NCBI GenBank assembly: GCA_049519175.1
Contig: JBEKQZ010000001.1
Coordinates: 463,679 to 527,678, forward strand
Origin: Candidatus Levyibacteriota bacterium
GTDB taxonomy: Bacteria > Patescibacteriota > Microgenomatia > Levybacterales > UBA12049
Direction: 5' to 3'
Length of the DNA: 64,000 nucleotides
Part shown: piece after piece, positions 1 through 64,000 of the stretch
Layout: the number at the start of each line of letters is the position of its first letter
How positions within the stretch are numbered: the first letter of the stretch is position 1
Program-made: the position numbers and the translations under genes
Notes under the pieces: model-generated
What the model was told of the DNA's origin: nothing
The model's database searches: none
What the model saw: only the letters and a program-made list of their open reading frames with translations

Positions 1-279
1 AAAATACTGATAGGAGATTGGAAGAAGCCTTCCATCAAAATCATTCTGAATTATTTTATCTAAAGAATTAAGGAAATTTTTGTCACCATCAATTTTCTTC
101 TCGGTATCTAAACCTTTTTTGATAATTTCTTCTGGAAAATCTCTCAATTTATCTTTATTTTTTTGAAAATATTTAAAAAGAAGGAAGTAAAAAGTTCCTT
201 CGCCATCTATCCCAAATTGTCTTAAATACCTTTCAACCTCTCTAGTTAAGAAGAAAATGTCATCACTCATTTGAGTCAT
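1..279 (-). CDS. hypothetical protein, 3'-truncated at the window edge (N-terminus MTQMSDDIFFLTREVERYLRQFGIDGEGTFYF...)
   Basis: Hand translation of the minus strand from the ATG at 279-277 runs open to position 1 without a stop. It is divergent from the recombinase gene and has the AT-rich island codon usage. Confidence 0.35.
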   Translation of the reverse strand, partial: MTQMSDDIFFLTREVERYLRQFGIDGEGTFYFLLFKYFQKNKDKLRDFPEEIIKKGLDTEKKIDGDKNFLNSLDKIIQNDFDGRLLPISYQYF

Positions 280-401
280 TTTATAATATATACACCCCAA
301 ATTAAAAGCCCCACTTAAAAGAATGAAGTAATAAATTATAAGAAAAGGAACGTATATCCTCCCCTAATTGCATAAATATTAAGGGTTTATTTTTTCATAA
401 G

Positions 402-1106
402 ATGTCTTATAATAAATATATTAATATGACGTTTTCATTAAACCAGCAATCTAATCGTACATCTAAAACCTACTCTTACTTACGTGTTTCCCAAGCATCA
501 CAAGACTTAGAAAAGAACAAATTCGAGATATTGGCACTGGCGAATGCAAAACTTTTAGGAAACGTACAATTCGTTGAAGAAATAATATCTGGCAAGGTGC
601 CTTGGAGAAAAAGGAAAATAGCGGAAATACTTGAAGAGGCTCAAAAAGGAGACGCTCTTATTGTTTCGGAATTATCTCGACTGGGTCGTTCAATGTTAGA
701 AATAATGGAGATATTATCCGTGGCAACTCAAAAAGGATTATCTGTATATTCTGTAAAAGGAAGTTGGGAACTTAACGACTCAATTCAAAGCAAACTCATC
801 GCAATGTGTTTTTCCATGGCAAGTGAAATTGAACGTGATTTGATTTCAAAACGCACGATTGAAGCTTTACAAGCAAGAAAGTTGAGTGGAATGAAACTTG
901 GAAGACCAAAAGGAATTGGAAAATCCAAATTAGACCAATACAGGCCAGAAATCGAGGCGTTGTTAGCAAATGGAAGTAGTCAAAAATTTATTTCAGGTAG
1001 ATACAATACAACACCAGCTAATCTTAATCTATGGTTGAAAAAACATGAAATAAAGAAATCACAAGTTTTTATTTCTAGATCTGAGAAAGTGTCCAGCGGA
1101 ATTTGA
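402..1106 (+). CDS. serine recombinase (resolvase/invertase family)
   Basis: The N-terminal block YLRVSQASQD contains the catalytic-Ser motif of the resolvase N-domain. It has an Arg-rich core and a C-terminal HTH-like segment (GRPKG...). An alternative start lies at 426. Confidence 0.8.
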   Translation: MSYNKYINMTFSLNQQSNRTSKTYSYLRVSQASQDLEKNKFEILALANAKLLGNVQFVEEIISGKVPWRKRKIAEILEEAQKGDALIVSELSRLGRSMLEIMEILSVATQKGLSVYSVKGSWELNDSIQSKLIAMCFSMASEIERDLISKRTIEALQARKLSGMKLGRPKGIGKSKLDQYRPEIEALLANGSSQKFISGRYNTTPANLNLWLKKHEIKKSQVFISRSEKVSSGI

Positions 1107-1151
1107 GTTATTAAAACTAGTTGATTTTTAAGAAGAACCTGACGAGTTTTA

Positions 1152-1370
1152 TTAGAATGAAAACAATTCTTTTAGAGATACCTTTAATTCCTTGGCAAGC
1201 TTACCGATATTATCAAGTGCTGGGTTACGCTCCCCTCTTTCAATGCCAGAAATATAGGTTCTATCGAGTCCAGTTCGAAAACCCAATTCTTCTTGAGAAA
1301 TTTCCACCAGCTTCCTCAAAGCTCTTATTCTTTCACCAAAACTTTTCCTTAACACAGTTGATTTACTCAT
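1152..1370 (-). CDS. XRE-family helix-turn-helix transcriptional regulator
   Basis: The 72-aa protein carries IRALRKLVEISQEELGFRTGLDRTYISGIERGERNP, a classic Cro/CI HTH_3 signature. It is divergent from the downstream repeat-protein gene. Confidence 0.75.
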   Translation of the reverse strand: MSKSTVLRKSFGERIRALRKLVEISQEELGFRTGLDRTYISGIERGERNPALDNIGKLAKELKVSLKELFSF

Positions 1371-1453
1371 GTATACATACTATAATTACCCAAAAGTGGA
1401 TTATTAGTCTACGGAATATAAGTCACAATTCTTTCCGAAAGGAGGTGAAATAT

Positions 1454-2173
1454 ATGGAATCGGAAGTAAAAAAGAAAAACTGGTTTGTTAAACACAAATT
1501 TATTACAGTTTTTTTAGTCATTATTATTGTTTTTGTTATTATCGTAGCATCAAGTGGTAACAACAATTCAGGTAGCTCTAGCAACAGTACGAATACCAAT
1601 AACAATAATCAAAATACATCTGCAACAACACAAGCTACACCAGAAGCACCAGCAACGCGACAAGTTAAAGGTACGGCAACAACATTAAGTACAGGTGACT
1701 TTACTGGTGGTAAAGATGTTGTGGTTGGTTTGTATGACGTTACAACTACTAGTGGTCAAAGTGGTAACTTTATTGTTTCAGGTTCGGACAGTTACGATGA
1801 GATTCTAGGCGTTAGTGACGGACAAGGTGTACCAAATGTAAGAGTACAGATTTCCAACGGCGACCAAATTAAAATATCAGGATTAACTAGCGTCACGTTT
1901 ACGCCTGTATCAACGCCGTTTATTACTACTCATACACCAGTTACGCTTTATGCTGGAACATTTACAGTTGGTCAGGATATTGGTGCTGGTAGGTATGTCG
2001 CAACCACGACAACTGGCAGTAGTGGTAATTTTATAGTATCCGGTATTGACAGTGTCGATGAGATTTTGGGTCAAAGCGATGGGCAAGGCGTACCAAGCGT
2101 TACTACTAACTTAACTGATGGTGATGTTATTAGTATCTCGGGGTTAAGCCAAGTTATTATGACCCCTAAGTAG
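1454..2173 (+). CDS. membrane-anchored surface protein with N/S/T-rich linker and two ~100-aa tandem repeats
   Basis: A strong SD (AAAGGAGGTGAAATAT) lies upstream of the ATG at 1454. The protein has an N-terminal TM segment, a low-complexity NNNSGSSSNSTNTNNNN linker, and two repeats sharing SGNFIVSG.DS.DEILG.SDGQGVP...GD.I.ISGL. The ORF-track start at 1121 was rejected because it overlaps the XRE gene. Confidence 0.6.
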   Translation: MESEVKKKNWFVKHKFITVFLVIIIVFVIIVASSGNNNSGSSSNSTNTNNNNQNTSATTQATPEAPATRQVKGTATTLSTGDFTGGKDVVVGLYDVTTTSGQSGNFIVSGSDSYDEILGVSDGQGVPNVRVQISNGDQIKISGLTSVTFTPVSTPFITTHTPVTLYAGTFTVGQDIGAGRYVATTTTGSSGNFIVSGIDSVDEILGQSDGQGVPSVTTNLTDGDVISISGLSQVIMTPK

Positions 2174-2471
2174 AATACTGTTCAGAATGTTTTTGGACAG
2201 TCAACGTGCAAGTATAATCTTGTCTTTTTTCGGCTGGGCGGGAGCAGTCCTACCCAGAAGAAAGGAGAAAAGTGCAAATGCAGTTCATGATCTAGCGTAT
2301 ATCTGTAGCCTCGTACAATGGCGTACAACAAAAGTTTTGATGAATTTGGCATAAATGGTGTAAGCAATTTTATCGTTTAGACTGCCAATACAATCCAAAA
2401 TCATTATATATCCTTATAGAATTCCTTAGTAAAGTTGTGTTTTAGGTTTATACTATCAGTGTATTAATAAA

Positions 2472-4298
2472 ATGAACTTTGATCCACCAAAATTATATAA
2501 AAGAATTGTTTGCATAAGTGATGACTATATTCTTTCAGCACAACTATCCTCGTGCTTTCACAAGAGAAATACATATTTTGCAGTTTTAGAACCACCACGA
2601 TCTCTTCATAAGTATTGGAGAAATGAATTTATTAAATTAAACAATGTTTTGGCAAAGATAAATGCAGAAAAAATAATTTTCTTAAGCATTAAGGAAGACA
2701 TGATGACGTTAATCAAGGATCAGTTGCATATTCCAGAGAGTAAATACACATATATTGCTGATGAAAAAGAACTTTTAAGATTTTTAGATAAATACAGCAG
2801 CGTTTTTAAAGGAGTTATTGAATGTCCCCCAGATAGAAAGAAGGTTGCTTATGCACTCTTAGAAGCAAAGAGAAAAGAATTTAAACTTTTGATAAAACCT
2901 GAAGCAGAATACAAACCCAAAATTGACAAAGAAAACAATCATTTAATTGCATCGGATTCCATAGACTTATTATTACCCACAATGTTAGCAAATTATGCCT
3001 TTTCAATAAATGCAGACATTAGATTCTTTAAAGGCGAAGCGCATTACTCCCCTAAGGAAATGTATAGCATGATATCTGATACCAGAGGATCGGACGAAAG
3101 AGGCAAAACTGCCAGAGGAGTTAAAAAAGAAATCAAAACAAAACTAGAATCTGAATTAAAAAATATAAATGGTTATGAATTTATTACTTTTTTTACTGAT
3201 GATTTTCAATATGGTTATTTCTTTCCAGATATACCTAATACGCATATTTTTAATAAACTTCTAGTAGGTCAATTTATTGCGGACGCTATTGCGAAACCAT
3301 TTATAGAAGTTGATTCTGCGTTGTTAGTCGATACTGGATTTTTCTCTAATTCAGAAACAGATGATATTAAGGCTTTATTGTTAAAACAAAATGTTTTTAC
3401 TAAAGAGCTTCGCGATGACAAATTTAATAATGTTGATTTGGATAATTTTATTCAGATATATCCGTATGATTTTTTATTCATATGCAGCCATGGAGTATTC
3501 CCCGAAGGCACCCGTTTCAAAATAGGATTTAACGACAGCAAAGGCATAGATCATATTATTGTCGTAGACGTAATTGACTCATTTGGAATAACAGATAAGG
3601 GAGAACCCGATAATCCGATTGTAGATGTAAAAACAACTACGGAATTTGTTGAATTAGACAATCAACCTTGGTATCAAAAAAAATATAAACCCGGTTCGTC
3701 AAAAACAATTGTAGAAGATTTTATAGCTATTGATAGAAAGGACTGGAATGTACTCGAAAAAGAAGATGTAACAATGAACTATAGCAACGTAATCGTAACC
3801 AAAGATAAACTTGGAGCATATATCCCTATGATACATGGCATAGCTGATCCTTTTTCTTCCCCGTTTATATTTAATAATGCTTGCGTATCTACTTATACAA
3901 TGGGTGTAAATTTTATTTTTGCAGGTGCTAGTTTCTATATTGGGACAATAAGAAATGTTAAAGACTCAGTTGCGGTTAAAACTGCCACTATGTTCTTTGA
4001 AAAAACGATCACTCAAAATAAAAGCTTAGCCTTTTCATTATGGGAGGCTCAGGTAGATGCAAAGATTCCGATTGAAGATAGAGTCCACACTTGTGTAGGA
4101 TGCCATTTTCAAAAATTCTCGTTTAATAAAATACAAGATGCCAAGGAATTATTAAAAAATAGAATCATAAGATCTTCAATGATGAGGCTAAGGAGTAGTA
4201 GAAAAAGAGATTTAGAGAAAAATGTTAAAGGGAGACACATTGACGCTATAAAATTTCTTAGAAAAGTTATGTTTTCTATTGTTGCAGAAAGCAGCTAA
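2472..4298 (+). CDS. CHAT/caspase-like cysteine protease domain protein with an uncharacterised ~330-aa N-terminal region
   Basis: The C-terminal half has a hydrophobic strand followed by SHG (DFLFICSHGVF), matching the caspase His motif. A later strand ends in Cys (PFIFNNACVST), and the tail resembles CHAT C-termini (FAGASFYIGTIRNVKDS...SLAFSLWEAQ). The N-terminal half matches nothing recognisable. Confidence 0.5.
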   Translation: MNFDPPKLYKRIVCISDDYILSAQLSSCFHKRNTYFAVLEPPRSLHKYWRNEFIKLNNVLAKINAEKIIFLSIKEDMMTLIKDQLHIPESKYTYIADEKELLRFLDKYSSVFKGVIECPPDRKKVAYALLEAKRKEFKLLIKPEAEYKPKIDKENNHLIASDSIDLLLPTMLANYAFSINADIRFFKGEAHYSPKEMYSMISDTRGSDERGKTARGVKKEIKTKLESELKNINGYEFITFFTDDFQYGYFFPDIPNTHIFNKLLVGQFIADAIAKPFIEVDSALLVDTGFFSNSETDDIKALLLKQNVFTKELRDDKFNNVDLDNFIQIYPYDFLFICSHGVFPEGTRFKIGFNDSKGIDHIIVVDVIDSFGITDKGEPDNPIVDVKTTTEFVELDNQPWYQKKYKPGSSKTIVEDFIAIDRKDWNVLEKEDVTMNYSNVIVTKDKLGAYIPMIHGIADPFSSPFIFNNACVSTYTMGVNFIFAGASFYIGTIRNVKDSVAVKTATMFFEKTITQNKSLAFSLWEAQVDAKIPIEDRVHTCVGCHFQKFSFNKIQDAKELLKNRIIRSSMMRLRSSRKRDLEKNVKGRHIDAIKFLRKVMFSIVAESS

Positions 4299-4305
4299 AC
4301 AAAAT

Positions 4306-4719
4306 TCAATGCCCAAAGACAAAGGTTACTCCTGTTAATCTTAAAACTGCATAAACCGTTATCAGAAAAACTAAATAACCAATAATGAAAGCTGAACCTA
4401 ACGCAGAGATAAAAGCCTCTATTTTCCCATATTTCCTTTTATTAAATACTTTTAGAGACAAATTAAAGATATCGATAGAAAGATAGATAAAAAATAATAT
4501 AGCTGTAATTAAAAGAATTACCAAAAGCACTATGCTTTTGGTAAATAAGAAGGCAAGAAAAATTGTTTCAGAAATTATTAACCATTCTAAAAATCTAAAC
4601 CATTTAGGTGTCATTTCCATAAAAAAATTACTAGTCCTATTTAGTTTACTAATTAAATTGTTAAGCAATTTGCTATTTATAAACTTTGAATATAGCTCGT
4701 GATAATAAGGTAATTTCAT
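4306..4719 (-). CDS. small integral membrane protein (3-4 TM)
   Basis: Hydrophobic 137-aa ORF. It is the last gene of the minus-strand operon and is convergent with the CHAT gene, 7 nt apart. Confidence 0.5.
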   Translation of the reverse strand: MKLPYYHELYSKFINSKLLNNLISKLNRTSNFFMEMTPKWFRFLEWLIISETIFLAFLFTKSIVLLVILLITAILFFIYLSIDIFNLSLKVFNKRKYGKIEAFISALGSAFIIGYLVFLITVYAVLRLTGVTFVFGH

Positions 4720-4750
4720 TGATGAGATTATATCAAATAGGGAAAATTTC

Positions 4751-5401
4751 TTATTGTCTTCTTTGATGTGGAAAAGGAGTTACATTTCTTTTTTCAGCCT
4801 GAGGAAGTCCTCTGTAATATGCTTGATACTCCGTTAGATTGAGAGAATACCATTCATTGTATGCATATCTAGTAAAATATTGTGCAAGCGTTTGTCTAAA
4901 ATGTTCCAATGCTATCTTATTTAGAGTTCCTTTTCTCATCGATGCCAAATTATTTAATAAACTTTCTCTAGGAAGTTGGAATATCGTCTTAAAATCTGCA
5001 GCCATTTTCGTTGTGAATCCTATTCCTTCTGGCAAGTAGTAAAAACTATAGCCTCTTTTAGGAGATGTTTTAATCATTAGGCTAAGGAGTTCATTTTGAT
5101 TTGCTGGAAGAGTAGGTTTGCCCAAAACATTTACTAGGGTATCAATCTTAGCAAATGATATAAATTTCTTCCTTACGTTATCGCAATCTTGTGATATTAC
5201 TATACCTGATGTAGGCACCGCTTTAACAGTAAGGTGAATGTTATCTTGATTCTTAATTTCGGTCCATGTCTTTCTTTGTGGCTCATCTTCTAGATTAATT
5301 GATGCTTCCAATGCATTAAAATCTTCTAAATCAATAAAAGGTAAATCAACAAAAATGTCACCCTGTCTAATTGTTCTTACATTGGTTGCTTTGTAAATCA
5401 C
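4751..5401 (-). CDS. hypothetical protein (216 aa)
   Basis: Long ORF with island codon usage, 5 nt downstream of the preceding operon gene. No recognisable motif except a GIVISQDCDNV segment. Confidence 0.5.
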   Translation of the reverse strand: MIYKATNVRTIRQGDIFVDLPFIDLEDFNALEASINLEDEPQRKTWTEIKNQDNIHLTVKAVPTSGIVISQDCDNVRKKFISFAKIDTLVNVLGKPTLPANQNELLSLMIKTSPKRGYSFYYLPEGIGFTTKMAADFKTIFQLPRESLLNNLASMRKGTLNKIALEHFRQTLAQYFTRYAYNEWYSLNLTEYQAYYRGLPQAEKRNVTPFPHQRRQ

Positions 5402-5406
5402 TGCTC

Positions 5407-5832
5407 TTAAGCATCATCGGAATCTTCATCTAAATATGATGCCAATTGTCCTTCATTGAAAATATCCTCTTTTCTCAATGCCAAAGCACGCTCAAACGAT
5501 TGAGACGCTCTAATATAGGAATCTTTTCTTTTGGGAATAGAATAAAAAGAGGGATATAGTATTACTTCATTATCAAAGAAAGGATTGGGATAATTCGTGT
5601 CTATCTGACCAAATATGCCTTCAAAACCAATGACTCCTAAACTTTGTTCGGGTTGAGTTTTAATGCCCCCAGCCGTTGTAGCTCCAGAGATATATATAGA
5701 CATTGCATCATGTAAGGGTTTCAAGTTTTCCGCCGTGAAACTGTTATTAATGAATCCACCAGTTAATTGATTATTCATCATAGACGAGTCGTCATTAGCT
5801 GTTTCTGTTGCTGATACAGGTGTTATCCACAT
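5407..5832 (-). CDS. hypothetical protein (141 aa, acidic C-terminus)
   Basis: ORF in the operon, 2 nt from the upstream gene. Confidence 0.5.
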   Translation of the reverse strand: MWITPVSATETANDDSSMMNNQLTGGFINNSFTAENLKPLHDAMSIYISGATTAGGIKTQPEQSLGVIGFEGIFGQIDTNYPNPFFDNEVILYPSFYSIPKRKDSYIRASQSFERALALRKEDIFNEGQLASYLDEDSDDA

Positions 5833-5834
5833 GT

Positions 5835-6311
5835 TTATTTAACCTCTCTTTTCTCAACGTTGAAACTTTTAGAGCCAATAATTTTATCATTTAAAAATAC
5901 ATTTAGAGTGTGTTTTCCAATAGCTTTGAATTCAAGATTGCCTATGTCAAGTATTAAGTTTAGTGTTGGCTTTTTCTTCGCAGGTATGTTAGGCGTAGTA
6001 AATTCTGCTTTTATAGGAGGGTCAACAATTAAATTTTCATTATTGGGTCCAGCAATTTTAATTTCTAAAGTATTTTTTATACCTTCCTTGCCTTCAACCC
6101 CGATACTTACAACTGCAGTAAATTTTGGAAGCCTACCTGGAATATCTTGTAGGTAAATTATGCTAAATATCCCAAGCATATTTAATTTACCTGAACCATC
6201 AATAGTTGCAGCATCACACAAGTGAATAAAATTTATCTCAAATTGACTCATAAGGGGATTATACATCAAGACCATAAGTCTATTCAAACTGTCACTAGCT
6301 ATATTGCACAA
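5835..6311 (-). CDS. hypothetical protein (158 aa)
   Basis: ORF in the operon. The antisense ORF 5860..6156 is treated as spurious. Confidence 0.5.
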   Translation of the reverse strand: MCNIASDSLNRLMVLMYNPLMSQFEINFIHLCDAATIDGSGKLNMLGIFSIIYLQDIPGRLPKFTAVVSIGVEGKEGIKNTLEIKIAGPNNENLIVDPPIKAEFTTPNIPAKKKPTLNLILDIGNLEFKAIGKHTLNVFLNDKIIGSKSFNVEKREVK

Positions 6312-6411
6312 TTGATGATTTAAGACGTAACTTAGAAGCTAAATTCCCTACTCTAAGATTCTTTTAAAGCGAATAGCTTACAATTTTAAGAATATTTAAG
6401 CAGTAAAATAT

Positions 6412-7491
6412 TTACTTACTCTTTACATCAATTAGCCTTTTCATAAGATATAAGCTAAATTCTACTGTCATATTTTTAGACAATCTTGCATCTTCAATTT
6501 TTGATTTAAGCCTATGCACGCCCAAATTAGATAAAAAATGTCGCAATGAGATAAGAATATCACCTTGCTCCTGAGAAATTAGCTTATGTTCTATAAAAAA
6601 TTTTGCTACTCTATTAGCATCTTTTTCATCAAGATTTTTACCATCTTTACTATCTATCTCTAATGCTAGCATTTGATATAAACGCTCTGTGAAACTTCTA
6701 ATCAAATCCATGCAGTCCTTATAATCAAAATCATCTGCTGCGTTGACCAACTTTTGTTCTACTTTGTTTAAAGTTGCTGATAAATCGTTGGGGAAGCTAT
6801 ATCTTTTAAATTCTTCTTCTAATTCTAGCTTATCCTTATTTATTTCGGGATTATACCCAGACATTATTTCATTGGTTAAATTTTTTGTAATAATGACATT
6901 AATGGTCTTAAATAATAAATCGAATACTTTTACATGATTTTCATACAAGCTAGAGTAATCGTAGATGGTTTGCCCCAGCTCGTTTCTTCGTTTTACAACA
7001 TCGTCTACCCATGAATCTAGTTCAGAGATTTCGTTAGGCTTGAATATTTGCCTTTCATGTTTAAGAATATCCATAATTTCATCCAATAGAAGAATGGAAT
7101 GGTAATTGGCTCTAGAATCATAATCTGCCTGGTAATTTTGCTTAATAACTGAGAGGGCATCCAAAAATAACCCGAGGTGAATCAACGTATCCAAAGCTGT
7201 GCAACTAGCTAGATATTTCCTGTTTGGCAATAAATATTCCAACAGTAAATTTTTAAACTCTTCTTTTTGTTGTTCTGATAACTGATTGTATAAATCTCTT
7301 AATAAGATAACCTGTTTATTTACAAAATCAAAATCCGATGTGTCTTCTTCTACGATTATTTCGTCATTATTATCAGATCTTGCAACATAATTTTGTTTAT
7401 TACGCACGAGAAGATAATTTGTTTTAGCGGGTTCAATTGAGCTATTTTCTAATATTTTTCTTATCTTAAACTCTAGGTCTGTAGCTGTCAT
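6412..7491 (-). CDS. hypothetical protein (359 aa, largely alpha-helical)
   Basis: First gene of the minus-strand operon. Its C-terminal region LISLRHFLSNLGVHRLKSK is weakly reminiscent of Abi/HEPN-type proteins; this is an inference only. Confidence 0.5.
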   Translation of the reverse strand: MTATDLEFKIRKILENSSIEPAKTNYLLVRNKQNYVARSDNNDEIIVEEDTSDFDFVNKQVILLRDLYNQLSEQQKEEFKNLLLEYLLPNRKYLASCTALDTLIHLGLFLDALSVIKQNYQADYDSRANYHSILLLDEIMDILKHERQIFKPNEISELDSWVDDVVKRRNELGQTIYDYSSLYENHVKVFDLLFKTINVIITKNLTNEIMSGYNPEINKDKLELEEEFKRYSFPNDLSATLNKVEQKLVNAADDFDYKDCMDLIRSFTERLYQMLALEIDSKDGKNLDEKDANRVAKFFIEHKLISQEQGDILISLRHFLSNLGVHRLKSKIEDARLSKNMTVEFSLYLMKRLIDVKSK

Positions 7492-7633
7492 ATTATAAAA
7501 TTTCTTGACCCAATAATAGCAGGAATTTTATTCTTATACAAACAAGAAGTTGCATTTTTATAAGGATTTTGCTAACCTTTTATAAGGAATTTTGAGTTCT
7601 TGTAGGCAGAACCCTGTGTTTGCAAGGAGAAGG

Positions 7634-7660
7634 CAAAGGGTTCGACTCCCTCCGCCCGCT
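7634..7660 (+). other. orphan tRNA 3' fragment (T-arm plus acceptor 3' strand), candidate att site remnant
   Basis: aaGGG-TTCGACT-CCCtc followed by cgcccgc-t has T-stem/loop and acceptor-strand geometry. No complementary 5' acceptor strand or D/anticodon arms lie upstream. It coincides with the GC shift at the island boundary. Confidence 0.3.
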
Positions 7661-7750
7661 CATCATAAAGTCAGATCATAAAAAGCGTAGCTCAAGACTC
7701 AGCCTCAAAAACTTGACAAAAAGCCTAAAATCTGCCAGTCTTATTTATCA

Positions 7751-8329
7751 ATGAGAAAAGTCTTCCTGCTCACTGCGTTTACGCTTTTAACTCCATTTGT
7801 TTTGGTTTTAACTTTGTCCCTTCTAATCTATACCTGCTCACTAAAGAATAATTTATTAATGTTTAGTAAAAATCCACGCGTTGCTTACGCCGCACTCCCT
7901 CCGGCTTCGGGTTCTTTACAAATGACTATTGTCGCCCAGGACGCCAGAGTAATGGTGGTCAAAGATTTTCTGAAAAGATACAACTCGGACCTTCTACCTT
8001 ATGCCCAAAATATCATTAACGCGGCCGATAAATACAACCTTGATTATAGGCTCGTTCCGGCCATCGCCATGCAGGAATCAAATCTTTGCCATAAAGCCCC
8101 CAAGAACTCACATAATTGTTGGGGATTTGCCATTTACGGTAAAAATGTCTTAAAGTTTAATAATTATGCCGATGCAATCAATACTGTGACAAAAACATTG
8201 GCAATTCAGTATAAACAACAAGGACTGGAAACGCCGGAACAGATAATGACCAAATATACTCCCGGTAGTAATGGCAGCTGGGCCAAAAGCGTTAGCTATT
8301 TCATGACCCAACTCACAGTTAGCCTATAG
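7751..8329 (+). CDS. secreted GH73-like peptidoglycan hydrolase (glucosaminidase domain)
   Basis: N-terminal TM/signal. AADKYNLDYRLVPAIAMQESN...HNCWGFAIYG resembles the mannosyl-glycoprotein endo-beta-N-acetylglucosaminidase core. It is a paralog of the next gene. Confidence 0.45.
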   Translation: MRKVFLLTAFTLLTPFVLVLTLSLLIYTCSLKNNLLMFSKNPRVAYAALPPASGSLQMTIVAQDARVMVVKDFLKRYNSDLLPYAQNIINAADKYNLDYRLVPAIAMQESNLCHKAPKNSHNCWGFAIYGKNVLKFNNYADAINTVTKTLAIQYKQQGLETPEQIMTKYTPGSNGSWAKSVSYFMTQLTVSL

Positions 8330-8337
8330 TTAACCCC

Positions 8338-8366
8338 TTGACAAACCTATAGTTACCTGATATAAT
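8338..8366 (+). promoter_or_regulatory. consensus sigma70-type promoter TTGACA-N17-TATAAT
   Basis: TTGACA at 8338-8343, a 17-nt spacer, and TATAAT at 8361-8366, upstream of the second hydrolase gene. Confidence 0.5.
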
Positions 8367-8385
8367 CCTTTTCAGATCCTAAGGT

Positions 8386-8991
8386 ATGTCTTTCCAAATA
8401 CATACGTTAGGATTTTTTAATGGTCGAAAGACCAAAAACAATATGAAGAATATCATATTGCTCGCCCTGATGGCAGCAATAATCCTTATTCCTCAAAAAG
8501 CATACGCTCAAGAGTCCTCTGCATCTTCCGCAAATATCCAACTCCCAACAGTCGCAAAGACGGGAGTCGATAACCGTGTCAAAATTTTGACTAGCTATCT
8601 AAATCAGTATGATTCTCCTTTGGCGCCTTACGCTTCCGACTTTGTCGCGGCGGCCGATAAATATAACCTTGACTGGAGGCTGGTAGCCGCTATTTCAGGC
8701 GTAGAATCAACTTTTGGCAAGGAAATACCAGTTAATTCGTATAACGCCTGGGGTTGGGGAATATATGGCGACAATGTTATCGATTTTAAATCTTGGGACG
8801 ATGGCATCGAAACTGTTTCGCAAGGTTTAAGAGATAAATATATAGATCAATGGGGTGGACAAGATATCTATCAAATTGGGGCAATGTATGCCGCTTCACC
8901 CGCTTGGGCTGGACATGTTGAATTATATCTAGATAACATCCAAACATTTGCACTAAACGATCCTCAAGACACCCTTTCGATTTCTTTGTAA
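8386..8991 (+). CDS. secreted GH73-like peptidoglycan hydrolase (paralog)
   Basis: AADKYNLDWRLVAAISGVEST...YNAWGWGIYG matches the glucosaminidase core. A signal peptide MKNIILLALMAAIILIPQKAYAQ suggests the true start may be 8443. Confidence 0.45.
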   Translation: MSFQIHTLGFFNGRKTKNNMKNIILLALMAAIILIPQKAYAQESSASSANIQLPTVAKTGVDNRVKILTSYLNQYDSPLAPYASDFVAAADKYNLDWRLVAAISGVESTFGKEIPVNSYNAWGWGIYGDNVIDFKSWDDGIETVSQGLRDKYIDQWGGQDIYQIGAMYAASPAWAGHVELYLDNIQTFALNDPQDTLSISL

Positions 8992-9019
8992 ATCTTGTAT
9001 AATCGTTTAACCGGAGCTC

Positions 9020-9104
9020 GCCCAGGTGGCGAAACTGGCAGACGCGATAGGTTTAGGACCTATTGCCCTTTAAAGGCTTGGGAGTTCGAATCTCCCCCTG
9101 GGCA
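9020..9104 (+). tRNA. tRNA-Leu (anticodon UAG)
   Basis: Manual fold: acceptor GCCCAGG/CCTGGGC, 3-bp D-stem, anticodon stem ATAGG/CCTAT with loop TTTAGGA, a long variable arm, T-arm GGGAG-TTCGAAT-CTCCC, and discriminator A. TATAAT lies at 8995-9000. Confidence 0.85.
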
Positions 9105-9110
9105 CAAATT

Positions 9111-9938
9111 ATGAAATCAATCTTAGAAAGACAGGCAGACGGAACAATCAAATTAACCATCACTATTCCTTGGAGCGTGGTCAAAAAGGCCAAAGAAGAA
9201 GCACTTGAGGCCTATTTAGCCTCGGCGCAGCTTCCCGGATTCCGCAAAGGCAAAGCACCTAAGAAGTTGGTTGAGAAAAATGTTGACCAAGACCACCTAA
9301 GAGAAGAGGTCTTACGCAAACTCTTGCCCCAGGGCTACGTAGAGGCTCTAAAGGAGCATGATTTAAAGCCTATCCTTAATCCCAAAATTCACGTTGCAAA
9401 GCTTGAAGAAGACAAGGATTGGACCTTTGACGCTTTTACGGCCGAAGCACCCGAAATTACCCTCGGAGATTATAAAGACAGCGTTAGAAAAGTGACGGCT
9501 AAATCCAAAATAATCGTGCCTGGAAAAGAACCGGCTCCGACCAATTTTGAGGATATCACCAAAGCGATTTTGGAAACTGCCAAAGTCAGAGTTCCCAAAA
9601 TAATTATCGACCAGGAGGTTGACCGGCTTTTGGCGCAAACTTTGGATGAAGTAAAAAGACTTGGTTTAACGCTGGATCAATATCTCGCTTCAACCAATCG
9701 AAATACCGAAGTTTTAAGACAAGAATATGAAAAAAAGGCGGAGAACGATATCCAGTTGGAATTTTTACTGCAAAAAATTGCCGAGGAGGAAAAAATAACG
9801 GTTGAAGATAAGGAAATTGACGAAGCTATCGCACAGGCTAAAACCGACACGGAAAGACAAAATCTCCAAAACAACCGCTACCTTTTAGCCGGTATCATCA
9901 GACAACAAAAAACGCTTGATTTCCTAAGAAGTCTGTGA
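9111..9938 (+). CDS. tig: trigger factor-like chaperone, short form without an obvious PPIase domain
   Basis: GFRKGKAP (the ribosome-binding signature of trigger factor) sits in the N-domain. At 276 aa it is too short for the FKBP domain. The ORF-track start at 9063 was rejected because it overlaps the tRNA. Confidence 0.55.
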   Translation: MKSILERQADGTIKLTITIPWSVVKKAKEEALEAYLASAQLPGFRKGKAPKKLVEKNVDQDHLREEVLRKLLPQGYVEALKEHDLKPILNPKIHVAKLEEDKDWTFDAFTAEAPEITLGDYKDSVRKVTAKSKIIVPGKEPAPTNFEDITKAILETAKVRVPKIIIDQEVDRLLAQTLDEVKRLGLTLDQYLASTNRNTEVLRQEYEKKAENDIQLEFLLQKIAEEEKITVEDKEIDEAIAQAKTDTERQNLQNNRYLLAGIIRQQKTLDFLRSL

Positions 9939-9954
9939 TATATAAGATAACGCT

Positions 9955-10593
9955 ATGGCTACCAAAACAAAACAAGTAAAATTTTCCGATAAAAACTTCA
10001 TCGAGGCCGCCGCAAGAGACATTACAGGCGGCGTTGTAAACTCTGTTAAAAACGACCTTTTGGAAAACAGCATCTCTTCGGCTTGGAAACAATTACTTGC
10101 CAACGCGGAGGATACTGACAATAAAACTTCGCAAATGCAGGCGATGGCCGGCGATTTACAGGAAGGCGAAGAAATCAATCTCTCAAGGAGCGAAAAAAGA
10201 GTCGATATTGACCCCGGAATAAACTACAAAGAAGAAATCCTGCATTTTGAGAAAAAGGAGATGCGTGTTCAGCAAGGACAACTTAATCAAAGAGTTGAAC
10301 AAATTATGATTGAGTTAAAGCAATTAAGCAAGTCCGTTAAGGGCTTAGAAACTCAAGTTAGAGATGTCGATACCAATATGCTTCCGTCAACTCCCGGCAA
10401 GTATCACGAAACATTCTTTGAATATTTGTTAACCGTGTTGAAAAATGCCAGAATTAGGATCGAGGATTCTTCAAATTGGCTTAGCGTTGTCGCGAAAAAA
10501 GCTTCCAAAAAAGGTTATTGGGGCAACGCCAAAAAACATGGCACCAGTTATACTTTATCTGCCGACCGCGCCGTCTCGCAACAAGTTGGATAA
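9955..10593 (+). CDS. hypothetical protein (212 aa)
   Basis: Long ORF with core codon usage. No recognisable motif. Confidence 0.45.
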   Translation: MATKTKQVKFSDKNFIEAAARDITGGVVNSVKNDLLENSISSAWKQLLANAEDTDNKTSQMQAMAGDLQEGEEINLSRSEKRVDIDPGINYKEEILHFEKKEMRVQQGQLNQRVEQIMIELKQLSKSVKGLETQVRDVDTNMLPSTPGKYHETFFEYLLTVLKNARIRIEDSSNWLSVVAKKASKKGYWGNAKKHGTSYTLSADRAVSQQVG

Positions 10594-10601
10594 TTTGCTA
10601 A

Positions 10602-10631
10602 TTGACAAGCTCCGTTAGTCTTCGTTAAAAT
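10602..10631 (+). promoter_or_regulatory. sigma70-like promoter TTGACA-N18-TAAAAT
   Basis: TTGACA at 10602-10607 and TAAAAT at 10626-10631, upstream of a leader with alternative hairpins. Confidence 0.4.
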
Positions 10632-10716
10632 AGTTTTACCAAATGAAATCTTTATTTATTGTCAAGTTCCTTATTAACGCCTAAACGGCGGGAATTGACT
10701 TGTAATAAAGACATAC

Positions 10717-10740
10717 CCGCCTGACAAGGGCGGTTTTTTT
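10717..10740 (+). terminator. intrinsic terminator (CCGCC-tgacaag-GGCGG followed by T7), with a competing upstream GGCGGG antiterminator pairing
   Basis: A 5-bp GC stem with a 7-nt loop is followed by seven T residues. GGCGGG at 10687-10692 can pair with CCCGCC at 10716-10721, and that pairing excludes the terminator. Confidence 0.5.
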
Positions 10741-10815
10741 ATGGAACGGAGCGAATGAAATTTGCGAGTTCGCCTGCAAGCGAAGCGGACAGGCGAGGGT
10801 AGGAGGTGAAATATT

Positions 10816-11007
10816 ATGGCAAGATTAGAAGAAAAAGTAACAGAACGCTTAGGGGTATGGGCAGATGACCCACGTTCTGTTGCAGGAGCAGATGCCATAA
10901 GAGCAGCTTCGGAATACAGACAAACTATGTTGGGACGTTTAGAAAAAAGGGTTGGCGCACCAAGAACGCCACAGCCTATGGAACCAGGACAAGAATATCG
11001 AGTTTAA
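10816..11007 (+). CDS. hypothetical small protein (63 aa)
   Basis: A strong SD (AGGAGGTGAAATATT) lies before the ATG. The region is GC-rich and the aa composition is A/R/G-rich, unlike neighbouring genes. Confidence 0.4.
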   Translation: MARLEEKVTERLGVWADDPRSVAGADAIRAASEYRQTMLGRLEKRVGAPRTPQPMEPGQEYRV

Positions 11008-11011
11008 TAAA

Positions 11012-11040
11012 TTGTAAAGGTGAATTTATTTTGATAGAAT
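11012..11040 (+). promoter_or_regulatory. promoter TTGTAA-N17-TAGAAT upstream of tRNA-Val
   Basis: -35 at 11012-11017 and -10 at 11035-11040. An 11-bp hairpin (aaacgggtctt...aagactcgttt) lies in the pre-tRNA leader. Confidence 0.4.
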
Positions 11041-11072
11041 TAAACGGGTCTTTGAGGGAAGACTCGTTTAAA

Positions 11073-11146
11073 GGGCTCTTAGCTCAGCTGGTTAGAGCGT
11101 TGCATTGACATTGCAAAGGTCAGAAGTTCGAATCTTCTAGGGCCCA
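11073..11146 (+). tRNA. tRNA-Val (anticodon GAC)
   Basis: Manual fold: acceptor GGGCTCT/AGGGCCC, D-arm GCTC-AGCTGGTTA-GAGC, anticodon stem TTGCA/TGCAA with loop TTGACAT, T-arm AGAAG-TTCGAAT-CTTCT, discriminator A. Confidence 0.85.
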
Positions 11147-11148
11147 CT

Positions 11149-11718
11149 ATGACAAGAGATGACGCATATCAAATCCTTAGAGGCTTAGTCAAAAACGAAA
11201 ATTTGATTAAGCACCATCTTGCCTGCGAAGCGGCAATGAAAGCTTTGTATAAAAGGCTCACTCCAAAACAAATTCCGCAAGAACAAGAGAATTGGGGAAT
11301 TGTCGGACTTTTGCACGACGCCGATTATGAACTGTGCAAAAATCACCCCGAAAGACACACTTTAATTTTGGAAGAAAAAATCGGCGATAAATTAGATCCT
11401 AAGTTAATGCATGCGATTAAATCCCACAACTGGCAAAATAACGGCGTAGTGCCGAAAAGCCGGCTCGACTGGAGTATTTATTGCTGTGACGAATTAACCG
11501 GACTGATTATTGCGGCGGCTTTAATTCATCCCGAGAAAAAACTCGCTTTTCTAACGACTGATTTTGTGCTGAAACGTTTTAACGAACCGTCTTTTGCCAA
11601 AGGCGCCAACCGCGCGCCAATTTTAATGTGCGAAAAGGAATTGACTATCCCACTGCCGGAATTTGTCGGAATAGTTTTAAAAGCAATGCAAACAATTTCT
11701 GTGGAATTAGGACTATAA
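11149..11718 (+). CDS. HD-domain phosphohydrolase
   Basis: LLHDADY and downstream His/Asp residues are typical of the HD/HDIG superfamily. Confidence 0.65.
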   Translation: MTRDDAYQILRGLVKNENLIKHHLACEAAMKALYKRLTPKQIPQEQENWGIVGLLHDADYELCKNHPERHTLILEEKIGDKLDPKLMHAIKSHNWQNNGVVPKSRLDWSIYCCDELTGLIIAAALIHPEKKLAFLTTDFVLKRFNEPSFAKGANRAPILMCEKELTIPLPEFVGIVLKAMQTISVELGL

Positions 11719-11727
11719 TTAGAAGTA

Positions 11728-11952
11728 ATGGAAAGACACGAACAGATAAATCAACCGCGCGTTAAAATCTTTATTAATAATTTCATCGGCGGGCTAGCTT
11801 GGGCATTGGGCGCAACCGTCGGACTGGCTCTAATTATTGCTATTTTGACGTTAATTTTAAAAAATGCCAGTTTAGTTCCTTTTATCGGAAGTTTCGTTGC
11901 CGATATTGTAAAATTTGTCATTACCAAGAATCCAAACCTGTTATCTAGATAA
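11728..11952 (+). CDS. small membrane protein (74 aa)
   Basis: Central hydrophobic segment GGLAWALGATVGLALIIAILTLIL. Confidence 0.4.
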   Translation: MERHEQINQPRVKIFINNFIGGLAWALGATVGLALIIAILTLILKNASLVPFIGSFVADIVKFVITKNPNLLSR

Positions 11953-11980
11953 TTTTGCCAATAATTGATAGAATAACCTC

Positions 11981-13198
11981 ATGGATACGAAAATAAAAAG
12001 TCATCAGGAGCTTGGTCAGGAATTGGATTTATTTACATTTTCAGATTTAGTTGGATCAGGCCTTCCGTTGTTTACGCCAAAAGGGACTGTGCTTCGCCGA
12101 ACGCTACAAAGATATATTGAAGATCTTTTGGAAAAACAGGGCTATCAATTTGTTTCAATTCCGCATATCGCCAGAAAAGAACTTTACGAAAAATCGGGAC
12201 ATTTGGAAAAATTCGCCAACGATATGTTTCCGGTAATGCATGCTAAGGGTAGAGACTATATTCTAAAACCGGCAAACTGTCCACATCATACCCAAATTTT
12301 TGCCCGAAAACCAATTTCCTACAAAGACATGCCGCAACGCTACGCCGAAAGCACCACTCAATACCGCTCGGAACAATCAGGAGAATTAGAAGGACTAACC
12401 AGGGTGTTAGGACTCACTTTGGATGATTCACATATTTTTGCCAGACCGGATCAGGTTAAGGAAGAATTTCGACGTGCTTTGGAAGTTAATAAAACTATGC
12501 TTAAAGATTTTGGACTAAAGTATTGGATTAGACTTTCCGCTTGGGATCCAAAAAACCGAGAGAAATATTTGGGTGATGAAAAGAAATGGGAAGAAATGCA
12601 ACATTTAATGGAAGACATTTTAAAGGAGTTGAAAATTGAATATAAGAGAGTAGAAGGGGAAGCAGCCTTTTATGGTCCGAAAATGGATTTGATGGTTAAA
12701 GATTCTCTCGGTAAAGAATGGCAGTTATCGACCATTCAAGTGGACTTTAATTTACCGGACAGATTTGATTTATCATTTGTCGACGAGAACAATCAAAAGG
12801 TTAGACCGATCATGTTGCATCGGGCAACCTTTGGTTCTTACGAAAGATTTTTGGGAATGATTATCGAGCATTTCCAGGGCGCGTTTCCGTTATGGCTTTC
12901 GCCTGTGCAGATTTCACTCTTGCCGATTACCGATGAACAAAATAAATTTACTAAAGAATTAGCGGAAAAATTAAAGACCGAGAATATCAGAGTTGAAGCT
13001 GATTTACGTAACGAAAGACTTCAAGCCAAGATTAGAGAAGCTACTTTACAAAAAGTCCCATATTTAGGTATAATAGGAAAGCAAGAAACGGAAAGCGGTT
13101 CGGTTTCCGTCAGAACAAGACAAGGAAAAGATTTAGGAAAAATAAAAATAGCAGACCTAATTAACAAGTTAAAAGAAGAAATTGATAAAAAGGTATAA
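11981..13198 (+). CDS. thrS: threonyl-tRNA synthetase, catalytic plus anticodon-binding domains only
   Basis: KPANCPHHTQIF corresponds to the ThrRS KPMNCPGH motif. Class II motifs and the C-terminal anticodon-binding domain are present. At 405 aa there is no TGS/editing N-region. Confidence 0.85.
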   Translation: MDTKIKSHQELGQELDLFTFSDLVGSGLPLFTPKGTVLRRTLQRYIEDLLEKQGYQFVSIPHIARKELYEKSGHLEKFANDMFPVMHAKGRDYILKPANCPHHTQIFARKPISYKDMPQRYAESTTQYRSEQSGELEGLTRVLGLTLDDSHIFARPDQVKEEFRRALEVNKTMLKDFGLKYWIRLSAWDPKNREKYLGDEKKWEEMQHLMEDILKELKIEYKRVEGEAAFYGPKMDLMVKDSLGKEWQLSTIQVDFNLPDRFDLSFVDENNQKVRPIMLHRATFGSYERFLGMIIEHFQGAFPLWLSPVQISLLPITDEQNKFTKELAEKLKTENIRVEADLRNERLQAKIREATLQKVPYLGIIGKQETESGSVSVRTRQGKDLGKIKIADLINKLKEEIDKKV

Positions 13199-13802
13199 AA
13201 GGCACGAGGACAATCGAAAATTTTACAGAGTTAACGAGCGGATATATGCTCTGAGCCTTCGCGTTTTAGACGCAGAAGGAAAACAAATCGGAGTACTCTC
13301 GAAATTCGAAGCTCTGGAAGCTGCCCGAAGTCAAGGATTAGACTTGGTAGAGGTTGCCCCAATGGCAAAACCGCCGGTCGCAAAAATAGTAGACTTCAAA
13401 AAATTCTTGTATCAGGAAGAAAAAAAGAAACGCGAGGAAAAGAAAAAAACCAAAGCTTCCGAAACAAAAGAAGTTAGACTCGGACCTTTTATGAGCGAAA
13501 ATGACCTTGGCGTCATGACAAAAAGAGCCAGGGAGTTTTTGGAAAATGGGGATAAAGTCCGACTGGTCGTCTTTTTTTCGGGCAGACAAATAACGCATCC
13601 TGAATTTGGACACAAAGTTTTGGATAAAACAATTGCCGATTTATCCGACGTTTCCAAAGTCGAAAGAGACAGACGCTTGGAGGGAAGAAAATTAATTGTC
13701 TTAATTAGCCCGGATAAGAAAGGATCCGGAAAAGCTACCAAAAGTAGCGAAAATAAAAATGAGCAAGAAGAAAATAAAGAGGTCGGTATCGAGAAGGTTT
13801 GA
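13182..13802 (+). CDS. infC: translation initiation factor IF-3
   Basis: Conserved IF3 N- and C-domains (…GVLSKFEALEAARSQGLDLVEVAPMAKPPVAKIVDF…RLVVFFSGRQITH…). The true start is probably a non-AUG codon downstream of 13182. Confidence 0.85.
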   Translation: MIKRYKRHEDNRKFYRVNERIYALSLRVLDAEGKQIGVLSKFEALEAARSQGLDLVEVAPMAKPPVAKIVDFKKFLYQEEKKKREEKKKTKASETKEVRLGPFMSENDLGVMTKRAREFLENGDKVRLVVFFSGRQITHPEFGHKVLDKTIADLSDVSKVERDRRLEGRKLIVLISPDKKGSGKATKSSENKNEQEENKEVGIEKV

Positions 13803-13956
13803 GGTTACAAAAACCGGAAAAGTTTTGTTTGCTCATCAATACGGCAGTCATAAAAAACTGCATAAATCCAGATCGAGGATCAGAAGACAAAAAGAAATTG
13901 GAATTTTGGGCGGAAGATTTGCGAAAAAAGTGAAAAAAATGTTGGGCGAAGATTAA
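13759..13956 (+). CDS. rpmI: ribosomal protein bL35
   Basis: A 65-aa, very basic protein with K/R-rich RRFEVTKTGKVLFAHQYGSHKK, in the infC-rpmI-rplT order. Confidence 0.8.
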   Translation: MSKKKIKRSVSRRFEVTKTGKVLFAHQYGSHKKLHKSRSRIRRQKEIGILGGRFAKKVKKMLGED

Positions 13957-14091
13957 TGAAACAAAGAAATATTAATTTCCGGCAAAGTAATTCGGAAAGG
14001 GCCGGCGAAAGTTCATACAAAAATTTTCACCGGACAATTGTCAGAAGTTTTAAGAATAGCTTTGTGTCTACGTTAGGTAAATTTAAAAAAT

Positions 14092-14442
14092 ATGGCACGC
14101 GTTAAACGAGGAGTCGTCTCAAGAAGAAAACATAATAAACTGGCCAGCCTGACCAAAGGCTACCGGGGAACCAAAAGCAGACTGATTAAAGCGGCTAAAG
14201 AAGCAAGCCTTCATGCCGGTGCCTACGCCTATCATGGCCGGAAAGTGAAAAAGAGAGATATCCGCGCCTTGTGGATAACCAGAATTTCGGAAGCCGCTAA
14301 AAAAGAAGGCGTTTCTTATAGCCGCTTAATGAACCAGTTTAAAAAAGCGGGCATCGAAGTCGACAGGAAAATTTTAAGCGAGTTAGTCTTAAATGATCCG
14401 GAAACGTTTTCACAGCTTATCAAAGTCTCCAAACCAAACTAA
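14092..14442 (+). CDS. rplT: ribosomal protein bL20
   Basis: MARVKRGVVSRRKHNKLASLTKGYRG... is the canonical bL20 N-terminus. Confidence 0.9.
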   Translation: MARVKRGVVSRRKHNKLASLTKGYRGTKSRLIKAAKEASLHAGAYAYHGRKVKKRDIRALWITRISEAAKKEGVSYSRLMNQFKKAGIEVDRKILSELVLNDPETFSQLIKVSKPN

Positions 14443-14479
14443 TCATCCTTCCTAACATCACTTCTGTTAAAATAAGCCT

Positions 14480-14932
14480 ATGACAATTATTCCTTTTACC
14501 AAACAAGGTTTTGTCGATTTAGAATCGGCGCTCGAAAAAGAAATTGCCAAAAGACCGCTGGCGGTTGAAGCGTTAAAACGCGGCCGGGAAATGGGGGATT
14601 TAAGTGAGAACGGATTATATAAAGCGGCAAAAATGGAATTAGGAGATATTGACCGGCAAATCCGGCATCTTAAAAATCTTTTTCACTACGGCCGGATTTC
14701 CGAACCCAAAGATAATAAGACTACACAGTTGGGACATTTTATTACCGTCGAAACAGAAAACGGCGAAAAGAAATTTCAGATTGTCGGGGAGTGGGAGGCA
14801 AATCCAAGCGAAAATAAAATTTCCCATAAATCGCCAATTGGGCATAACTTGATGGGACGAAAAGCCGGAGAAATAGTTGCAATCAGAACTCCAAACGGAC
14901 TGACTAACTACAAAATCTTATCTATTCAATAA
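14480..14932 (+). CDS. greA: transcription elongation factor GreA
   Basis: The DLSENGLY acidic finger motif and the C-terminal FKBP-like SPIGHNLMGRKAGE. Confidence 0.8.
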   Translation: MTIIPFTKQGFVDLESALEKEIAKRPLAVEALKRGREMGDLSENGLYKAAKMELGDIDRQIRHLKNLFHYGRISEPKDNKTTQLGHFITVETENGEKKFQIVGEWEANPSENKISHKSPIGHNLMGRKAGEIVAIRTPNGLTNYKILSIQ

Positions 14933-14963
14933 GTTCATTCGTTGTTTTAAAAAGCCTCGTTTT

Positions 14964-16016
14964 ATGCTATTCTTGAAGGTAATGGAAGATGAATTGATTG
15001 ATATTAAAAATACCGCCATCTCCTTTATCCTGGAAGCGGAAGATTTGGAGAGTTTGGAAGAAACCAAACTGCAGTTTTTAGGGAGAAGCGGCAAATTAAC
15101 TTTAGCCATTAAAGGCATTACTAAAGTTGCGCCGGAAAAAAGAAAAGAGTTTGGCATTTTAGCTAACGACGTTAAGCAAACCATTGAAGACGCCATTGAA
15201 GCCCAAAAGTTAAAACTCAAAGGGCAGAAATTAACGAGAGTGATTGAGAAAATTGACGTTACTAATCCGGGAATTAAACCGCCTTTAGGCCATTTACATC
15301 TGGTCACACAAGCCATTGAAGAAATCACCGCTATTTTTGGCAAGATCGGTTTTGAAAGAGTCCGCTATCCCGAAGTTGAATGGGACTGGTATGCTTTTGA
15401 GGCTTTAAACTTTCCGGAAGACCACCCGGCCCGTGACGACTGGGAAACATTTTTTATTAAGGCCGCGATCGATCCTAAGAAGGGCCCAATGCTTTTGACG
15501 CCGCATACTTCTTCCGGGCAAATCCGGGAAATGCAAAGAAAAGAGCCACCGATTCGAATGTTAAATATCGCTAAATGCTACCGCCGACAATCCGACGTTT
15601 CGCACGCACCCATGTTTCACCAATTTGAGGGACTTTTAGTTGATAAAAATATTTCCATTACCCATTTAAAAGGAACTTTAGATTATTTTGTCAAGTCCTG
15701 GTTTGGCGAAAAAAGAGAGTTGAGAATCAGACCTTATCATTTTCAGTTTACCGAACCGTCTTTTGAAGTCGACGTTTCTTGCGGCGTATGTTTGGGTAAA
15801 GGTTGCAAGTTGTGCAAAGCCGGTTGGCTGGAAATGGGCGGCGCCGGCATGGTTCACCCGAATGTTTTAAAGATGGGCGGCATAAACCCGGCAAAATATA
15901 CCGGTTTTGCTTTTGGTTGGGGAGTCGAAAGAGTCTTAATGATGCGGGAAGGATTAAAAGTTGACGACTTAAGAATTTTGTATTCGAATAACTTAGAGTT
16001 TTTGGAGCAGTTTTAA
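14964..16016 (+). CDS. pheS: phenylalanyl-tRNA synthetase alpha subunit
   Basis: FNFPEDHPARDDWETFF, HTSSGQIR, and class II motifs 2 and 3. Confidence 0.9.
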   Translation: MLFLKVMEDELIDIKNTAISFILEAEDLESLEETKLQFLGRSGKLTLAIKGITKVAPEKRKEFGILANDVKQTIEDAIEAQKLKLKGQKLTRVIEKIDVTNPGIKPPLGHLHLVTQAIEEITAIFGKIGFERVRYPEVEWDWYAFEALNFPEDHPARDDWETFFIKAAIDPKKGPMLLTPHTSSGQIREMQRKEPPIRMLNIAKCYRRQSDVSHAPMFHQFEGLLVDKNISITHLKGTLDYFVKSWFGEKRELRIRPYHFQFTEPSFEVDVSCGVCLGKGCKLCKAGWLEMGGAGMVHPNVLKMGGINPAKYTGFAFGWGVERVLMMREGLKVDDLRILYSNNLEFLEQF

Positions 16017-17963
16017 ATGAATATTAAAATTTTAGACAGCTGGTTAAGGGATTTTGTTAAAACTAAAGCGGCCCCGCCAAAAATCGGAGAGCTACTTTCA
16101 CTATCGAGCGTCTCGGTGGAAAGAATTGAGAAATATGGAAATGATTTTGTTTATGACATTGAAGTTACTACCAACCGACCCGATTTAATGAGCGTTGTCG
16201 GGCTCGCCAGAGAAACCGCCACGGTTTTAAAGTTGAACGGTATCAACGCCGAGTTTGTTCCGCCAAAATTTACCAAGCCGCAAACTCCAAAAATAAATTT
16301 GATCCAAATAGTCAACGACCCGAAATTAGTTAACCGGATTTGCGCGATAGTTATGGAAATTAGGGTAGGGAAGTCACCAAAAGAAATTCAGGAGCGTCTG
16401 GAAGCTTCGGGAACCAGAAGCTTAAATAATTTAATTGATGTCACCAATTATGTGATGAAAACGATTGGACACCCGACGCATGTTTTTGATTTTGACAGAT
16501 TGAACACCAAAACCTTAACCATCCGTGAAGCCAAGAAGGGCGAGCAGATTAAAACCTTGGACGAAAAAGATTATGTATTAAACGGCGGAGAAATAGTTGC
16601 TGCCAATGACCGCAACGAAACCGTCGACTTGCTGGGAATCATGGGCCTGGAAAACAGTGTCGTCACCGAAAAGACTAAACGGATTTTATTTTTTATCGAC
16701 AACAACCAACCGACCAAAATTAGAAAGGCATCAATGGCTTTAGGAATTAGAACTGAAGCCGCGGTAATTAATGAAAAAAATTTGGACGCCGAGTTAGCTT
16801 ACGATGCTTTGCTTTTTGGCATTGCGATGTTTGCAAGAATTGCCGACGGGAAAATTGTTTCGGACATTATTGATATCTATCCAAATAAAATCAGAGAACA
16901 TTCAATTGAAGTTCCATTGGAAAAAATAAATCAAGTTATTGGAGTAGATGTTGATCCAGAGAAAGCTTTACGCTCTTTATCAAACTTAGGTTTTAAAGCC
17001 CAAATTTCGGGCGGTAAAATAAAAGTCACAGTTCCTTCATTTCGAATCGGCGACGTTGAAATCGAAGAGGATATTATTGAGGAAATTGCCAGAATCTACG
17101 GATATCATAATTTGCCAAGTATTTTGCCCCCGCAGACAGGTGTAATCCCTCACCTGTTTGCTAACCAATTCTACTTTGAACAAAGAGTAAAAAATGCTCT
17201 GAAGTATTGGGGTCTTACCGAAGTTTATTCCTACTCAATGGTTTCCGAAGGATTATTCGAGGGGCCGTTAGAACAGGCAGTGGAAATCAGTAATCCGTTA
17301 AGCGAAGAGTGGGTTTACCTACGCAAAACTTTGGTACCAAGTCTTTTAAAAATTATTTCTGAAAATAAAAGCCAAGAAACGATTAAGATTTTTGAAATTG
17401 CCAACGTTTATAACAAAAAGGTAAATGACCTACCTGAGGAAGTAATGACTTTTGCCGGGGTGATCAAAAAAGATAAAATCTCTTTTTTCGAAGTTAAAGG
17501 CTTAATTGAACAACTCTGTTATGATTTAGGAATTAAAAATTTAAGCTTTAAACAATCGGAAAAGGCGAGTAACGGCTCCTCTATTTACATCGGCAAAGAA
17601 TATCTTGGAGAAATAGAAATTCTGGACGCAAATTTAATTGATTTTGAACTTAATTTTGCCTTACTCTTAAAGCATGCAACACTGCAAAAAGAATATCAAC
17701 CATTAAATAAATTTCCACCCATCGTCGAGGATTTATCAATCGCGATCGATGCTGATGTCGAAACCGAAGCAATCGTTGCTGATATTAGATCGCAAAGCAA
17801 CTTAATTACTGACGTTGACTTAAAGGACTCTTACAAAGGCTCGCGGACTTTTCATCTTAGTTACCAAGACCCGGAAAAAAATTTGACCAACGTTGAAGTT
17901 TCCAAAATTAGGGAAAAAATTATTTCTTCGTTAAAGAAACGGTTTAAAGCCTCTATCCGTTAA
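16017..17963 (+). CDS. pheT: phenylalanyl-tRNA synthetase beta subunit (short, ~650 aa)
   Basis: Start codon abuts the pheS stop (adjacent-gene coupling). B3/4-like, B5 and C-terminal anticodon-binding regions are present. Confidence 0.85.
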   Translation: MNIKILDSWLRDFVKTKAAPPKIGELLSLSSVSVERIEKYGNDFVYDIEVTTNRPDLMSVVGLARETATVLKLNGINAEFVPPKFTKPQTPKINLIQIVNDPKLVNRICAIVMEIRVGKSPKEIQERLEASGTRSLNNLIDVTNYVMKTIGHPTHVFDFDRLNTKTLTIREAKKGEQIKTLDEKDYVLNGGEIVAANDRNETVDLLGIMGLENSVVTEKTKRILFFIDNNQPTKIRKASMALGIRTEAAVINEKNLDAELAYDALLFGIAMFARIADGKIVSDIIDIYPNKIREHSIEVPLEKINQVIGVDVDPEKALRSLSNLGFKAQISGGKIKVTVPSFRIGDVEIEEDIIEEIARIYGYHNLPSILPPQTGVIPHLFANQFYFEQRVKNALKYWGLTEVYSYSMVSEGLFEGPLEQAVEISNPLSEEWVYLRKTLVPSLLKIISENKSQETIKIFEIANVYNKKVNDLPEEVMTFAGVIKKDKISFFEVKGLIEQLCYDLGIKNLSFKQSEKASNGSSIYIGKEYLGEIEILDANLIDFELNFALLLKHATLQKEYQPLNKFPPIVEDLSIAIDADVETEAIVADIRSQSNLITDVDLKDSYKGSRTFHLSYQDPEKNLTNVEVSKIREKIISSLKKRFKASIR

Positions 17964-17964
17964 T

Positions 17965-20388
17965 CTATGGCGTTGTTGGCGTTGGAGTCGGAATCGGTGT
18001 GTCGGTTGGCATCGGTGTTGGCGTATCGGTTGGATTATTATTGTTGGAATTCTCCTGATAATCGGAGGTTTCGGTCGGTGGATAATATTCCGGATGATCG
18101 GCGGCATAAGTTTGCTTTATCCAAGCGTCAATTCCGTCCTGCCATCTATTTTTCCCGTCGGTGGAAATTGGGTCATTTTCTTTAAACACAATATAATCTT
18201 TGGTGTCGTAATCTCCGGCGGCAATTTCCGAAGCATCGGCCAGTTTCCCCTGTTCGTGTCTGGATAATTTTAAAGTTTGGTAAATTGCCGATTGTCCCGT
18301 CGGCTCGGTTCCTTTAATAAAGTACTCGCTTCTGGTCGGCTGTCCGGCTTTTGGCAAACCTCCGCCCAAAGCATCGATTTGCATCGCGATGACATCGTCG
18401 GGTTTTTGCGGCGGCTCATCTTTTTTGCCTTTTAATTTTAGGACATAACTCATAATTTTATTCCAAATTGGCGCCGCGCCGGTAATTCCTGACGCGACTT
18501 TACTCATTGGCGTATTATCATTATTGCCAACCCAAACACCAACCGCGTAGGAAGGAGTGTAACCGACTGTCCAGTTGTCACGGATATCGTTAGTCGTACC
18601 GGTCTTGACGGAAACGCTGGGATATCCGGGGACAACTAGTTGGGAGTATGCACCAAACTCCATTGTCCGAGCGGTATTATCGAGAAGAATATGCGAAATC
18701 AGGAAACTGACTTCCGGCGAAAAAATCCGTTGTGGACTGGGAGGATTATATTTGTATAAAACGTTTCCTTTGGCATCGTCGACTTCCAGAATTGAAACCA
18801 AAGGCATCTTTTCGCCGCCGTTGGCAAACACTCCGTAAGCTTCCATTTCATCGATCAACCGAACATCTCTTCCTCCCAAAACCAGCGAATAACCAACATC
18901 CGCCAAATTGGCGTCGGTTGGTTGCCAATTATCAATTCCCATGTCGTAGGCGTTTTGCATGACATCTTTTATTCCAACCATTGCCAACATTTTTACCGCC
19001 GGGACATTAATAGAATTTGCCAAAGCAAATCTTACTTGAATCGGACCCCGATATTTTCCGTCATAATTAACCGGGATATAATCTTTATCACTATCTGTGG
19101 CTTTAAAATTAGTCTGCGTATCCATCAAAAGTGTTGCCGCCGTATAACCTTTAGAAAAAGCGGTAGCGTAAGTAATTGGTTTAAGTGAAGAACCCGGCTG
19201 TCGATATGCAATCGCGGCGTTAAAATTGCCGTCGTTTTTGGTATCAAAATAATCTTCGGATCCAACCATGGCTAAAATCTCGCCGGTTTTGGGAATTGTC
19301 ACCATCGCCGCGCCGTTTCCGACATCAAGACTTTTATCATTGGCAATTTCGGATTTCACAATCTGTTCGGCTTTACTTTCAATATTGTAATCCAGGGTTG
19401 TCTTTACTCTTAAACCGCCACTTTCCACCACCTGCTCACCAAACTGGTTAATCAACTGTTGCTTAACGTAAAAAACAAAATGCGGCGCTTTAATCCCCAA
19501 ACTATTTTGTGCAAACTCTGTATTGGTAATTTCTTTTAAAGCGTTGTCCGCCTGATTTTGCGTAATATAACCATCCCTAACCATTGACGCTAAAACTACA
19601 CCAGTTCTTTGGATATAATATTTGTCGCCGGTAAACGGCGAATAAACACTGGGGCTTTGCGGCAGGCCGGCCAAGAATGCGCACTGTGCCAAATCCAAAT
19701 TCTGAACATCTTTGCTAAAATATAATTGTGCCGCCGCTTGCACCCCAACCGCCGAACCGCCATAACCAACGTCGTTTAGATACATCTCCAAAATTTGGTC
19801 TTTACTATATTTCCGGTCAACTTGAATTGAAAGCATCAGCTCTTTTATTTTCCGGGGCAAAGTTTGCTCGGGTGAAAGCAGGACATTTTTAACCAGTTGT
19901 TGCGTCAACGTTGAGCCGCCGGAAAGTCCCCGCAAAAGCACGATGTTTAAAGCCGCTCTTAAATAACCGGTAATAGAAAAGCCCTGGTTTGAATAAAAAT
20001 TCCGGTCTTCAACCGAAATGGTTCCCTGCTGCAGATATTTTGGAATATTAGCTAAATTAACGTAAATCCGGTTCTGGTTTTGGTAAACGGAGTAGAGGAG
20101 AACGCCGTTGCGGTCATAAATTCCACTTGACTGGTTGGTTTGGGCGGCAATTAATTTTCCCGGAGTCGGCAAATCCCGGCCATACCAAATAAATAAAGCA
20201 AACATCACAATGATTAAGCCAATCAGTCCAAAAAAAGCATATTTTACCAGCCGGCTAATAATCACAATCCGAGGGGTGTTTTGTAAACCTAATCTGCGGT
20301 TGAAATTCCTCCCAAAACTTGGAAGACCAGGAAGATTAAGAGTGAAATACCTACTTCTGCGGCGAAGTCTGCGACTGTAGTCCAGCAT
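17965..20388 (-). CDS. class A penicillin-binding protein (PBP1A-type transglycosylase/transpeptidase) with a Pro/Thr-rich C-terminal tail
   Basis: N-terminal TM, the GT51 motif GGSTLTQQLVKN, a transpeptidase domain with a Ser-x-x-Lys region, and the tail PTDTPTPMPTDTPIPTPTPTTP. Confidence 0.85.
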   Translation of the reverse strand: MLDYSRRLRRRSRYFTLNLPGLPSFGRNFNRRLGLQNTPRIVIISRLVKYAFFGLIGLIIVMFALFIWYGRDLPTPGKLIAAQTNQSSGIYDRNGVLLYSVYQNQNRIYVNLANIPKYLQQGTISVEDRNFYSNQGFSITGYLRAALNIVLLRGLSGGSTLTQQLVKNVLLSPEQTLPRKIKELMLSIQVDRKYSKDQILEMYLNDVGYGGSAVGVQAAAQLYFSKDVQNLDLAQCAFLAGLPQSPSVYSPFTGDKYYIQRTGVVLASMVRDGYITQNQADNALKEITNTEFAQNSLGIKAPHFVFYVKQQLINQFGEQVVESGGLRVKTTLDYNIESKAEQIVKSEIANDKSLDVGNGAAMVTIPKTGEILAMVGSEDYFDTKNDGNFNAAIAYRQPGSSLKPITYATAFSKGYTAATLLMDTQTNFKATDSDKDYIPVNYDGKYRGPIQVRFALANSINVPAVKMLAMVGIKDVMQNAYDMGIDNWQPTDANLADVGYSLVLGGRDVRLIDEMEAYGVFANGGEKMPLVSILEVDDAKGNVLYKYNPPSPQRIFSPEVSFLISHILLDNTARTMEFGAYSQLVVPGYPSVSVKTGTTNDIRDNWTVGYTPSYAVGVWVGNNDNTPMSKVASGITGAAPIWNKIMSYVLKLKGKKDEPPQKPDDVIAMQIDALGGGLPKAGQPTRSEYFIKGTEPTGQSAIYQTLKLSRHEQGKLADASEIAAGDYDTKDYIVFKENDPISTDGKNRWQDGIDAWIKQTYAADHPEYYPPTETSDYQENSNNNNPTDTPTPMPTDTPIPTPTPTTP

Positions 20389-20446
20389 AACACATTAGAG
20401 TATAACACAAATTTACGCCTGGTTAAAAGTATGTTATACTCAATTT

Positions 20447-21625
20447 ATGACTGACATCGACGAACTTTTAACCCGCGGGGTTGCCAATATTATTCCTGGT
20501 ATTGATGAGTTAAAAAGACTGCTCAAATCGAGCCAAAAATTAAATATTTATTTTGGCATTGATCCGACCGCAACACATATTCATTTAGGTCACGCTGTAC
20601 CACTTAGAAAACTACAGCAGCTTGCGGATTTAGGACACAATGTGACTTTTTTAATCGGCGACTTTACCGCCTTAATCGGCGACACTTCGGATAAAGATTC
20701 CGAGCGGCCTGTTCTAACTAAAGAACAAATTGAACAAAATTTTCAGACTTACAAGAAACAGGCGGAAAAAATTCTTGACTTTAGCAAAGTTAATATTCGC
20801 TACAACAGCGAGTGGCTAAGTAAGATAAATCTTGAAGAATTTATAAAACTTAGTCATCATTTTTCCTTTGGCGATATTGCTGGCAGGGAATTAATTGCTA
20901 AAAGATTAAAAGACGGAAGACACGTCGGCCTCCACGAGGCCCTTTACCCCGTATTGCAAGGTTATGACAGTTATTTTCTGGATACCGATATCCAAATCGG
21001 TGGCACAGACCAAACTTTTAATATGCAAGCGGGGAGAATTTTACAAAAAGATTTAAGAAGCAAACAATCTTTTGTCTTGGCCAATCCATTTTTGGAAGGA
21101 ACCGACGGCCGGAAAATGAGCAAGACTTGGGGCAACGCGATCTGGCTTGATGACGCACCAAATGATATGTATGTCAAAGCAATGGCAATTAACGATAACT
21201 TAATCGTGGAGTATTTTACCTTAGCAACCGGTCTTTCAATAGAAAACATTAAAAAAATTGAAAGCGAATTAAAGAAAGGTGAAAATCCAATTAATATCAA
21301 AAAGAAATTGGCCCACCAAATCGTCAAAGAGCTATACGACGAAAAATCCGCCGACGAAGCCCAGGAAAATTTCCAGAGAACAGTCCAAAATAAAGAACTT
21401 CCGAACGATATAAAAGTTTATTCAAATTCAGATGAAACGAATATACTTCAAATTATGTATCTTTCTGGATTAACTAATAGTATCTCTGAAGGAAAAAGAC
21501 TGATGCAACAAAAAGGAGTTTACGTTGATAATGCTTTAGTCGAATCTCCTGATTATGAGTTTGATATAACTTCTGAACATATTATTAAAGTAGGTAAACA
21601 AATCAGAAAAATAAAAAAAGCATAA
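20447..21625 (+). CDS. tyrS: tyrosyl-tRNA synthetase
   Basis: HIGH-type motif (IHLGHAVPL), LIGDFTALIGDTSDK, KMSKT, and a C-terminal S4-like domain. TATACT lies 6 nt before the ATG. Confidence 0.85.
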   Translation: MTDIDELLTRGVANIIPGIDELKRLLKSSQKLNIYFGIDPTATHIHLGHAVPLRKLQQLADLGHNVTFLIGDFTALIGDTSDKDSERPVLTKEQIEQNFQTYKKQAEKILDFSKVNIRYNSEWLSKINLEEFIKLSHHFSFGDIAGRELIAKRLKDGRHVGLHEALYPVLQGYDSYFLDTDIQIGGTDQTFNMQAGRILQKDLRSKQSFVLANPFLEGTDGRKMSKTWGNAIWLDDAPNDMYVKAMAINDNLIVEYFTLATGLSIENIKKIESELKKGENPINIKKKLAHQIVKELYDEKSADEAQENFQRTVQNKELPNDIKVYSNSDETNILQIMYLSGLTNSISEGKRLMQQKGVYVDNALVESPDYEFDITSEHIIKVGKQIRKIKKA

Positions 21626-21628
21626 TTT

Positions 21629-21733
21629 ATGGAAATGTTTCGGAGACATCAGTGGATTTGGAAAGTCATCGTCGCCGTTGCCTCCGTGGCTTTAATCGCG
21701 GCATCCGTTCTGCCATTATTAAGTCTTCATTAA
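21629..21733 (+). CDS. 34-aa hydrophobic micro-ORF (MEMFRRHQWIWKVIVAVASVALIAASVLPLLSLH)
   Basis: Found by hand translation between tyrS and recG. It has a single predicted TM and is below the ORF-track size cutoff. Confidence 0.2.
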   Translation: MEMFRRHQWIWKVIVAVASVALIAASVLPLLSLH

Positions 21734-21736
21734 GCT

Positions 21737-23743
21737 ATGGATTTACAAACACCGGTTAGTGAAGTTTCAAGAACCTACAAAATGTTTCGCGGACGTTTGG
21801 AGAAATTAGGAATCGTGACATTAAAAGATTTTTTATTTCACGTCCCATTCCGCTACGACGATTATTCTTTAGTTTCCGATATTGCGCAAGTTCAAGCCGG
21901 CGAAACCGTCACGGTTAAAGGCACTGTTGAAGAAATTGATAATCATTACACTCGCAAATGGAAAACGCTGCAAAGAGCCACCGTTAAAGACAGCACCGGC
22001 AACATTGATATTTTGTGGTTTAACCAACCATTTTTAACTAAAGCCATTCATAAGGGCGATTTAATTTCTCTTTCCGGCAAAGTCGAGTTAGATAAACATA
22101 AATTAATCATGATTGCACCGGACTACGAAATTGTTTTCAATAACCAAACTATTCACACCGGACGATTAGTGCCGGTTTATCCGGAAACCCGTGGTATTTC
22201 TTCAAAATGGCTGCGCCGCCAGATTTATAAATTGCTGGAGGAGAGAAATCAGCTTAAAGATTTCTTGCCGGAAAATATTATCAAAGAAAATAATTTAATG
22301 AGTCTGGGCGACGCGATTGAAAAAATTCATTTTCCAAGCAGTTTGCGAGAAGCAGAAATTGCCCGCGGAAGATTAGCGTTTGACGAACTATTTGAACTGC
22401 AATTGTCGGCGCTGGTCAGAAAAAAAGCTTGGGAGAAAAACGCTATCAAAAATCCGTGGAATAGTTTTCAAGCAAAAGCCGACGAACTGATTAAGACACT
22501 TCCATTTGAATTAACCAACGCTCAAAAAAAAGCCGTTAATGAAATTCTGAAGGATATCTCTGCCACAAAACCAATGAATCGTCTTTTGGAAGGAGAGGTC
22601 GGCAGCGGCAAGACAGTCGTCGGAGCAATTACGATGTATGTCGCGTTTCTAAACGGCTTTCAATCTGCCTTTATGGCTCCGACGGAAATTCTTGCCCAAC
22701 AACATTATCAAACCATCAAAAATCTTTTGGAACCATTAGGAGTTAAAGTTGAATTGTTTACTTCCGGAACAAAAAATCAGCAATCGTTTGACATTGCTAT
22801 TGGGACCCATGCTTTAGTTTATAAAAAAGTTAAATTTTCCAAACTTGGTTTGGTAATTATCGACGAACAACAACGTTTTGGGGTAGAGCAAAGAACTATC
22901 ATTAAAGAAAAAGGAGAGAATGTACATCTGCTAACTATGACAGCAACGCCAATTCCCAGAACCGTGGCTTTAACGATGTATGGTGATTTGGATTTATCAT
23001 TACTCGATGAAATGCCGGTCGGTAGAAAATTGGTTAAGACCTGGCTAGTCCCGCCAGAAAAAAGAAATGGCGCTTACGCGTGGATTGAAAAACAAATTAT
23101 CGGAAACAAAGACCAGGCATTTATAGTTTGTCCCTTTATCGAAGAGTCGGAAACAATGTTAACGGTAAAAGCGGCGACTAAAGAATTTGACCGACTGCAA
23201 AAAGAAGTATTTCCTAATTTACACTTAGGGCTTTTGCATGGAAAAATGAAAGCAGCGGAAAAAGAAAATATTTTGAAATCCTTCCGTGATAAAAAGATAG
23301 ATATCTTAGTTTCTACGCCGGTGGTTGAAGTCGGAATTGATATCCCCAACGCCACCATTATGCTAATTGAGGAAGCCGACCGGTTTGGACTGGCACAACT
23401 ACATCAACTGCGGGGTAGAGTTGGCAGGGGCGACAAACAATCATATTGCCTATTGTTTACGTCAAGCAAAAACGAAACGACCATTGAAAGATTAAAAGCG
23501 CTGGAAACAATTTATTCGGGAGCGGAGTTGGCGGAACTGGATTTAAAGTTACGTGGACCTGGACAAATTTACGGAACATCACAGCACGGCAGGCAAGTGC
23601 TAAAAGTCGCCAGCTTTTCCGACTTCGCTTTAATTGACAAAACGAAAAGGGAAGCGGAAAAAATCTTTCCAGAAATTGAAAAGTATCCAGAGCTTCTGGA
23701 GAAAACAAAACAGATTAATTTATCCCACGTCTCTCCGGACTAA
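21737..23743 (+). CDS. recG: ATP-dependent DNA helicase RecG
   Basis: Wedge domain, Walker A GEVGSGKT, DEQQRFGV, and helicase C motifs. Confidence 0.9.
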   Translation: MDLQTPVSEVSRTYKMFRGRLEKLGIVTLKDFLFHVPFRYDDYSLVSDIAQVQAGETVTVKGTVEEIDNHYTRKWKTLQRATVKDSTGNIDILWFNQPFLTKAIHKGDLISLSGKVELDKHKLIMIAPDYEIVFNNQTIHTGRLVPVYPETRGISSKWLRRQIYKLLEERNQLKDFLPENIIKENNLMSLGDAIEKIHFPSSLREAEIARGRLAFDELFELQLSALVRKKAWEKNAIKNPWNSFQAKADELIKTLPFELTNAQKKAVNEILKDISATKPMNRLLEGEVGSGKTVVGAITMYVAFLNGFQSAFMAPTEILAQQHYQTIKNLLEPLGVKVELFTSGTKNQQSFDIAIGTHALVYKKVKFSKLGLVIIDEQQRFGVEQRTIIKEKGENVHLLTMTATPIPRTVALTMYGDLDLSLLDEMPVGRKLVKTWLVPPEKRNGAYAWIEKQIIGNKDQAFIVCPFIEESETMLTVKAATKEFDRLQKEVFPNLHLGLLHGKMKAAEKENILKSFRDKKIDILVSTPVVEVGIDIPNATIMLIEEADRFGLAQLHQLRGRVGRGDKQSYCLLFTSSKNETTIERLKALETIYSGAELAELDLKLRGPGQIYGTSQHGRQVLKVASFSDFALIDKTKREAEKIFPEIEKYPELLEKTKQINLSHVSPD

Positions 23744-23784
23744 TAGTCATTGCAACCGAAGCTCAAATAAAGTAAAATACGCAT

Positions 23785-24003
23785 ATGCCACAAGAACCAA
23801 AGAAAAGACATTCCAGACAAAGACAAGGCAAACGAAGAGCAGCGATTAAGTTAGCGGTTACCAAAACGGTAATTTGTCCGAATTGCCAGGCGCCAATTTT
23901 AGCGCATCAAATTTGCCGGCACTGCGGCTACTACAAGGGCAAAATGGTCTTAAAAATGAAAGCTAAGAAAACAGCCGAAGAAAAAGAAGCACAAACAAAA
24001 TAA
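23785..24003 (+). CDS. rpmF: ribosomal protein bL32 (zinc-ribbon type)
   Basis: A basic N-terminus followed by CPNC...CRHCGYYKG, the Cys4 ribbon typical of bL32. Confidence 0.75.
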   Translation: MPQEPKKRHSRQRQGKRRAAIKLAVTKTVICPNCQAPILAHQICRHCGYYKGKMVLKMKAKKTAEEKEAQTK

Positions 24004-24368
24004 TGAAAAATCCTCTCGACCCACGCCACAAAAAACGCCAAAAAGCAGTCGAAGACCTTTTCAAAATAGACTTTCACCGCCAAACAATCGGGGATTATGG
24101 CAAGAAAATTTTTGCCAACAGGCAATTTCTGGATGAACAAATTACCAAAGCCGCTCCCGAATATCCAATCGCTAAAATTAACCGCACCGATTTGGCGATT
24201 TTAAGATTAGCGGTTTACGAATTACTACTTGAAAAGAAAGAGCCTCAGAAGGTTATAATAGATGAGGCGGTAGAGCTGGCCAAAGAATATGGGGGAGAAA
24301 CCAGCCCGGCGTTTATTAATGGCGCTTTGGGCAAATTAATTAAAAATGATGCAACTTCCAAAGTTTAA
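24003..24368 (+). CDS. nusB: transcription antitermination factor NusB
   Basis: LAILRLAVYELL...IIDEAVELAKEYGGETSPAFINGALG matches the NusB fold signature. Confidence 0.75.
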   Translation: MKNPLDPRHKKRQKAVEDLFKIDFHRQTIGDYGKKIFANRQFLDEQITKAAPEYPIAKINRTDLAILRLAVYELLLEKKEPQKVIIDEAVELAKEYGGETSPAFINGALGKLIKNDATSKV

Positions 24369-25041
24369 CAATCAAAAATTATTTGAACAGGCTTTTACTC
24401 ACCGCAGCTTCCTAAATGAAACGAAAGAAAAACTCTCTTCCAACGAACGCTTGGAATTTTTGGGAGACAGCATTATTTCTTTTGTTGTTTCGCAGAATCT
24501 GTTTCTAAAATTTCCCCAGTTTAACGAAGGCATTTTAACTAACATCCGCTCTTTAATGGTCAATACCAAAAGTTTGGCCCTAATTGCCAAAGAATTAGAA
24601 TTTGGCAATTATCTAAGACTTTCCAAAGGCGAAGAGGAGTCAAAAGGCAGATTAAACCAAAGTCTTTTGGCCGATTGTTTCGAAGCCTTTGTCGGCGCGT
24701 TGTTTATCGACCAGGGAATTGAGGTTGTTTCACAATTTTTGAGCAGCGCACTATTGCCAAAAGCCGACGAAATCGTCAAAGGCACTTCTTTTAAAGACCC
24801 GAAAAGTCTTTTACAGGAATTGGTTCAGTCCAGAAGATTGAACTCGCCGGTTTACAAAGTGTTGGGCGAAACCGGACCGGCACACGCCAAACGGTTTCGA
24901 ATTGGTACTTTTGTTGACGGAAATTTAGTCAGCGAAGGCGAAGGTAAATCGAAAAAAGATGCCGAAGAAGATGCCGCTTTCAAAGCCCTCGAGTTTTATA
25001 AAGGACTGACAAAAGCCGGAGTTGAGAAGAAATCGAAATAA
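24346..25041 (+). CDS. rnc: ribonuclease III
   Basis: The ERLEFLGDS catalytic signature and a C-terminal dsRBD. Confidence 0.9.
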   Translation: MMQLPKFNNQKLFEQAFTHRSFLNETKEKLSSNERLEFLGDSIISFVVSQNLFLKFPQFNEGILTNIRSLMVNTKSLALIAKELEFGNYLRLSKGEEESKGRLNQSLLADCFEAFVGALFIDQGIEVVSQFLSSALLPKADEIVKGTSFKDPKSLLQELVQSRRLNSPVYKVLGETGPAHAKRFRIGTFVDGNLVSEGEGKSKKDAEEDAAFKALEFYKGLTKAGVEKKSK

Positions 25042-25057
25042 TGGTAAAATACTTCCT

Positions 25058-25279
25058 ATGTCATTAGTTATTCGGTCTACAAGAGTGGGCAAAAGAGGCG
25101 AAAGGAAATTCCGCATTGTTGTTAAAGAAAAAAGGTCCCGAAGAGATGGTGATTCAATCGAAGTTTTAGGCTGGTATGAAAAAGGCAAAAACGGCGGCAA
25201 ACAGATAAATAAAAACAGATACGATTATTGGGTCAAACAGGGCGCGAAGCCTTCGCCGGCCATCGAAAAGCTAATCTAA
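25058..25279 (+). CDS. rpsP: ribosomal protein bS16
   Basis: MSLVIRSTRVGKRGERKFRIVV...YWVKQGAKPS. The ORF-track TTG start at 25022 overlaps rnc; the ATG at 25058 is preferred. Confidence 0.85.
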   Translation: MSLVIRSTRVGKRGERKFRIVVKEKRSRRDGDSIEVLGWYEKGKNGGKQINKNRYDYWVKQGAKPSPAIEKLI

Positions 25280-25282
25280 TTT

Positions 25283-25540
25283 ATGAAAGACACACTATTA
25301 AGCATTGTGACCGCAATTGTTGATAATCCTGATAGAATTGACATTAAGGAAGAAGAGGTTGAAGGCGTCACTAATTTTATTATTACCGTCGCACCGGAAG
25401 ATATGGGCAAAATCATCGGCAAAGGCGGAAAAGTGATTCGGGCGATTCGTAGCGTAATGAAAATCCCTGCCATTAAAAACAACCAACGGATTTATATTTC
25501 TTTGGCTGAAGTGCCGCAAACCGAGGCGCCGCAACCATAA
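25283..25540 (+). CDS. KH-domain RNA-binding protein (KhpA/YlqC-like)
   Basis: GKIIGKGGKVIRAIRSV is the GxxG KH motif. It occupies the position usually held by rimM. Confidence 0.7.
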   Translation: MKDTLLSIVTAIVDNPDRIDIKEEEVEGVTNFIITVAPEDMGKIIGKGGKVIRAIRSVMKIPAIKNNQRIYISLAEVPQTEAPQP

Positions 25541-25577
25541 ATTAGTAAAGTTTCTACCAAACTCCTATAATAAACTT

Positions 25578-26258
25578 ATGCAAATAACCATCATTACTTT
25601 GTTTCCCGAAATGTTTCAGGGACCGTTTGACAGCTCGATTATCAAAAGGGCGATTGATAAGCAGTTGATTAAAATTAATTTTATCAATTTGCGTGATTTT
25701 GGTTTAGGGGCACATAAAACAGTTGACGATACTCCTTACGGTGGGGGGAAAGGGATGATTTTAAGGGTTGATGTCTTACAAAAAGCAATTGAAGCCGCCA
25801 AAAATAAAAACTTAGATAAAAAAGAACAGCAAGTAATTCTTCTAAGTGCTCACGGCAGACTGTTTGGGCAAAAAATTGCCAGGGACTTTTTGAAACTAAA
25901 AAATTTAATCTTAATTTGTGGACATTACGAAGGTTTTGACGAAAGAGTCAAGCAATTTATCGACAGAGAAATTTCGGTGGGGGATTTCATTCTAACCGGC
26001 GGAGAAATTCCGGCCATGTTAATTACGGATGCGGTTTCCAGACTGGTCAGCGGTGTTATTAAAGATGACTCGGCAGCTTTTGAGTCTTTTTCGCCATTTC
26101 TTGAATATCCACAATATACCAAACCACAAACTTTTAATAATTTAAAAGTGCCCAAGATTCTGCTTTCGGGGAATCACGCCAAGATAAACGACTGGCGTGA
26201 AAAAGAAAGCCTCAAAATCACTGCGAAATTAAGACCCGACCTCATCAGAAACCATTAA
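25578..26258 (+). CDS. trmD: tRNA (guanine37-N1)-methyltransferase
   Basis: The SPOUT knot motifs TPYGGGKGMILRVD and ICGHYEGFDERV. Confidence 0.9.
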   Translation: MQITIITLFPEMFQGPFDSSIIKRAIDKQLIKINFINLRDFGLGAHKTVDDTPYGGGKGMILRVDVLQKAIEAAKNKNLDKKEQQVILLSAHGRLFGQKIARDFLKLKNLILICGHYEGFDERVKQFIDREISVGDFILTGGEIPAMLITDAVSRLVSGVIKDDSAAFESFSPFLEYPQYTKPQTFNNLKVPKILLSGNHAKINDWREKESLKITAKLRPDLIRNH

Positions 26259-27001
26259 AATGGGGAACCGGAAACTGCGGCCGAAGCAGTCGCCGGAGCA
26301 GTTGGCAAAACCGGTAAGCTTGTTTGCCCAACAGAGTTCCAAGAAGAAAGCTCTTCAATTAAAGATAGCTGTTTTGCGGATAAAGGAACTATCGGCGCTT
26401 GGTCACTGACGTTTTGCACCGGGTAAGGTTTGTAGTAAAAAAGGACAGTTAAAGCACCGCTATCTCCTGAGATATTAAGCGCAGTCACTTCGGCGATAGG
26501 CATCGTTTTAGTCAGCTCATGAGCAAACTCGACAATACTTTTGGGATCTCCTTTTAGGCTAATATCTATTTTCGTTGAGGGGTAAGCTGTTCCGCCAAAA
26601 TTCGAGGCAGATAAATCGCCTAAGGAAAATTCAAAATTGCCAACCGACACCCCTGTTTTAGCGGAAACATAAGAAATTGCATCAATAATGCCAGCAAAAT
26701 CTTTTTCCGGAGGCAGAGCAGCCGAAAGCGTGTCTAAATTAGACGCAATCTTCGCGTCGTCCAAAGAAGTCAGTAAATTATAGTTACTATTTAGAGCGTC
26801 TAGTTTTTGCTGTTCCGCTTTTACCAAATCCTGAGAATTAAAATACTGTTGAATCTGCGGAAAAACAACATAAATAATCACTAGGATACTGACCAGGATA
26901 ACGCCAAGCGGAAGCAAAAAATCTTTATAATGTTTATACAGCACCATTAGGTTTTCGAAATCAATATTTATTTTTTTTGGGCCGTTAAGATTATTGTTCA
27001 T
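26255..27001 (-). CDS. type IV pilus assembly protein PilO-like
   Basis: One TM, a coiled coil and a periplasmic domain. It is the last gene of the pilM-pilN-pilO order. Confidence 0.5.
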   Translation of the reverse strand: MNNNLNGPKKINIDFENLMVLYKHYKDFLLPLGVILVSILVIIYVVFPQIQQYFNSQDLVKAEQQKLDALNSNYNLLTSLDDAKIASNLDTLSAALPPEKDFAGIIDAISYVSAKTGVSVGNFEFSLGDLSASNFGGTAYPSTKIDISLKGDPKSIVEFAHELTKTMPIAEVTALNISGDSGALTVLFYYKPYPVQNVSDQAPIVPLSAKQLSLIEELSSWNSVGQTSLPVLPTAPATASAAVSGSPF

Positions 27002-27002
27002 A

Positions 27003-27539
27003 CTATTTAATATCTGCCTGTATGGAAACTGAATACCGGTCGCTTTTTACGTCCAACGATAGTTGCTGCATCACAATGTTATTGATAATATTTTTTTGTT
27101 CTTGAAGCATTATTACATCATCGATGAGTTTATTCATTGAAAGTAAAGATGCTCCGGAAACAATCAGAGACACTTTTGTAGCATCAATCTGCATTGAGCT
27201 AATATCTAAATCTTGAGGAACAACCGCCAGTAAGTCATCGGCAATATCGGGGATATTTTTTCTCTGCGCAATAATATTTGTTAGATGGTTTGCTCTGTCT
27301 TCAACTAAGTAATATTGCGTTAACTTTTTATGCAGGACCGAAATATTTGTTAAGGTGGTTTGTTCATTCTGCTTTATTGAATTAATTGGCAAAGTTAAAT
27401 TAACAACGAAGACCAAAATGGCAATAGCTACGACAAATGCCATGATTACAAACGCTAATAACCTTGCCACTCTTAACCTATTTTGTTCTTTTTCTAATTG
27501 TTCGTTTTTGGGAGAAACCAGATTAATACTGTCATTCAT
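27003..27539 (-). CDS. type IV pilus assembly protein PilN-like
   Basis: A short cytoplasmic N-terminus, one TM and a coiled coil, immediately after pilM. Confidence 0.55.
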   Translation of the reverse strand: MNDSINLVSPKNEQLEKEQNRLRVARLLAFVIMAFVVAIAILVFVVNLTLPINSIKQNEQTTLTNISVLHKKLTQYYLVEDRANHLTNIIAQRKNIPDIADDLLAVVPQDLDISSMQIDATKVSLIVSGASLLSMNKLIDDVIMLQEQKNIINNIVMQQLSLDVKSDRYSVSIQADIK

Positions 27540-28566
27540 AATCTTTCATTGCTAAACCTACCGCTATGGTATAATCCGACCCGTTATCTAAAACCGCTTT
27601 CGGTATTTGTTGCGATGCTAAAATTTTCCAGGGATTGGCAATTGCCGTTTCGATACCAGCATTGTTCACAAAGAAAAGTTCTATCCCCGGAAGTTTGGCT
27701 GTGCCGCCGGATAGAATAATTTGTCTAATTGGGGATTCATCCTTGTATTTTTGCGCATAAAAAGCGATTGATTTTTTAATTTCACCCAAAACTGAATTGA
27801 GAATTGGTTCTGTGGCTCTACCAATTTTCCCGCCTAAACTTTTACCGGAAATCCCATATACTCTTTTATATTCCTCCGCCTGTTGGGAGGTTAGCCCGAA
27901 ATCCATCGCAATCGCCCGATTTATCGCCGCTCCTCCTACCGGCATTGAGTACGTAAAAATCATCGAACCGCTTCTGACTATCGCAAATGAAGTGCTGATT
28001 GCACCAATGTTAACCACCAAACTCGTCGGAAAAGTTTGGTCTAGAATTAAAGGTCTGATTGTTGCCAGGATTTCCGTTTCCATCGAATTGATTTGCAAAC
28101 CAGCCAGTTGAATTATTTTTTGATATTTATTGACTAATGCAGTTGGAGCACCAACCATTAGAACCTGCATTTTTTCTCCGGTCGTTGTCACTTGCGGTCT
28201 TTTCAAAACATTCCAAACCAAAGTAATGTTAGTCAGAGGTACCGGAATATATTGCTCCGCTTCCCAATAGATTGCGGATGCAAGCTCTCTGTCCGAAAGA
28301 GTGGGCATTTCCAGAACTTTTGTATAAACCTGATTTTCCGGCAAAGCCACATTAACTAATTTTGCAGTTACTCCGGCGTCCTTGGCGGTTTTAGCGATTG
28401 TCTGAGCCATCTCTTCCTCATCTAAAGGAGACTCCGAAAGCATTCCTTTAGGAGGAACCGGAGAAATTGAAGCAGCTTTTAAAATAAACGCTCCTTTTTG
28501 CCCATCAAGCATTACCAGCTTAAGCGATGTTGCCCCAATATCCAATCCAAAAGATTTTTTATTCAT
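27532..28566 (-). CDS. pilM: type IV pilus assembly ATPase-like protein PilM
   Basis: Actin-like fold motifs (GLDIGATSLKLV...ILSGGTAKLPGI). Confidence 0.8.
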   Translation of the reverse strand: MNKKSFGLDIGATSLKLVMLDGQKGAFILKAASISPVPPKGMLSESPLDEEEMAQTIAKTAKDAGVTAKLVNVALPENQVYTKVLEMPTLSDRELASAIYWEAEQYIPVPLTNITLVWNVLKRPQVTTTGEKMQVLMVGAPTALVNKYQKIIQLAGLQINSMETEILATIRPLILDQTFPTSLVVNIGAISTSFAIVRSGSMIFTYSMPVGGAAINRAIAMDFGLTSQQAEEYKRVYGISGKSLGGKIGRATEPILNSVLGEIKKSIAFYAQKYKDESPIRQIILSGGTAKLPGIELFFVNNAGIETAIANPWKILASQQIPKAVLDNGSDYTIAVGLAMKDYE

Positions 28567-28569
28567 TTT

Positions 28570-29373
28570 TTAAGGCCAGAAAAGACTAAACGGAAAAAGT
28601 TCGGCCGGCACTTCAGGATATCCCTGAAAAACTTCTAATTTTCTGACAACATTAGTGTCGGTTGTCCCGGTCGAGGTGATTAAAGTTCCTTGCGAAGGAA
28701 GCGCGGGATTGCCCGAAACTCCAATATAAGCATTCGCGTAAAGAGGCGTCACTCTTGCCAAAAAACCATTCGTAACTGTTATTGTTCCCGTACTGTTATA
28801 AAGAGTTATTCCGGAAATAGGGTGAAGAGGCGGCGAAGAAGGAACGCTAAAATTATTACTTGAGCGCCGGCCGGAACAAGGATCATAAACGTATCTTGTC
28901 ACCGTCGGGGTCGCCAGGGTGCCCGAAATAATAGCTATCTCCAAAGCGGCGTTGTTACAAGCTGTTGTAGAATTTCCCCAATAAATGTTTAAATTTCCGC
29001 TCCACGAAGTCGTAAAAAGCTGCGCTGGGGGAGGAGAGTAAGGAATTAACCAAATATATGTGGCGTCATCCTGAGAAACTTCATTATTGCCGTTTAAGAG
29101 AAAATCGGAACCGCCGGAAATAGTTTCCGTTGACGTTTGGTAAGTCGTTTGAGCCGAAATGTTAATCGGCTCAGTAATACTCGTGCCGCTTTTTATGGTT
29201 TGTTCAACTCCGGCTTCTGCAGCCGATAAAGCTTTTTGCGAATCAATTTCCTGTTGTGAATTTCTCAAGTTAGTTACACTCCTGGAAACCACTGCTAGTC
29301 CAACGGTTAATACCACTACCATTGCCAAAACCACAACCAAAAGAGCCTGTCCTTCTTGATTCAGGAATTTCAT
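28570..29373 (-). CDS. PilX-like minor pilin/pilus-associated protein
   Basis: An N-terminus like EGQALLVVVLAMVVVLTV and an ...ALSAAEAGVEQ segment, as in the PilX N-domain. Confidence 0.45.
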   Translation of the reverse strand: MKFLNQEGQALLVVVLAMVVVLTVGLAVVSRSVTNLRNSQQEIDSQKALSAAEAGVEQTIKSGTSITEPINISAQTTYQTSTETISGGSDFLLNGNNEVSQDDATYIWLIPYSPPPAQLFTTSWSGNLNIYWGNSTTACNNAALEIAIISGTLATPTVTRYVYDPCSGRRSSNNFSVPSSPPLHPISGITLYNSTGTITVTNGFLARVTPLYANAYIGVSGNPALPSQGTLITSTGTTDTNVVRKLEVFQGYPEVPAELFPFSLFWP

Positions 29374-29423
29374 AAATATCTACTAAATATAGACTAGCAG
29401 CATTTCAAAACCTTTGTCAACGC

Positions 29424-30017
29424 CTAGCGGTTACCGCTATTTCTGATTACAACTGAGGTCTCAAAAGGAATCTCCGCCTGACTCTCCGAAAAATTAGCCG
29501 AAATCGTCGCTTTTAAGTCCAAAAAAATATCGATTTTCGCCGGCGCGGCAGCACTTTCCTGACTGCAATTAAAATAACAGGTTGCGTCCATAGTCGGATC
29601 GACCAAATAATCTAAGGTTCCGGTTGAAGATTGCGAGGCAATTTGCGAATTCGCGCAAGCGAAAGTGGTTATTCCGCCGTCAAAAGATTTAATTTGCAAA
29701 TAGTTATACTGCGTCAGACCGGATTGAGATAACGCGCAGTCGGAAGTATCCGGAGTAGGCTGGGACGTACAATCGGTATAAAATTGAGTCCCGTCACAAC
29801 TTATTCCTTCCAGTTTTTGCGCATAAGTAATCATCCGGGACATTTGCGCTATTGCCGAGTCACCGTTTGCTCTGACATTTTCCGTGGTTGCGCTTTTATT
29901 GCTATCTCTTAAAACCGACGTTAAAATTGACGCAATGATTGTTCCGACTGCCACTAAAACAAATATCACCGCTAAAAGTTCTACTAATGTGTAACCGTTT
30001 TTTGGATATTTTTTCAT
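29424..30017 (-). CDS. type IV pilin-like pseudopilin
   Basis: Prepilin class III N-terminus KNGYTLVELLAVIFVL. Confidence 0.55.
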   Translation of the reverse strand: MKKYPKNGYTLVELLAVIFVLVAVGTIIASILTSVLRDSNKSATTENVRANGDSAIAQMSRMITYAQKLEGISCDGTQFYTDCTSQPTPDTSDCALSQSGLTQYNYLQIKSFDGGITTFACANSQIASQSSTGTLDYLVDPTMDATCYFNCSQESAAAPAKIDIFLDLKATISANFSESQAEIPFETSVVIRNSGNR

Positions 30018-30499
30018 TGTGTTCTATTGATATCCGCTATGCACGTATCAAGCGTAACGTTATGACAATAATAGTTGCTGAGAGCAGGGTCTGCCGAACA
30101 TTTTCCGTCTGTCCATGCCACCGTCACTTCTGCTTGAATATTGTTATTGCATTTTGCAGACGATATAAGTTCAACTTGTCTAAAAAATTTATCCTGGATA
30201 TTCACGCTGTTATCGCTACAATTAGGATCAGTAATATGAGAATAAAAATCCGTCGTTCCTTGTGGAAGACACCAAATGCCCGTGCCCGAATAGGTTGCTG
30301 TATGAGCCCAATCTAGTTGACTTTTCTGCTGAACTATTTGTATTCCTTGTTGGGCGTAGCCCGTCGCCAAGTTTTGATATTCGGCAAAATCCGAATTACT
30401 AACAGCCGTTATCACGGCAACCGTAATTGCCGAAACTACGACTACAGCTGCTCCCAAAGCAACTAGTGCTTCAATTAGGGTTTGTCCTTTTTGATTCAT
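30014..30499 (-). CDS. type IV pilin-like pseudopilin
   Basis: N-terminus KGQTLIEALVALGAAVVV. Confidence 0.55.
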   Translation of the reverse strand: MNQKGQTLIEALVALGAAVVVVSAITVAVITAVSNSDFAEYQNLATGYAQQGIQIVQQKSQLDWAHTATYSGTGIWCLPQGTTDFYSHITDPNCSDNSVNIQDKFFRQVELISSAKCNNNIQAEVTVAWTDGKCSADPALSNYYCHNVTLDTCIADINRTQ

Positions 30500-31071
30500 G
30501 GTGAAACGCTGATATAACCATTCTGCAAATTGATTGTCTTGGTGTTTCCGTAACTTGACAAAGTAATATTATCCCCATCGGAGATAATACCGCCCGATAA
30601 TATCGGGAAAAATACAGACGTAACGTTTGTTTTTATGGTGATATCGGAGGATAGTGTCGTTCGCCATTTGGAGTCAGTGGTAATCGGAGCCGGTTGACCG
30701 TTACTGTTAAGACATTGTATGTATAAAGCGTAATATTTCGGATTTGCGTTGTTAACGATTTGCACACCGTAACCGTGTAGCGTCTGATAATCAAAACATT
30801 GTAAGGTTATACCACTCCTATTTAAGCTTTTAAGTTGCGCTGCCGACAATGATTTTGCCGTATTTAAAGTTTGAACTAAATCGCTGGTAGTTTGGTTTAA
30901 CGCTTGGGAGCGGCTATAACTGACAAAAGAAGCAACCCCAATGGTGGAAAGGATTGCCATAACGGTAAAAACGACTATCAATTCTATCAGAGTAAATCCA
31001 TTTTGAGATTTGCCGCCTCTGGCGAGCCTCGCCGCTGGCGGAAGATTTGAGATTTGAGATTTATTTCTCAT
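30496..31071 (-). CDS. type IV pilin-like pseudopilin
   Basis: QNGFTLIELIVVFTVMAIL after a long basic leader. Confidence 0.6.
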   Translation of the reverse strand: MRNKSQISNLPPAARLARGGKSQNGFTLIELIVVFTVMAILSTIGVASFVSYSRSQALNQTTSDLVQTLNTAKSLSAAQLKSLNRSGITLQCFDYQTLHGYGVQIVNNANPKYYALYIQCLNSNGQPAPITTDSKWRTTLSSDITIKTNVTSVFFPILSGGIISDGDNITLSSYGNTKTINLQNGYISVSP

Positions 31072-31580
31072 GGATTATTAAGCACGAAATATTTTCCGGA
31101 GGTGCAGGTAGGACTTGCATTTGAATAAGGATTAGTTGATATCCCCTGACTGTCTCCGCTATTTTCAAGACAAGCACCAAGAGTGTAAGTAGTCCCAGCG
31201 CTGGATGAGTAATAATAGTTACCACCATTATAATAGCTGCTGCCGCTTGGATCCGTTGGGAGATTTTGCATATAGATTGTTGAACAAGCAGGATTTCCAA
31301 AGCAAGCTGTAGATCCGGTGCATGGAGGAGTATTAGCAGGGCAGGCAAATAGACCTGCTACATTTGATGTTCCACTTGGATAGCTGCCGTTGTCCGACCG
31401 ATAAATTTCCAGAGCTGACTGAATTTGCCGTAAATCCGACTTCCGTTGCGCATCCCTAGCCCTTTGCCTAACTCCGATAAAATTAACCATCAAAAGCGTG
31501 GCTAAAACGCCAATAATCGCTATCACTATCAAAAGCTCTATCAGCGTAAATCCCTTGTTTAAATTTTTAATTTTTTTCAT
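31068..31580 (-). CDS. type IV pilin (PulG/GspG-like major pilin)
   Basis: KGFTLIELLIVIAIIGVLA and RARDAQRKSDLRQIQSALEIY. Confidence 0.75.
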   Translation of the reverse strand: MKKIKNLNKGFTLIELLIVIAIIGVLATLLMVNFIGVRQRARDAQRKSDLRQIQSALEIYRSDNGSYPSGTSNVAGLFACPANTPPCTGSTACFGNPACSTIYMQNLPTDPSGSSYYNGGNYYYSSSAGTTYTLGACLENSGDSQGISTNPYSNASPTCTSGKYFVLNNP

Positions 31581-32077
31581 GGCGTCACGTCCGGACTGGA
31601 AACTCCATAGTTACAATCTCCACCACTACCGCAAGCTGTTTGCATATTAATGCTAGAGTTTGCGGGGGCCGAACATAAACCCCCGCTACAAGCTGCCGGA
31701 TCATTACTCCCTCTATCTAGGCTAGCATAAATATAATAAGATTGCCCAGAGGGCGAATAATAAACATAGTTTTTAGAAGAACTTGGATCTTGTGGTAAAA
31801 CGTCCATATAGGGCTGCCAACTGTTTCCCCAGGAAACTCCGGGAATTTGGTAAGGGGCTGTTGCGACAATCGGATATTTATTATTATCCTGGTAATATAC
31901 TTCCAAAGCTCTTTGTATTTGCGCCAAATCCGATTTACGTCTAACGTCGTTGGCTTTTTGAAATTGTGCTAAAGGATTTAAGACTAATAATGCCCCCACA
32001 GCCAAAATCCCCAAGATTCCGATGACCACTATTAACTCTATTAGCGTAAATCCTTCATTTTTAAATTTAATTTCCAT
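31577..32077 (-). CDS. type IV pilin (paralog)
   Basis: EGFTLIELIVVIGILGILA and RRKSDLAQIQRALEVYY. Confidence 0.75.
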   Translation of the reverse strand: MEIKFKNEGFTLIELIVVIGILGILAVGALLVLNPLAQFQKANDVRRKSDLAQIQRALEVYYQDNNKYPIVATAPYQIPGVSWGNSWQPYMDVLPQDPSSSKNYVYYSPSGQSYYIYASLDRGSNDPAACSGGLCSAPANSSINMQTACGSGGDCNYGVSSPDVTP

Positions 32078-32089
32078 AATCTTATTATA

Positions 32090-32929
32090 TTACGGCGTGC
32101 ACGGATCAACGCAAGGGCCAGTGCCGTTGGGAGGAGGATTACAATAACGATTGTAGTTAATGCTTGTATTGGTAGTTGGAGTTTCAACTCCGCATTGATG
32201 AGTTAACGGGTTATTTGGATAATATGCATATATTGCGTTACTACAATAACAAACAAAGTTAGCGGGTGGATTGTTAACAGGTGGACCAGAAGATGGTGTC
32301 CATATCGGCAACGGCACAATCTGCATTGTAACAATTTGGTTACAAATATTAACACTTATGCTGCCGGAAATCACACAATAGTTATAACCCAAAGATGCAT
32401 AGTTTGCCGGAACACAAGGTTGCCCGGCGGAGTCTTTCATTTGCTCTAAAGGACAGGAGAAGGAATTAGTAGAAGACGGCAAAACTAATTTACCAAACAG
32501 CACATTCCATTGTGGATTATTGTTTATGTCATCAAGATAGGCGTAATTTTTCCAACCCGACGAAACAATCGGGTCGTTAGGAATCGCTTGTATACTCTTA
32601 TCTGCAATAAGGGCTAAGAGAGGCTGAGGAGGATAATTATTGTTATCGTTGTAGTAGCTATCGAGCGCGGTCTGTAGTTGTTTTAAATCGTGCTGACGCT
32701 GCGCGTCCTGGCTTTTCTGGATTTGCGTGATTGGATTAAGAATAACTAAAACAAAAGTAACTAGAACTCCCAATATCATAATTACTACCAAAAGCTCAAC
32801 TAACGTAAAACCAGCAGCAAAAGAAGCTTTACTAGAATTAAATCTCCCCAAAAAAGACAAACCAGCGTTCCTAAAATTAGAAATGGGCCAAAAGGAAGAG
32901 TTGTGTTTTGGAAACTTTTTTTCTTCCAT
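32090..32929 (-). CDS. type IV pilin (paralog; start probably at an internal TTG near 32860)
   Basis: AGFTLVELLVVIMILGVLV and QRQHDLKQLQTALDSYY. The ATG at 32929 gives an unusually long 39-aa leader and a 130-nt overlap with pilD. An AGGAA-N7-TTG at 32860 is the more plausible start. Confidence 0.65.
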   Translation of the reverse strand: MEEKKFPKHNSSFWPISNFRNAGLSFLGRFNSSKASFAAGFTLVELLVVIMILGVLVTFVLVILNPITQIQKSQDAQRQHDLKQLQTALDSYYNDNNNYPPQPLLALIADKSIQAIPNDPIVSSGWKNYAYLDDINNNPQWNVLFGKLVLPSSTNSFSCPLEQMKDSAGQPCVPANYASLGYNYCVISGSISVNICNQIVTMQIVPLPIWTPSSGPPVNNPPANFVCYCSNAIYAYYPNNPLTHQCGVETPTTNTSINYNRYCNPPPNGTGPCVDPCTP

Positions 32930-33579
32930 AAAATAAGTATGATACCCACAATTGCTCCTGTCAAGAAAGCCAGGTATAGAGCAATCACGATATTGGGAAA
33001 ACCTAAAAATAAACCTAAAACAAAAGCCAATTTAATGTCTCCGCCGCCCATCCCGTCTTTCCCCCGAATAAGCTTAAAAACCAAAGAAGTAATTAAGAAA
33101 AAAAAGAACGCTAAAACGCCGCAGGCAAGATTGATGAATAACGATTGCGGATTAAAGAATAGCAGATAGAGAAAAATAATCCCTACAAGTGGGAAAAGAA
33201 TCTTATCCAAAATAAGACCGTATTTAAAATCCATGCAGAAAATAACAATCAAACCGGAAACAATAATCAAATGATAAATTACGGAGATTAATAATTGAGG
33301 ATTTGAAATTGGGAATATGTAAGTCAACACAAACAAAATTCCCGTGGAAACTTCTATTGCCGGATAGAAATAGGGAAGTTGATGCTTGCAATAGCGGCAT
33401 TTGCCTTTAGTGGAAATGAACGACAAAACCGGAATTAAATCTATAGCTTTGAGTTCTTTTTGGCAAAACTCGCAGTGGGAACGACCTTTGATCACGGTTT
33501 CGTTTCTTGGCAATCGGTCAACCAGTACTCCCAAAAATGAACCTAGAAACAGCCCGAGAATAAACAATAATAAAACCAT
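32800..33579 (-). CDS. pilD: prepilin peptidase (A24 family)
   Basis: N-terminal Cys pairs (CEFC...CRYC), polytopic, and the catalytic-Asp region GGGDIKL. Confidence 0.85.
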   Translation of the reverse strand: MVLLLFILGLFLGSFLGVLVDRLPRNETVIKGRSHCEFCQKELKAIDLIPVLSFISTKGKCRYCKHQLPYFYPAIEVSTGILFVLTYIFPISNPQLLISVIYHLIIVSGLIVIFCMDFKYGLILDKILFPLVGIIFLYLLFFNPQSLFINLACGVLAFFFFLITSLVFKLIRGKDGMGGGDIKLAFVLGLFLGFPNIVIALYLAFLTGAIVGIILILWKKKSFQNTTLPFGPFLILGTLVCLFWGDLILVKLLLLLVLR

Positions 33580-33616
33580 TAAAATTAGTATAACAAATTA
33601 AAATACCTTGAGGATT

Positions 33617-34303
33617 CTATCTCGTGCACCAGTAACAAACGCCAGTATGGTTACCCGTCGTTGGAGGAAAAGATGGACAATTAGTGCCAGCGCTGCCGTC
33701 CATATTATATATTGTGTTAGCGTCTTTTAATCCTGACTGAGAAATAGGAAGAAAACAGGCAACAAGAGTGTTAGCGTTAGAAGGACCGGCGTTACCGCCG
33801 CTGCTACCATAATATGAAACATAAATCTTTGACAAAGAACCAACAGCGGTAACAAATGACGCTTCTAGTTCTCGGTCAGCTATAAGCGGAGCGATACAGG
33901 AGGTAACAGTGCAACCAACTCCCGTACTAGCATTACCACCACTGCACAGTGGCATCTCATAAGGTGAAGACGCCTCCTGACCCGTCCCTCCCGTGTCCGT
34001 CTTGCCATTATTTACAGCTTCAGGAGCACAAGCCGCTACGCCGGCACCCCAAGGATAATCACTGTGCGTAGCATAATAGCGGATGTTGGCATCTATATAT
34101 TCCACCATTGTATTCTTAATATTAGCATCCGTGGCTTTATTTAGCTGTTCAAACGGATCGATAGTGGCAACCAAAGCGGCGGCTAAAATTCCTAAGATTC
34201 CGATAACAACCAACAATTCGATGAGGGTAAATCCTTTTTTCTGCTTCAGAAGTTTCTTCAGCTTTTTGAAAAGATTTTTCATGTATATACTAATATTACT
34301 CAT
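33617..34303 (-). CDS. type IV pilin with a Cys-rich C-terminal domain
   Basis: KKGFTLIELLVVIGILGILAA, with multiple Cys in the globular domain. Confidence 0.7.
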   Translation of the reverse strand: MSNISIYMKNLFKKLKKLLKQKKGFTLIELLVVIGILGILAAALVATIDPFEQLNKATDANIKNTMVEYIDANIRYYATHSDYPWGAGVAACAPEAVNNGKTDTGGTGQEASSPYEMPLCSGGNASTGVGCTVTSCIAPLIADRELEASFVTAVGSLSKIYVSYYGSSGGNAGPSNANTLVACFLPISQSGLKDANTIYNMDGSAGTNCPSFPPTTGNHTGVCYWCTR

Positions 34304-34337
34304 ATCTAAAAATAATTGTCAAGCCCCTCGTTTAAAG

Positions 34338-35582
34338 CTACTGGATACTAGAAATTAAACTGTAAATCGGCGTAATAACCGAGATGATTAAAAAAGCCAC
34401 CGCTATTCCCAGAACAATCATAATAAACGGCTCCATCGCGGTGGTTAAAGTTTTGACTCTGCCGTCAACTTCCCGCTCAAAATATTCGGAGGCTTTTCCT
34501 AAAGTTTCATCCATTTTCCCGGTTTGCTCGCCGACTTTAACCAATTGAATTAAAAGGGGAGGGAAGAGGGAATAATAAGACATTGCCTCGCCAACGCTGA
34601 CTCCTTTTTCAACCTGTTTGGAAACTGCCGTAATCGCGTTTCGGTAGTTGACATTACCGGTTGTTTCCGCCGTTTCCAAAAGCGCGTCGACCACCAAAGT
34701 GCCGGTGCCGACCAAAAGTCCCAGGGTTCTACTAAACTCCGCCAAAATACTTTGTTCGACTAGTTTACCAAAAATCGGTAGTTTTAACATAAACGAATCG
34801 ATAATCAATCTTCCATCGGCAGTTTTCGACCACCTTCGATAAAAAAGCAAGAGAACGACAAGCCCACCAAGGATAATCGGCCAGAAAGCCGCCACCAAAT
34901 TGGAAAGGCCAACCACTATTTGAGTCGGCAAGGGCAGCGGCACATTTAAATTTTGATACAAAACATCCAGCTGCGGCATGACAAAAACCATCATAATTAC
35001 AATTACGCCAACCATCATAATCACGACAATCGCCGGATACATTAGCGCTGATGTGACCGTGCTTTTTAGTTTGGATTGTTTTTCCAAATTATCTGCCAGT
35101 CTTAACAAAACCTTGTCCAATAGTCCGGACTGCTCACCGGCTTTAATAATGGAAACGTAAATATGATTAAAAACTTTGGGATATTTTTCGATTGACTGAG
35201 CAAAAGTTTTTCCTTCCTGGACATCGGCAATAATCGAGGTAATAATTTCAATCAGCGACTCGTTTTTGACTTGCTCTTTAAGAATTTCCAGTCCCCGCAT
35301 CAGCGTTAAACCCGAAGTCAGCATTGACGACAACTGTCTAGTAAACATTACCAAATCCGTATTGTTAATTTTGTTAAAAAAGGGAAGCTCAGTCCAAAAT
35401 TGATTATCAATTCTGGTTATGCTAACCGGAGTTAAACCTCTGGCCCGAAGATAACCGGCCGTTTCACCAATATCTTTGGCATCCAATAGGCCTTGGGAGA
35501 TTTTTCCCTCTTTTGTAATTGCTTTATATCTTAACCTCATATTAGCCGACCATACGCAAGAGATCCTCCGGCCGCAGCGCAT
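34338..35582 (-). CDS. pilC: type IV pilus platform protein PilC (GspF family)
   Basis: Two GspF repeats and 3 TM. The likely true start is MRLRYKAI at about 35540, which avoids overlap with pilT. Confidence 0.85.
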   Translation of the reverse strand: MRCGRRISCVWSANMRLRYKAITKEGKISQGLLDAKDIGETAGYLRARGLTPVSITRIDNQFWTELPFFNKINNTDLVMFTRQLSSMLTSGLTLMRGLEILKEQVKNESLIEIITSIIADVQEGKTFAQSIEKYPKVFNHIYVSIIKAGEQSGLLDKVLLRLADNLEKQSKLKSTVTSALMYPAIVVIMMVGVIVIMMVFVMPQLDVLYQNLNVPLPLPTQIVVGLSNLVAAFWPIILGGLVVLLLFYRRWSKTADGRLIIDSFMLKLPIFGKLVEQSILAEFSRTLGLLVGTGTLVVDALLETAETTGNVNYRNAITAVSKQVEKGVSVGEAMSYYSLFPPLLIQLVKVGEQTGKMDETLGKASEYFEREVDGRVKTLTTAMEPFIMIVLGIAVAFLIISVITPIYSLISSIQ

Positions 35583-36624
35583 AAGATTTGGCGGTTTCCA
35601 GACTAATTGTTCCGGACAAAACTAAAGAAGCCAGCGATGACTCAAGCGGAATCATGCCATAGTCTTGGGAAGTTTGGATAATTGAGTCAATCAAATGGGT
35701 TTTGCCGTCCCTAATATTGCTGGCAATTGCTGTAGTTCCTAATAAGACTTCGACGCCCGGAATTCGGCCCCCGTTTAATTGAGGGATTAATCTTTGCGAA
35801 ACCACGCCTTTTAAAGTCGCCGCCAGTTGGGCTCTAATCTGGATTTGTTGGTCGGCCGGAAAAGAATCAATAATTCTATCGACCGTCTGCGAAGCGGAAT
35901 TAGTATGCAGCGTTGAAAAAACCAAATGACCGGTTTCGGCAATGGTCATGGCGGCGGCAATTGTTTCCGGGTCGCGCATTTCGCCGACCAAAACCACGTC
36001 CGGGTCCTCCCGCAAGGCGCTCCTTAAAGCCAGCGGCCAGGAATGGGTATCCAAATCCATTTCTCTTTGCGAAATAATACTCTTGCCGCCCGGGTAAACA
36101 TATTCAATCGGATCTTCAATGGTTAAAATATGCACTGCTTTACCTAAGTTTATTTCATTGATAATTGCCGCTAAAGTGGTCGATTTCCCCTGACCGGTCG
36201 GCCCGGTAACCAGCACAAAACCTTGTTTCAGCTGCGCAAAACTGTGACAAATTTTTGGCAAATGTAATTCTTCAACGGTCCTAATTGTCGGCTGCAAAAA
36301 CCTAAACGCTGCACTTAAAACTCCACGCTGATAATAAAGATTCGTCCTAAATCTGCCCAAATCTCCGTAAGCGCCGCCGCCGAAACCAAACGAAAAATCA
36401 ATTTCTTTATTGTTGACCAATAATTCTTTTTGCTCAGGTTTTAAAATTGAAAAAACCATTGTTTCCACTTCCTGCGGCGAGAGAGGGGGATAGTTAGACA
36501 GATAACGCAGGACGCCATCAATTCTTAAAGCCGGTGAAGTTCCCGGCAGCAAATGCAAATCCGAAGCGTTATTTTTAATTGTAACGTCTAATAATTCGTT
36601 TATTAACATATTATTCTTGAGCAA
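35542..36624 (-). CDS. pilT: type IV pilus retraction ATPase PilT
   Basis: Walker A GPTGQGKSTT, Asp/His boxes, and a length of about 360 aa. Confidence 0.85.
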   Translation of the reverse strand: MLKNNMLINELLDVTIKNNASDLHLLPGTSPALRIDGVLRYLSNYPPLSPQEVETMVFSILKPEQKELLVNNKEIDFSFGFGGGAYGDLGRFRTNLYYQRGVLSAAFRFLQPTIRTVEELHLPKICHSFAQLKQGFVLVTGPTGQGKSTTLAAIINEINLGKAVHILTIEDPIEYVYPGGKSIISQREMDLDTHSWPLALRSALREDPDVVLVGEMRDPETIAAAMTIAETGHLVFSTLHTNSASQTVDRIIDSFPADQQIQIRAQLAATLKGVVSQRLIPQLNGGRIPGVEVLLGTTAIASNIRDGKTHLIDSIIQTSQDYGMIPLESSLASLVLSGTISLETAKSYALRPEDLLRMVG

Positions 36625-38350
36625 CTCTTAGCACTTCTTCAACCGTCGTAATGCCTTGTAAAACCTTAATGTAACCGTCTTGTTTCATCGTAATCATTCC
36701 CTCTGCAATTGCTTCTTTTTCGATTGCTCCGCTGTCGGCCCTTTGCAAAACCAGACTGGCCATTTTTTCCGTTATCGGTAGCGTCTCGAAAATTCCGATG
36801 CGGCCAAAATAGCCTGAATTACCACATTGGTCGCAACCTTTACCTTTATAAAGTTTTATTTCCTTATCAACCGGATAATATTTGTCCAATTCCTGTTTCA
36901 TTTCGTCAAGAATTTGCGCCGGAACAACGTATTCCGTTTTACAGTGGTCGCAGATTTTTCTCACAATTCTTTGTCCCACAACCGCGTTCATGGTTGATGC
37001 CAGTAAAAATGACTCCGCACCCAAATCCAAAAGCCTGGGGAGTGCGCCGGCGGCGTTGGAAGTATGCAGGGTTGAAAAAACCAAATGGCCCGTCAGAGCG
37101 GCCTGAATTGCCAAATCCGTTGTCTCTTTGTCACGGATTTCTCCAACTAGAATAATGTTAGGATCCTGCCGCAAAAATGCCCTTAACCCGTCGGCAAAAG
37201 TTAAACCGACCGCCGGATTTATCTGCACCTGATTAATGCCGGACATTTGATATTCAATCGGGTCTTCCAGAGTCATAATGTTCACCCGCGTCGTATTTAA
37301 TTTTTCCAAAACCGAGTAGAGCGTAGTTGTTTTTCCACTTCCAGTTGGTCCAACTACAATAATAATGCCGTGCGGACGAAGCATTGCCGTTTCCAAATTT
37401 TTAAGTGATGTACCGGTAAGTCCGAGTTCTTGCAGAGTCGGAACCCCACCGGATTTCCTAAGCAGCCTCATGACGATTTTTTCGCCAAAGGCTGTGGGCA
37501 AAACCGAAATACGCAAGTCCACTTCCTTATCTTCGACTTTAAAATTAAAGCGACCATCCTGCGGAGTGCGGTGCTCATCGATTTTCATTTCGGAGAGAAT
37601 TTTGATTCTGGAAATTACCGCTTCTTGCACGCTTTTTGGCAAACTCAACCGGTCATACAAAATTCCGTCAATGCGGTAACGCACTCTCACCCGGTCTTCC
37701 TGCGGCTCAATGTGCACATCTGAAGCACGACTGGTAACCGCATATTCCAAAATGGTCGAAACAATTTTGGCAATCGGCGCTTCTTTAATAATTTGGGCGA
37801 TTTGCGTCGTATCAACCGTTTTGATGGCGCTTTTATTTTCGGTTTCTTTTAACGCTTCACCGACTTCGCCGACCAATTCCTGCCTATATTGCTGATTTAT
37901 CGCCATTTCTACGTCTTTCTGCGAGGCGGCAAAAGTTTTAATCGTTAAACCGGTTTTTTCGCGGACAAAAGTTACCGCTTCCAAATCAACCGGGTTACTC
38001 ATCGCCACCGACAGCTCTTTGGTTTTATCATCGTAGGCAAACGGCATTAGCGAAAATCTTTCGGCCACCGCTCTTGGCACAAAACCGATCGCCTGGGGAG
38101 AAAAAGACGCGCCTTCCAGTGAAATAAAGGGAATACCTAAAAGCTTGGCTTTGGCCTGCGCCAATTTTTCCGGCGGAACCAGGTTTAAAGACTCGACTAC
38201 TGTTTCTTCGGAAACACCTTCGCTGGCACTTTTAACTTTAACATTATCGTATTGCTCTTTGGTAATTAATTTTTGTGAAAGCAGAGTATCCGCTAAACTT
38301 TGCGTCGAATCGAGAACCTGTGATGTTGAATTTTGAGTATCACTGGGCAT
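36611..38350 (-). CDS. pilB: type IV pilus extension ATPase PilB (GspE family)
   Basis: GPTGSGKTTTLYS and a tetracysteine zinc motif (CDHCK...CDQCGNSGY). Confidence 0.9.
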   Translation of the reverse strand: MPSDTQNSTSQVLDSTQSLADTLLSQKLITKEQYDNVKVKSASEGVSEETVVESLNLVPPEKLAQAKAKLLGIPFISLEGASFSPQAIGFVPRAVAERFSLMPFAYDDKTKELSVAMSNPVDLEAVTFVREKTGLTIKTFAASQKDVEMAINQQYRQELVGEVGEALKETENKSAIKTVDTTQIAQIIKEAPIAKIVSTILEYAVTSRASDVHIEPQEDRVRVRYRIDGILYDRLSLPKSVQEAVISRIKILSEMKIDEHRTPQDGRFNFKVEDKEVDLRISVLPTAFGEKIVMRLLRKSGGVPTLQELGLTGTSLKNLETAMLRPHGIIIVVGPTGSGKTTTLYSVLEKLNTTRVNIMTLEDPIEYQMSGINQVQINPAVGLTFADGLRAFLRQDPNIILVGEIRDKETTDLAIQAALTGHLVFSTLHTSNAAGALPRLLDLGAESFLLASTMNAVVGQRIVRKICDHCKTEYVVPAQILDEMKQELDKYYPVDKEIKLYKGKGCDQCGNSGYFGRIGIFETLPITEKMASLVLQRADSGAIEKEAIAEGMITMKQDGYIKVLQGITTVEEVLRVAQE

Positions 38351-38414
38351 TACTATAATAGTAAGAGAAAATGCGTTATAATGTCAAGGAAATTCAGGAC
38401 CTTTTTCAGAAAAG

Positions 38415-39050
38415 ATGCAAAGCATTTTAATAACCGGCAAGGATACAGAAAAATTAAGAGAAGCCGCCCGGGCCATTTGTGACGAAAATAAAGTTTCCCG
38501 TTTTGACAGGGAAATTATTGTCACCGAAAAAACGGTCGGAATAGGGGATATCCGTAAACTGCAGGAAAAATTGTTTTTAAAACCACTTGAAAGCGAAATC
38601 AAAGCGGTAATTTTGGAAGCTTTTTTCGGTATGACCACGGATTCGCAAAACGCTTTTCTAAAAGTACTGGAAGAACCACCAAGCGATACGATTATTATGA
38701 TTTTAACTTCGTCTTTGGATTTTGTTTTACCGACTGTTTTATCCAGATGTAAATTATTTAGTCTTGATCAGGTCAGAAAACTCACCGACGAAGAAATCGC
38801 TAACAATCTAAAAATTATTTCTGAACTTAAAAACGGCGGCGCGTCAAAGGCTTTAAAGATTGCCCAAAGCTATGGCAAAGATAGGGAAACGGCTTTGCAA
38901 TTTTTGGAAGGACTGATTATTAGCCTGCATACTAATCTGGAAACTGAAAATTTACAAATTTTGAAGTCTTCGCAAAAAACTTACAATATTATTAAGACCA
39001 CTAATGTTGCTCCTCGTTTCGCCCTCGAGAATCTTTTTTTAAGCTCCTAA
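38415..39050 (+). CDS. holB: DNA polymerase III delta-prime-like subunit (short)
   Basis: LKVLEEPP and SRC motifs of AAA+ clamp-loader delta-prime. Confidence 0.6.
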   Translation: MQSILITGKDTEKLREAARAICDENKVSRFDREIIVTEKTVGIGDIRKLQEKLFLKPLESEIKAVILEAFFGMTTDSQNAFLKVLEEPPSDTIIMILTSSLDFVLPTVLSRCKLFSLDQVRKLTDEEIANNLKIISELKNGGASKALKIAQSYGKDRETALQFLEGLIISLHTNLETENLQILKSSQKTYNIIKTTNVAPRFALENLFLSS

Positions 39051-39575
39051 AGGAAATTTCCCACCCGCCCAGTCTTCGGGCAGACTAAATTTTGCCAAAA
39101 CTTTTAAGTCTAAAGGGTTATTAGCCAGTTGAATTACCTGCAGTAAATCCTGTCTAGTTACTTCCGGTGGCGGAGCAGTAACCTCTTTTTCCCTGGCAGC
39201 AACAATTGACGGGTCTTCTTCTTGATGCCCACGCGAAAAGAGAATTGACGGCATACCGGCTACGGTCGGTGCAAAACGACCTCTCTTAGTCTGACTTTTA
39301 TTGGTAATTATCACTCGTAAATCCTGCTCGGAGCGTGCATCATAGTAATAAATTGAAAGTGTTGCCTTTGCTACCGTAGATCTCCGTCGGGGCCGATAGG
39401 TAAGCACTAATACCCATTGCTCATTCGGATTATGTATGCAACCAAAATCAAAATAGTCAGGACGATCACGTCTGATGTGCTCTCTGACGGCCCGCAAAGC
39501 TCCCCTCACCAGCTTAGGTCTTTCGCTTTCTCTCTCCGCTCTTTTTTTATCAAAATCTATTATTTCCGTTGTCAT
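39039..39575 (-). CDS. hypothetical protein (178 aa, Arg-rich, higher GC)
   Basis: Long ORF whose composition is atypical for this genome. Confidence 0.4.
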   Translation of the reverse strand: MTTEIIDFDKKRAERESERPKLVRGALRAVREHIRRDRPDYFDFGCIHNPNEQWVLVLTYRPRRRSTVAKATLSIYYYDARSEQDLRVIITNKSQTKRGRFAPTVAGMPSILFSRGHQEEDPSIVAAREKEVTAPPPEVTRQDLLQVIQLANNPLDLKVLAKFSLPEDWAGGKFPLGA

Positions 39576-39655
39576 CGCTTGTGAATTATAGCGCTAAGTG
39601 GAGTTGAAAACAAAAATTTTGAGTTTTTTAGGCTTATTTTGCTATAATCACACAT

Positions 39656-39847
39656 ATGGAAAAAGATAAGCAGGGTGCATCTGGATTAAGAAGATTTACT
39701 AAAAACCGCGGTTACTGGGGCACACTGCCTGGAGCAGTCAGACAAGGTCTTGAAGAAACCGGCAGCATCTCTGGCATCGCCGCTACCGTTGCGGAAATCG
39801 GAACCGCCGGGAGAAAATCTGTTGTTATAAAACCACAATCCCGTTAA
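39656..39847 (+). CDS. hypothetical small protein (63 aa)
   Basis: TATAAT at 39644-39649 lies 6 nt before the ATG. Confidence 0.35.
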   Translation: MEKDKQGASGLRRFTKNRGYWGTLPGAVRQGLEETGSISGIAATVAEIGTAGRKSVVIKPQSR

Positions 39848-39870
39848 ACTTTTAAAAAGTGGCTTATGCA

Positions 39871-39918
39871 TTTAATTAATCCTCTAGTTGATTTATTTTC
39901 TAGACTATGGTATTAAAT
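39871..39918 (+). repeat. 48-nt 5'-UTR/promoter repeat, copy 1 (TTGATT-N17-TATTAA)
   Basis: About 85% identical to copy 2 at 40617..40664. Each copy precedes a Cys-rich ORF. Confidence 0.6.
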
Positions 39919-40209
39919 AGTCCTATGGCAGACGAACGTTACAGAGGCGGTAAAGTAACAGCAGCGTGTTTTGGCAATTGCCCTAATTTACAACCGCTTC
40001 TTAAAGCAGCATTTATGGATGACGCGCATTTTGCGCCTACAGAAGGATTAGTCCGTATCCCCAATGGACGGTGTCTGGAAAAAATAGAGATTTGGAAAAG
40101 AAACGCAGGGGGCTGTTCTGGACCGGAAAGAAAAACTTCCGCAGGAACTGCTGGAGAAACAATTTTTGTCTGTCCGGTTGCCGCGACAACTTCTATGCCC
40201 AAATTGTAA
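39907..40209 (+). CDS. hypothetical Cys-rich small protein
   Basis: Five Cys (CFGNC...C...CSG...C). The start may be MADERY at 39925. Confidence 0.4.
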   Translation: MVLNSPMADERYRGGKVTAACFGNCPNLQPLLKAAFMDDAHFAPTEGLVRIPNGRCLEKIEIWKRNAGGCSGPERKTSAGTAGETIFVCPVAATTSMPKL

Positions 40210-40247
40210 AGGTTGAAATCTCAAGTTAAACTGCTATAATGCTTTTT

Positions 40248-40583
40248 ATGGCAAATCACTTTGAAGCGCTAGATTTAGACAGAGAAAGAGCGGCAATGAT
40301 TAGAAAAACAAGACCGTTCATTATAGAAGCTCTCCAGACATTGGGGAACCGGGAAGTTTCGCTGGGAGATATAAACGAAACAGTCAGAGAACTTTACCCG
40401 GATGGAAAATTCGGAATGGGAATAGTTCCGACAGTTCTGGACGAATTAGAAGGAGCTGGAATAGTTATTTGCATCCAAACTCCAGTCAATCCAAGAACAA
40501 ATGGTCATATGATAGGCAAGTCTGATTGGAGAGCACTAACTTATCGCTTCGCAGAACCGCCAGAAACCGCAATCGAACACTAA
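40248..40583 (+). CDS. hypothetical protein (about 111 aa)
   Basis: TATAAT at 40235-40240 lies 7 nt before the second ATG. Confidence 0.4.
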   Translation: MANHFEALDLDRERAAMIRKTRPFIIEALQTLGNREVSLGDINETVRELYPDGKFGMGIVPTVLDELEGAGIVICIQTPVNPRTNGHMIGKSDWRALTYRFAEPPETAIEH

Positions 40584-40616
40584 CTTAACGACTCCCGGGA
40601 GAATTTGGAATTAAGA

Positions 40617-40664
40617 TTATTTAACCCTCTAGTTGATTTATTTCTAGAACTATGATATTAAATC
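40617..40664 (+). repeat. 48-nt 5'-UTR/promoter repeat, copy 2
   Basis: See copy 1 at 39871..39918. Confidence 0.6.
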
Positions 40665-40667
40665 TCC

Positions 40668-40997
40668 ATGGCAAGTCCTTATACTGAAATTAATCCAAGA
40701 TGTCGTGATTGTCCACGAATAAAAGATGCCTATCGAAGAGCAGCCGCTTTTACGATTACTACACCAATGCTATTTGCTAGTTTTCCTTCCTTAATCATTC
40801 CAGACGAAGAAGGATTACGGTTACAACAAAAAACAATTGAAGACTCTGCCAATTGTCCGGGAATAACGGAAGAAGTTATTCTTGTAAAAAAGGGTTTGCC
40901 CTGGAATAGAAAAACAGTCCAAGAACGAGTACCAGGATGCGGGCTTAGTCAACCGCCCCCGCCTTGCGTTATTCCTTCTGAACTCGTAGAAGTTTAA
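40668..40997 (+). CDS. hypothetical Cys-rich small protein (109 aa)
   Basis: Six Cys (CRDC...C...CGL...C). Confidence 0.4.
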   Translation: MASPYTEINPRCRDCPRIKDAYRRAAAFTITTPMLFASFPSLIIPDEEGLRLQQKTIEDSANCPGITEEVILVKKGLPWNRKTVQERVPGCGLSQPPPPCVIPSELVEV

Positions 40998-41029
40998 ATT
41001 AAAACCGAAAATGCTATAATCTTTTTACT

Positions 41030-41230
41030 ATGCATGAAAGCGAACCAAACATAAAACCAACGAGAGAACCTCCAGCGATGCCGCCGGCACACCCGGGAGA
41101 AACCTCAAGAAGACAAGCGCCCGGATTTTTACAGACAGTTTCCGAAGTAATCAGAGACTATCCTTTTGGATTTTATTCCGCGTTAAGTGACCTCGTTCGT
41201 GGTAGGGGAGAGTTTGCAAAAAAAGAATAA
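41030..41230 (+). CDS. hypothetical small protein (66 aa, Pro-rich N-terminus)
   Basis: TATAAT at 41015-41020 lies 9 nt before the ATG. Confidence 0.35.
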   Translation: MHESEPNIKPTREPPAMPPAHPGETSRRQAPGFLQTVSEVIRDYPFGFYSALSDLVRGRGEFAKKE

Positions 41231-41233
41231 CCG

Positions 41234-41262
41234 CGAAGAAAATTTGGGGCTGAAGTTTATGG
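41234..41262 (+). repeat. intergenic repeat family, copy 1 (…GAAAATTTGGGGC…)
   Basis: Core GGGGAAAATTTGGGG-like element. All six copies lie on the same strand. Confidence 0.55.
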
Positions 41263-41278
41263 GTTTTATGGATTTTCC

Positions 41279-41707
41279 TTAAACCAGCAAAGACGAAGAC
41301 GGTGCCGTCAGGACAATCCGAATAAGACTACCTGGGCCAACTCGTGCTTCATCAAGCGTAGTTTGTAGCTCTCTTTGCTTCTTTACAAAATCTTGCGCCA
41401 ATGCAGATTCTTCCCTTTCTAATTCATGCTTGCCTTGATTAAGCGCGAGCTTTCTTACATCCGAATCCAAAACGCCGCGAACAGTTCCATCGTCTAAGTC
41501 TTGCCCTATAATCGAGGTAGCATCCGCTAATGATAAACTAACGCCTAGAGACATTGGATGTTTTGGATCTCCGTAAAAAACCTGAGCCTCAACCGTTCTT
41601 ACGCTACGAATCCTAAAAGGAGTATCACCTGAAACCGGCGTTGACTCTGGAACATTAGGGGCACCTTGCGAACCTCTTTCCTTTCCTCTGCCGAAAAATC
41701 CTGCCAT
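41279..41707 (-). CDS. hypothetical protein (142 aa)
   Basis: ORF between repeat copies 1 and 2. Confidence 0.4.
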   Translation of the reverse strand: MAGFFGRGKERGSQGAPNVPESTPVSGDTPFRIRSVRTVEAQVFYGDPKHPMSLGVSLSLADATSIIGQDLDDGTVRGVLDSDVRKLALNQGKHELEREESALAQDFVKKQRELQTTLDEARVGPGSLIRIVLTAPSSSLLV

Positions 41708-41756
41708 TTTGCAATAATAGCACTAATTTATGCATTGTCAATACTATAAGCAACTT

Positions 41757-41782
41757 TGCCGGGGAAAAGTTGGGATTGGAAT
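41757..41782 (+). repeat. intergenic repeat family, copy 2 (GCCGGGGAAAAGTTGGGATTGG)
   Basis: It shares AAGCAACTTTNCCGGGGAAAA with copy 6. Confidence 0.55.
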
Positions 41783-41787
41783 TTAAA

Positions 41788-42114
41788 TTACCTATGTTGA
41801 TTTTTCTTCAAACTTTTTGCTGCAATAACCAAAGATATTACACCTGCAGCACCGATAACAGGACCCAAAACCATACTTCCTACGGCACCATGAACTAGGT
41901 CTTGGTATCCCGAATCTGCCAGAGTAACCTCTTGCCCCGTTTGTCCAGCGTAAACAAGAATATTAGACGCTTGTTTTATTTCGTCAGTCCCTTTATCAAA
42001 CAACTTAATTGATAAGGCTGAAATCGCAAGCGAACCAGCGACAAGAGTCGAACCCCCGGCTATTAAAGGCAGCGCTTCTATTTCCTTAGCGTTCATAGGA
42101 AGCAGATTATACAA
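41788..42114 (-). CDS. small membrane protein
   Basis: Two hydrophobic segments. Confidence 0.4.
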   Translation of the reverse strand: MYNLLPMNAKEIEALPLIAGGSTLVAGSLAISALSIKLFDKGTDEIKQASNILVYAGQTGQEVTLADSGYQDLVHGAVGSMVLGPVIGAAGVISLVIAAKSLKKNQHR

Positions 42115-42128
42115 TAAATCGGTAAATT

Positions 42129-42168
42129 AGGGAAAATTTGGGGCGGAAAACCCGTAGTGGTATAATCC
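42129..42168 (+). repeat. intergenic repeat family, copy 3, fused to TTGGGG-N17-TATAAT
   Basis: AGGGAAAATTTGGGGCGGAAAACCCGTAGTGGTATAAT. The ATG lies 6 nt after the TATAAT. Confidence 0.6.
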
Positions 42169-42172
42169 GGTT

Positions 42173-42691
42173 ATGCAGATTAATTTTTATCCCGAATACG
42201 ATAATTCGGATTTTGAAAAAGCCGCTAAGGAATATGCAAACATCTGGAGCGAAGAAGGACAACGGATAACCGAAACAATCGAAAAGATAAGCGGATTAAA
42301 ATTTAGAGAAAAAACTATCAACGCTGTTATTCACAATCGGATTTCCTACTCGCACCCGTTACAGCTACAAACCGGGCTTTCTCTTGAAGAAAAGAGAGGA
42401 ACAATAACGCATGAATTATGTCACAGATTGTTATTGGCAAATGAAATTAAATGGGAAAAAATTAAAGGGAAGAATGGCTTCTACCTGCTTGCTCATAGAC
42501 CTGTAGATTTAATTCTTTATGATATTTGGATTAAACTTTATGGAGAAAATTTTGCTAAAAAACACGTCAAGTATGAGATCGCTCTTTGGGATGTAAAGGG
42601 AATAAGTCCATATAAGATTGCCTGGGACTGGGCTTTGGGAATGACAAAAGACAAACGCCACCAGGAATTTCAAAAATACCTCCAAAAATAA
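42173..42691 (+). CDS. putative HExxH zinc metallopeptidase-like protein
   Basis: THELCHRLL contains an HExxH motif. Confidence 0.4.
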   Translation: MQINFYPEYDNSDFEKAAKEYANIWSEEGQRITETIEKISGLKFREKTINAVIHNRISYSHPLQLQTGLSLEEKRGTITHELCHRLLLANEIKWEKIKGKNGFYLLAHRPVDLILYDIWIKLYGENFAKKHVKYEIALWDVKGISPYKIAWDWALGMTKDKRHQEFQKYLQK

Positions 42692-42724
42692 CCGGGGAAA
42701 CTTTGGGGCGAAAATCTCGTTTGA
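42692..42724 (+). repeat. intergenic repeat family, copy 4
   Basis: CCGGGGAAACTTTGGGGCGAAAATCTCG. Confidence 0.55.
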
Positions 42725-42734
42725 GAATATCTAC

Positions 42735-43166
42735 TTAAGCCTTTACGGGGACACCATTTACTGCTTGAAGCATTGTTCTAATACGCATCAGTGTTGGTAT
42801 TCCGACAGAGCACAACTCACTATCGGAAATTAGCCATCTTTTTTGATCCCATAATAATCTTCCATTTATTCGTCCAACATCAGCTATATCTCCCTTAGCT
42901 GTAAGGTAATGCCGTACGCCTCTTTTTCCAGGAGTTACAGGCCATAGTCTTACCATTCCATCTAAACATTCAATCTTAGAAACAACTGGGACCTCTATAA
43001 AGACTCCTAAAATATCTAAGTATTTTGCGCCTCGAGCAAGACCTTTTTTAACGGCTCCTGCCCTGCGGTAATTGCCACATTCCGAGCCTAATTCATGCCA
43101 AATCCTATCCATGTCTGCAACTGCGGCACTTAAGAAAGCTGAGCTATTCTGTTCAACAGTCATCAT
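42735..43166 (-). CDS. hypothetical protein (143 aa)
   Basis: ORF between repeat copies 4 and 5. Confidence 0.4.
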   Translation of the reverse strand: MMTVEQNSSAFLSAAVADMDRIWHELGSECGNYRRAGAVKKGLARGAKYLDILGVFIEVPVVSKIECLDGMVRLWPVTPGKRGVRHYLTAKGDIADVGRINGRLLWDQKRWLISDSELCSVGIPTLMRIRTMLQAVNGVPVKA

Positions 43167-43216
43167 AAGAGCTAAGATTATAGCAAAAATTAATCTAAAA
43201 TACTATAGGAATAGTC

Positions 43217-43240
43217 CGCGGGGGAAATTTGGAGAACTAT
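43217..43240 (+). repeat. intergenic repeat family, copy 5 (degenerate)
   Basis: CGCGGGGGAAATTTGGAG. Confidence 0.4.
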
Positions 43241-43611
43241 GTTCTATCTAAACTTTTAGGGCTTGGTATGGCTCTCTCTCTTAAACCGTCTACCAGATGC
43301 AAGACCGTAGACGGAGGCAATCCTTCTTTAATCCCAAGGTCAATCAAAGCTAAAGAGCAATAAATTCCCTCCAGTTCAAGACCGTCTAGAATTATACTTC
43401 TCATTTCGTCTCTTTCTTCTGGACTGGAAAGGCTTGATACCATAAAAGCTTCAAACTCTGGACCTAATTTTTCTTGCGCAGAGTTTGCATTAGCCCCAAG
43501 TTGAGTTACTCTCGCTGATAATTGACGAGCTTCATGCAGTTGTTTTTCCTGCTCTTGCGGATTCTGTCTTCCCGAACCAATTATTCTAGCTAAAATGCCC
43601 TTTTCTTTCAC
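43237..43611 (-). CDS. hypothetical protein (124 aa)
   Basis: ORF between repeat copies 5 and 6. Confidence 0.4.
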   Translation of the reverse strand: MKEKGILARIIGSGRQNPQEQEKQLHEARQLSARVTQLGANANSAQEKLGPEFEAFMVSSLSSPEERDEMRSIILDGLELEGIYCSLALIDLGIKEGLPPSTVLHLVDGLRERAIPSPKSLDRT

Positions 43612-43652
43612 ACCGTGGGATTATAACACTCGTCAGTCAAAAAGCAACTTTA

Positions 43653-43694
43653 CCGGGGAAAATTTGGGGCGGAAATCCCGTAGTGATATAATTT
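43653..43694 (+). repeat. intergenic repeat family, copy 6, fused to TTGGGG-N17-TATAAT
   Basis: CCGGGGAAAATTTGGGGCGGAAATCCCGTAGTGATATAAT. The GTG lies 6 nt after the TATAAT. Confidence 0.6.
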
Positions 43695-43698
43695 CATA

Positions 43699-44325
43699 GT
43701 GAAAATTGTTAAAGCTTTTTCCAACACGAAAGATAATACTTTTTGCTTACAAGCATGTATTCAAAGCGTTTTAAATTTCTATTTCCCCACTAAAACATTT
43801 TCTGAATCTGAAGTAAGTAAAAATACAGGATATCATCCTAAGTATTTTTCCTGGAGCCCACAGGCAGTCGTATGGCTAAATAGTTTAGGTCTCAATGTGA
43901 AATTATACTCTCCCTTCAATTACAACAGACTGGTAAATGGAGGATTAGCTTATTTGAAAGAGTTTAAGAAAGATATATACGATCTTGAGGAAAAAAGAGG
44001 TGAGTATAAATTTCTTCCAGAAATTCAAAAAGCAGCAAAAGAAATGGTCGACAGGAAACTTTGGATTGATCAATTGATGAAAATCGAAGATCTGGAAAAC
44101 CAATTAAGCAAGCAAAACACTTTATGTATCGGAAAAACCATATATGAATGGCTTGATGGACACTATATCGCTGGAACTTCTCACTTCATAGTAGTTGTAA
44201 AAAAATATTCATCTGGAATCTGGCTTATTCAGGATCCTGGACTACCTATGGTAGGAAATCGAAAAGTTAACCAATCTATTAATAACCATAGTATTTTAGG
44301 AGACATTATTCTAGTAAAAAATTAG
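43699..44325 (+). CDS. papain-like cysteine peptidase (C39_2/BtrH-N-like)
   Basis: FCLQACIQSVLNFY places the Cys at a helix N-cap, as in the C39_2 family. A His lies later in HYIAGTSHFIVVV. Confidence 0.4.
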   Translation: MKIVKAFSNTKDNTFCLQACIQSVLNFYFPTKTFSESEVSKNTGYHPKYFSWSPQAVVWLNSLGLNVKLYSPFNYNRLVNGGLAYLKEFKKDIYDLEEKRGEYKFLPEIQKAAKEMVDRKLWIDQLMKIEDLENQLSKQNTLCIGKTIYEWLDGHYIAGTSHFIVVVKKYSSGIWLIQDPGLPMVGNRKVNQSINNHSILGDIILVKN

Positions 44326-44348
44326 CTTCAGCAAATTTGAAGCAAAAT

Positions 44349-44903
44349 TTAAAGTTCGACTTCTTTTTTTAAAGGCTCTAGTCCTTTCAAAGTAACTCTC
44401 GCAATTGACATTATAGAACGGACAACTGGATTTATTCCTCCCACCTGAAGCTCTTTCCCAATCTGTTGTAAAACAAATTCTTTATCCTTTTTAGGCTTAC
44501 CCGAATGAATACTACCTTCAACGTTGCATAAAAATTTTATAAGGTCAAACACAGTAAACCAATTTCCCGATGATTTCATTACCATTGTTTTTAACATTTT
44601 GCCTCTATCAACTTCTATTGGAGCTGCTGAATAAGCAGTCTCTGGATCAAAACCATCCTGTATCGACCAAAAGACCGCTTCCTGCATTAAAGGATTAATC
44701 TGACGACCATTTATTATAAATTTAATTTTAAATCTTCCTTTTTCGTTTACTTGATCTATTAATGGATAATCATCAAGTAATAATTTTCTCAAAAGACCTG
44801 CAATCATTAAGATTTCATAAGCATCTTGAGAGCTTAATCTATTTTTTATATCTTCAAGAGTTTTTATAAATAGAACCTTTTTATCCATAAAAAAATTATA
44901 CAC
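44349..44903 (-). CDS. hypothetical protein (about 180 aa)
   Basis: Long ORF. The start may be MDKKVLF. Confidence 0.4.
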   Translation of the reverse strand: MYNFFMDKKVLFIKTLEDIKNRLSSQDAYEILMIAGLLRKLLLDDYPLIDQVNEKGRFKIKFIINGRQINPLMQEAVFWSIQDGFDPETAYSAAPIEVDRGKMLKTMVMKSSGNWFTVFDLIKFLCNVEGSIHSGKPKKDKEFVLQQIGKELQVGGINPVVRSIMSIARVTLKGLEPLKKEVEL

Positions 44904-45005
44904 CTTACCCCTAGAAATTTGGTCTCAAATTTGCTCCGTTCGACACCACTCAGGATCGCAGTTAGGCCTTAATTCCTACTGGAATTTTAAGCCTAACTTT
45001 GCTAA

Positions 45006-47006
<2,001 letters not shown>

Positions 47007-47636
47007 ATGAAAAGATTATTTTTAACTTCAAGTATTTCCTTTGTTGCGCAAGATATTGCCAAAAGGATTAATCAGCGAAATCTAAAGCTCGCATTCATAA
47101 CAACTCCTGCAGAAGTAGAAGAAGGGAATTTACAGTGGCTAAAAGACGACCGACAATCATTAGTTAACGCTGGTTTTTTGGTAACCGACTATACCATTAC
47201 CGGAAAAGCTAGGGAGGAAATTAAAACAGAGCTAAGTAAATACGATGTTTTATATATGTCGGGGGGAAACACATTCTACCTGTTAGAGAAAATTCAGACA
47301 AGCAATAGCACAGATGTCTTCAAAGACTTGGTAAACAACGGAACAATTTATATCGGAACGAGCGCCGGTTCAATTATTACCGGACCTGATATTTATCCCT
47401 TAAAAGATATGGATAATATTAAAAAGGCCCCAAACATAAAAGGATACGAGGGGCTGGGATTAGTTAATTTTGTCATTTTCCCTCACTGGGGAAACGAACA
47501 TTTTAAAGATAGATATCTAAACCAACGGTTAAAAGATGCCTATAATACCAATAACGAAATCATTCTTCTGCCCGACGGTACATATATATTAGTAGAAAAT
47601 GACTTCTATAAAATAATCAAGGTAAAACAGAAATAA
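47007..47636 (+). CDS. S51 family peptidase (dipeptidase E-like)
   Basis: MSGGNTFYLL and GTSAGSI motifs. The start abuts the gyrB stop. Confidence 0.65.
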   Translation: MKRLFLTSSISFVAQDIAKRINQRNLKLAFITTPAEVEEGNLQWLKDDRQSLVNAGFLVTDYTITGKAREEIKTELSKYDVLYMSGGNTFYLLEKIQTSNSTDVFKDLVNNGTIYIGTSAGSIITGPDIYPLKDMDNIKKAPNIKGYEGLGLVNFVIFPHWGNEHFKDRYLNQRLKDAYNTNNEIILLPDGTYILVENDFYKIIKVKQK

Positions 47637-48214
47637 TGTTTAAAGACCCCATTCTTCAGAAACTTTACAAACAACACGGACCACACCGGTTTGAAGACAG
47701 AAGCGAACGTTTGCTGGAAGAGCTGATTGAAGCAATCATTAACCAACAGCTTTCCGGCAAGGCCGCCGATACTATATATAGTAGGTTTCTAAAGCTATTC
47801 AAAGCTGAACGGTTCCCGACGCCTGAACAGATTTTGAAACTTAGCGTTAAGAAATTAAGAGCTGCCGGTATGAGTTACTCCAAAGCCAACTATATCCAAA
47901 ATATTGCCAGGGCGTTTAAAGACGGCGATTTAGACATTAAGAAAATTCGGCAAATGACAGACGAAGAAGTAATTACCAAACTGACTAAAATTAAAGGAGT
48001 AGGGAAGTGGACCGCGGAAATGATTTTGATTTTTACGCTTAGTCGCGAAGATGTTTTTTCTTTAGGCGACGCCGGACTAAAACGGGCGATAAAAAATTTG
48101 TATGGAATTACCAATGAAAAAGAAATTCTGAAATTGGCCGAAACCTGGAAACCAAAACGCAGTTTCGCCTGTTGGTATTTATGGCAAAGCTTGAATAACA
48201 CTCCAAGAACTTGA
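47636..48214 (+). CDS. HhH-GPD DNA glycosylase (AlkA-like 3-methyladenine glycosylase)
   Basis: The helix-hairpin-helix IKGVGKWTAEMILIF followed by a catalytic Asp (DVFSLGDAG). Confidence 0.65.
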   Translation: MFKDPILQKLYKQHGPHRFEDRSERLLEELIEAIINQQLSGKAADTIYSRFLKLFKAERFPTPEQILKLSVKKLRAAGMSYSKANYIQNIARAFKDGDLDIKKIRQMTDEEVITKLTKIKGVGKWTAEMILIFTLSREDVFSLGDAGLKRAIKNLYGITNEKEILKLAETWKPKRSFACWYLWQSLNNTPRT

Positions 48215-48229
48215 TTATAGAAGCTTATA

Positions 48230-48673
48230 GTGATATTATCCAAGTATATTATGTATCTTCCCGATTCGGAACGGAGATTATTAACGGCGGCAGAGCTTAA
48301 CCAGCGACATGCTTTGGGAAATTGCCTGAATGGATTAGTCAAAGACATTCAAAGAGCAAATCCTAACGTGTTGATTGTAGGAGTAAATACAATCAACGAA
48401 GTTGTAAGCGCACTTTTGCAAACGGAAAACAATTTAGTCTTTCAAATAAACTCTCGTTCCTCAAGCTATACTGCGGACGGACAATTTGTTGCCAGCGTAA
48501 GAAAATTTGACTTGCCAACATTTAGAGCCATCAGGCGTTTGCCGCGCGGCGAAAGACCAGCAGAGGGAAACGAAGAAGCTGGAGAAGTTATTTTAGAAGC
48601 AGGTTTAAGAACCAGGGAAGAGTTACTTGAAGGATTACAAGGAAAAATTCCCACCTCTGTTCACTGGAATTAA
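48230..48673 (+). CDS. hypothetical protein (147 aa)
   Basis: ORF with higher GC and R/E-rich composition. Confidence 0.4.
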   Translation: MILSKYIMYLPDSERRLLTAAELNQRHALGNCLNGLVKDIQRANPNVLIVGVNTINEVVSALLQTENNLVFQINSRSSSYTADGQFVASVRKFDLPTFRAIRRLPRGERPAEGNEEAGEVILEAGLRTREELLEGLQGKIPTSVHWN

Positions 48674-48681
48674 TTCTCCCA

Positions 48682-49191
48682 TTGACAAAAAAACTTGCTA
48701 GAATTATAGTCTTTCTACATATGACGAACGCAGAAGGAAATCGACTATTAGCTCCTTACGAAGACACCACTGCTCTCTATGACCCGGCAAGACGAAAAGC
48801 CGCATATACGGGCATTGCTACAGCATTGAATGGATATATTGAGCAAAGAAGAGCAATGGGACAGGAATTTCAGTCCTGGTCTGCTTGGCAGCAACCGGAA
48901 AATCAGACAGAATGGCACGAAATCCCCAGCGGACTTAACGGGTACGGAGCAGATATTCCTCAACATGAATCAACTGCCGAACAACCAACAGAACCAGCAA
49001 CTGTCGCTGATATGCTATTGGCCCGTTATGAAAAAGATCGATGCGCTAAGCTAGGAGAAGTTAGAACAGATATCCCCATCACCGAACCCGCGGAGCCCGG
49101 CGCCAGTGGAACAAACCCTCAAGAAATTACACCACCAACCGCTAAATCCGACTTGCTTCAGCAGTTAATAGATGACGTTGACCGACGCTAA
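48682..49191 (+). CDS. hypothetical protein (about 155 aa, P/E/T-rich C-terminus)
   Basis: ORF. The likely start is MTNAEG at 48723. Confidence 0.4.
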   Translation: MTKKLARIIVFLHMTNAEGNRLLAPYEDTTALYDPARRKAAYTGIATALNGYIEQRRAMGQEFQSWSAWQQPENQTEWHEIPSGLNGYGADIPQHESTAEQPTEPATVADMLLARYEKDRCAKLGEVRTDIPITEPAEPGASGTNPQEITPPTAKSDLLQQLIDDVDRR

Positions 49192-49255
49192 ATATTTTCC
49201 CCAAAACAGTCTTGAAATAGCGCACCATTTCCCTTATAATACTTAAGTCGTCCTT

Positions 49256-51289
49256 ATGGATTTATCTTTGATTTTTCAGCATAAATTAATCATTTCACTC
49301 CTTGCCGGAGTCATCTCCATCGCCTACGCCATCTTCTTAAGCCTTCGGGTTTTGTCCAACGCCAGAGGAGACGCCAAAATGAATGAAATCTCCGACGCCA
49401 TCGAAGAAGGGGCACTGGCTTACATGAAACGCCAATACACGGTAGTTGCCGCCATCGGAGTTGTAATCGCCATCATTTTGTATTTTATTTTTGGGGTAGT
49501 TACCGCCGCCGGTTTTATTCTTGGCGCGGTTTTTAGCGCCGTTGCCGGAGTGGTTGGAATGTCGATTGCCGTCAGAAGTAATATTCGCACCGCGCAAGCC
49601 GCCAAAAAAGGTTTGGCTCAAGCGTTTGGCTTAGCATTTCAGGGCGGAGCAGTTACGGGACTGATGGTCGCGGGACTGGCTCTAGTGGCCGTTTCCGGAT
49701 TCTATTGGATTTTGGAAAGATTTGCCGGTGGCAATTTACAACCGTTGATTGCTTTGGGTTTTGGCGGATCTTTGATTTCGGTTTTTGCTAGGTTAGGCGG
49801 CGGAATTTTTACTAAATCTGCAGACGTCGGAACCGATATGGTCGGAAAAATCGAAAAAGGCATTCCCGAAGACGACCCCAGGAATCCCGGAGTGATTGCC
49901 GATTTAGTCGGCGACAATGTTGGCGACGACGCCGGAATGGCCGCCGATTTATTTGAAACTTATGTGATTACCGTCGTTGCCGCGATGATTTTAGGTCATT
50001 TAACTTTTCCCGGCAACCCGGCAGTGTTATTTTTCCCAATGCTAATTGGCGCAATCTCGATTGTCGCCTCCATTGTCGGCACTTGGTTTGTCAGACTCAT
50101 CGGCAAAGGCGGCGTGATGAAAGCTTTATATCAAGGACTGATTGCCGCGATGCTGGTTTCAGCAGTAGGATTTTACTTTTTGACTATGGAAATTTTCCCC
50201 CAGGGTTTAGGTAAAATTTCTTCTTTGAATTTATTCTTCACTTCGATTATCGGTTTGGTCGTAACCATCGGACTGGTCGTCATTACCGAATACTTTACCT
50301 CCAAATCTTTTTCGCCGGTTAAAACCATTGCTAACGCATCTACCACCGGCTCGGGCACCAACGTTATTGCCGGTTTGGCGGTTTCAATGAAATCAACCAT
50401 GCCGCCAATTCTTTTGATTGCCGCTGCCATTCTAGTCGGTTTTAATTTGGCCGGACTTTACGGAGTGGCGATTGCCGCAATGTCAATGCTTTCCCTGGCC
50501 GGAATCGTAGTGGCGATTGACGCTTTTGGACCGATCACCGACAACGCCGGCGGAATTGCCGAAATGGCCGGTTTAGATAAAAAAGTGCGGGACATCACCG
50601 ATCCGCTGGATGCCGTCGGCAACACCACTAAAGCCGTCACTAAGGCTTATGCCATCGGTTCAGCCGGACTGGCCGCTTTAGTTTTATTTGCCAGCTACAC
50701 CCAGGAATTAGTGAAGAGTGGACATTTCAACGGCACTTTTTCTTTGTCTGATCCCAGCGTTTTAGTCGGACTATTTATCGGCGCCGCCCTTCCATATCTT
50801 TTTGCTTCTCTTGCCATGGAAGCCGTCGGCAAAACCAGCGTTTCCATTGTTGACGAAGTCAGACGCCAGTTTAAAGAAATCAAAGGACTGATGGAGGGAA
50901 CTGCTAAACCGGAATACGGCAAAGCGGTGGATATTGTTACTAAAGCCGCGATTAAAGAAATGCTTTTACCAACCGCCATTACGGTTTTGGCGCCGATTGT
51001 GGTTGGCTTTGCGTTGGGACCAAAAGCTTTGGGCGGACTTTTGATGGGCAGCATTATTACAGGATTATTCCTGGGAATTTCGATGACGACCGGCGGAGCT
51101 GCTTGGGATAACACTAAAAAATATATTGAAGAAGGAAATTTTGGCGGTAAGGGCAGTTTTGCTCACCAGTCGGCCGTCACCGGCGATACAGTCGGCGACC
51201 CATATAAGGATACGGCCGGCCCGGCAATCAACCCGATGATTAAAGTTTTGAATATCGTCGCATTACTAATCGCCGGCTTTTTGATCTAG
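49256..51289 (+). CDS. hppA: membrane-bound proton/sodium-translocating pyrophosphatase
   Basis: [18 protein letters not shown]...[17 protein letters not shown] (the V-PPase signature) and 15-16 TM. Confidence 0.9.
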
Positions 51290-51328
51290 AATCTGGAAGG
51301 CCGACCGAAAGACAGGACCCCAAAAAAT

Positions 51329-53812
51329 ATGAGTGATATCGGTAAACTACAAAACACAGAAATAGCTTTCGAAATGAGACGCGCGTATTTGGATTACGCC
51401 ATGTCGGTTATCGTTTCCCGCGCGCTTCCCGATGTTAGGGACGGCTTAAAGCCGGTCCACCGCAGAATTCTTTTCGCCATGCACGAAATGAATTTAACCC
51501 ACAGTGCCAAATATTCAAAGAGTGCCAAAATTGTTGGAGAAGTGATGGGAAAATATCATCCCCACGGCGACGTTCCGATTTACGACTCGCTCGTCCGCCT
51601 GGCGCAGGATTTTTCGATGCGTTATCCATTGATTGACGGACAGGGAAACTTCGGTTCGATGGACGGCGACCCGCCGGCGGCCATGCGTTATACCGAAGCC
51701 CGGATGGCGGCGATTACCGCCGAAATGCTTTTAGACATGGAGAAGGAAACCGTCGATTATTTACCTAACTTTGATTCCACTTTAAAAGAACCGGTCTTTT
51801 TACCCAGCCTTTTACCCAATTTATTGTTGATGGGTTCTGAGGGAATTGCCGTTGGTATGGCCACCAAAATTCCTCCGCATAATTTGGGCGAGGTGATTGA
51901 CGCGGTCGAATACTTAACTAAAAAAGCCAAAATTACGACCGAACCGCGCTTTAGTATTTCTTCCGAAGTCACTATTGATGAACTTTTGGAATTTATCAAA
52001 GGCCCGGATTTTCCGACCGCCGGCGCGATTTACGACTGGACGGAAATTAAAAATGTTTACACCACCGGCCGCGGCCGAATTTTAATTCGTGGCAAAGCCG
52101 ACATCGAAGATATCGGGCAGGGAAAATCCGCCATTATTATTACCGAAATTCCCTATCAGGTCAATAAAGCACTCCTAGTTGCCAGAATCGCGGAGTTGGC
52201 TAAAGAAAAGAAAGTCGAAGGCATTTCCGATTTACGGGATGAGTCAGACCGTCACGGTATCCGGATTGTCGTTGAGCTAAAACGGGATAGCAGTCCCAAA
52301 AAAATTCTGAACAATCTGTTTAAATACACCGCTTTGCAAACCAGTTTTCCGGCCAACATCGTCGCTTTGGTTGATGGCACGCCGCAGACTTTGAATCTTA
52401 AGACAATTCTGGAAGAATTCTTAAAACACCGCTATTTGGTGGTTAAAAGACGCAGCGAATTCGAGTTAAGACAAGCCAAAGCCCGCTTACATATTCTGGA
52501 AGGGCTAAAAATTGCGGTCGAAAACATCGACGCGGTCATCAAAACCATCCGCGCATCGAAAGACCAAGAAGACGCCAAGAAGAACTTGATGGCCGAATTC
52601 AAATTAAGCGATCTTCAGGCAACGGCTATTTTGGACATGCAATTGAGGCGTTTGGCGGCACTGGAGCGGCAAAAAATCGAAGAGGAATACCAGATGGTTG
52701 AAGAAACAATTGAATACCTGGAAGATTTATTGGCGCATCCGGCCAAAATTTTAATTGTCATCGGCGAAGAGCTGACCAAACTTAAAGAAAAATATGCCGA
52801 CCCAAGAAGAACCAAAGTTTACAAAAGCAAAGTCGGAGAGTTCTCCGAAGAAGATTTAATTCCCAATGAACCAACCGTTATCACTTTAACCGACACTGGT
52901 TATATTAAAAGACAAAGTTTGAATAGTTTTCGCACCCAACAGCGGGGCGGCAAAGGCATCATCGGCATGACTACCAAAGACGAAGAGGATATGATTGCCG
53001 ACATTAAATCGCTGGAAACCCACGACAACATTTTGTTTTTTACCAACAAAGGCAAAGTTTACCAGATTAAAGCTTATGAAATAGATGAATCTTCCCGGAC
53101 CAGCAAAGGCACCGCGGTGGTAAATTTATTGAATATCGAATCGGGCGAAAAAGTCGAATCATTTGTCAACTACAAAACTAAAAGCAGTGAAGCCAAATAT
53201 GTTTTTCTGACCACCAAAAAAGGCACGGTCAAAAAAAGCGCTTTGTCGGAGTTTGCCAATATTCGACGAAGCGGTATTTTGGCGATTAAAATGGACAAAG
53301 ACGATGAATTGGTTTGGAGCAAATTAACCAGCGGCAACGACGACATACTGCTCGTGACCCGAAACGGCAAGTCGATCCGCTTCTCGGAAAAATCGGTCCG
53401 CGGCATGGGCAGAAACACGATGGGTGTCAGAGGAATCTTAATTAAAAAAGACGCTAAAGATGACCGGGTAATTCAAATGGATGTCGTCGGCAAAGGTCAA
53501 AAATCCGAAGTCTTAACCATTATGGAAAAAGGGTTAGGTAAACGCACTCCGGTCGAACAATTCCATGTTCAGGGACGCGGTGGACAGGGAGTAAAAGTGG
53601 CGGAAGTGACCGAAAAAACCGGCAAAGTTGTCACTTCGCAAATTATTCCGCAAAACTGCGAAGAAGTAATTATGACTTCGCAAAAGGGGCAGGTTGTTAA
53701 ACTGGAGATAACTTCAATCCCGCGGCTTTCCCGGGCGACCCAAGGCGTAATCCTAATGCGCTTCTCCGACAAAACCGACCACGTCGCTTCTGCCGCCTGC
53801 ATCGAAAAATAA
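51329..53812 (+). CDS. gyrA: DNA gyrase subunit A
   Basis: [28 protein letters not shown] (the QRDR/Tyr region) and a C-terminal beta-pinwheel. Confidence 0.9.
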
Positions 53813-53837
53813 CCCCCTACAATGCTATAATCTAATC

Positions 53838-54683
53838 ATGCTCATTAACGGAAAACTAATTGCGGCAAATATCCTGAATAAACTAAAAAATAGAGTCCTC
53901 AAATTAAAAGAACAGGGGATTACTCCCACTATGGCGGTAATTTTAATTGGCGACGTCCAGTCTTCCGCCGCTTATGTCCGGCAAAAAGAATTAAAAGCTA
54001 AAGAGATTGGTGCCGAAGTTAAAATTTTTCGTTTCGACGAAACCGTTACCAACGCGGGAATTGAAAATTTGATTAAAAAACTTGACGCTGATCTAAACAT
54101 CCACGGTATTATCCTACAACGGCCGGCACCCAAAAGTCTGCGGATTGAAAAACTGGAAGAGTTGATTACTCCCCAAAAAGAAATCGACGGCTTTGGTAAG
54201 CATACCCTATACACCGTTCCGGTCGCCGCGGCGGTGTTTGAAATCCTGGGTGAAATTTTTGGCAACTTAAATGAAACCGAATCTTTTAGTGATTGGCTGG
54301 CATCTAAAAAAATTGTAGTTCTAGGTAAAGGTGAAACTGCCGGACAGCCAATCATTGATTATTTCCGCGCCAGAGAAATTGAGCCCATTATTATTGATTC
54401 AAAAACTGAAAATAAAAATGCCATGCTTAAAAATGCTGATATTATTGTTTCCGCGGTAGGGAAGAGGGGAATCATTACTTCTTTGGACCTGAAAAATGGC
54501 GTGATTTTGATTGGCATCGGTTTGTCGGCCGATGACGAGGGGAAAACCAAAGGAGATTATAATGATACTGAAGTTGAACAAATTGCTTCGTTTTACACAC
54601 CCACACCGGGCGGCGTCGGACCGGTTAACGTCGCGCTTTTGCTGGAAAACTTAGTCCAAGCTTCGGAGAGTCTTGCCAAATAA
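53838..54683 (+). CDS. folD: bifunctional methylene-THF dehydrogenase/methenyl-THF cyclohydrolase
   Basis: GIILQRPAPKSL, DGFG, and the C-terminal TPTPGGVGPV. TATAAT lies 6 nt before the ATG. Confidence 0.85.
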   Translation: MLINGKLIAANILNKLKNRVLKLKEQGITPTMAVILIGDVQSSAAYVRQKELKAKEIGAEVKIFRFDETVTNAGIENLIKKLDADLNIHGIILQRPAPKSLRIEKLEELITPQKEIDGFGKHTLYTVPVAAAVFEILGEIFGNLNETESFSDWLASKKIVVLGKGETAGQPIIDYFRAREIEPIIIDSKTENKNAMLKNADIIVSAVGKRGIITSLDLKNGVILIGIGLSADDEGKTKGDYNDTEVEQIASFYTPTPGGVGPVNVALLLENLVQASESLAK

Positions 54684-55764
54684 GATAAACATCCAAAATC
54701 CACAACAGAATCGCACCGTACAAAACGTGTGACTGCAAAAGAACCGGGACTGCGTGCGGATTTGCCAAATTCAACGAAACTAAAATATAGGAAATAAATA
54801 AAATGAGCAAGAACTTTAGGTTATTTTTTATTTTTTGAATATAAAACAAAGTTACTAAAAACGGAAAAATTAAGAACACGAAATGGTGCTGCCAGGAAAA
54901 ATTATTGACGATTAAATTAAGCGTTATTAGTAAGCCAAAACTCATATTTAGCAATGTTTTGTTTTTGCGCGATTTAAATATCGCCAAACAGGAAACCAAA
55001 ATAAAAAATAGCGAAAGTAAAATAACCAATAATTGACTAAAAAAATTGTGGGGGAAACTACGGCCGACAAAACCGGTTAAAGCTTGATTATAATAAGCGG
55101 TTTTCCAACCGGTTAGAAGAGTTATTAAAAAATGCTGGTAAAAATATAGGTTTACTTTTGTACCGATAAGAATAAAAGCAAAACCTGATAATAAGGCTAA
55201 GGAAATGATGAAGGCGAACAAAAACTTCCACTTTTTCATCACGATAAATTGCAGAATTAAAAACGCCGGAAAAAGTTTAACCGCAAAGGAAAGTGAAAGC
55301 AAAAATGCTGAAAGATAATTCTTCTTGTTAAAGAAGTAAATCGCCGCGACAAATATCAGCAGAATAAAATTGTTGATTTGTCCCATCCCCAAAGTAAATT
55401 TAACCGGAAAAGACCAACAGACTAAACCAAGAATTAGAAAACCTAAGGTTGAAATAATTCGGCTTTTGTAAAGTTTAAAAATTAAATAAACCGACGCAAA
55501 CAGCGACACCAAAGATAGCATTGTCCAAACTTTTTCAATTAAAACAAAGGGTAAAGAATTTAGTGTCCGGAAAATTACCAGCGCCAGTGGGGGATAAATT
55601 ACGCCATCAAGGTATGGGTTAACCGCTTTGACGCCAAAATAATATTGTCCCAAATCCGGATAAAAATTTAAGAACAAACTTTTGCCAAGAATTAAAAAAG
55701 CCACCAGGAAAAAAATGAGTGAAGCTATTTTGACGGCTTTTGCCATAACACGAATATAATACAA
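54625..55764 (-). CDS. polytopic membrane protein, possible GT-C type glycosyl/mannosyltransferase (DUF2029-like)
   Basis: A 379-aa ORF with at least 10 TM, Tyr/Phe-rich. Its 3' end overlaps folD by 59 nt (convergent). Confidence 0.35.
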   Translation of the reverse strand: MYYIRVMAKAVKIASLIFFLVAFLILGKSLFLNFYPDLGQYYFGVKAVNPYLDGVIYPPLALVIFRTLNSLPFVLIEKVWTMLSLVSLFASVYLIFKLYKSRIISTLGFLILGLVCWSFPVKFTLGMGQINNFILLIFVAAIYFFNKKNYLSAFLLSLSFAVKLFPAFLILQFIVMKKWKFLFAFIISLALLSGFAFILIGTKVNLYFYQHFLITLLTGWKTAYYNQALTGFVGRSFPHNFFSQLLVILLSLFFILVSCLAIFKSRKNKTLLNMSFGLLITLNLIVNNFSWQHHFVFLIFPFLVTLFYIQKIKNNLKFLLILFISYILVSLNLANPHAVPVLLQSHVLYGAILLWILDVYLIWQDSPKLGLSFPAKARR

Positions 55765-55806
55765 AACGTATTGACAGTAAATGGTTAAAAGCCTTACTAT
55801 GGTTAT

Positions 55807-56577
55807 ATGAAGGAAAGTTTAGTCGGCGCGATTATCGTTTTTTTTATCGCGTTGTTTGTTTATACGAAACTGGCTGGGCCGATTCCGTTTTTTATTAATA
55901 GCGTCAACACTACTAAAACAGATTTATTTTCCAGTAGTGGCGAGGGAAAAGTGATGGCCATTCCGGACGAGGCGACTGTCGATGCCGGAGTTACCGCTCA
56001 AAGCACCACCGTAACGGATGCTAAAAATAAAGTTAACCAAGCTGCCAACAAAATTATTGCCGACCTAAAAAAATTGGGGATTGCCGACAAAAATATTCAG
56101 ACGACGGATTATTCCGTTAGTCCAAACTATGCGAACGAACAAAGTGGAGTGATGCTGCCGATGTTACCCTCAAATGGACAACAAAGCATTATCGGCTACA
56201 CTGTAACGCAAAATTTGGAGGTCCAAGTCCAACCAATTGATAAAATTAATCAGGTTGTCGATTTGGCCACCAAAGATGGCGCAAATCTAGTCGGCGGAGT
56301 CAACTTTACCTTTAGCGATCAGCTTAGTAAATCGCTAGAACAACAGGCGACCCAGCAAGCAGTCGACAATGCCAAAGCTAAAGCGCAAGGCTTAGCCAAG
56401 GCTGCCGGCATTAATTTGGGAAAAATTGTTAACGTCGTTGAAAATTCCAACCAACCACAACCGTTAATGATGACCGCCAACACTGCCGCCAAAACCGACC
56501 AATCGGTTCCAACCAACATTACTCCGGGAGAGAATTCTTTAATTGTCGACGTCGTCCTTTACTACGAAACTTACTAG
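55807..56577 (+). CDS. SIMPL/DUF541 (BP26-like) periplasmic protein
   Basis: N-terminal TM, and QTTDYSVSPNY...GYTVTQNLEVQV typical of SIMPL. Confidence 0.6.
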   Translation: MKESLVGAIIVFFIALFVYTKLAGPIPFFINSVNTTKTDLFSSSGEGKVMAIPDEATVDAGVTAQSTTVTDAKNKVNQAANKIIADLKKLGIADKNIQTTDYSVSPNYANEQSGVMLPMLPSNGQQSIIGYTVTQNLEVQVQPIDKINQVVDLATKDGANLVGGVNFTFSDQLSKSLEQQATQQAVDNAKAKAQGLAKAAGINLGKIVNVVENSNQPQPLMMTANTAAKTDQSVPTNITPGENSLIVDVVLYYETY

Positions 56578-57513
56578 TTATTTATTTCCGCTGTGGAAGT
56601 GTCTATGCACATCATGCAGTTGCCGGTTGGTGATATGGGTGTAAATTTGGGTTGTGGCGATATTTTTGTGTCCCAGCATTTCCTGAACAGAACGGATGTC
56701 AGCACCATTAGTTAAAAGGTCCGTCGCAAAAGAATGCCGTAACGTATGGACTGTTGCATCAACGGGAATTCTCGCTTTCCGAACATATTTTTTAACTATT
56801 CTTTCGATACTCCTAGCAGTGAGGCGCATTTTTTCTCCGCCGTTTTCTTCCATTACTTTTCCGGAATAGCGGATAAATAACGGCTTAAAAACATCTTCGC
56901 GTTTGTCCATATACATTTTTATCCAAGTAGCCGCCCGGTCGGAAACAAACACCAATCTCACTTTTCTACCTTTGCCGACAACCCCAAACTCACGTCTTTC
57001 AATATTCACTTGTTCATGATTTAGACTTACCAATTCCGAGACACGCAAACCGGTGGAGAAGAGCAGTTCTAAAATTGCCCGATCCCTAATTCCTTCTTCG
57101 GTTGAGGTGTCAACGCTGGTTACTAGTCTATCGACTTGTTCTTTTTCCAAAAATTTTAAGCTTCTGGATTCGGTTCTAGGCAAATCAATTTTTGACGGTT
57201 CCAACGTTTTGTAATCATTTTTGACTAGAAAGCGCAAGAACGAGCGAAGCGCAATTACATAATAATTTTGGGTAACCCGACTTAGAGTTAGACCTTTGGA
57301 ATCTGCGCGATTAGCTAAGAATACCCGGTATTTTCGAATCGTTGCCAAATCTAAATTTCCTAATCTCTTTTCCGGTTGAGTAGTGTCAAACCACTCATTA
57401 AAAACGTCAAGATAATGCCGGTAGTCACGGACCGTAAGCTTTGAACAATTTTTTTCAATCTCTAAATATTCGAGAAACTGATTAATTAATTCGGATAGCG
57501 CAGCATTCTCCAT
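56578..57513 (-). CDS. xerC: tyrosine site-specific recombinase XerC/XerD
   Basis: The R...HxxR...Y catalytic residues (RHSFATDLL, GHKNIATTQIYTH). Confidence 0.85.
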   Translation of the reverse strand: MENAALSELINQFLEYLEIEKNCSKLTVRDYRHYLDVFNEWFDTTQPEKRLGNLDLATIRKYRVFLANRADSKGLTLSRVTQNYYVIALRSFLRFLVKNDYKTLEPSKIDLPRTESRSLKFLEKEQVDRLVTSVDTSTEEGIRDRAILELLFSTGLRVSELVSLNHEQVNIERREFGVVGKGRKVRLVFVSDRAATWIKMYMDKREDVFKPLFIRYSGKVMEENGGEKMRLTARSIERIVKKYVRKARIPVDATVHTLRHSFATDLLTNGADIRSVQEMLGHKNIATTQIYTHITNRQLHDVHRHFHSGNK

Positions 57514-57618
57514 AATTTATTTTGCGACACGGCCAATTACATTATGCGACGCTAAATAGCCCTTTGTCAACCTTGACAGACTATATTTTTTCCTGTAGTC
57601 TAAATTTAGAATTATCTT

Positions 57619-58215
57619 ATGGGAGATTTTGAACCAAAAGCACCATTGCCAAATCCCATCCCAATGCAGGCTGGTCCAGACAGACGTGATCAGGCTCATT
57701 ACGTAAGCCAAGGACATAGACTTGATTCATTAAGAAAACTGGCTGGAGGATTTACAAGAAAATTCTTTGGAATATCCGAAAGCGGACAAAGCGGTGAGAA
57801 ACAAGTAATCCTTGGTCAAATTACGGAAATAAATATGGCGAAAATATTGACTGGATTATCGGATAAAAGGCATACGGCAATGCAAACGAAACCATTTACG
57901 AGAAGTCAAGCTTTCGCAAGCTTAGGCTATCCCAGTGCTACAACGGATCGTCCCTACGAATATGCGGCGATGCTTTATGGGCTGCGTGAGTTAAAGCGTG
58001 AAGGCGTAATTGACGAACAACCGAACCCAGATGTTGAAGGAACTTTTTGGTTTAAAGTTATAAATCCGGCAGGGCTTATGGAAGTTGCCAACAAAGATCC
58101 CCAAAATGATAAAAGCTTATCCCGGGAACTTGCCTTAATGCCAGGAGGAGAACAAGAAAGAAACGCGTTTGTTAACGATTATTTACAAGAAAATGAAGTT
58201 CAATTGGCTGCATAA
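57619..58215 (+). CDS. hypothetical protein (198 aa)
   Basis: ORF with higher GC. Confidence 0.4.
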   Translation: MGDFEPKAPLPNPIPMQAGPDRRDQAHYVSQGHRLDSLRKLAGGFTRKFFGISESGQSGEKQVILGQITEINMAKILTGLSDKRHTAMQTKPFTRSQAFASLGYPSATTDRPYEYAAMLYGLRELKREGVIDEQPNPDVEGTFWFKVINPAGLMEVANKDPQNDKSLSRELALMPGGEQERNAFVNDYLQENEVQLAA

Positions 58216-58231
58216 AACTTACTTCCAAAAG

Positions 58232-58259
58232 TTGACAAAATCCCCAGCTTTGCTATAAT
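58232..58259 (+). promoter_or_regulatory. consensus promoter TTGACA-N16-TATAAT
   Basis: TTGACA at 58232-58237 and TATAAT at 58254-58259. The ATG of the downstream ORF lies 9 nt after the -10. Confidence 0.5.
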
Positions 58260-58268
58260 CCCTAAGCT

Positions 58269-58562
58269 ATGACAGAAGAAAAAAGAACTAGCCAAACATT
58301 TGTTCACGAAGTAAAATCTATTTGGCCTTGGCACGGAAAAGCTCCTGAACCAGAAACAATTACAGCCGGCGAAGAACCCCAAACAGTTCTTACACGCCAT
58401 AACCTTCGCAACACTGAAGAAGTTCAAGTTGGTCCTGACGGCTTAAGCTTAACACGCATTAGAGAAGATGGCAGAGTTATAGATAGAAGATATCGAAGAA
58501 GCGCAAGGATGTTTTACGTTGAAAACGGACGTCTTCTGGTTGAAACCGTCAGACCTGCTTAA
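58269..58562 (+). CDS. hypothetical small protein (97 aa)
   Basis: ORF immediately behind the consensus promoter. Confidence 0.4.
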   Translation: MTEEKRTSQTFVHEVKSIWPWHGKAPEPETITAGEEPQTVLTRHNLRNTEEVQVGPDGLSLTRIREDGRVIDRRYRRSARMFYVENGRLLVETVRPA

Positions 58563-58604
58563 ATTCCTCTTTACACTCAAGATTATTTCCCTTAATATTA
58601 AGCT

Positions 58605-58712
58605 ATGGCAAAATCTAAAAAAAGCGGGTGTGATTGCCCATGCCACGGGATGTTCGGCGGAAAGCTGAAATGCCCAAAGTGCTGGTTTTTCTGCGGTAAT
58701 AAAAAGAAATAA
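58605..58712 (+). CDS. 35-aa Cys-rich peptide (MAKSKKSGCDCPCHGMFGGKLKCPKCWFFCGNKKK)
   Basis: Found by hand translation. TAATAT lies 5 nt upstream. It has seven Cys and one His in a CxCxCH...CxxC...C spacing. Confidence 0.35.
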   Translation: MAKSKKSGCDCPCHGMFGGKLKCPKCWFFCGNKKK

Positions 58713-58717
58713 CGGAT

Positions 58718-59227
58718 TTAATTAAGTTTATCTTTCCATTCTTGTAAGATTACAGATGGAATAAGAACGTCCGGGTTAATAGGTTTTCCAGTTTTTTCTT
58801 CAACCATTACGACTAGCTCGTCCACCGCAGATTTTATGTTTCTTGCTTGTGGATATTTTTTTGGGTCACTAATATAACGCTCATTTTGTTCAGTGACGAT
58901 TTTCAAAGCTTTGTGTAGCAGTCGGACTTCCTCTTGCCAACTCATTCTCATCGTTAATCTTCTCGCAAACTTAGCCAATCTTGAACCCTTAATTATTTTT
59001 GTTAATTTGTTGCTTAGCACATAACCCGTAATAAATCCTTCAATCACTTCCGCTTGATCCATTTGAAATTGGTCAGAAATTGTTGGATTTAAAAGTCCAA
59101 ACCTAGCAATAAGTTTGTTCCCAGCGATAATTGAGCTAGCATCTAACTTGGCATCTCTAACTTCTTGCAAAATAGGTGAAACCTCATCAAGATAAGAACC
59201 GCCTACTTCTGGACTTGAAACAGTCAT
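58718..59227 (-). CDS. hypothetical protein (169 aa)
   Basis: ORF. Confidence 0.4.
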   Translation of the reverse strand: MTVSSPEVGGSYLDEVSPILQEVRDAKLDASSIIAGNKLIARFGLLNPTISDQFQMDQAEVIEGFITGYVLSNKLTKIIKGSRLAKFARRLTMRMSWQEEVRLLHKALKIVTEQNERYISDPKKYPQARNIKSAVDELVVMVEEKTGKPINPDVLIPSVILQEWKDKLN

Positions 59228-59659
59228 AACAAAGATTATATTCCCCGAGGCTGGAGGATGTCAATAGTAGGAAATTTTTACGAAATTTAGCCTCGATTAG
59301 CCATAAAAAATATTTCTTTATAAACCCCATAGTAGGGGAGGGGCTAGAAAATCCAAACCGGGGAAAAATGTGAAGATATTTCAGACAGAGAATAAGACGC
59401 CAACAAAACTTATTAAATATAGTGACGAAAAATATCGGCCGGGAAACCACTTCTCCTGGAAACCGTGCCTGAGTGATGTCGTAAAAGTATTATTGTGCGA
59501 CATAATCACTCACGCTCTCCTAGAGCTAACAACGCAAATAATTTTTGTCTTGGTTAACCGCCGGAGAAATAAAAGGGTTTGTAACAACAACGATTAAGAA
59601 GTTACTACTCCCTGTAGACTCCTACAACAAATTATTTTTAGAAATCAAGCTACTTATCC

Positions 59660-59940
59660 AACTCTCATCCGGGAGAAGCACTCGCTAAGAGACATTCGTA
59701 TTTTTTTCGTGCCGCGGCGCCTTGTGACACAAGCTACCCTCTGTCGGGCAGAGCAAGCCTACCCAGCCCGTGAAAAGTGAGGTATCTATTCCGTGAAAAC
59801 TAAGAAGTTATCCACAATAGCCTGAGAAATACGTCCTATAATTCTAAAATGTTTTGTATATCAAACTGCATCAGGTCTTATAGTTTTAGGATTTCCCGAC
59901 CCCGTAAGTCCTCTCCACTTCCCTATTCTCCGGTCAGGTC
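59660..59940 (-). ncRNA. candidate structured ncRNA with RNase P RNA-like motifs (orientation and boundaries uncertain)
   Basis: A roughly 380-nt ORF-free, GC-richer interval. The minus strand carries a GGGUAGG-cuugc-CUGCCC hairpin whose G·U pairs hold only on that strand, then GACAGAGGGUAGCUUG (compare P15 GGGUAGG and the ACAGAA..GGCUUA block). A long-range 8-bp helix with a single bulge (CCGGAGAA/UUCUCCCGG, about 260 nt apart) resembles P4 geometry. Confidence 0.3.
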
Positions 59941-59977
59941 TTAAAAAAAATCCGAGGTCATAACCCAACATCCGAGG

Positions 59978-60577
59978 CTATTCTGCCGCTTTTGGAAAAT
60001 CCATCCAATGTTCGATCCAAAATCTTTCAAAATCTCTAGCCATAACCTCGGAAGGACACGTGCTCCAAACTGCAAATCTCTCCGCAAAACTATCTTTCTC
60101 TGAAGATAATTTTAAATCTCTCTCTAATGTTTTCTGCATTGCTTCCTTTTGCAATACATGGAAATTTTCATGCCCCAGATCTCCAATTAAAGTTAGACTT
60201 GGTTGTTGACTAGTATTCGTCTTCTCGGCAACCACCATTTTTACATGCTGTGGAAAAATTCTAATTAATCCGTTGGGAAATGCTGGAGCAGTTAATAAAA
60301 CATCCGAAGTAAGCAATTCCACCTCTTTTTCAGAAATTCCATCTAAGCTTTGTATAAAAACAACATCCGGACGATGAGAAGTTTTGAGAGAAGCCGCTAA
60401 GCGGCGCAATTGCCCAACTATATCTAAATTTATCGCGCGCTGAATCTCCACGGATACCATTAGTGAACCTCTCTCTTCCCAATAAATGCCTGGAAATTCT
60501 TTCGTTTGAAAAGCTAGTTCTGATAATGATGCTTGTCCTGACGCACCCAACATGGAATCAAATTCTAAACCTGTCAT
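59978..60577 (-). CDS. hypothetical protein (199 aa)
   Basis: ORF. Confidence 0.4.
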   Translation of the reverse strand: MTGLEFDSMLGASGQASLSELAFQTKEFPGIYWEERGSLMVSVEIQRAINLDIVGQLRRLAASLKTSHRPDVVFIQSLDGISEKEVELLTSDVLLTAPAFPNGLIRIFPQHVKMVVAEKTNTSQQPSLTLIGDLGHENFHVLQKEAMQKTLERDLKLSSEKDSFAERFAVWSTCPSEVMARDFERFWIEHWMDFPKAAE

Positions 60578-60622
60578 AGATTATATTATATAGTTATAGG
60601 CTTTATAAGGCAATGCCCTGCC

Positions 60623-61456
60623 CTAGCCGAAGTTGGTAAACAAAATGAGGAAAATAAATGACACTACTGTGACCCAAAAATATTCCAGAATTATTCCCCT
60701 AAACAGTCTTTTTTCAAACCAGGCTTGTGTGAGCCCGATTAGAACATAGAAGATGGCGGTTAAAAAAAGCGCCAACACCGTTGGTGAACCTTGCCTAAAC
60801 CACAAAAACACCGCCACTTCAACCAGACAAAACGTTAATGACAGCACCCAGAAGATTTCCGACAGCGGATTTTTCTCCAAGGTGTAAGTCCAAATCGATT
60901 GCAAAACGATTAAGAATGAATAAACAAAAATTAATAGCAGTGTTAATAAAACATTAATGTGAAACGAGAAAACCACATTGGAAAGGAAGAAAAAAGATAG
61001 CAAGGTTAAAACCAGAGAGACAGTTCTGGCTCCGGACAAAAGCGCAATAGTTCTAATTGAGGAAACGGTAAAAATATTTTCGCTTAAAAATAATGAATAC
61101 AGGCCAAGCGCATAAAGACTGGTTATGCCAACACGGGTAACCATTCTGGCCGGCACCAAAAGATAGAAAAGGCCCACCGCTAAGCTATAAAAAAATGGCA
61201 AAATAAAAACCTGTGGACTAAAATTATCTTTTAAATCCTCACGAAGCGTTAAAAATAAAAAAACAACCGTTAAAAGCGACAGAACAAAAACGATGGAGAT
61301 GGCGGATTTACCCAAGATATATTCCGCGATGAAAAGTCCGAGCGATAAAATGATGACCGCGAAAATAAAACGTTGTCTTTTGCTAAACAGAACCCGCCTT
61401 AAAAAATTTCTGATCTTTTTTCGTTGACTCTTCCCTAGTCCTTGGATACTTTGCAT
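60623..61456 (-). CDS. polytopic membrane protein (hypothetical)
   Basis: About 8 TM. Confidence 0.45.
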   Translation of the reverse strand: MQSIQGLGKSQRKKIRNFLRRVLFSKRQRFIFAVIILSLGLFIAEYILGKSAISIVFVLSLLTVVFLFLTLREDLKDNFSPQVFILPFFYSLAVGLFYLLVPARMVTRVGITSLYALGLYSLFLSENIFTVSSIRTIALLSGARTVSLVLTLLSFFFLSNVVFSFHINVLLTLLLIFVYSFLIVLQSIWTYTLEKNPLSEIFWVLSLTFCLVEVAVFLWFRQGSPTVLALFLTAIFYVLIGLTQAWFEKRLFRGIILEYFWVTVVSFIFLILFTNFG

Positions 61457-61459
61457 AAA

Positions 61460-62182
61460 TTATTGCAGATTAGTGTAAACTTTTTGCACATCATCCAGCT
61501 CCTCAAGCGAATTAACAAAATGCTCAATCCGCGCCAGCTTTTCCTGCTCCCCTACCTCAACCGTCATAATCGGCTCCCGGATGAGCTCTGCTTCGCTGAC
61601 TGCGACATTAGCCGCTACCAGTGCATCCTTAATTTTAGCCAAGTCCTGCAAAGGCGTGTAGATGAAAACCTCATCACCGACTTCTTCGATGTCTTCGGCA
61701 CCAAGGTCTGCAGCAATTGCAAAAATAGCGTCAAACGATTGGCCGTTTTTGCTAGCAATAATCCGGCCGACGTGTTTAAATTGATAGGAAACGGAACCGG
61801 GCTGACCAAAAGAAGCTCCGGCTTTATTGAAAATGCTTTTTACCTCCGAGGTGGTACGCATTGGATTGTCGGTGGCTGCTTCGACAATAACCGAAACTCC
61901 GCCGGGCGCAAAACCTTCATAAGTAACTTCCGCAATCTCCCCCGCGTCTTTGCCCGCCGCCCGCTTAATCGCCCTTTCAATATTTTCCTTGGGCATATTG
62001 AAAGTCCTCGCGGTATCAATCGCCAGTCTTAAACGGAAATTGGAGCCGGGGTCGCCGATTCCCCCACCCTGTTTAACCGCAATGGTTATGGCGTTAGCCA
62101 GTTTGGTAAAAGTTTTGCCGCGTTTTTGGTCGTTAACTCCTTTTTGGCGCTTAATTTGTGCCCATTTTGAATGTCCGCTCAT
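61460..62182 (-). CDS. yebC: YebC/PmpR-family transcriptional regulator
   Basis: MSGHSKWAQIKRQKGVNDQKRGKTFTKL is the DUF28 N-terminus. Confidence 0.85.
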   Translation of the reverse strand: MSGHSKWAQIKRQKGVNDQKRGKTFTKLANAITIAVKQGGGIGDPGSNFRLRLAIDTARTFNMPKENIERAIKRAAGKDAGEIAEVTYEGFAPGGVSVIVEAATDNPMRTTSEVKSIFNKAGASFGQPGSVSYQFKHVGRIIASKNGQSFDAIFAIAADLGAEDIEEVGDEVFIYTPLQDLAKIKDALVAANVAVSEAELIREPIMTVEVGEQEKLARIEHFVNSLEELDDVQKVYTNLQ

Positions 62183-62274
62183 GTCTATAACGCCCTATTA
62201 TACCGTTTCCGTATTGACTTTTGCAATAAAGTCAGGTAAAATTTTCCAATCATTTTTAATCCATTTTTTATCCA

Positions 62275-62985
62275 ATGACTTTAACAAATCAGGCTATTCA
62301 AACAGCACTCCAGGGAAATTGGCAAGAGGCAATCGCCATGAACAAGTCTCTGATTACCCAAAATCCGGAAGACATTGACGCCTTAAACAGGCTTGGCTTG
62401 GCTTATACAATCCTTGGGAAGCTCAAAGAAGCCAAATCAACTTACCAAAAAGTGATTCGCATCGACCCCTTAAATCCGATTGCCCTTAGAAATTTGAAAA
62501 AGATTAAGGAGAAAAAATTTAGCTCAACAGCTAAACTTTCCAATTCTAGCATTAATAATAAATTTTTGGAAGAACCCGGCAAAACCAAAGTGGTCGAGCT
62601 AGTAAACATTGCCCAACCAAAAATTGTTGAGTCACTGCGCACCGGCCAGTCTCTAGAGCTATCGATTAAAAGACTCAAGATTTTTGCGCTGGAAGGCGCG
62701 CAGTATATTGGCGTGTTACCCGACGATATCGCCAGAAGATTGATTAAATTTATGAAAAACGGTTGTAAATACGAAGCCTATGTTAAATCCGCAACGCAAC
62801 ATAAAGTAACGGTTTTTATTAAAGAAGTTAAGAAATCAACACGGTATAAAGACCAGCCTTCTTTTACATCCATTACCGACTCGCCACTGGTATTGGAAAA
62901 AAGCGAAAAAATAAAAAACCACGTTGAAGACCACGAAGAAAAAGAAGAGGAAGAAGACTACGTTGAAGAAGAAGTCCGCGAGTGA
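62275..62985 (+). CDS. TPR-repeat protein with an acidic C-terminal tail
   Basis: TPR-like helices (…ALNRLGLAYTILGKLKEAKSTYQKVIRIDP…) and a terminal EEKEEEEDYVEEE. Confidence 0.5.
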   Translation: MTLTNQAIQTALQGNWQEAIAMNKSLITQNPEDIDALNRLGLAYTILGKLKEAKSTYQKVIRIDPLNPIALRNLKKIKEKKFSSTAKLSNSSINNKFLEEPGKTKVVELVNIAQPKIVESLRTGQSLELSIKRLKIFALEGAQYIGVLPDDIARRLIKFMKNGCKYEAYVKSATQHKVTVFIKEVKKSTRYKDQPSFTSITDSPLVLEKSEKIKNHVEDHEEKEEEEDYVEEEVRE

Positions 62986-63118
62986 TAAATTATTCTACTC
63001 TTATCTAAACTTTTTTTGACAAAGCCAATTTTGGGTTCTTCGTTAAGCGTTTGCAAAGACTTAAGCGCCAACAAGAAGGAAACGATAAAAAGAACCAGTA
63101 CAATTAACCAAAACATAT

Positions 63119-63916
63119 TTAAAAATTTAGTTTATTAATTTTATCCTTACCAATGATAATTATAACATCCGCAATCCCCTTGTCATCCGACTCTTCTGTC
63201 GGAAATCCCAAATAAGCACTTAATTTTTTAACCGTATACGACTGCGTCTGGTAATAAATTATTTTCGAAGTTTCTTGCGGACTGTCAGCCGTTGTCACCA
63301 AAATTGGACTTCCCCCAATATTGGTAATCAAACTTGCCAGTCTTGAGCCAATGCCGGTTACATCCGAAGCATTGATTATTTGAATTCCCAAGTTTTCTTG
63401 ATAGATAGTCGGATCGGTAAAAGAAAGCGTTAGTACAGTTGACTTTTGAGTATCGTTTAAATCGCTTGAAAAATCCCGGTCATAAACCGAGCCGGCTTGA
63501 ACACTTTTGGCAAAAACCGAAAGCCTAAAAGCGTCAATAAAAGTTAAGCCGTCAAGCGAAGACGAGAATGGAGACGCGGATTTTAAAAGCAATGGTGCAA
63601 TATCTTTGTCTTGAATATTATGCCTAGCTTTGACAATTCCGTCGACGGGAATTTCCAGAGTTTTTGCCAGCGTATTCTTATCTAGACTAGCGTTAATGTT
63701 TACTGTAGATATTGTTTTATTCTGGGGATTAAAAGCAACCAGTTTGGTTTGAGTCGGGCCGACAAATCCGACAATAAAATTGTGCGAACCGTCAAATTTA
63801 CTGTCTCTAAAAACAAAGACAACTTTTAATAGCAACGATAAAACTATTAAACCTAAAACCAGCAAAACAAACAAACCCGCCAGCCCCAGATTGGTTTCGT
63901 TTTTATTTCTTGACAT
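63119..63916 (-). CDS. membrane-anchored protein with an LytR_C-like C-terminal domain
   Basis: N-terminal TM. The C-terminal IQIINASDVTGIGSRLASLI resembles LytR_C. Confidence 0.3.
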   Translation of the reverse strand: MSRNKNETNLGLAGLFVLLVLGLIVLSLLLKVVFVFRDSKFDGSHNFIVGFVGPTQTKLVAFNPQNKTISTVNINASLDKNTLAKTLEIPVDGIVKARHNIQDKDIAPLLLKSASPFSSSLDGLTFIDAFRLSVFAKSVQAGSVYDRDFSSDLNDTQKSTVLTLSFTDPTIYQENLGIQIINASDVTGIGSRLASLITNIGGSPILVTTADSPQETSKIIYYQTQSYTVKKLSAYLGFPTEESDDKGIADVIIIIGKDKINKLNF

Positions 63917-64000
63917 AAATATATCCTTTTAAGCGGGTTTTTTCTTCGAAATTAATTCAGGCATGGTAAAAACAGGAGTGCCACCGACATCCCTGGTCTG

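Follow-up and report, generated by a model that had tools for sequence, protein, structure and literature searches.

A 12-kb island in Candidatus Levyibacteriota that splits a host tRNA-Gly(GCC) gene and carries a second one

An AT-rich stretch of a Candidatus Levyibacteriota (candidate phyla radiation, CPR) genome stops at a piece of a tRNA gene that has no 5′ half. Is this stretch an integrated element and, if so, what became of the tRNA gene that it entered? The window analysed here (the whole stretch of 64,000 nt) opens inside the AT-rich region, and the source contig supplied a further 9.6 kb upstream of the window.

GC content is 0.30-0.36 in 1-kb windows from position 1 to ~7600 and ~0.41 thereafter, and 200-nt windows place the step at ~7600, bearing out the low GC that an earlier note on this DNA had reported from the window start to ~7650. 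Positions 1-7622 are foreign in composition (GC 0.336 against 0.413 in the host). The island as a whole has a GC of 0.336, with host 12-kb windows at 0.401-0.436, and in tetranucleotide usage it stands at an L1 distance of 0.314 from the host, compared with 0.095 ± 0.011 (maximum 0.117) for host windows. Positions 1-7622 lie ~20 s.d. outside the host windows by tetranucleotide distance. The island is foreign on both of the measures that the note had proposed as a check. It reaches back beyond position 1 of the window: on the source contig its left end lies 4,360 bp further upstream, and the island is 11,983 bp in size (~506,099 to 518,121 of contig k141_64433, or 5239-17261 of locus L001). Positions 1-7662 of the window are the right 7.6 kb, about two-thirds, of a 12-kb integrative island. 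The following features mark its right border:

7623-7662, + strand: attR, the right island border; displaced 3′ part of the host tRNA-Gly(GCC), from C36 to U73 plus CA (40 nt)
7623-7630, + strand: right copy of the common core CAAGGAGA, tRNA positions 36-43, from the alignment of empty site, attL and attR
7751-8329, + strand: first host gene past the island (192 aa, weak SLT-like match), the synteny anchor in comparisons with the empty site

The tRNA fragment had been described as a 27-nt T-arm and acceptor piece at ~7650; its tRNA origin and lack of a 5′ half stand, but it is 40 nt long. The sequence GGGTTCGACTCCCTCCGCCCGCT within it occurs once, at 7638-7660 (+ strand), with 0 matches in 100 shuffles, and neither ARAGORN nor Rfam calls a tRNA at this position.

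Close relatives have an intact tRNA-Gly(GCC) at the exact insertion spot, showing that an empty site exists, which the earlier note had proposed to look for in island-free relatives. The host gene at 7751 has 33 homologous loci and directly follows the intact tRNA-Gly(GCC) in L002, L008 and L009. In L002, with 98.8% identity in the flanking Band_7 protein, the order is tRNA-Val, tRNA-Phe, intact tRNA-Gly(GCC) and the homologue of the 7751 gene. The island genes are absent from this locus in every relative compared.

At the left junction, attL, the host tRNA 5′ fragment (GCGGGCG...TTGCCAAGGAGA) is identical at 42 of 42 positions to the first 42 nt of tRNA-Gly in relatives L002-L005 and then runs into unrelated DNA. 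Joined to the post-core sequence, this fragment (L001 5205-5246) reconstructs an attB that ARAGORN recognizes as a 73-nt tRNA-Gly(GCC), 67 of whose 73 positions are identical to the tRNA of L002. Empty site and junctions together directly demonstrate the island borders and a host tRNA that is split and unrepaired. Only 8 bp are duplicated between the junctions, namely CAAGGAGA (left copy at L001 5239-5246, outside the window), which starts with the third anticodon base, stops with the last base of the anticodon stem and whose right copy is the predicted strand-exchange site. The host tRNA is not rebuilt because element and tRNA share just these 8 bp: ARAGORN finds no tRNA made of the host halves at either junction, returning none at attR and at attL only a separate gene, tRNA B, and the attL remnant scores 24.3 bits, under the tRNA gathering score of 29.

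The earlier note had looked to an upstream intact tRNA whose 3′ ~27 nt match the fragment, and took the lack of one as grounds for giving up the island. The orphan 3′ sequence has no copy upstream, where tRNA-Val, tRNA-Phe and tRNA-Gly(GCC) B stand; the partner is instead 42 nt of host tRNA 5′ sequence followed by unrelated DNA. Applied as it stands, that test would have discarded a genuine island. The reading as an integrative element with the orphan piece as an att site survives through attR and the empty site, while the partner tRNA that the note had in mind falls away and the serine recombinase that it named is not the integration enzyme (see below).

The second tRNA-Gly(GCC) gene

Between the left core and the integrase gene lies a complete, divergent tRNA-Gly(GCC), tRNA B (L001 5289-5361; 64.1 bits), 42 nt past the core and 100 nt ahead of int. 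Its 3′ end is unlike the orphan fragment (GGTTCGAACCCGCCCACCCGC versus GGTTCGACTCCCTCCGCCCGC), and it differs from the host tRNA (A) at 17 of 73 positions. When A and B are read side by side, both sides of the acceptor, anticodon and T stems are changed with pairing kept, which fits a working tRNA from another lineage. tRNA B most likely supplies the lost decoding function and is probably transcribed from the promoter of the host tRNA-Val/Phe cluster.

The best explanation, which we hold at a probability of about 0.8, is a tyrosine-integrase island that splits the host tRNA-Gly(GCC) at an 8-bp core and carries tRNA B as its replacement. The integrase would recombine the attP of the element with the host gene at CAAGGAGA, the gene would be left in two parts (5′ 42 nt at attL, 3′ 40 nt at attR), and tRNA B would take over the lost decoding, following the logic of 'tRNA-dependent lysogeny' in a non-phage CPR island.

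Both junctions are reproduced with 100% identity in a k = 31 Logan contig; this contig has the identical nucleotide sequence and could stem from the same reads, making it a check on the assembler and not necessarily a second sample. On each side it breaks off after exactly 30 nt (k-1) of host tRNA sequence, for which a co-occurring intact tRNA allele is the expected cause. Such an allele, with the strain's own T arm, implies that the island is polymorphic or excising.

The need for tRNA B would lapse if the genome held a second tRNA-Gly(GCC) elsewhere. An island that is real but static, with tRNA B a mere passenger beside another such gene, is an unlikely reading, yet the one that competes best. 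It would agree with the content of the island, in which Pfam, PHROGs and NCBIfam recognize no excisionase, replication, conjugation/transfer or packaging genes, and our view of the genome is confined to ~74 kb of the 579,907-bp contig, within which there is no other tRNA-Gly(GCC). Against a passenger role, tRNA B has the anticodon of the destroyed gene, sits right at the junction and has kept all its stems through compensatory changes, and CPR genomes usually have single-copy tRNA sets; against immobility, the Logan contig ends point to the intact allele.

The integrase and its attachment sites

The mobility enzyme of the island is a tyrosine integrase encoded upstream of the window (L001 5463-6473; Phage_integrase, E = 3e-22), full length and with the R-K-HxxR-H-Y residues all conserved; that it carried out the recombination is suggested by the junctions. 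Its family and its canonical relatives are likewise directly demonstrated. In L037 (DATICB010000011), the integrase is 65% identical, and one copy of a perfect 40-nt direct repeat (CAAGGAGAAGG...CGCTCA) lies within an intact tRNA-Gly and the other 6.4 kb downstream, bounding a 6.4-kb island. In L043, whose integrase is 69% identical, the attP form is present as P arm, 40 nt and int, without the tRNA 5′ half. The 40-nt repeats of these relatives begin at the same C as CAAGGAGA. A scan of viral_contigs with the integrase found nothing, and no excised attP form of the present element was seen.

The P arm at attR aligns with the P arms of L037 and L043 right up to the core, and the P′ arm past tRNA B aligns with the P′ arms behind their 40-nt cores. 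The P arm contains two direct copies of an 11-nt motif, found at just these two places in the 20.7-kb locus, that are candidate arm-type integrase-binding sites:

7556-7566, + strand: first copy of TTTTATAAGGA
7578-7588, + strand: second copy of TTTTATAAGGA; the two lie 35-67 nt from the core

These alignments bear on whether the island was once a canonical element with a 40-nt restoring core that later decayed, the 42 nt after CAAGGAGA at attL being the eroded core and the loss being tolerated through a spare tRNA-Gly. Every characterized integrase relative works with a 40-nt core that restores the tRNA, and the first post-core bases share a few matches with the tRNA variable region and T stem (GG.A..GCGG). 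By manual count, however, attL past the core agrees with the canonical core no better than by chance (~11 of 31 positions); the island and its junctions show no other decay, the integrase being full length with complete catalytic residues; and P′ homology sets the 3′ 40 nt of tRNA B, not the 42-nt spacer, at the place of the canonical core. We consider such decay slightly less probable still than a static island.

The junctions also speak to an assembly chimera, in which a foreign AT-rich contig was joined to the host at short tRNA-derived repeats. This is a metagenome contig, and many related contigs break within this tRNA, but the shared sequence of 8-40 nt is far under the k = 141 of this contig, the k = 31 assembly has the same two junctions, these fall at the exact crossover base of related integrases, and the integrase adjoins tRNA-Gly as it does in the relatives, making a chimera very improbable.

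The replacement reading leaves the question of how the island came by tRNA B. As a likely origin, an ancestor with the canonical 40-nt core would have resided in a host whose tRNA-Gly was of B type and, through aberrant excision, taken along the entire tRNA together with the 42 nt upstream of it, so acquiring a short new core. This core would fit the tRNA-Gly of a different host better than the old one (CAAGGAGA versus CAAGGAAG). The arm alignments are what speaks for such a capture, and a search for a genome that could have donated tRNA B with its 42-nt leader found none. We tentatively raise the possibility, which we do not favour over its negation, that the locus preserves the step from a restoring to a replacing island: a captured tRNA-Gly with its 42-nt leader, a new 8-bp core, retargeting and dependence on a foreign tRNA. 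Were this so, in carriers with a reduced CPR genome and single-copy tRNAs the decoding of GGC/GGU would depend entirely on a foreign tRNA borne by the island, and the polymorphism of the island would make this dependence testable in natural populations.

Cargo genes of the island

Within the window, the island carries the following genes:

1-279, - strand: N6-adenine DNA methyltransferase, 5′ part, cut by the window start (full gene L001 8811-9878)
402-1106, + strand: small serine recombinase of DNA-invertase/resolvase type, 234 aa (Pfam Resolvase, E = 2e-26)
1152-1370, - strand: XRE-family helix-turn-helix regulator, 51 or 72 aa by start codon (Pfam HTH_3, E = 2e-14)
1454-2173, + strand: predicted membrane or secreted protein, 239 aa, with an internal duplicated domain (phrog_32160, E = 9e-29)
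2472-4298, + strand: 608-aa cargo protein, no family at threshold (sub-threshold Pfam CHAT, E = 0.012, residues 294-345)
4306-7491, - strand: five co-oriented cargo genes from ORF calls, as follows
4306-4719, - strand: p137, membrane protein
4751-5401, - strand: p216
5407-5832, - strand: p141
5835-6311, - strand: DUF6941 protein (E = 3e-21)
6412-7491, - strand: p359

The methyltransferase matches Pfam N6_Mtase (E = 3e-28) and Eco57I, as well as the PADLOC models MTase_I, MTase_II and mad2; upstream of it, outside the window, are a half-size type I S-like specificity gene (Methylase_S) and then a 138-aa ORF. The gene for the 239-aa protein contains a DNA repeat (1700-1835 and 1961-2096), and the protein has weak superinfection-exclusion-like matches at its N terminus. 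The 608-aa protein has no PDB sequence relative, and p359, p141, p216 and p137 have no PADLOC, NCBIfam or PDB match. Among the island genes scanned with PHROGs, Pfam and NCBIfam (all except the short ORF p99 and, for PHROGs, all except also the short ORFs p94, p97 and p116), none matches a capsid, terminase, tail or lysis family; the genes recognized are the integrase, an HNH endonuclease, the invertase and the methyltransferase only.

The serine recombinase and the XRE regulator had been noticed before, and Pfam confirms both, but the former is not the integration enzyme. It is a Hin/Mpi-type invertase and island cargo: its best families are DNA invertases (PHROG 'DNA invertase', E = 6e-37; NCBIfam Mpi-family invertase, E = 5e-51, below the curated cut-off), its resolvase domain occupies residues 24-164 of 234, and it lacks the large C-terminal region of large serine integrases, which are proteins of >~400 aa. 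No convincing inverted repeats surround the gene. That it inserted the island, with the tRNA fragment incidental, is highly improbable even though it is the sole recombinase inside the window, given its size and type and given junctions that match the att sites of the tyrosine integrase family.

Relation to known systems

The replacement arrangement has so far been described mainly in actinobacterial phages; new here are the Patescibacteria host and the phage-gene-free island. tRNA-replacing integration would extend to CPR bacteria and to small islands without recognizable phage genes, and in organisms with minimal tRNA sets essential decoding may come from horizontally acquired DNA. Island finders that need an intact tRNA and a matching 3′ repeat would miss or mis-border such elements. 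The position of tRNA B, at the place of the relatives' 40-nt core, provides a concrete and checkable hypothesis for the origin of such systems.

The L037 and L043 islands, likewise from Patescibacteria, resemble ours in their homologous integrase, tRNA-Gly(GCC) target, repeat start at C36, homologous P and P′ arms, small size, variable cargo and absence of phage genes. They differ in that their attP holds 40 nt of tRNA 3′ sequence, the tRNA is rebuilt and no complete tRNA gene is carried. With the tDNA islands found by Islander (Hudson, Lau and Williams 2015, PMC4383910) our island shares an integrase beside a tRNA, a displaced fragment at the far border and foreign composition. Islander looks for a regenerated tRNA (PMC4383910), as L037 and L043 have, whereas here 42 nt of unrelated DNA follow the host 5′ part.

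The closest parallel is tRNA-dependent lysogeny in actinobacteriophages (Guerrero-Bustamante and Hatfull, mBio 2024, PMC10865867), exemplified by Fionnbharth (K4; tRNA-Lys-TTT, 10-bp core) and Gaia (X; tRNA-Leu-CAA, 8-bp core), whose authors asked how widespread the tRNA-replacing strategy is. In both settings the attB of a tyrosine integrase lies within a host tRNA gene; a short core (8 bp in the island, 8-17 bp in the phages) leaves no functional tRNA at attL or attR; the element has a tRNA gene of its own; and close integrase relatives (65-69% identical for the island, 78% for the phages) combine the same attB with a restoring core of 40-52 bp (PMC10865867). A possible case outside the Actinobacteria, the Lactobacillus johnsonii prophage Lj965, is alike, as far as it is described in that paper (PMC10865867), in that the junction tRNA is not rebuilt and a cognate tRNA is encoded, but it is a Firmicute prophage. 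The requirement for the tRNA was established by genetics in the actinobacteriophages (PMC10865867), whereas we infer it for the island. The tRNA-Gly-GCC here stands directly between core and int, at the place of the canonical core, whereas the Fionnbharth tRNA is elsewhere in the phage genome (PMC10865867). Unlike those temperate phages, the present element is a 12-kb island without recognizable phage genes in a member of the Patescibacteria.

Site-specific insertion into a tRNA-Gly(GCC) gene

The AT-rich tract at the start of the window is a real integrative island, which has left its target tRNA gene unrepaired and carries a replacement. The composition claimed in the earlier note for the first 7.6 kb is borne out: GC content in 1-kb windows is 0.30–0.36 before about 7600 and about 0.41 after it, and 200-nt windows place the step at about 7600. 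The tract runs on upstream of the window to about position 6500 of L001, the locus on ENA ERZ27250144 contig k141_64433 (579,907 bp) that includes 9.6 kb of upstream sequence (window position = L001 position − 9599). Measured from core to core, the insert is 11,983 bp long (L001 5239 to 17222) and foreign in composition, with a GC content of 0.336 versus 0.413 in the host (0.401–0.436 in host 12-kb windows) and a tetranucleotide distance of 0.314 versus 0.095 ± 0.011. A second low-GC patch at window 43699–44903 (GC 0.328 in the 44–45 kb window) holds two ORFs (208 and 184 aa) without a Pfam family, directly upstream of gyrB.

Features around the left end of the island (L001 coordinates)
4880–4952, tRNA-Val(TAC)
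5107–5180, tRNA-Phe(GAA)
5205 onward, 5′ fragment of the host tRNA-Gly(GCC) (tRNA A), 84 nt before tRNA B, read from the DNA
5289–5361, intact tRNA-Gly(GCC) (tRNA B)
5463–6473, tyrosine integrase gene

The right border carries a tRNA 3′ fragment, as first reported, although its size had to be revised. The sequence GGGTTCGACTCCCTCCGCCCGCT occurs once, at window 7638–7660 on the + strand, and in 0 of 100 shuffles; because the tRNA piece at the right junction (attR) starts with the 8-bp core, it is 40 nt long (window 7623–7662) and not 27. Neither ARAGORN nor Rfam calls a tRNA at the fragment, and ARAGORN finds none at attR. The intact upstream tRNA with a matching 3′ end that had been expected is absent: the retrieved 9.6 kb contain no second copy of the orphan 3′ sequence with up to three mismatches allowed. 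They do contain the tRNA A 5′ fragment, GCGGGCGTAGTTCACCGGTAGAACGTCTCCTTGCCAAGGAGA, which gives way to unrelated DNA and whose acceptor and anticodon-stem strands (GCGGGCG and TCTCC) exactly complement CGCCCGC and GGAGA of the orphan piece. Joining L001 5205–5246 to the sequence past the right-hand core yields a 73-nt tRNA-Gly(GCC) recognized by ARAGORN, identical at 67 of 73 positions to the tRNA of L002, a relative's locus. At the left junction (attL) the host tRNA is left incomplete: ARAGORN sees tRNA B alone, and the remnant scores 24.3 bits against an Rfam tRNA gathering score of 29, with tRNA B at 64.1 bits.

Junctions and empty site
attB (relative): ...GTCTCCTTGC CAAGGAGA AGGCAGTGGG...
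attL: ...GTCTCCTTGC CAAGGAGA GGAAAGCGGACTGGATGAAC...
attR: ...CCCTGTGTTTG CAAGGAGA AGGCAAAGGGTTCGACTCCCTCCGCCCGCTCA

The two junctions have only the 8 bp CAAGGAGA in common, corresponding to tRNA positions 36–43, from the third anticodon base to the end of the anticodon stem's 3′ strand. The reconstructed host site (attB) reads ...TTGCCAAGGAGAAGGCAAAGGG... and the element's own site (attP) ...CTGTGTTTGCAAGGAGAGGAAAGCGG....

Empty sites were sought with the first host gene past the island (window 7751–8329), for which 33 homologous loci came from genomes of Levyibacteriota and other Microgenomates. In L002, where the flanking Band_7 protein is 98.8% identical, the order is Band_7, tRNA-Val, tRNA-Phe, tRNA-Gly(GCC) and, 83 nt on, the homologue of the query gene; in L008 and L009 the homologous gene likewise directly adjoins tRNA-Gly. 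The tRNA-Gly of L002–L005 equals the tRNA A fragment over its first 42 nt and continues with AGGCAGTGGGTTCGATCCCCATCGCCCGCTC, the counterpart of the orphan 3′ piece. By tblastn, the 16 island proteins have no match at any relative's locus. The intact tRNA-Gly and the lack of island genes in these relatives therefore indicate that tRNA A was split by the 11,983-bp insertion, and the integrative island spotted at the outset was correctly identified. The insertion is site-specific, at positions 36–43 of tRNA-Gly(GCC); the host gene is lost and a replacement gene with the same anticodon lies inside the element. A split tRNA of the Nanoarchaeum type does not fit, because the halves, which should abut at 37/38, have 8 nt in common, and because they flank an integrase-bearing insert of foreign composition that is absent from relatives. 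A tmRNA origin of the fragment was dismissed, as the Rfam match spans just 13 nt (6.8 bits) and the fragment completes tRNA-Gly.

The query gene belongs to a family conserved beside this tRNA cluster across Microgenomates, and forms a tandem paralogous pair with window 8386–8991 (both +; 192 and 201 aa, with signal/membrane N-termini and only weak SLT/glucosaminidase-like matches). The tRNA-Val/Phe/Gly cluster is a hotspot of rearrangement and insertion across Levyibacteriota (L003, L004, L005, L007 and L037), with an additional 2–4 kb separating tRNA-Phe from tRNA-Gly in L005, L007 and L037, 1.1 kb separating tRNA-Gly from the flanking gene in L003, and an inverted tRNA-Gly in L004 and L005. 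In L004, a close host relative, ARAGORN also reports a tRNA at 12688–12764 whose anticodon has four bases (gaac); a normal tRNA-Val(GAC) follows 10 nt downstream.

Both junctions are reproduced by a Logan contig (k = 31; SRR7028199_179031; 12,035 bp) that is 100% identical to L001 5217–17251. It starts with CACCGGTAGAACGTCTCCTTGCCAAGGAGA and ends with CAAGGAGAAGGCAAAGGGTTCGACTCCCTC, exactly 30 nt (k − 1) into host tRNA sequence on each side, the points at which a de Bruijn graph would branch if it also contained an intact tRNA A; the right-hand 30-mer includes this strain's own T arm. These contig ends suggest, in assemblies that may share reads, that island-free cells or excision products co-occur.

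Canonical islands of the integrase family

The tyrosine integrase is full length and retains the catalytic R, K, HxxR, H and Y residues. Its homologues (n = 97 at E ≤ 1e-20) come mostly from Patescibacteria metagenomes, and a scan of viral_contigs with the integrase gave no matches. The canonical state of the family is shown by L037, an 84-kb contig with a 65% identical integrase: int directly follows an intact A-type tRNA-Gly(GCC), and a perfect 40-nt direct repeat, CAAGGAGAAGGTAGTGGGTCCGATTCCCATCGCCCGCTCA, occurs inside tRNA-Gly and again 6.4 kb downstream. L043 (integrase 69% identical) shows the unintegrated attP form, in which the P arm, the same 40 nt, the P′ arm and int follow one another without the tRNA 5′ half. 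The 40-nt repeat of both begins at the same C as the 8-bp core of our island, and the island P arm (...GGCAGAACCCTGTGTTTG) aligns with the relatives' P arms right up to that core; two copies of TTTTATAAGGA in the P arm are candidate arm-type sites. The repeats and the arm alignment thus indicate that the family normally carries 40 nt of the tRNA and restores the gene. The Levyibacteriota element is the exception, having only the first 8 nt in common with the tRNA and leaving the gene unrestored.

Contigs of five further integrase relatives (L035, L039, L040, L041 and L044) begin within the last 30–50 nt of tRNA-Gly(GCC), inside the 40-nt stretch, as would be expected of a repeat that interrupts assembly. 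Since short-read assemblies break systematically at the att repeat, such islands are under-represented in binned genomes.

The element-borne tRNA

tRNA B is separated from the attL core on its left by 42 nt and from int on its right by 100 nt; it follows the leader GGAAAGCGGACTGGATGAACTACTTTCGTTAGAAACAAATTC and has the anticodon of the destroyed tRNA A. The two differ at 17 of 73 positions. Read from the sequences, the acceptor-stem (C6-G67 to U6-A67), anticodon-stem (UCUCC/GGAGA to CUUCC/GGAAG) and T-stem differences from A to B are two-sided and keep pairing. Bacterial glycine identity elements are G1-C72, C2-G71, G3-C70, U73 and C35/C36, and all are present in both tRNAs. With its compensated stem differences and unchanged anticodon, tRNA B looks like a working tRNA from another lineage. 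The best match to its D and anticodon arms is in the tRNA-Gly of L009, from another Levybacteria genome (33 nt at 97%). A scan of viral_contigs with tRNA B gave no matches, and among the 48 loci compared none could be the source of tRNA B together with its 42-nt spacer, the matches being confined to parts of the tRNA.

tRNA B would compensate for the loss of tRNA A; in the roughly 74 kb of the contig that were scanned, there is no other tRNA-Gly(GCC) gene. tRNA B would probably be transcribed from the host tRNA cluster, since the promoter scan places a promoter-like site upstream of tRNA-Phe and none between the tRNA A fragment and tRNA B, with overall promoter counts not above shuffles.

Past the 3′ end of tRNA B, the sequence can be aligned with the P′ arms found after the relatives' 40-nt cores, and the alignment takes in a conserved hairpin (GTAAGAACTCAAAAGGATGAGTTCTTATG) that spans the start codon of int, so the 3′ 40 nt of tRNA B stand where the canonical attP core would be. 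tRNA B could be a hybrid left by a separate canonical integration, but no second copy of its 3′ end exists in the window and we rejected this reading. Capture by aberrant excision would be the most economical origin: an ancestor with a B-type 40-nt core may have sat in a B-type host, from which aberrant excision would have taken the whole tRNA with 42 nt of leader. The new junction, CAAGGAGA, would then fit A-type hosts, whereas the old core, CAAGGAAG, would not.

A different split pseudo-tRNA-Gly surrounds an intact tRNA-Gly at L012 505–947 (JBBTYY010000060, Patescibacteria H52-bin050_1). Its 5′ part has the anticodon arm swapped for a GC hairpin (CCCCGCC-AG-GGCGGGG), intact tRNA-Gly(GCC) follows at 566–638 and a small GIY-YIG-like ORF at about 650–890, and the matching 3′ part has the same hairpin, the T arm and the acceptor end. 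A possible explanation is a homing-endonuclease cassette that delivers a replacement tRNA as well. In L037 (18043–18285) and L043 (29–334), too, small GIY-YIG ORFs lie beside tRNAs.

Cargo and comparison with tRNA-dependent lysogeny

The serine recombinase and XRE regulator named in the earlier note are both real, and stand among the following cargo genes.

Island cargo
L001 6527–6946, minus, HNH endonuclease (PHROG E = 2e-45)
window 402–1106, serine recombinase, small invertase (Resolvase E = 2e-26)
window 1152–1370, minus, XRE regulator (HTH_3)
window 1700–1835 and 1961–2096, internal repeat of a 239-aa predicted membrane or secreted protein
window 2472–4298, +, 608-aa protein (sub-threshold Pfam CHAT, E = 0.012, residues 294–345)
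N6-adenine methyltransferase with a half-size S subunit
minus, five-gene block including DUF6941

No convincing inverted repeats or invertible segment surround the invertase and methyltransferase genes, and PADLOC recognized nothing in the cargo beyond generic methyltransferase and S-subunit matches. The 136-nt direct repeat (71% identity) in the 239-aa gene yields a two-domain protein, whose PHROG matches belong to an unknown family and whose N-terminus weakly matches superinfection-exclusion proteins. CHAT is a caspase-like protease, and by eye the 608-aa protein has SHG and NAC motifs resembling the catalytic His and Cys; it has no other family and no relative in a PDB sequence search, which also gave no match for protein p359.

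No phage structural, packaging or lysis genes were recognized among the scanned proteins (all but the short p99 and, for PHROGs, all but the short p94, p97, p99 and p116), and relatives from the integrase family are likewise small islands whose cargo varies, with examples such as PIN, zeta toxin and CAP domain proteins. The element therefore acts like the phage systems described below without being a phage.

Guerrero-Bustamante and Hatfull (mBio 2024; PMC10865867) described 'tRNA-dependent lysogeny', in which attP and a host-tRNA attB have only 8–17 bp in common and the tRNA is left unrebuilt, and close phage relatives use the same attB with restoring cores of 43–52 bp. They named Lj965 as one possible case outside Actinobacteria and called for further surveys. 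Later papers using the term concern actinophages and Sinorhizobium prophages, and we found no mention of Patescibacteria in the literature on tRNA-dependent lysogeny. The island matches all sequence-level features of these systems; they are phages, whereas the Levyibacteriota element is not. It is thus a recently described kind of integration in a new host phylum and a new type of element.

Follow-up and report, generated by a model that had tools for sequence, protein, structure and literature searches.

Within a window of 64,000 nucleotides, the whole stretch of DNA analysed here, a gene for a CHAT-like protein runs toward five genes on the opposite strand, and the question raised by this locus is whether the six form one co-functional defence or signalling system, as an earlier note had proposed. 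The arrangement behind that proposal is accurately described: the open reading frames of 608, 137, 216, 141, 158 and 359 aa are all present in the arrangement claimed, the two convergent stop codons lie 7 nt apart, and gaps of 2, 5 and 31 nt separate genes of the minus-strand set. Absent from the earlier list is a gap of 100 nt between the 359-aa and 158-aa genes, which widens to 136 nt if the public ATG start of the latter (146 aa) is correct. The setting is also as claimed, with a GC content of 0.30-0.35 over window positions 1-8000 and about 0.40-0.43 beyond, and with a serine recombinase and an XRE regulator as neighbours.

The distribution of these genes among genomes argues against a single system. 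The CHAT-like family was surveyed at 87 other loci (68 non-redundant), covering ~8 kb around each gene, and none of the 87 carries a relative of the 137-, 141-, 158-, 216- or 359-aa genes or of TIGR04255, the family that leads most relatives of the window operon. The 80 loci surveyed for the 216-aa family are similarly devoid of relatives of the 608-, 359-, 158-, 141- and 137-aa genes, and the 5 loci of the 359-aa family include no CHAT relative. Co-occurrence across the surveyed loci is zero; the module is not co-conserved with the CHAT gene, an outcome that had been named beforehand as refuting, and the one-system claim is thus unsupported. Moreover, the 608-aa gene is not co-transcribed with the five genes because it is convergent with them. 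No PADLOC model matches any part of the interval. While the conflict and mobile-element character ascribed to the neighbourhood is borne out by the recombinases, the methylase genes and the MazF-fold operon that the integrated island contains, a joint system of all six genes is very improbable. The five genes likewise do not hold together as one operon, being at least two independent units with separate distributions, and the cargo in the flagged interval comprises three independent units (the CHAT-like gene, a three-gene operon and the 359-aa gene). A phage structural or phage-borne origin was considered and rejected, as the PHROGs search of the proteins gave weak matches of unknown function only and the viral contigs scanned hold no relatives of the 216-aa or 359-aa proteins; GenBank phages returned nothing for the 158-aa protein and PLSDB plasmids nothing for the 216-aa protein. 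Any defence role for a part of the interval is one that we infer from context.

The preferred reading, to which a probability of about 0.7 is given, is that the flagged region forms the right-hand part of a ~12-kb integrative island with independent conflict-type cargo. The island is inserted into a tRNA-Gly(GCC) gene of the Candidatus Levyibacteriota (CPR) genome and splits it. The 3' fragment of this gene (7623..7661, plus strand) marks the attR-like right junction, the 5' remnant lies 12 kb to its left (L177:5205-5238), and the two, when joined, restore a perfect 73-nt tRNA-Gly(GCC) as recognised by ARAGORN. An intact tRNA-Gly and a tyrosine integrase occupy the left end, and GC is 0.27-0.37 within the island compared to 0.40-0.46 outside. 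The hallmarks of tRNA-integrated genomic islands, namely a target tRNA cut in two, a terminal integrase gene and deviant composition, are all present, together with accessory or defence-type cargo as in other islands of this class. This island differs from those in that it brings a complete replacement tRNA-Gly, not merely a regenerated 3' end, and in that its host is a CPR bacterium.

Further genes of the island include a methylase and specificity-subunit pair (restriction-modification), a resolvase and an XRE regulator. The resolvase-type small serine recombinase (402..1106, plus strand; 234 aa; Pfam Resolvase 2.1e-26) lies in the low-GC region and belongs to the island as either a cargo gene or a mobility gene. 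It is followed by the 72-aa XRE-family HTH regulator (1152..1370, minus strand; Pfam HTH_3 8.6e-17) and, divergent from the latter, by a publicly called gene for a membrane-anchored protein of 239 aa (1454..2173, plus strand) with one N-terminal hydrophobic segment (residues 9-39). A relative of the 239-aa protein in locus L002 (3e-11) is annotated as DUF4352 and likewise adjoins an XRE gene. No RNA antitoxin or other RNA element is detected in the island by Rfam match, and tandem repeats are not found.

The 608-aa protein (2472..4298, plus strand) is a stand-alone, putative cysteine protease of clan CD, of the caspase/CHAT-type fold that had been claimed for it. N-terminal alpha/beta regions (~1-280) are followed by a caspase-like domain (~280-555) with the alpha/beta fold of the caspase-hemoglobinase clan and by a C-terminal helical hairpin. 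The SHG and NAC motifs read earlier from the sequence are both present (FICSHG, residues 336-341; FIFNNAC, residues 465-471), and place His340 (nt 3489-3491) just past strand 334-337 and Cys471 (nt 3882-3884) just past strand 465-468. Both residues are invariant in 28 homologs with identity down to 23%, so that a conserved His-then-Cys dyad, each member after a beta-strand, is evident; peptidase activity is predicted. The protein scores 15.5 bits against the Pfam CHAT model (PF12770), below the gathering threshold of 24, and weak matches to this model occur in 15 of its 28 relatives (best E 9.3e-7). Given these sub-threshold scores, the family is assigned by fold as a divergent branch and not as a member of the model. 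A profile of the family finds no sequence match among solved structures or solved CHAT chains. Structural matches of the protein to gingipain, separase and CHAT proteins extend over ~250 residues, a length that suggests an additional, pseudo-caspase region in front of the active domain. The N-terminal alpha/beta regions would keep the protease inactive until a trigger is received.

The fold and the His-then-Cys dyad are shared with separase, gingipains and the CHAT/clan-CD proteases of defence, such as SAVED-CHAT of type III CRISPR and Csx29 (TPR-CHAT) of type III-E. By contrast with SAVED-CHAT and Csx29, the 608-aa protein is encoded by a single gene, has its own unrecognised N-terminal region and shows no recognisable sensor domain, be it SAVED, TPR or another; Cas, cyclase and gasdermin genes, which accompany CHAT defence systems, are missing from its neighbourhood. 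Thus, the partners known from Craspase, SAVED-CHAT and gasdermin-protease pairs (Cas7-11, a SAVED domain or cyclase, and gasdermin) are found neither in the protein nor among its neighbours in the window. Nor does a conserved partner emerge from the 68 non-redundant loci, where the only recurrent neighbours are XRE genes (6 groups), serine recombinases (4) and a 301-aa protein (3), and the protease has no obligatory partner gene. The named members of the family are all from Patescibacteria, a literature search for the CHAT domain together with Patescibacteria found no paper linking them, and scans of viral contigs returned a single relative of the CHAT-like gene.

The recurrence of XRE genes raises the alternative that the protease is a regulator of the mobile element and would activate it through cleavage of the XRE-type repressor, in analogy with ImmA/ImmR of ICEBs1. 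The window and 6 of the 25 non-redundant loci with good flanks have a homologous XRE gene within 2 kb of the protease gene; in L122 it lies 70 nt upstream in the same orientation, and in L007 it is 4 nt from the stop codon. Large serine recombinases are noted in 12 of the 87 loci. The other 19 of the 25 loci, however, have no such XRE gene, distance and orientation vary where one is present, a recombinase is absent from many loci, and mobile elements at large very often carry XRE genes. A regulatory protease of this type therefore appears quite improbable, and the 608-aa protein is better regarded as independent cargo of the island.

The second unit is a three-gene operon on the minus strand. 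Its first gene encodes a 158-aa protein (5835..6311) that matches Pfam DUF6941 (2.8e-21); the statement that the five products resemble nothing recognisable does not extend to this one. The probable start at 6275 shortens the protein to 146 aa, and a 2-nt gap leads to the second gene (5407..5832), which encodes a small acidic protein of 141 aa (pI 4.2) with the tail LASYLDEDSDDA (net charge -5). This candidate antitoxin gene ends 5 nt before the gene for a basic 216-aa protein (4751..5401; pI 9.3), a candidate toxin that has the MazF/CcdB/Kid toxin fold, enlarged by ~40 residues inserted behind the first strand and by additional helices at the C terminus. An acidic antitoxin paired with a basic toxin is the usual pattern (PMC4803016). 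At the level of sequence, the 216-aa protein has no match to Pfam models (PemK_toxin, CcdB) at E values up to 1, hhalign of its family to three MazF/PemK sequences gives two short collinear motif matches (E 0.19-0.76), and E. coli MazF yields no alignment to the family at all. The catalytic residues of MazF/PemK are not mappable onto the family, and the fold also serves the gyrase poison CcdB. Profiles of the 216-aa family and TIGR04255, as well as DUF6941, show no sequence-level link to solved structures.

Relatives of the 216-aa protein were surveyed at 80 bacterial and archaeal loci (tblastn E 1e-27 to 1e-41). In 65 of these, a TIGR04255-type gene, an ORF of 109-148 aa and the 216-aa relative follow one another on a single strand; three members of the first family scanned with NCBIfam match TIGR04255 at E 1e-24 to 1e-31. 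Some 10 other loci, mostly archaeal, have other small first genes instead of TIGR04255, and these were tested as DUF6941 proteins and found to have no Pfam match. An ORF of at least 80 aa abuts the 216-type gene in 69 of the 80 loci, most commonly with a 4-nt overlap, and the small upstream gene typical of the MazF/CcdB superfamily is thus in place, as it is in the window with its 5-nt gap. The abutting small proteins have in common a C-terminal helix and an acidic tail, with a mean net charge of -2.6 over the last 12 residues compared to +0.5 in background ORFs; the helix of the 141-aa protein aligns to them at the right place by hhalign, with an E value (0.18) that is not significant. At least 89 bacterial and archaeal species-representative genomes carry the three-gene operon, and its MazF-fold family has no model in Pfam, NCBIfam or PADLOC. 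The window operon is a variant of this widespread triad in which the DUF6941 gene takes the place of TIGR04255. DUF6941 was examined as a half-size relative of TIGR04255 and hhalign finds no relation. With two unrelated families in first place and no other operon found to begin with DUF6941, the window copy stands apart from the rest of the triad. Literature searches for TIGR04255 and DUF6941 found nothing.

As in MazEF, Kis-Kid and CcdAB, the triad combines the toxin fold with an abutting or overlapping upstream partner that ends in an acidic tail, and in the window it also has the acidic and basic pair of proteins. It differs from these systems in the double size of the 216-aa protein and its conserved C-terminal extension (HFRE...RRYPYNEWY), in the lack of significant sequence similarity, in a small partner without a recognisable DNA-binding domain and in a third, larger gene (TIGR04255; here DUF6941) that is fixed in the operon. 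Three-gene type II loci, in which a third protein stands beside a toxin-antitoxin pair, are exemplified by toxin-antitoxin-chaperone, paaR-paaA-parE and pasABC (PMC4803016). Here, the extra gene is instead the first of the operon and of the TIGR04255 or DUF6941 family, with no SecB-like or HTH regulator detected. The operon would function as a type II toxin-antitoxin or abortive-infection module of three parts, with the MazF-fold protein as a toxin directed at nucleic acids, the small protein as its neutralising partner by way of the C-terminal helix and acidic tail, and the exchangeable first gene as the source of a regulator or sensor.

Two further readings of the triad are to be weighed. 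In the more cautious of these, the fold is a non-toxic nucleic-acid- or protein-binding domain of a regulatory or phage-related complex. The missing sequence-level match to MazF/PemK and the absence of PADLOC matches fit this idea, as do the pI values of the MazF-fold proteins, which across the family are not generally basic (median 5.4), and the prophage-like context of L011 (Mom, FtsK_gamma and M23 peptidase). By contrast, a small upstream partner with a modal 4-nt overlap to a MazF-fold gene is the classic type II layout, the distribution is patchy across phyla and domains, none of 2.9 million viral contigs carries the module, the window copy resides on an integrated island, and the L010 copy has as its neighbour a SIR2 gene with matches to pAgo-associated PADLOC models; a non-toxic triad is therefore considered unlikely. 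In the more ambitious reading, the operon with its DUF6941 or TIGR04255, acidic and MazF-fold proteins would represent a novel three-component system of toxin-antitoxin or abortive-infection type, widespread among bacteria and archaea (including Asgard) and with the exchangeable first gene as trigger sensor, while the 608-aa family would separately be a self-contained, single-gene immune protease of CPR bacteria; this is considered less likely than not.

The third unit of the island is the 359-aa gene (6412..7491, minus strand), which encodes a stand-alone, all-helical protein from a family of 610 clusters. The N-terminal half is weakly TPR/HEAT-like (designed TPR, E 0.0085), while the C-terminal ~140 aa are strongly conserved; N214, D220, R265, H326, R336, N340 and E344 are near-invariant in the family. 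Members occur alone at the five loci L013-L017, which represent 3 independent contexts. A HEPN assignment, which calls for an Rx4-6H motif and was suggested by the motif RHFLSNxGSHR and by weak DUF4145 matches in 4 of 26 close members (E 0.029 or worse), was rejected: R317 varies across the wider family, and neither a HEPN-clan nor a DUF4145 match is found among 99 distant members.

Between the MazF-fold and CHAT-like genes lies the 137-aa ORF (4306..4719, minus strand), publicly called as 104 aa. It is hydrophobic as claimed, with three to four hydrophobic segments; as a gene it is doubtful, since it has no relatives in about 170 loci examined and contains a terminator-like hairpin (4518..4544, minus strand). 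The hairpin, identified by pattern scan ~210 nt downstream of the 216-aa gene, has a 12-bp perfect stem, a 3-nt loop and a U-rich tail, and its RNA fold (-14.5 kcal/mol, z -3.3) is equalled in 1 of 200 shuffles. The ORF probably belongs to no conserved unit.

Adjacency in a low-GC island is thus no evidence of a system, as the three neighbours found here each have a separate distribution. Two leads follow from the locus: a stand-alone caspase-like protease family with named members from Patescibacteria only and a MazF-fold family without existing annotation that is locked in a three-gene operon. CPR bacteria are episymbionts with small genomes, and a sharply bounded tRNA-Gly island with such cargo provides a concrete starting example for their biology.

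Six open reading frames (ORFs) lie where the earlier note placed them: a 608-aa CHAT-like gene on the plus strand (window 2472-4298) and, facing it on the minus strand, ORFs of 137 aa (4306-4719), 216 aa (4751-5401), 141 aa (5407-5832), 158 aa (5835-6311) and 359 aa (6412-7491). The convergent stops have 7 nt between them, and the minus-strand genes are separated by the 2-, 5- and 31-nt gaps reported, together with a 100-nt gap between the 359-aa and 158-aa genes that had not been listed. The neighbours named as a serine recombinase (resolvase, window 402-1106) and an XRE regulator (window 1152-1370) both match in Pfam, and the low-GC island is borne out by a GC of 0.30-0.35 over window 1-8000 vs ~0.40-0.43 beyond.

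The flagged genes are the cargo of an element that has inserted into tRNA-Gly and brings with it a substitute copy of the tRNA. The source contig (580 kb) is annotated as Candidatus Levyibacteriota, and the stretch preceding the window (L177, whose coordinates minus 9599 give those of the window) encodes, in order, tRNA-Val, tRNA-Phe, the 5' half of tRNA-Gly (L177:5205-5238), an intact tRNA-Gly(GCC) (L177:5289-5361) with a tyrosine integrase immediately downstream, small genes of unknown function, a specificity subunit with an N6 methylase, and the resolvase. The 3' part of tRNA-Gly resides at window 7623-7661. Joined at their common CAAGGAGA core, the two fragments restore a perfect 73-nt tRNA-Gly(GCC), and the ~12 kb between them has a GC of 0.27-0.37 vs 0.40-0.46 outside. 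The island is thus established by the rejoinable fragments, the intact tRNA-Gly with its integrase and the low GC of the intervening sequence. Within it, L177:8141-9878 encodes a 355-aa N6 adenine methylase and a 227-aa protein resembling a type I specificity subunit; no restriction subunit was called nearby, and the restriction-modification system may therefore be incomplete or an orphan. Just outside the island are two adjoining paralogous genes (window 7751-8329 and 8386-8991) of weak similarity to SLT/glucosaminidase cell-wall hydrolases, which have in common a 44-nt stretch that is 80% identical. Further along, just upstream of a tRNA-Val, window 10640-11010 has overlapping Arg/Ala/Pro-rich ORFs on both strands, which suggests non-coding or structured sequence and not genes; an Rfam scan of this region gave no credible match.

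The CHAT-like gene and the five minus-strand genes had been proposed to form one defence or conflict system, which does not exist as such. Relatives of the 137-, 141-, 158-, 216- and 359-aa proteins, or of TIGR04255, are found in none of 87 loci of the CHAT family (L001-L008, from five independent contexts obtained by look-ups of the encoding contigs, plus 79 metagenome loci; 68 groups at 90% identity). When ORFs within 3 kb were clustered, just three neighbour families recurred: XRE regulators (6 groups), serine recombinases (4) and a 301-aa protein (3). Thus, the CHAT-family gene is a stand-alone unit. Large serine recombinases are present in 12/87 of the loci, an AlwI-like restriction gene and two methylases adjoin the gene in one context, and conjugation-type genes are noted in another; these neighbours fit an accessory, mobile gene. 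The divergent pair of XRE and single-pass membrane protein genes at window 1152-2173 recurs in one comparison locus (L002:2456-3450), where the membrane protein is a DUF4352 protein and the pair lies ~4.5-5 kb upstream of the CHAT-family gene.

The minus-strand "five-gene operon" is likewise composite. In an Actinomycetia locus, a Shapirobacteria locus and a third context, the 359-aa family (53 close relatives; 610 clusters at E up to 1e-3) occurs by itself, none of the other window genes being nearby. Conservation is strong in its C-terminal ~140 residues, and N214, D220, R265, H326, R336, N340 and E344 are near-invariant among 99 distant members. The N-terminal half of the 359-aa protein is weakly TPR/HEAT-like. 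A HEPN domain was suspected because DUF4145 belongs to the HEPN families (PMC3710099); it was dropped because weak DUF4145 matches occur in 4/26 close members and 0/99 distant ones. The 137-aa ORF is hydrophobic and has no relatives in any locus examined. Its status as a gene is doubtful, since it contains a terminator-like hairpin on its own strand (window 4518-4544, minus strand; 12-bp perfect stem, U-rich tail, -14.5 kcal/mol, z -3.3). This hairpin, ~210 nt past the 216-aa gene, may be the terminator of the minus-strand operon.

The 608-aa protein scores 15.5 bits against Pfam CHAT (cut-off of 24 bits), with nothing useful in PADLOC or PHROGs and a single chance match, far sub-threshold, in NCBIfam. 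A database search returned 44 relatives, the named ones all from Patescibacteria. Across 28 aligned relatives, the most distant at 23% identity, H340 (ICSHG), C471 (FNNAC) and a following AGAxxYIGT motif are invariant, and the alignment yielded a confident AlphaFold2 model (pLDDT 88.7, pTM 0.89). Weak Pfam CHAT matches are noted in 15/28 relatives (best E 9.3e-7); the family profile does not match solved CHAT chains by sequence. The His-Cys dyad, the model and the matches in relatives show that the caspase/CHAT-like fold was rightly called by the earlier note, and the family is a divergent CHAT branch, assigned at the level of fold. The protein has no hydrophobic segment, which suggests a cytoplasmic location. 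One CHAT-like subgroup of ~840 aa (P0010, P0012-P0018 and P0022; e.g., L001:8001-10535) carries an N-terminal extension of ~235 residues, for which no relatives were detected and which shows no homology to the genes neighbouring the short forms. A scan of 2.9 million viral contigs yielded a single relative of the family, L178:7382-9220 (28% identity), on a 10.5-kb contig of putative viral origin.

The 216-aa family has 45 close relatives, and 89 relatives were confirmed among species-representative genomes, with 80 loci kept. Its hosts include Planctomycetota, Chloroflexota, Desulfobacterota, Acidobacteriota, Actinomycetota and Saccharibacteria, as well as six archaea (Heimdallarchaeota, Promethearchaeum, Methanothrix, Methanosarcinales, Methanocellaceae and Methanocrinis). 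Invariant residues are concentrated in RQGDIF, ISQDCD, R145, R156, HFRE and RRYPYNEWY. AlphaFold2 models the protein with confidence (pLDDT 87.8), and a Foldseek search independently gave nothing but MazF chains among its top 50 hits. Profile comparisons with three MazF/PemK sequences were not significant; nothing meaningful aligned with E. coli MazF, and the other two gave short, non-significant pieces on collinear MazF motifs (QGDIF/QYDIF and LExxR..RxGRL/LLEQIRTIDKQRL). The 216-aa protein is thus a MazF/CcdB-fold domain, enlarged by a long insertion that follows strand one and by a conserved helical extension at the C-terminus. The family is a new variant of this known toxin fold, from which it differs in its larger size and three-gene layout; no description of that layout was found.

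This layout is conserved. A TIGR04255-type gene of ~260 aa, called with a profile from three NCBIfam-confirmed TIGR04255 proteins (1e-24 to 1e-31), lies 330-480 nt upstream of the 216-type gene on the same strand in 65/80 loci, and an ORF of 109-148 aa usually occupies the gap. Of the 15 loci without it, 4 are truncated contigs and the remainder are mostly archaeal, with two small upstream genes instead, as in the window; the first genes of these variants are not DUF6941. In 69/80 loci, the 216-type gene is abutted on its upstream side by an ORF of 80 aa or more, most commonly with a 4-nt overlap. The small proteins have a variable N-terminus, a common C-terminal helix (GRxISxxEAxxxAxxxLxxAE) and an acidic end: over the last 12 residues, the mean net charge is -2.6 vs +0.5 for background ORFs, and values of -3 or below occur in 49% vs 5.5%. 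In the window, the 141-aa protein ends in LASYLDEDSDDA (charge -5, pI 4.2) and aligns on the right helix of the small-protein profile, not significantly. The adjoining MazF-fold protein has a pI of 9.3; across the family, these proteins are not generally basic. The TIGR04255 position is occupied in the window by the 158-aa DUF6941 protein, which is unrelated to TIGR04255. PADLOC models match none of the triad's components, and a literature search found no paper mentioning TIGR04255 or DUF6941. In one locus, a 601-aa SIR2_2 protein (L010:2874-4679) that matches PADLOC models of pAgo-associated SIR2 (3.6e-8) is encoded directly upstream of a TIGR04255/small/MazF-fold triad.

Overall, the one-system idea is set aside. 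The protease has no more than its fold in common with defence-system CHAT proteases and, since their partner genes and sensor domains are absent, is not filed under any known system. It might be self-regulated through its own N-terminal alpha/beta regions and act in some element-host or phage conflict; as a minor alternative, by analogy with ImmA/ImmR, it could act on the nearby XRE repressor. Both parts of the self-regulation and conflict proposal are weaker than that for the triad, which, with a probability of about 0.5, would operate in the manner of a tripartite toxin-antitoxin (type II) or abortive-infection module. The small protein with the acidic tail would counter the MazF-fold toxin much as MazE neutralises MazF, and the exchangeable first gene (TIGR04255 or DUF6941) would regulate or sense.

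Follow-up and report, generated by a model that had tools for sequence, protein, structure and literature searches.

What is a short repeat doing that lies in the same orientation between genes of both orientations? This question is raised by the holB-gyrB interval of a Candidatus Levybacteria (Patescibacteria) genome, of which we analysed a stretch of 64 kb, here called the window. The original prediction saw in this interval a toxin/immunity or bacteriocin-type locus with genes co-regulated through the repeat. We tentatively prefer another answer, namely that the repeat joins cassettes, as a junction (recombination) element, and provides a -35 region as well. Quite possibly, its copies are the junctions at which single-gene cassettes meet in a rapidly changing array that fills the holB-gyrB interval in a clade of Candidatus Levybacteria, which are ultra-small CPR bacteria.

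With up to two mismatches, GGGGAAAATTTGGGG matches six times in the window, always on the + strand (at 41235, 41761, 42129, 42694, 43220 and 43655); shuffled sequences contain 0.43 copies on average, and at least six copies were present in 0 of 100 shuffles. With a weight matrix derived from them, the six copies reach 26-42 bits and the next best site 12.5; scanning with this matrix revealed no further strong copy elsewhere in the 64 kb. The copies occupy six consecutive intergenic gaps from 41.2 to 43.7 kb, one in each, as had been predicted along with their common strand. The element consists of 2-4 C/G-rich bases, an invariant 10-bp core (GAAAATTTGG) and a right half of about 8 nt (NNNNGAAA), in total about 22-25 bp. 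It has no hairpin, dyad symmetry or Rfam match, and RNAalifold on 33 copies gave 0 pairs. The degenerate copy proposed at 59356 did not hold up: the site shares only CCGGGGAAAA, lacks TTTGG and is absent among the scoring sites. Two copies had been overlooked: a degenerate one at 40599 (GAGAATTTGG) and a one-A-shorter variant ahead of gyrB (CCCCTAGAAATTTGG), where L029 has the near-identical string CCCCTAGAAATTTAG.

In related arrays, hardly any intergenic gap lacks the core, which invariably lies on the array strand, while roughly one quarter to one third of the array genes point the opposite way. Across seven distinct genomes, the exact core occurs inside the islands 23 times on the array strand and not once on the other; outside it occurs once, within the gyrB coding sequence, a confinement that refers to about 10% of the source genome plus the related loci. 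A scan of a genome-contig collection without this species gave chance matches only. Eighty metagenome loci anchored on the HExxH gene (588 kb) contain 46 core copies on the + and 5 on the - strand: all + copies in arrays have a holB-gyrB context, and three of the five minus copies belong to a second array of L092, which lies beyond gyrB and is inverted together with its genes. The core does not vary between genomes whose HExxH proteins share only 46% identity. Among 74 copies, 32 lie between the stop of one + gene and the start of the next, 14 in divergent gaps, 16 in convergent gaps and 8 between two anti-oriented genes, so that 24 of the 74 have no co-oriented gene downstream. In such copies (for example c4 of the window and L027 4742) the -10 region is decayed and the core intact. 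The suspicion that the repeat is not a simple promoter was justified: it is strand-locked regardless of gene orientation and confined to the island.

The interval contains 13 ORFs on both strands (Table 1), close to the dozen predicted, and both expected Cys-rich small proteins are among them. A higher GC content could not be confirmed (0.33-0.43 in the island, about 0.40 in the window). HolB is syntenic in all related loci and is the conserved left anchor of the array. The differences between g178 and its L006 counterpart fall 8/7/20 on the three codon positions, and this third-position excess indicates a coding sequence; a leaderless-type TATAAT lies 9 nt ahead of its ATG. The g63 promoter (TTGAGT-18-TATAAT) overlaps the degenerate repeat-like AAAAATTTTGAG. 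The two Cys-rich cassettes share a 47-nt 5' module with 83% identity (39872-39918 in cassette 1), and cassette 2 has only two relatives among 5.8 billion proteins. The g114 protein, with TGCTATAAT 7 nt ahead of its ATG, is 67% identical in amino acids to L006, in which two ORFs take the place of the one. For g102, which probably encodes a membrane protein, and for g124, no homologue was found outside the species.

Table 1. Features of the holB-gyrB interval and its anchors (positions in the window).
Feature	Position	Strand	Remarks
holB (DNA polymerase III delta')	38415..39050	+	Pfam DNA_pol3_delta2, E = 1.6e-22
g178	39039..39575	-	species-only orphan; no family match
g63	39656..39847	+	small ORF; weak coding evidence; differences vs L006 per codon position 5/7/7
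Cys-rich cassette 1	39848..40211 (ORF 39925-40209)	+	own promoter module; missing from strains L006/L007
g114	40248..40583	+	111 aa from leaderless ATG; frame-disrupted in L006
c0	40596..40610	+	degenerate repeat copy; core GAGAATTTGG; weight-matrix score 12.4
Cys-rich cassette 2	40609..41001 (ORF 40668-40997)	+	missing from L006/L007
g66	41030..41230	+	cassette family co-oriented with repeat
c1	41229..41257 (core 41238-41247)	+	repeat; convergent gap; mismatch search, weight matrix
g142	41279..41707	-	fast-evolving cassette family, anti-oriented to repeat; own promoter TTGACA-16-TATTAT
c2	41755..41783 (core 41764-41773)	+	repeat, tandem gap between two minus-strand genes; core GAAAAGTTGG
g102	41788..42096	-	orphan; TGTATAAT 9 nt ahead of ATG
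c3	42123..42166	+	repeat + extended -10, divergent gap; HExxH gene promoter; TGGTATAAT at 42158-42166
g172	42173..42691	+	minimal gluzincin-like HExxH metallopeptidase; only array gene conserved across genomes
c4	42688..42716	+	repeat, convergent gap; core GAAACTTTGG, then decayed -10 (TGAGAATAT)
g143	42735..43166	-	cassette family anti-oriented to repeat
c5	43214..43242	+	repeat, tandem gap between two minus-strand genes; core GGAAATTTGG
g124	43237..43611	-	orphan; TGTTATAAT 8 nt ahead of GTG
c6	43649..43692	+	repeat + extended -10 TGATATAAT, divergent gap; g208 promoter
g208 (208 aa)	43699..44325	+	papain-like cysteine peptidase-fold protein, clan CA, C39-related
g184	44349..44888	-	low-GC gene; large uncharacterised family, 1319 cluster representatives
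Terminal repeat variant	44908..44922	+	CCCCTAGAAATTTGG; precedes gyrB leader
gyrB	45018..47006	+	conserved right anchor of array

Several lines of evidence point to a cassette array. First, the holB-gyrB intervals of about 12 related genomes differ in gene content. Their genes are small and for the most part orphans, about 85% of 114 array proteins fall into no Pfam family, and the HExxH gene is the sole gene common to all intervals; the cassette-like variability anticipated between strains is real. Second, cassette families shift position, and their polarity relative to the core stays constant. The families g66 (upstream of HExxH in L046, downstream in L029), CutA1, an 89-aa family and a 236-aa hydrolase are co-oriented with it. 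In contrast, g142, g143, a 110-aa and a 145-aa family are anti-oriented: homologues of g142 occur downstream of HExxH in L050 (57% identical) and in L046 (27% identical, behind a promoter that is 92% identical), and that of g143 upstream of HExxH in L046 (37% identical, likewise anti-oriented). One family has changed place between the main array and the second one. Finally, the flanks of the core are genome-specific while the genes between the cores are common to several genomes: flank identity drops from 0.55 within a genome to 0.44 between genomes (permutation p < 0.0005). The array of the L025-type species, however, is stable across 22 contigs, so turnover is not rapid everywhere, and this speaks against the cassette-junction reading.

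Several insertion/deletion breakpoints sit at the 3' edge of the core. Cys-rich cassette 2 was inserted exactly after GAGAATTTGGA and separates the core of c0 from its right half; at the equivalent site in L006 the core runs straight on into its right half (CGAAAGC) and the g66 promoter. The indel of cassette 1 ends immediately in front of GGTTGAAATC, which in L006 forms the right half of the repeat. A single copy in L046 (at 9960) aligns to c1 by its left flank and to c3 by its right flank, and c1 and c3 enclose an 894-bp segment with two anti-oriented genes and c2; in the L128 scaffold, divergence begins immediately after the core. Exchange on a larger scale is visible as well: positions 41735..45400 are near-identical to strain L006 (5 differences in 3.7 kb) between flanks that are 4-20% divergent, with the tract edges 26 nt before c2 and inside gyrB. 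Judged by this pattern of divergence, the tract is a recent recombination import. Compared with L005, the window has four differences in all, two of them inside c2 and both shifting c2 toward the sequence of c6.

We suggest that the DNA is broken and rejoined at the 3' border of the core (GG^) when cassettes are gained, lost or moved; the core would be recognised by a protein, a putative recombinase. The element would be duplicated at insertion, and the resident genome's version placed at each new junction, so that all copies stay co-oriented whatever the orientation of the flanking gene. The direction assigned to each event (insertion or excision) is presumptive. The units between the elements are single genes, each with its own -10 region and leaderless start; for a cassette co-oriented with the element, the TTG would serve as -35, and the A-tract would assist, in the manner of an UP element, the extended -10 that the cassette itself carries. 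Between strains, whole array segments may also be exchanged through ordinary homologous recombination, with holB and gyrB as anchors. Several observations weigh against the cassette-junction reading: the element was not duplicated at the two Cys-cassette insertions, it lacks the dyad symmetry and the fold that known recombination sites possess, and plain homologous recombination between repeats would also leave breakpoints at the edge of the shared core. Moreover, no integrase, resolvase or transposase is encoded among the 114 array proteins or their immediate neighbours; the sole recombinases seen, a Xer-like gene and a small serine recombinase, lie at distances of 11.5 kb and 38 kb, respectively.

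The lack of a recombinase in the arrays would fit a purely cis-regulatory role, an unlikely but serious alternative: the core would be the -35 and UP region of a promoter peculiar to the island, or would bind a dedicated activator or sigma factor, the array would have grown by promoter-plus-gene duplication, copies without a gene would be relics or antisense RNA promoters, and rearrangements at the repeats would be incidental, caused by homologous recombination between similar promoters. The element does resemble sigma-70 promoters. As predicted, two copies are fused to an extended -10: c3 and c6 share a 37-nt stretch (95% identical) that ends in TGGTATAAT and TGATATAAT, respectively; the start codons of the HExxH gene (ATG, 42173) and of the 208-aa gene (GTG, 43699) follow after 6 nt. 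The c3 promoter reads TTGGGG, 17-bp spacer, TATAAT, 6 nt, ATG, and this layout recurs upstream of HExxH orthologues in nine genomes. In the commonest layout, the start codon lies 41 nt after the first base of the core (TTG, 17 bp, TGnTATAAT, 6 nt, ATG), and about 20 copies in relatives combine an A-tract at the UP proximal subsite, exact -35 geometry, extended -10 and a leaderless start 6-9 nt on. A co-oriented gene lies downstream of 46 of the 74 copies, and c4 and L027 4742 are clearly decayed forms of active promoters, c4 being homologous to the active L046 promoter GAAAATTTGGGACGGGAAATTTTTGATATAAT. Yet the cores of the 24 copies that lack such a gene are equally intact, the motif never stands on the anti-oriented genes' own strand, and it is locked to the array rather than to the gene. 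The distance from core to -10 is variable: a second class of copies has its own TTGACA and a start codon 52-69 nt after the core, with no helical phasing. HExxH orthologues in several genomes keep the -10 and lack the motif, and the other promoters of the window use TTGACA and never the repeat, whose invariant GG after TTG differs from it. Genome-specific flanks beside shared cassettes would require extra homogenisation.

A binding-site array for a structural or insulating protein (a polar roadblock terminator, a silencer of acquired genes or a chromosome-organisation factor), with one oriented site per gene boundary, is improbable. It would account for the strict polarity, for the tight fit of the core to gene ends (+ stops typically 4-6 nt before it, anti-oriented stops 13-26 nt after its first base) and for the absence of intrinsic terminators from the island. 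However, genes elsewhere in the same genome do without the repeat, no candidate protein was found, and the breakpoints at the core and the genome-specific flanks around shared cassettes are left unexplained. A selfish miniature repeat (MITE, REP or BIME-like) spread through intergenic regions is very improbable: the element is short, intergenic, repeated within the genome and present in genome-specific variants, but it has a single orientation and neither terminal inverted repeats nor a palindrome or predicted fold, it is confined to one or two arrays, and its invariant core is unlike a decaying selfish repeat. Hardly any credit is left for the toxin or bacteriocin locus of the original prediction, in spite of its two peptidase-fold and two Cys-rich small proteins: no ABC transporter or leader-peptide gene was found at the locus and no toxin-antitoxin or defence-model match for any window protein, the supposed accessory HExxH effector, with 97 homologues, belongs to the conserved genes of the lineage, the Cys genes were inserted in particular strains only and have a different promoter of their own, and in relatives the repeat adjoins unrelated genes (FemAB, CutA1, EamA, HIT, peptide deformylase).

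If the repeats are cassette junctions, the architecture recalls integrons, has none of the parts that define them and has apparently not been described before. Like sedentary chromosomal integron arrays and CALINs (attC/VCR), it occupies a fixed chromosomal locus, has many single-gene, mostly orphan cassettes that shuffle and vary by strain with fixed polarity, and has co-oriented repeats that are homogeneous per genome and differ between species. In contrast to integrons, its repeat of about 22-25 bp has no R''/L''-L'/R' dyad or folded structure, there is no IntI, recognisable attI or Pc, each cassette has its own -10 with the -35 supplied by the repeat, a sizeable minority of cassettes is anti-oriented, and the lineage is CPR/Patescibacteria. 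Mycoplasma vsp and vsa loci are likewise variable multigene loci of reduced genomes, with a short conserved recombination site upstream of each gene that overlaps promoter/5' sequences; those sites, however, serve inversions in both orientations, have a dedicated recombinase adjacent and flank paralogous lipoprotein genes. In dif/Xer modules (IMEX elements, pdif modules of Acinetobacter plasmids), gene modules are bounded by short sites and the recombinase is encoded elsewhere in the genome, which the Xer-like gene 11.5 kb away would parallel; dif sites, at 28 bp, are imperfectly palindromic and pdif sites occur in alternating orientation, whereas the Levybacteria element is asymmetric and always direct. 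CRISPR arrays are alike in architecture only, with identical genome-specific direct repeats as backbone and exchangeable inserts; here the inserts are whole genes of 300-900 bp, repeat spacing is irregular, and there are no cas genes or repeat hairpin.

Two genes at the right end of the array deserve mention. The predicted papain/C39-like peptidase proved to have a papain-like fold with conserved C16, H162 and D179; its top Foldseek matches are PeiR endoisopeptidase, phytochelatin synthase and staphopain, with the C39 domain of PCAT1 at rank 11, and its homologues in other genomes are located outside any such array. The neighbouring g184 has no Pfam or PADLOC family and is flanked by a 21-nt inverted repeat (44330-44350 and 44915-44935).

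In the interval between holB and gyrB (39.0-45.0 kb), where 13 short ORFs are spread over both strands, the 15-mer GGGGAAAATTTGGGG, allowing at most two mismatches, occurs six times (copies c1 to c6), always on the plus strand; the mean in shuffled sequence is 0.43, and six copies were reached in 0 of 100 shuffles. With a weight matrix derived from these six, the copies score 26-42 bits, against 12.5 bits for the highest-scoring site elsewhere in the 64 kb. This bears out the original prediction of six same-strand repeats, and also its statement that their orientation is independent of the flanking genes: six consecutive gaps of every kind contain one copy each. Two further copies, beyond the six, were found near the ends of the island (see the table). 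The string at 59356, which had been listed as a degenerate copy, is not a repeat copy according to the weight-matrix scan, and the island, described as having a higher GC content, is not GC-richer than its surroundings. As had been proposed, two copies are fused to an extended -10: c3 and c6 have 37 nt in common (95% identity) and continue into TGGTATAAT and TGATATAAT, respectively, 6 nt upstream of the start codons of g172, which encodes an HExxH protein, and of g208, which encodes a papain-like protein of 208 amino acids.

Positions of the repeat copies and other features discussed in the text (window coordinates unless stated otherwise)
Feature	Position	Strand	Remarks
Small serine recombinase gene	402-1106	+	234 aa; Pfam Resolvase, E = 2e-26; 38 kb from array
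Block of orphan ORFs	0.4-7.5 kb		low GC (0.30-0.35)
tRNA-Leu	9020-9105		beside the block
TATAAT sites (examples)	4732(-), 11969, 25566, 53826, 58254, 59240(-)		
Type IV pilus/competence-type cluster	27532-38350	-	PilM, prepilin peptidase, pilins, PilC, PilT, PilB
holB	38415-39050		Pfam DNA_pol3_delta2
5' module of the Cys cassettes	39872-39918 and 40617-40663		47 nt; 83% identical
Additional copy	40599		degenerate
c1	41235	+	convergent genes
c2	41761	+	two minus-strand genes
c3	42129	+	divergent genes
c4	42694	+	convergent genes
c5	43220	+	two minus-strand genes
c6	43655	+	divergent genes
g184	44349-44888	-	lowest-GC island gene (0.33)
Inverted repeat around g184	44330-44350 / 44915-44935		21 nt
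Additional copy	44908-44922		variant one A short, before gyrB
gyrB leader	44930-45017	+	about 85 nt
gyrB	45018-47006		
Xer-like tyrosine recombinase gene	56578-57513	-	311 aa; Phage_integrase, E = 1e-42, and SAM-like N domain; 11.5 kb right of array
Second array of L092	4100-6837 (L092)	opposite	just past gyrB
Empty units	about 7020 (L022), about 7640 (L027)		100-160 bp, between two repeat copies

A total of 97 homologues of the HExxH protein were identified, and exact-protein look-ups found near-identical strains in other samples. We compared the surroundings of several of the homologues and of 80 loci from JGI metagenomes anchored on the HExxH alignment. Clade relatives (HExxH identity of about 46% or more) all have one gene order, with the pilus genes, holB, variable small genes including that for the HExxH protein, and gyrB, with the HExxH gene as the sole conserved gene between holB and gyrB. 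All these islands carry the 10-bp core GAAAATTTGG, always on the strand that reads from holB to gyrB, with up to 12-13 copies in the relative L027. In the islands of seven distinct genomes the exact core occurs 23 times on this array strand and 0 times on the other; one further copy outside these islands is inside the gyrB coding sequence. The 80 metagenome loci (588 kb) hold 46 copies on the array strand, each of them in island context, and 5 on the other strand, 3 of which belong to a second array beyond gyrB in the relative L092, inverted together with its genes. Arrays are therefore not limited to the holB-gyrB interval; the HExxH protein of L092 is 80% identical to that of the window. The motif is absent from more distant HExxH homologues in other contexts. 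A scan of genome contigs for GGGAAAMTTTGGGGCGRAAA, in a collection that does not include the source species, gave only 11 single chance matches in unrelated organisms, and a scan of viral contigs for GAAAATTTGGTTTTGAAA gave 15 single matches, nearly all at one coding site of one unrelated phage group. A blastn search with the island against phage and plasmid collections found no match, and full-text literature searches gave no description of the motif, nor of cassette or integron-like arrays in the CPR.

The aligned copies define an element with a conserved part of about 22-25 bp and without dyad, in which the nearly invariant core lies between 2-4 C/G-rich bases on its left and NNNNGAAA on its right. 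The flanks of the core are genome-specific (identity 0.55 within a genome vs 0.44 between genomes, permutation p < 0.0005): the element reads CCGGG-core-GGCGGAAA in the window, core-GACGGAAA in L046 and L092, CCCC-core-TTTTGAAA in L025, L027, L028 and L047, and core-GGTTGAAA in L049 and L050. RNAalifold predicted 0 pairs for 33 copies with their flanks, and Rfam gave merely two matches over 38000-46000, both in holB with E ~1, and none at the element.

Among 74 copies, the stop of a co-oriented upstream gene is usually 4-6 nt ahead of the core. Counted from the first base of the core, a downstream gene has its start most often at 41 nt when co-oriented and its stop at 13-26 nt when anti-oriented. 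In the 41-nt class, the TTG of the core takes the place of the -35, followed by a 17-bp spacer, TGnTATAAT, about 6 nt and the start codon, an arrangement that represents a putative leaderless extended -10 promoter. The sequence pattern of a putative sigma-70 extended -10 promoter (-35-like TTG, spacer of 16-18 bp, TGnTATAAT and a nearby start codon) is present in c3, c6 and about 20 copies in relatives. It is absent at c1, c4 and c5, which have no usable -10, and at the 24 copies that lack a co-oriented gene downstream. In a second class, a separate TTGACA lies between the core and the -10, and the distance from the core to the start codon is 52-69 nt. Across the whole window there are leaderless TATAAT promoters, elsewhere with TTGACA or no -35 and never with the repeat. 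At many window genes TATAAT, often after TGn, lies 6-10 nt before the start codon, and the -35, where present, is TTGACA; such a short distance points to a probably widespread occurrence of leaderless mRNAs in this genome.

The geometry resembles that of UP/-35 plus extended -10 promoters, but the element is also conserved where no gene follows. The main rival to the interpretation that we prefer is a purely regulatory module, the sequence similarity of which merely invites homologous recombination; it would account for the promoter geometry and for the missing recombinase. It struggles, however, with the 24 of 74 copies that have no co-oriented downstream gene (16 in convergent gaps, 8 between two anti-oriented genes), as well as with the polarity and the flanks of the element, and we consider it unlikely, if still worth serious attention. 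The cores of the 24 gene-less copies are as intact as those of the remaining ones. Several of them combine a decayed -10 with an intact core, among them c4, as compared to an active promoter in L046, and the copy at 4742 in L027; judged by their sequence, they appear to be visibly former promoters. Anti-oriented genes come with promoters of their own, and their strand never bears the motif; some HExxH orthologues have kept the -10 and lost the motif. An insulator or roadblock site is an improbable alternative. A search for intrinsic terminators (G+C-rich hairpin with T-run) found no terminator-like site at any repeat.

The cassette-like variability across strains that had been suspected was found: the two Cys-rich genes are missing from the close strains L006 and L007 (overall identity 94%), and across the islands of the relatives nothing but the HExxH gene is conserved. 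Co-oriented repeats lie between single-gene cassettes of strain-variable content. Protein clustering placed array families at differing positions relative to HExxH between genomes, one of them in the main array of one genome and in the second array of another, and the orientation relative to the core is constant within each family: g66, an 89-aa family, CutA1 and a 236-aa hydrolase are co-oriented, and g142, g143, a 110-aa and a 145-aa family are anti-oriented. In DNA alignments of two families, the homology spans the gene with its own -10 or promoter and ends before the element, and the element beside these shared cassettes carries the flanks of each host genome. Three comparisons place breakpoints at the element: (i) Cys cassette 2, one of the two units with Cys-rich ORFs, is inserted exactly after GAGAATTTGGA, where L006 has an unbroken element, and Cys cassette 1 ends immediately ahead of GGTTGAAATC, which in L006 forms the right half of the element. 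(ii) L046 has g66, then one element, then HExxH, whereas in the window these flanks are 894 bp apart and hold c1, g142, c2, g102 and c3; the one copy in L046 can be aligned with c1 as well as with c3. (iii) The scaffold L128 departs from its near-identical relatives directly after the core and then reaches a gap. Indels between the related loci L047 and L048 were discarded as breakpoints, as they are inside genes and look like assembly artefacts. The window and the near-identical strain L005 differ at 4 positions in 2726 bp, 2 of them in c2 (41758, 41775) and both toward the c6 sequence, which fits either homogenisation by gene conversion or constraint or selection toward the consensus. Both Cys cassettes have a 5' module in common that contains a 5-bp inverted repeat, TCTAG-N12-CTAGA, around a TTGATT -35, and that could be an operator or the end of a mobile unit. 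A tandem duplication of a three-gene module, considered in view of identical spacings of 526 bp and 1459 bp, was rejected: g142 and g143 are unrelated, and the two Cys-rich proteins have no detectable relatedness.

The window and L006 are 4-20% divergent up to 41734 and again from about 45400, with 5 differences only in the 3.7 kb between these positions, and the related contig L003 has an island identical to that of the window together with a first half of holB that is about 15% divergent. The array has therefore also moved between strain backgrounds, via homologous recombination that has its anchors within or close to the conserved genes on either side. In the L025-type species the array is unchanged across 22 contigs, which indicates that turnover is episodic, and the ten places with an L025-type HExxH have one gene order throughout and thus provide no new breakpoints. 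The complete pilus cluster directly adjoins holB and the array in all relatives; it may be relevant if cassette exchange proceeds via DNA uptake.

Our preferred reading, tentative and somewhat short of an even chance, is that the element is a cassette junction used in recombination, with a -35 role that was co-opted by, or is built in for, co-oriented cassettes. We favour it because it explains seven features jointly: the invariant asymmetric core, the strict polarity, which goes with the array and is independent of the gene, the copy at every gene boundary including convergent ones, the genome-specific flanks around shared cassettes, the fixed polarity of the cassettes, the breakpoints at the core, and the confinement to one or two arrays. 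The weakest link is the enzyme: there is no recombinase in or beside any array. A Pfam search of 114 array proteins from 13 loci found no Phage_integrase, Resolvase or transposase, and pre-computed Pfam assignments of the flanking genes contain no recombinase. The nearest tyrosine recombinase to the array is Xer-like and a candidate for a trans-acting enzyme. The only other recombinase of the window is a small serine recombinase, at the edge of a low-GC block that has no repeat copy and that, with this gene and a tRNA nearby, may be an integrated element. No evidence ties either recombinase to the element.

The closest known architecture is that of sedentary chromosomal integrons and CALINs. 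However, attC sites are imperfect palindromes of 57-141 bp that fold as single strands, whereas the element has neither fold nor dyad, and the IntI tyrosine recombinase beside the array is absent here; since both an adjacent IntI and attC structure were looked for and not found, the array should not be filed as an integron. REP, BIME and MITE elements were rejected, as the element has no palindrome or terminal inverted repeats and is not dispersed, and a selfish mini-repeat is very improbable. What we take to be resemblances to hix/gix half-sites (GGTTTTnGATAA), difSL, the attC core GTTRRRY and the targets chosen by IS200/IS605 or IS607 were dropped because the required symmetry or partner genes are missing and the likeness holds in some genome variants only. 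A gene-strand switch at 38.4 kb and a local GC-skew minimum had prompted us to consider oriC, but there is no cluster of TTATCCACA-like DnaA boxes in 39-45 kb.

One may go further and speculate, with more doubt than for the junction itself, that the CPR possess a gene-capture system distinct from integrons. A recombinase with its gene elsewhere, perhaps of a new type or else a Xer or serine recombinase that was co-opted, would cut or join the asymmetric 10-bp core at its 3' edge; each insertion would regenerate the junction element in the version of the resident genome, and the element would supply the -35 to the captured leaderless gene. If true, tiny symbiotic genomes would have a built-in way to trial and exchange small genes at one chromosomal site, and confirmation of such a dedicated mechanism would raise the interest of the array considerably. 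The CPR (Patescibacteria) have very small genomes and are thought to be host-dependent; to our knowledge, their acquisition and variation of accessory genes are poorly understood. A dedicated array of cassettes at a fixed position, with conserved elements at their junctions, would provide a concrete, testable mechanism for this variation, and it would widen the concept of the gene-cassette platform past integrons to a site without attC-like structure or linked integrase. Should the element prove to be a promoter module and no more, it nevertheless delimits a regulon specific to the island and is a record of leaderless extended -10 transcription in this lineage.

About 85% of the 114 array proteins have no Pfam family; the others match CutA1, EamA, FemAB, HIT, peptide deformylase, CAP, Trp-repressor-like, PadR and AbiTii. 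Evolution of the array proteins is fast: protein identity between g142 and its homologue in L046 is 27%, behind promoters that are 92% identical. The array is enriched for such fast-evolving orphan proteins, natural candidates for host-interaction factors. That the island is a toxin/immunity or bacteriocin locus, as first thought, is hardly credible: none of the window proteins matches a model for toxins, immunity proteins, transporters or defence (PADLOC, 0 families for 9 window proteins; NCBIfam, no match), and the 114 array proteins of relatives have merely isolated AbiTii, PDC-S19 and HIT matches to such models. A class II bacteriocin or PCAT locus was rejected as well, as the island has no ABC transporter and g208 is a stand-alone papain-like protein.

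The HExxH protein g172 (model pLDDT 95) is a minimal gluzincin-like protein with a thermolysin-like fold, the HExxH motif and a downstream Glu ligand (invariant residues H80, E81, H84, H108 and E135); it is not specifically SprT (Pfam E = 0.045) or ImmA, the two families suggested for it. For g208 (model pLDDT 92), the papain-like fold was confirmed by structural matches to PeiR, phytochelatin synthase, staphopain and the C39 domain of PCAT1, and by the conserved residues C16, H162 and D179; the assignment to C39 is weak, with a sub-threshold E = 0.014 and PCAT1 C39 as the 11th structural match. Its homologues in other genomes lie outside arrays. As to whether the small ORFs are coding, g66, g142 and g143 have diverged homologues elsewhere, and in g178 third-position differences are in excess. 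The status of g63 is doubtful, and L006 has a disrupted g114; the Cys genes, g102 and g124 are orphans at the species level. The gene g184, bracketed by an inverted repeat, has no Pfam or PADLOC model; its family is large (1319 cluster representatives) and uncharacterised, with invariant D39, P82, G125 and H128. The conserved gyrB leader, common to L047, has no Rfam match and contains a hairpin formed by TTAGGCCTTAATTCC and GGAATTTTAAGCCTAA. Finally, the 'empty' units of L022 and L027 both contain the perfect palindrome CCAGTATACTTGTATACTAGTG, which may be an operator.
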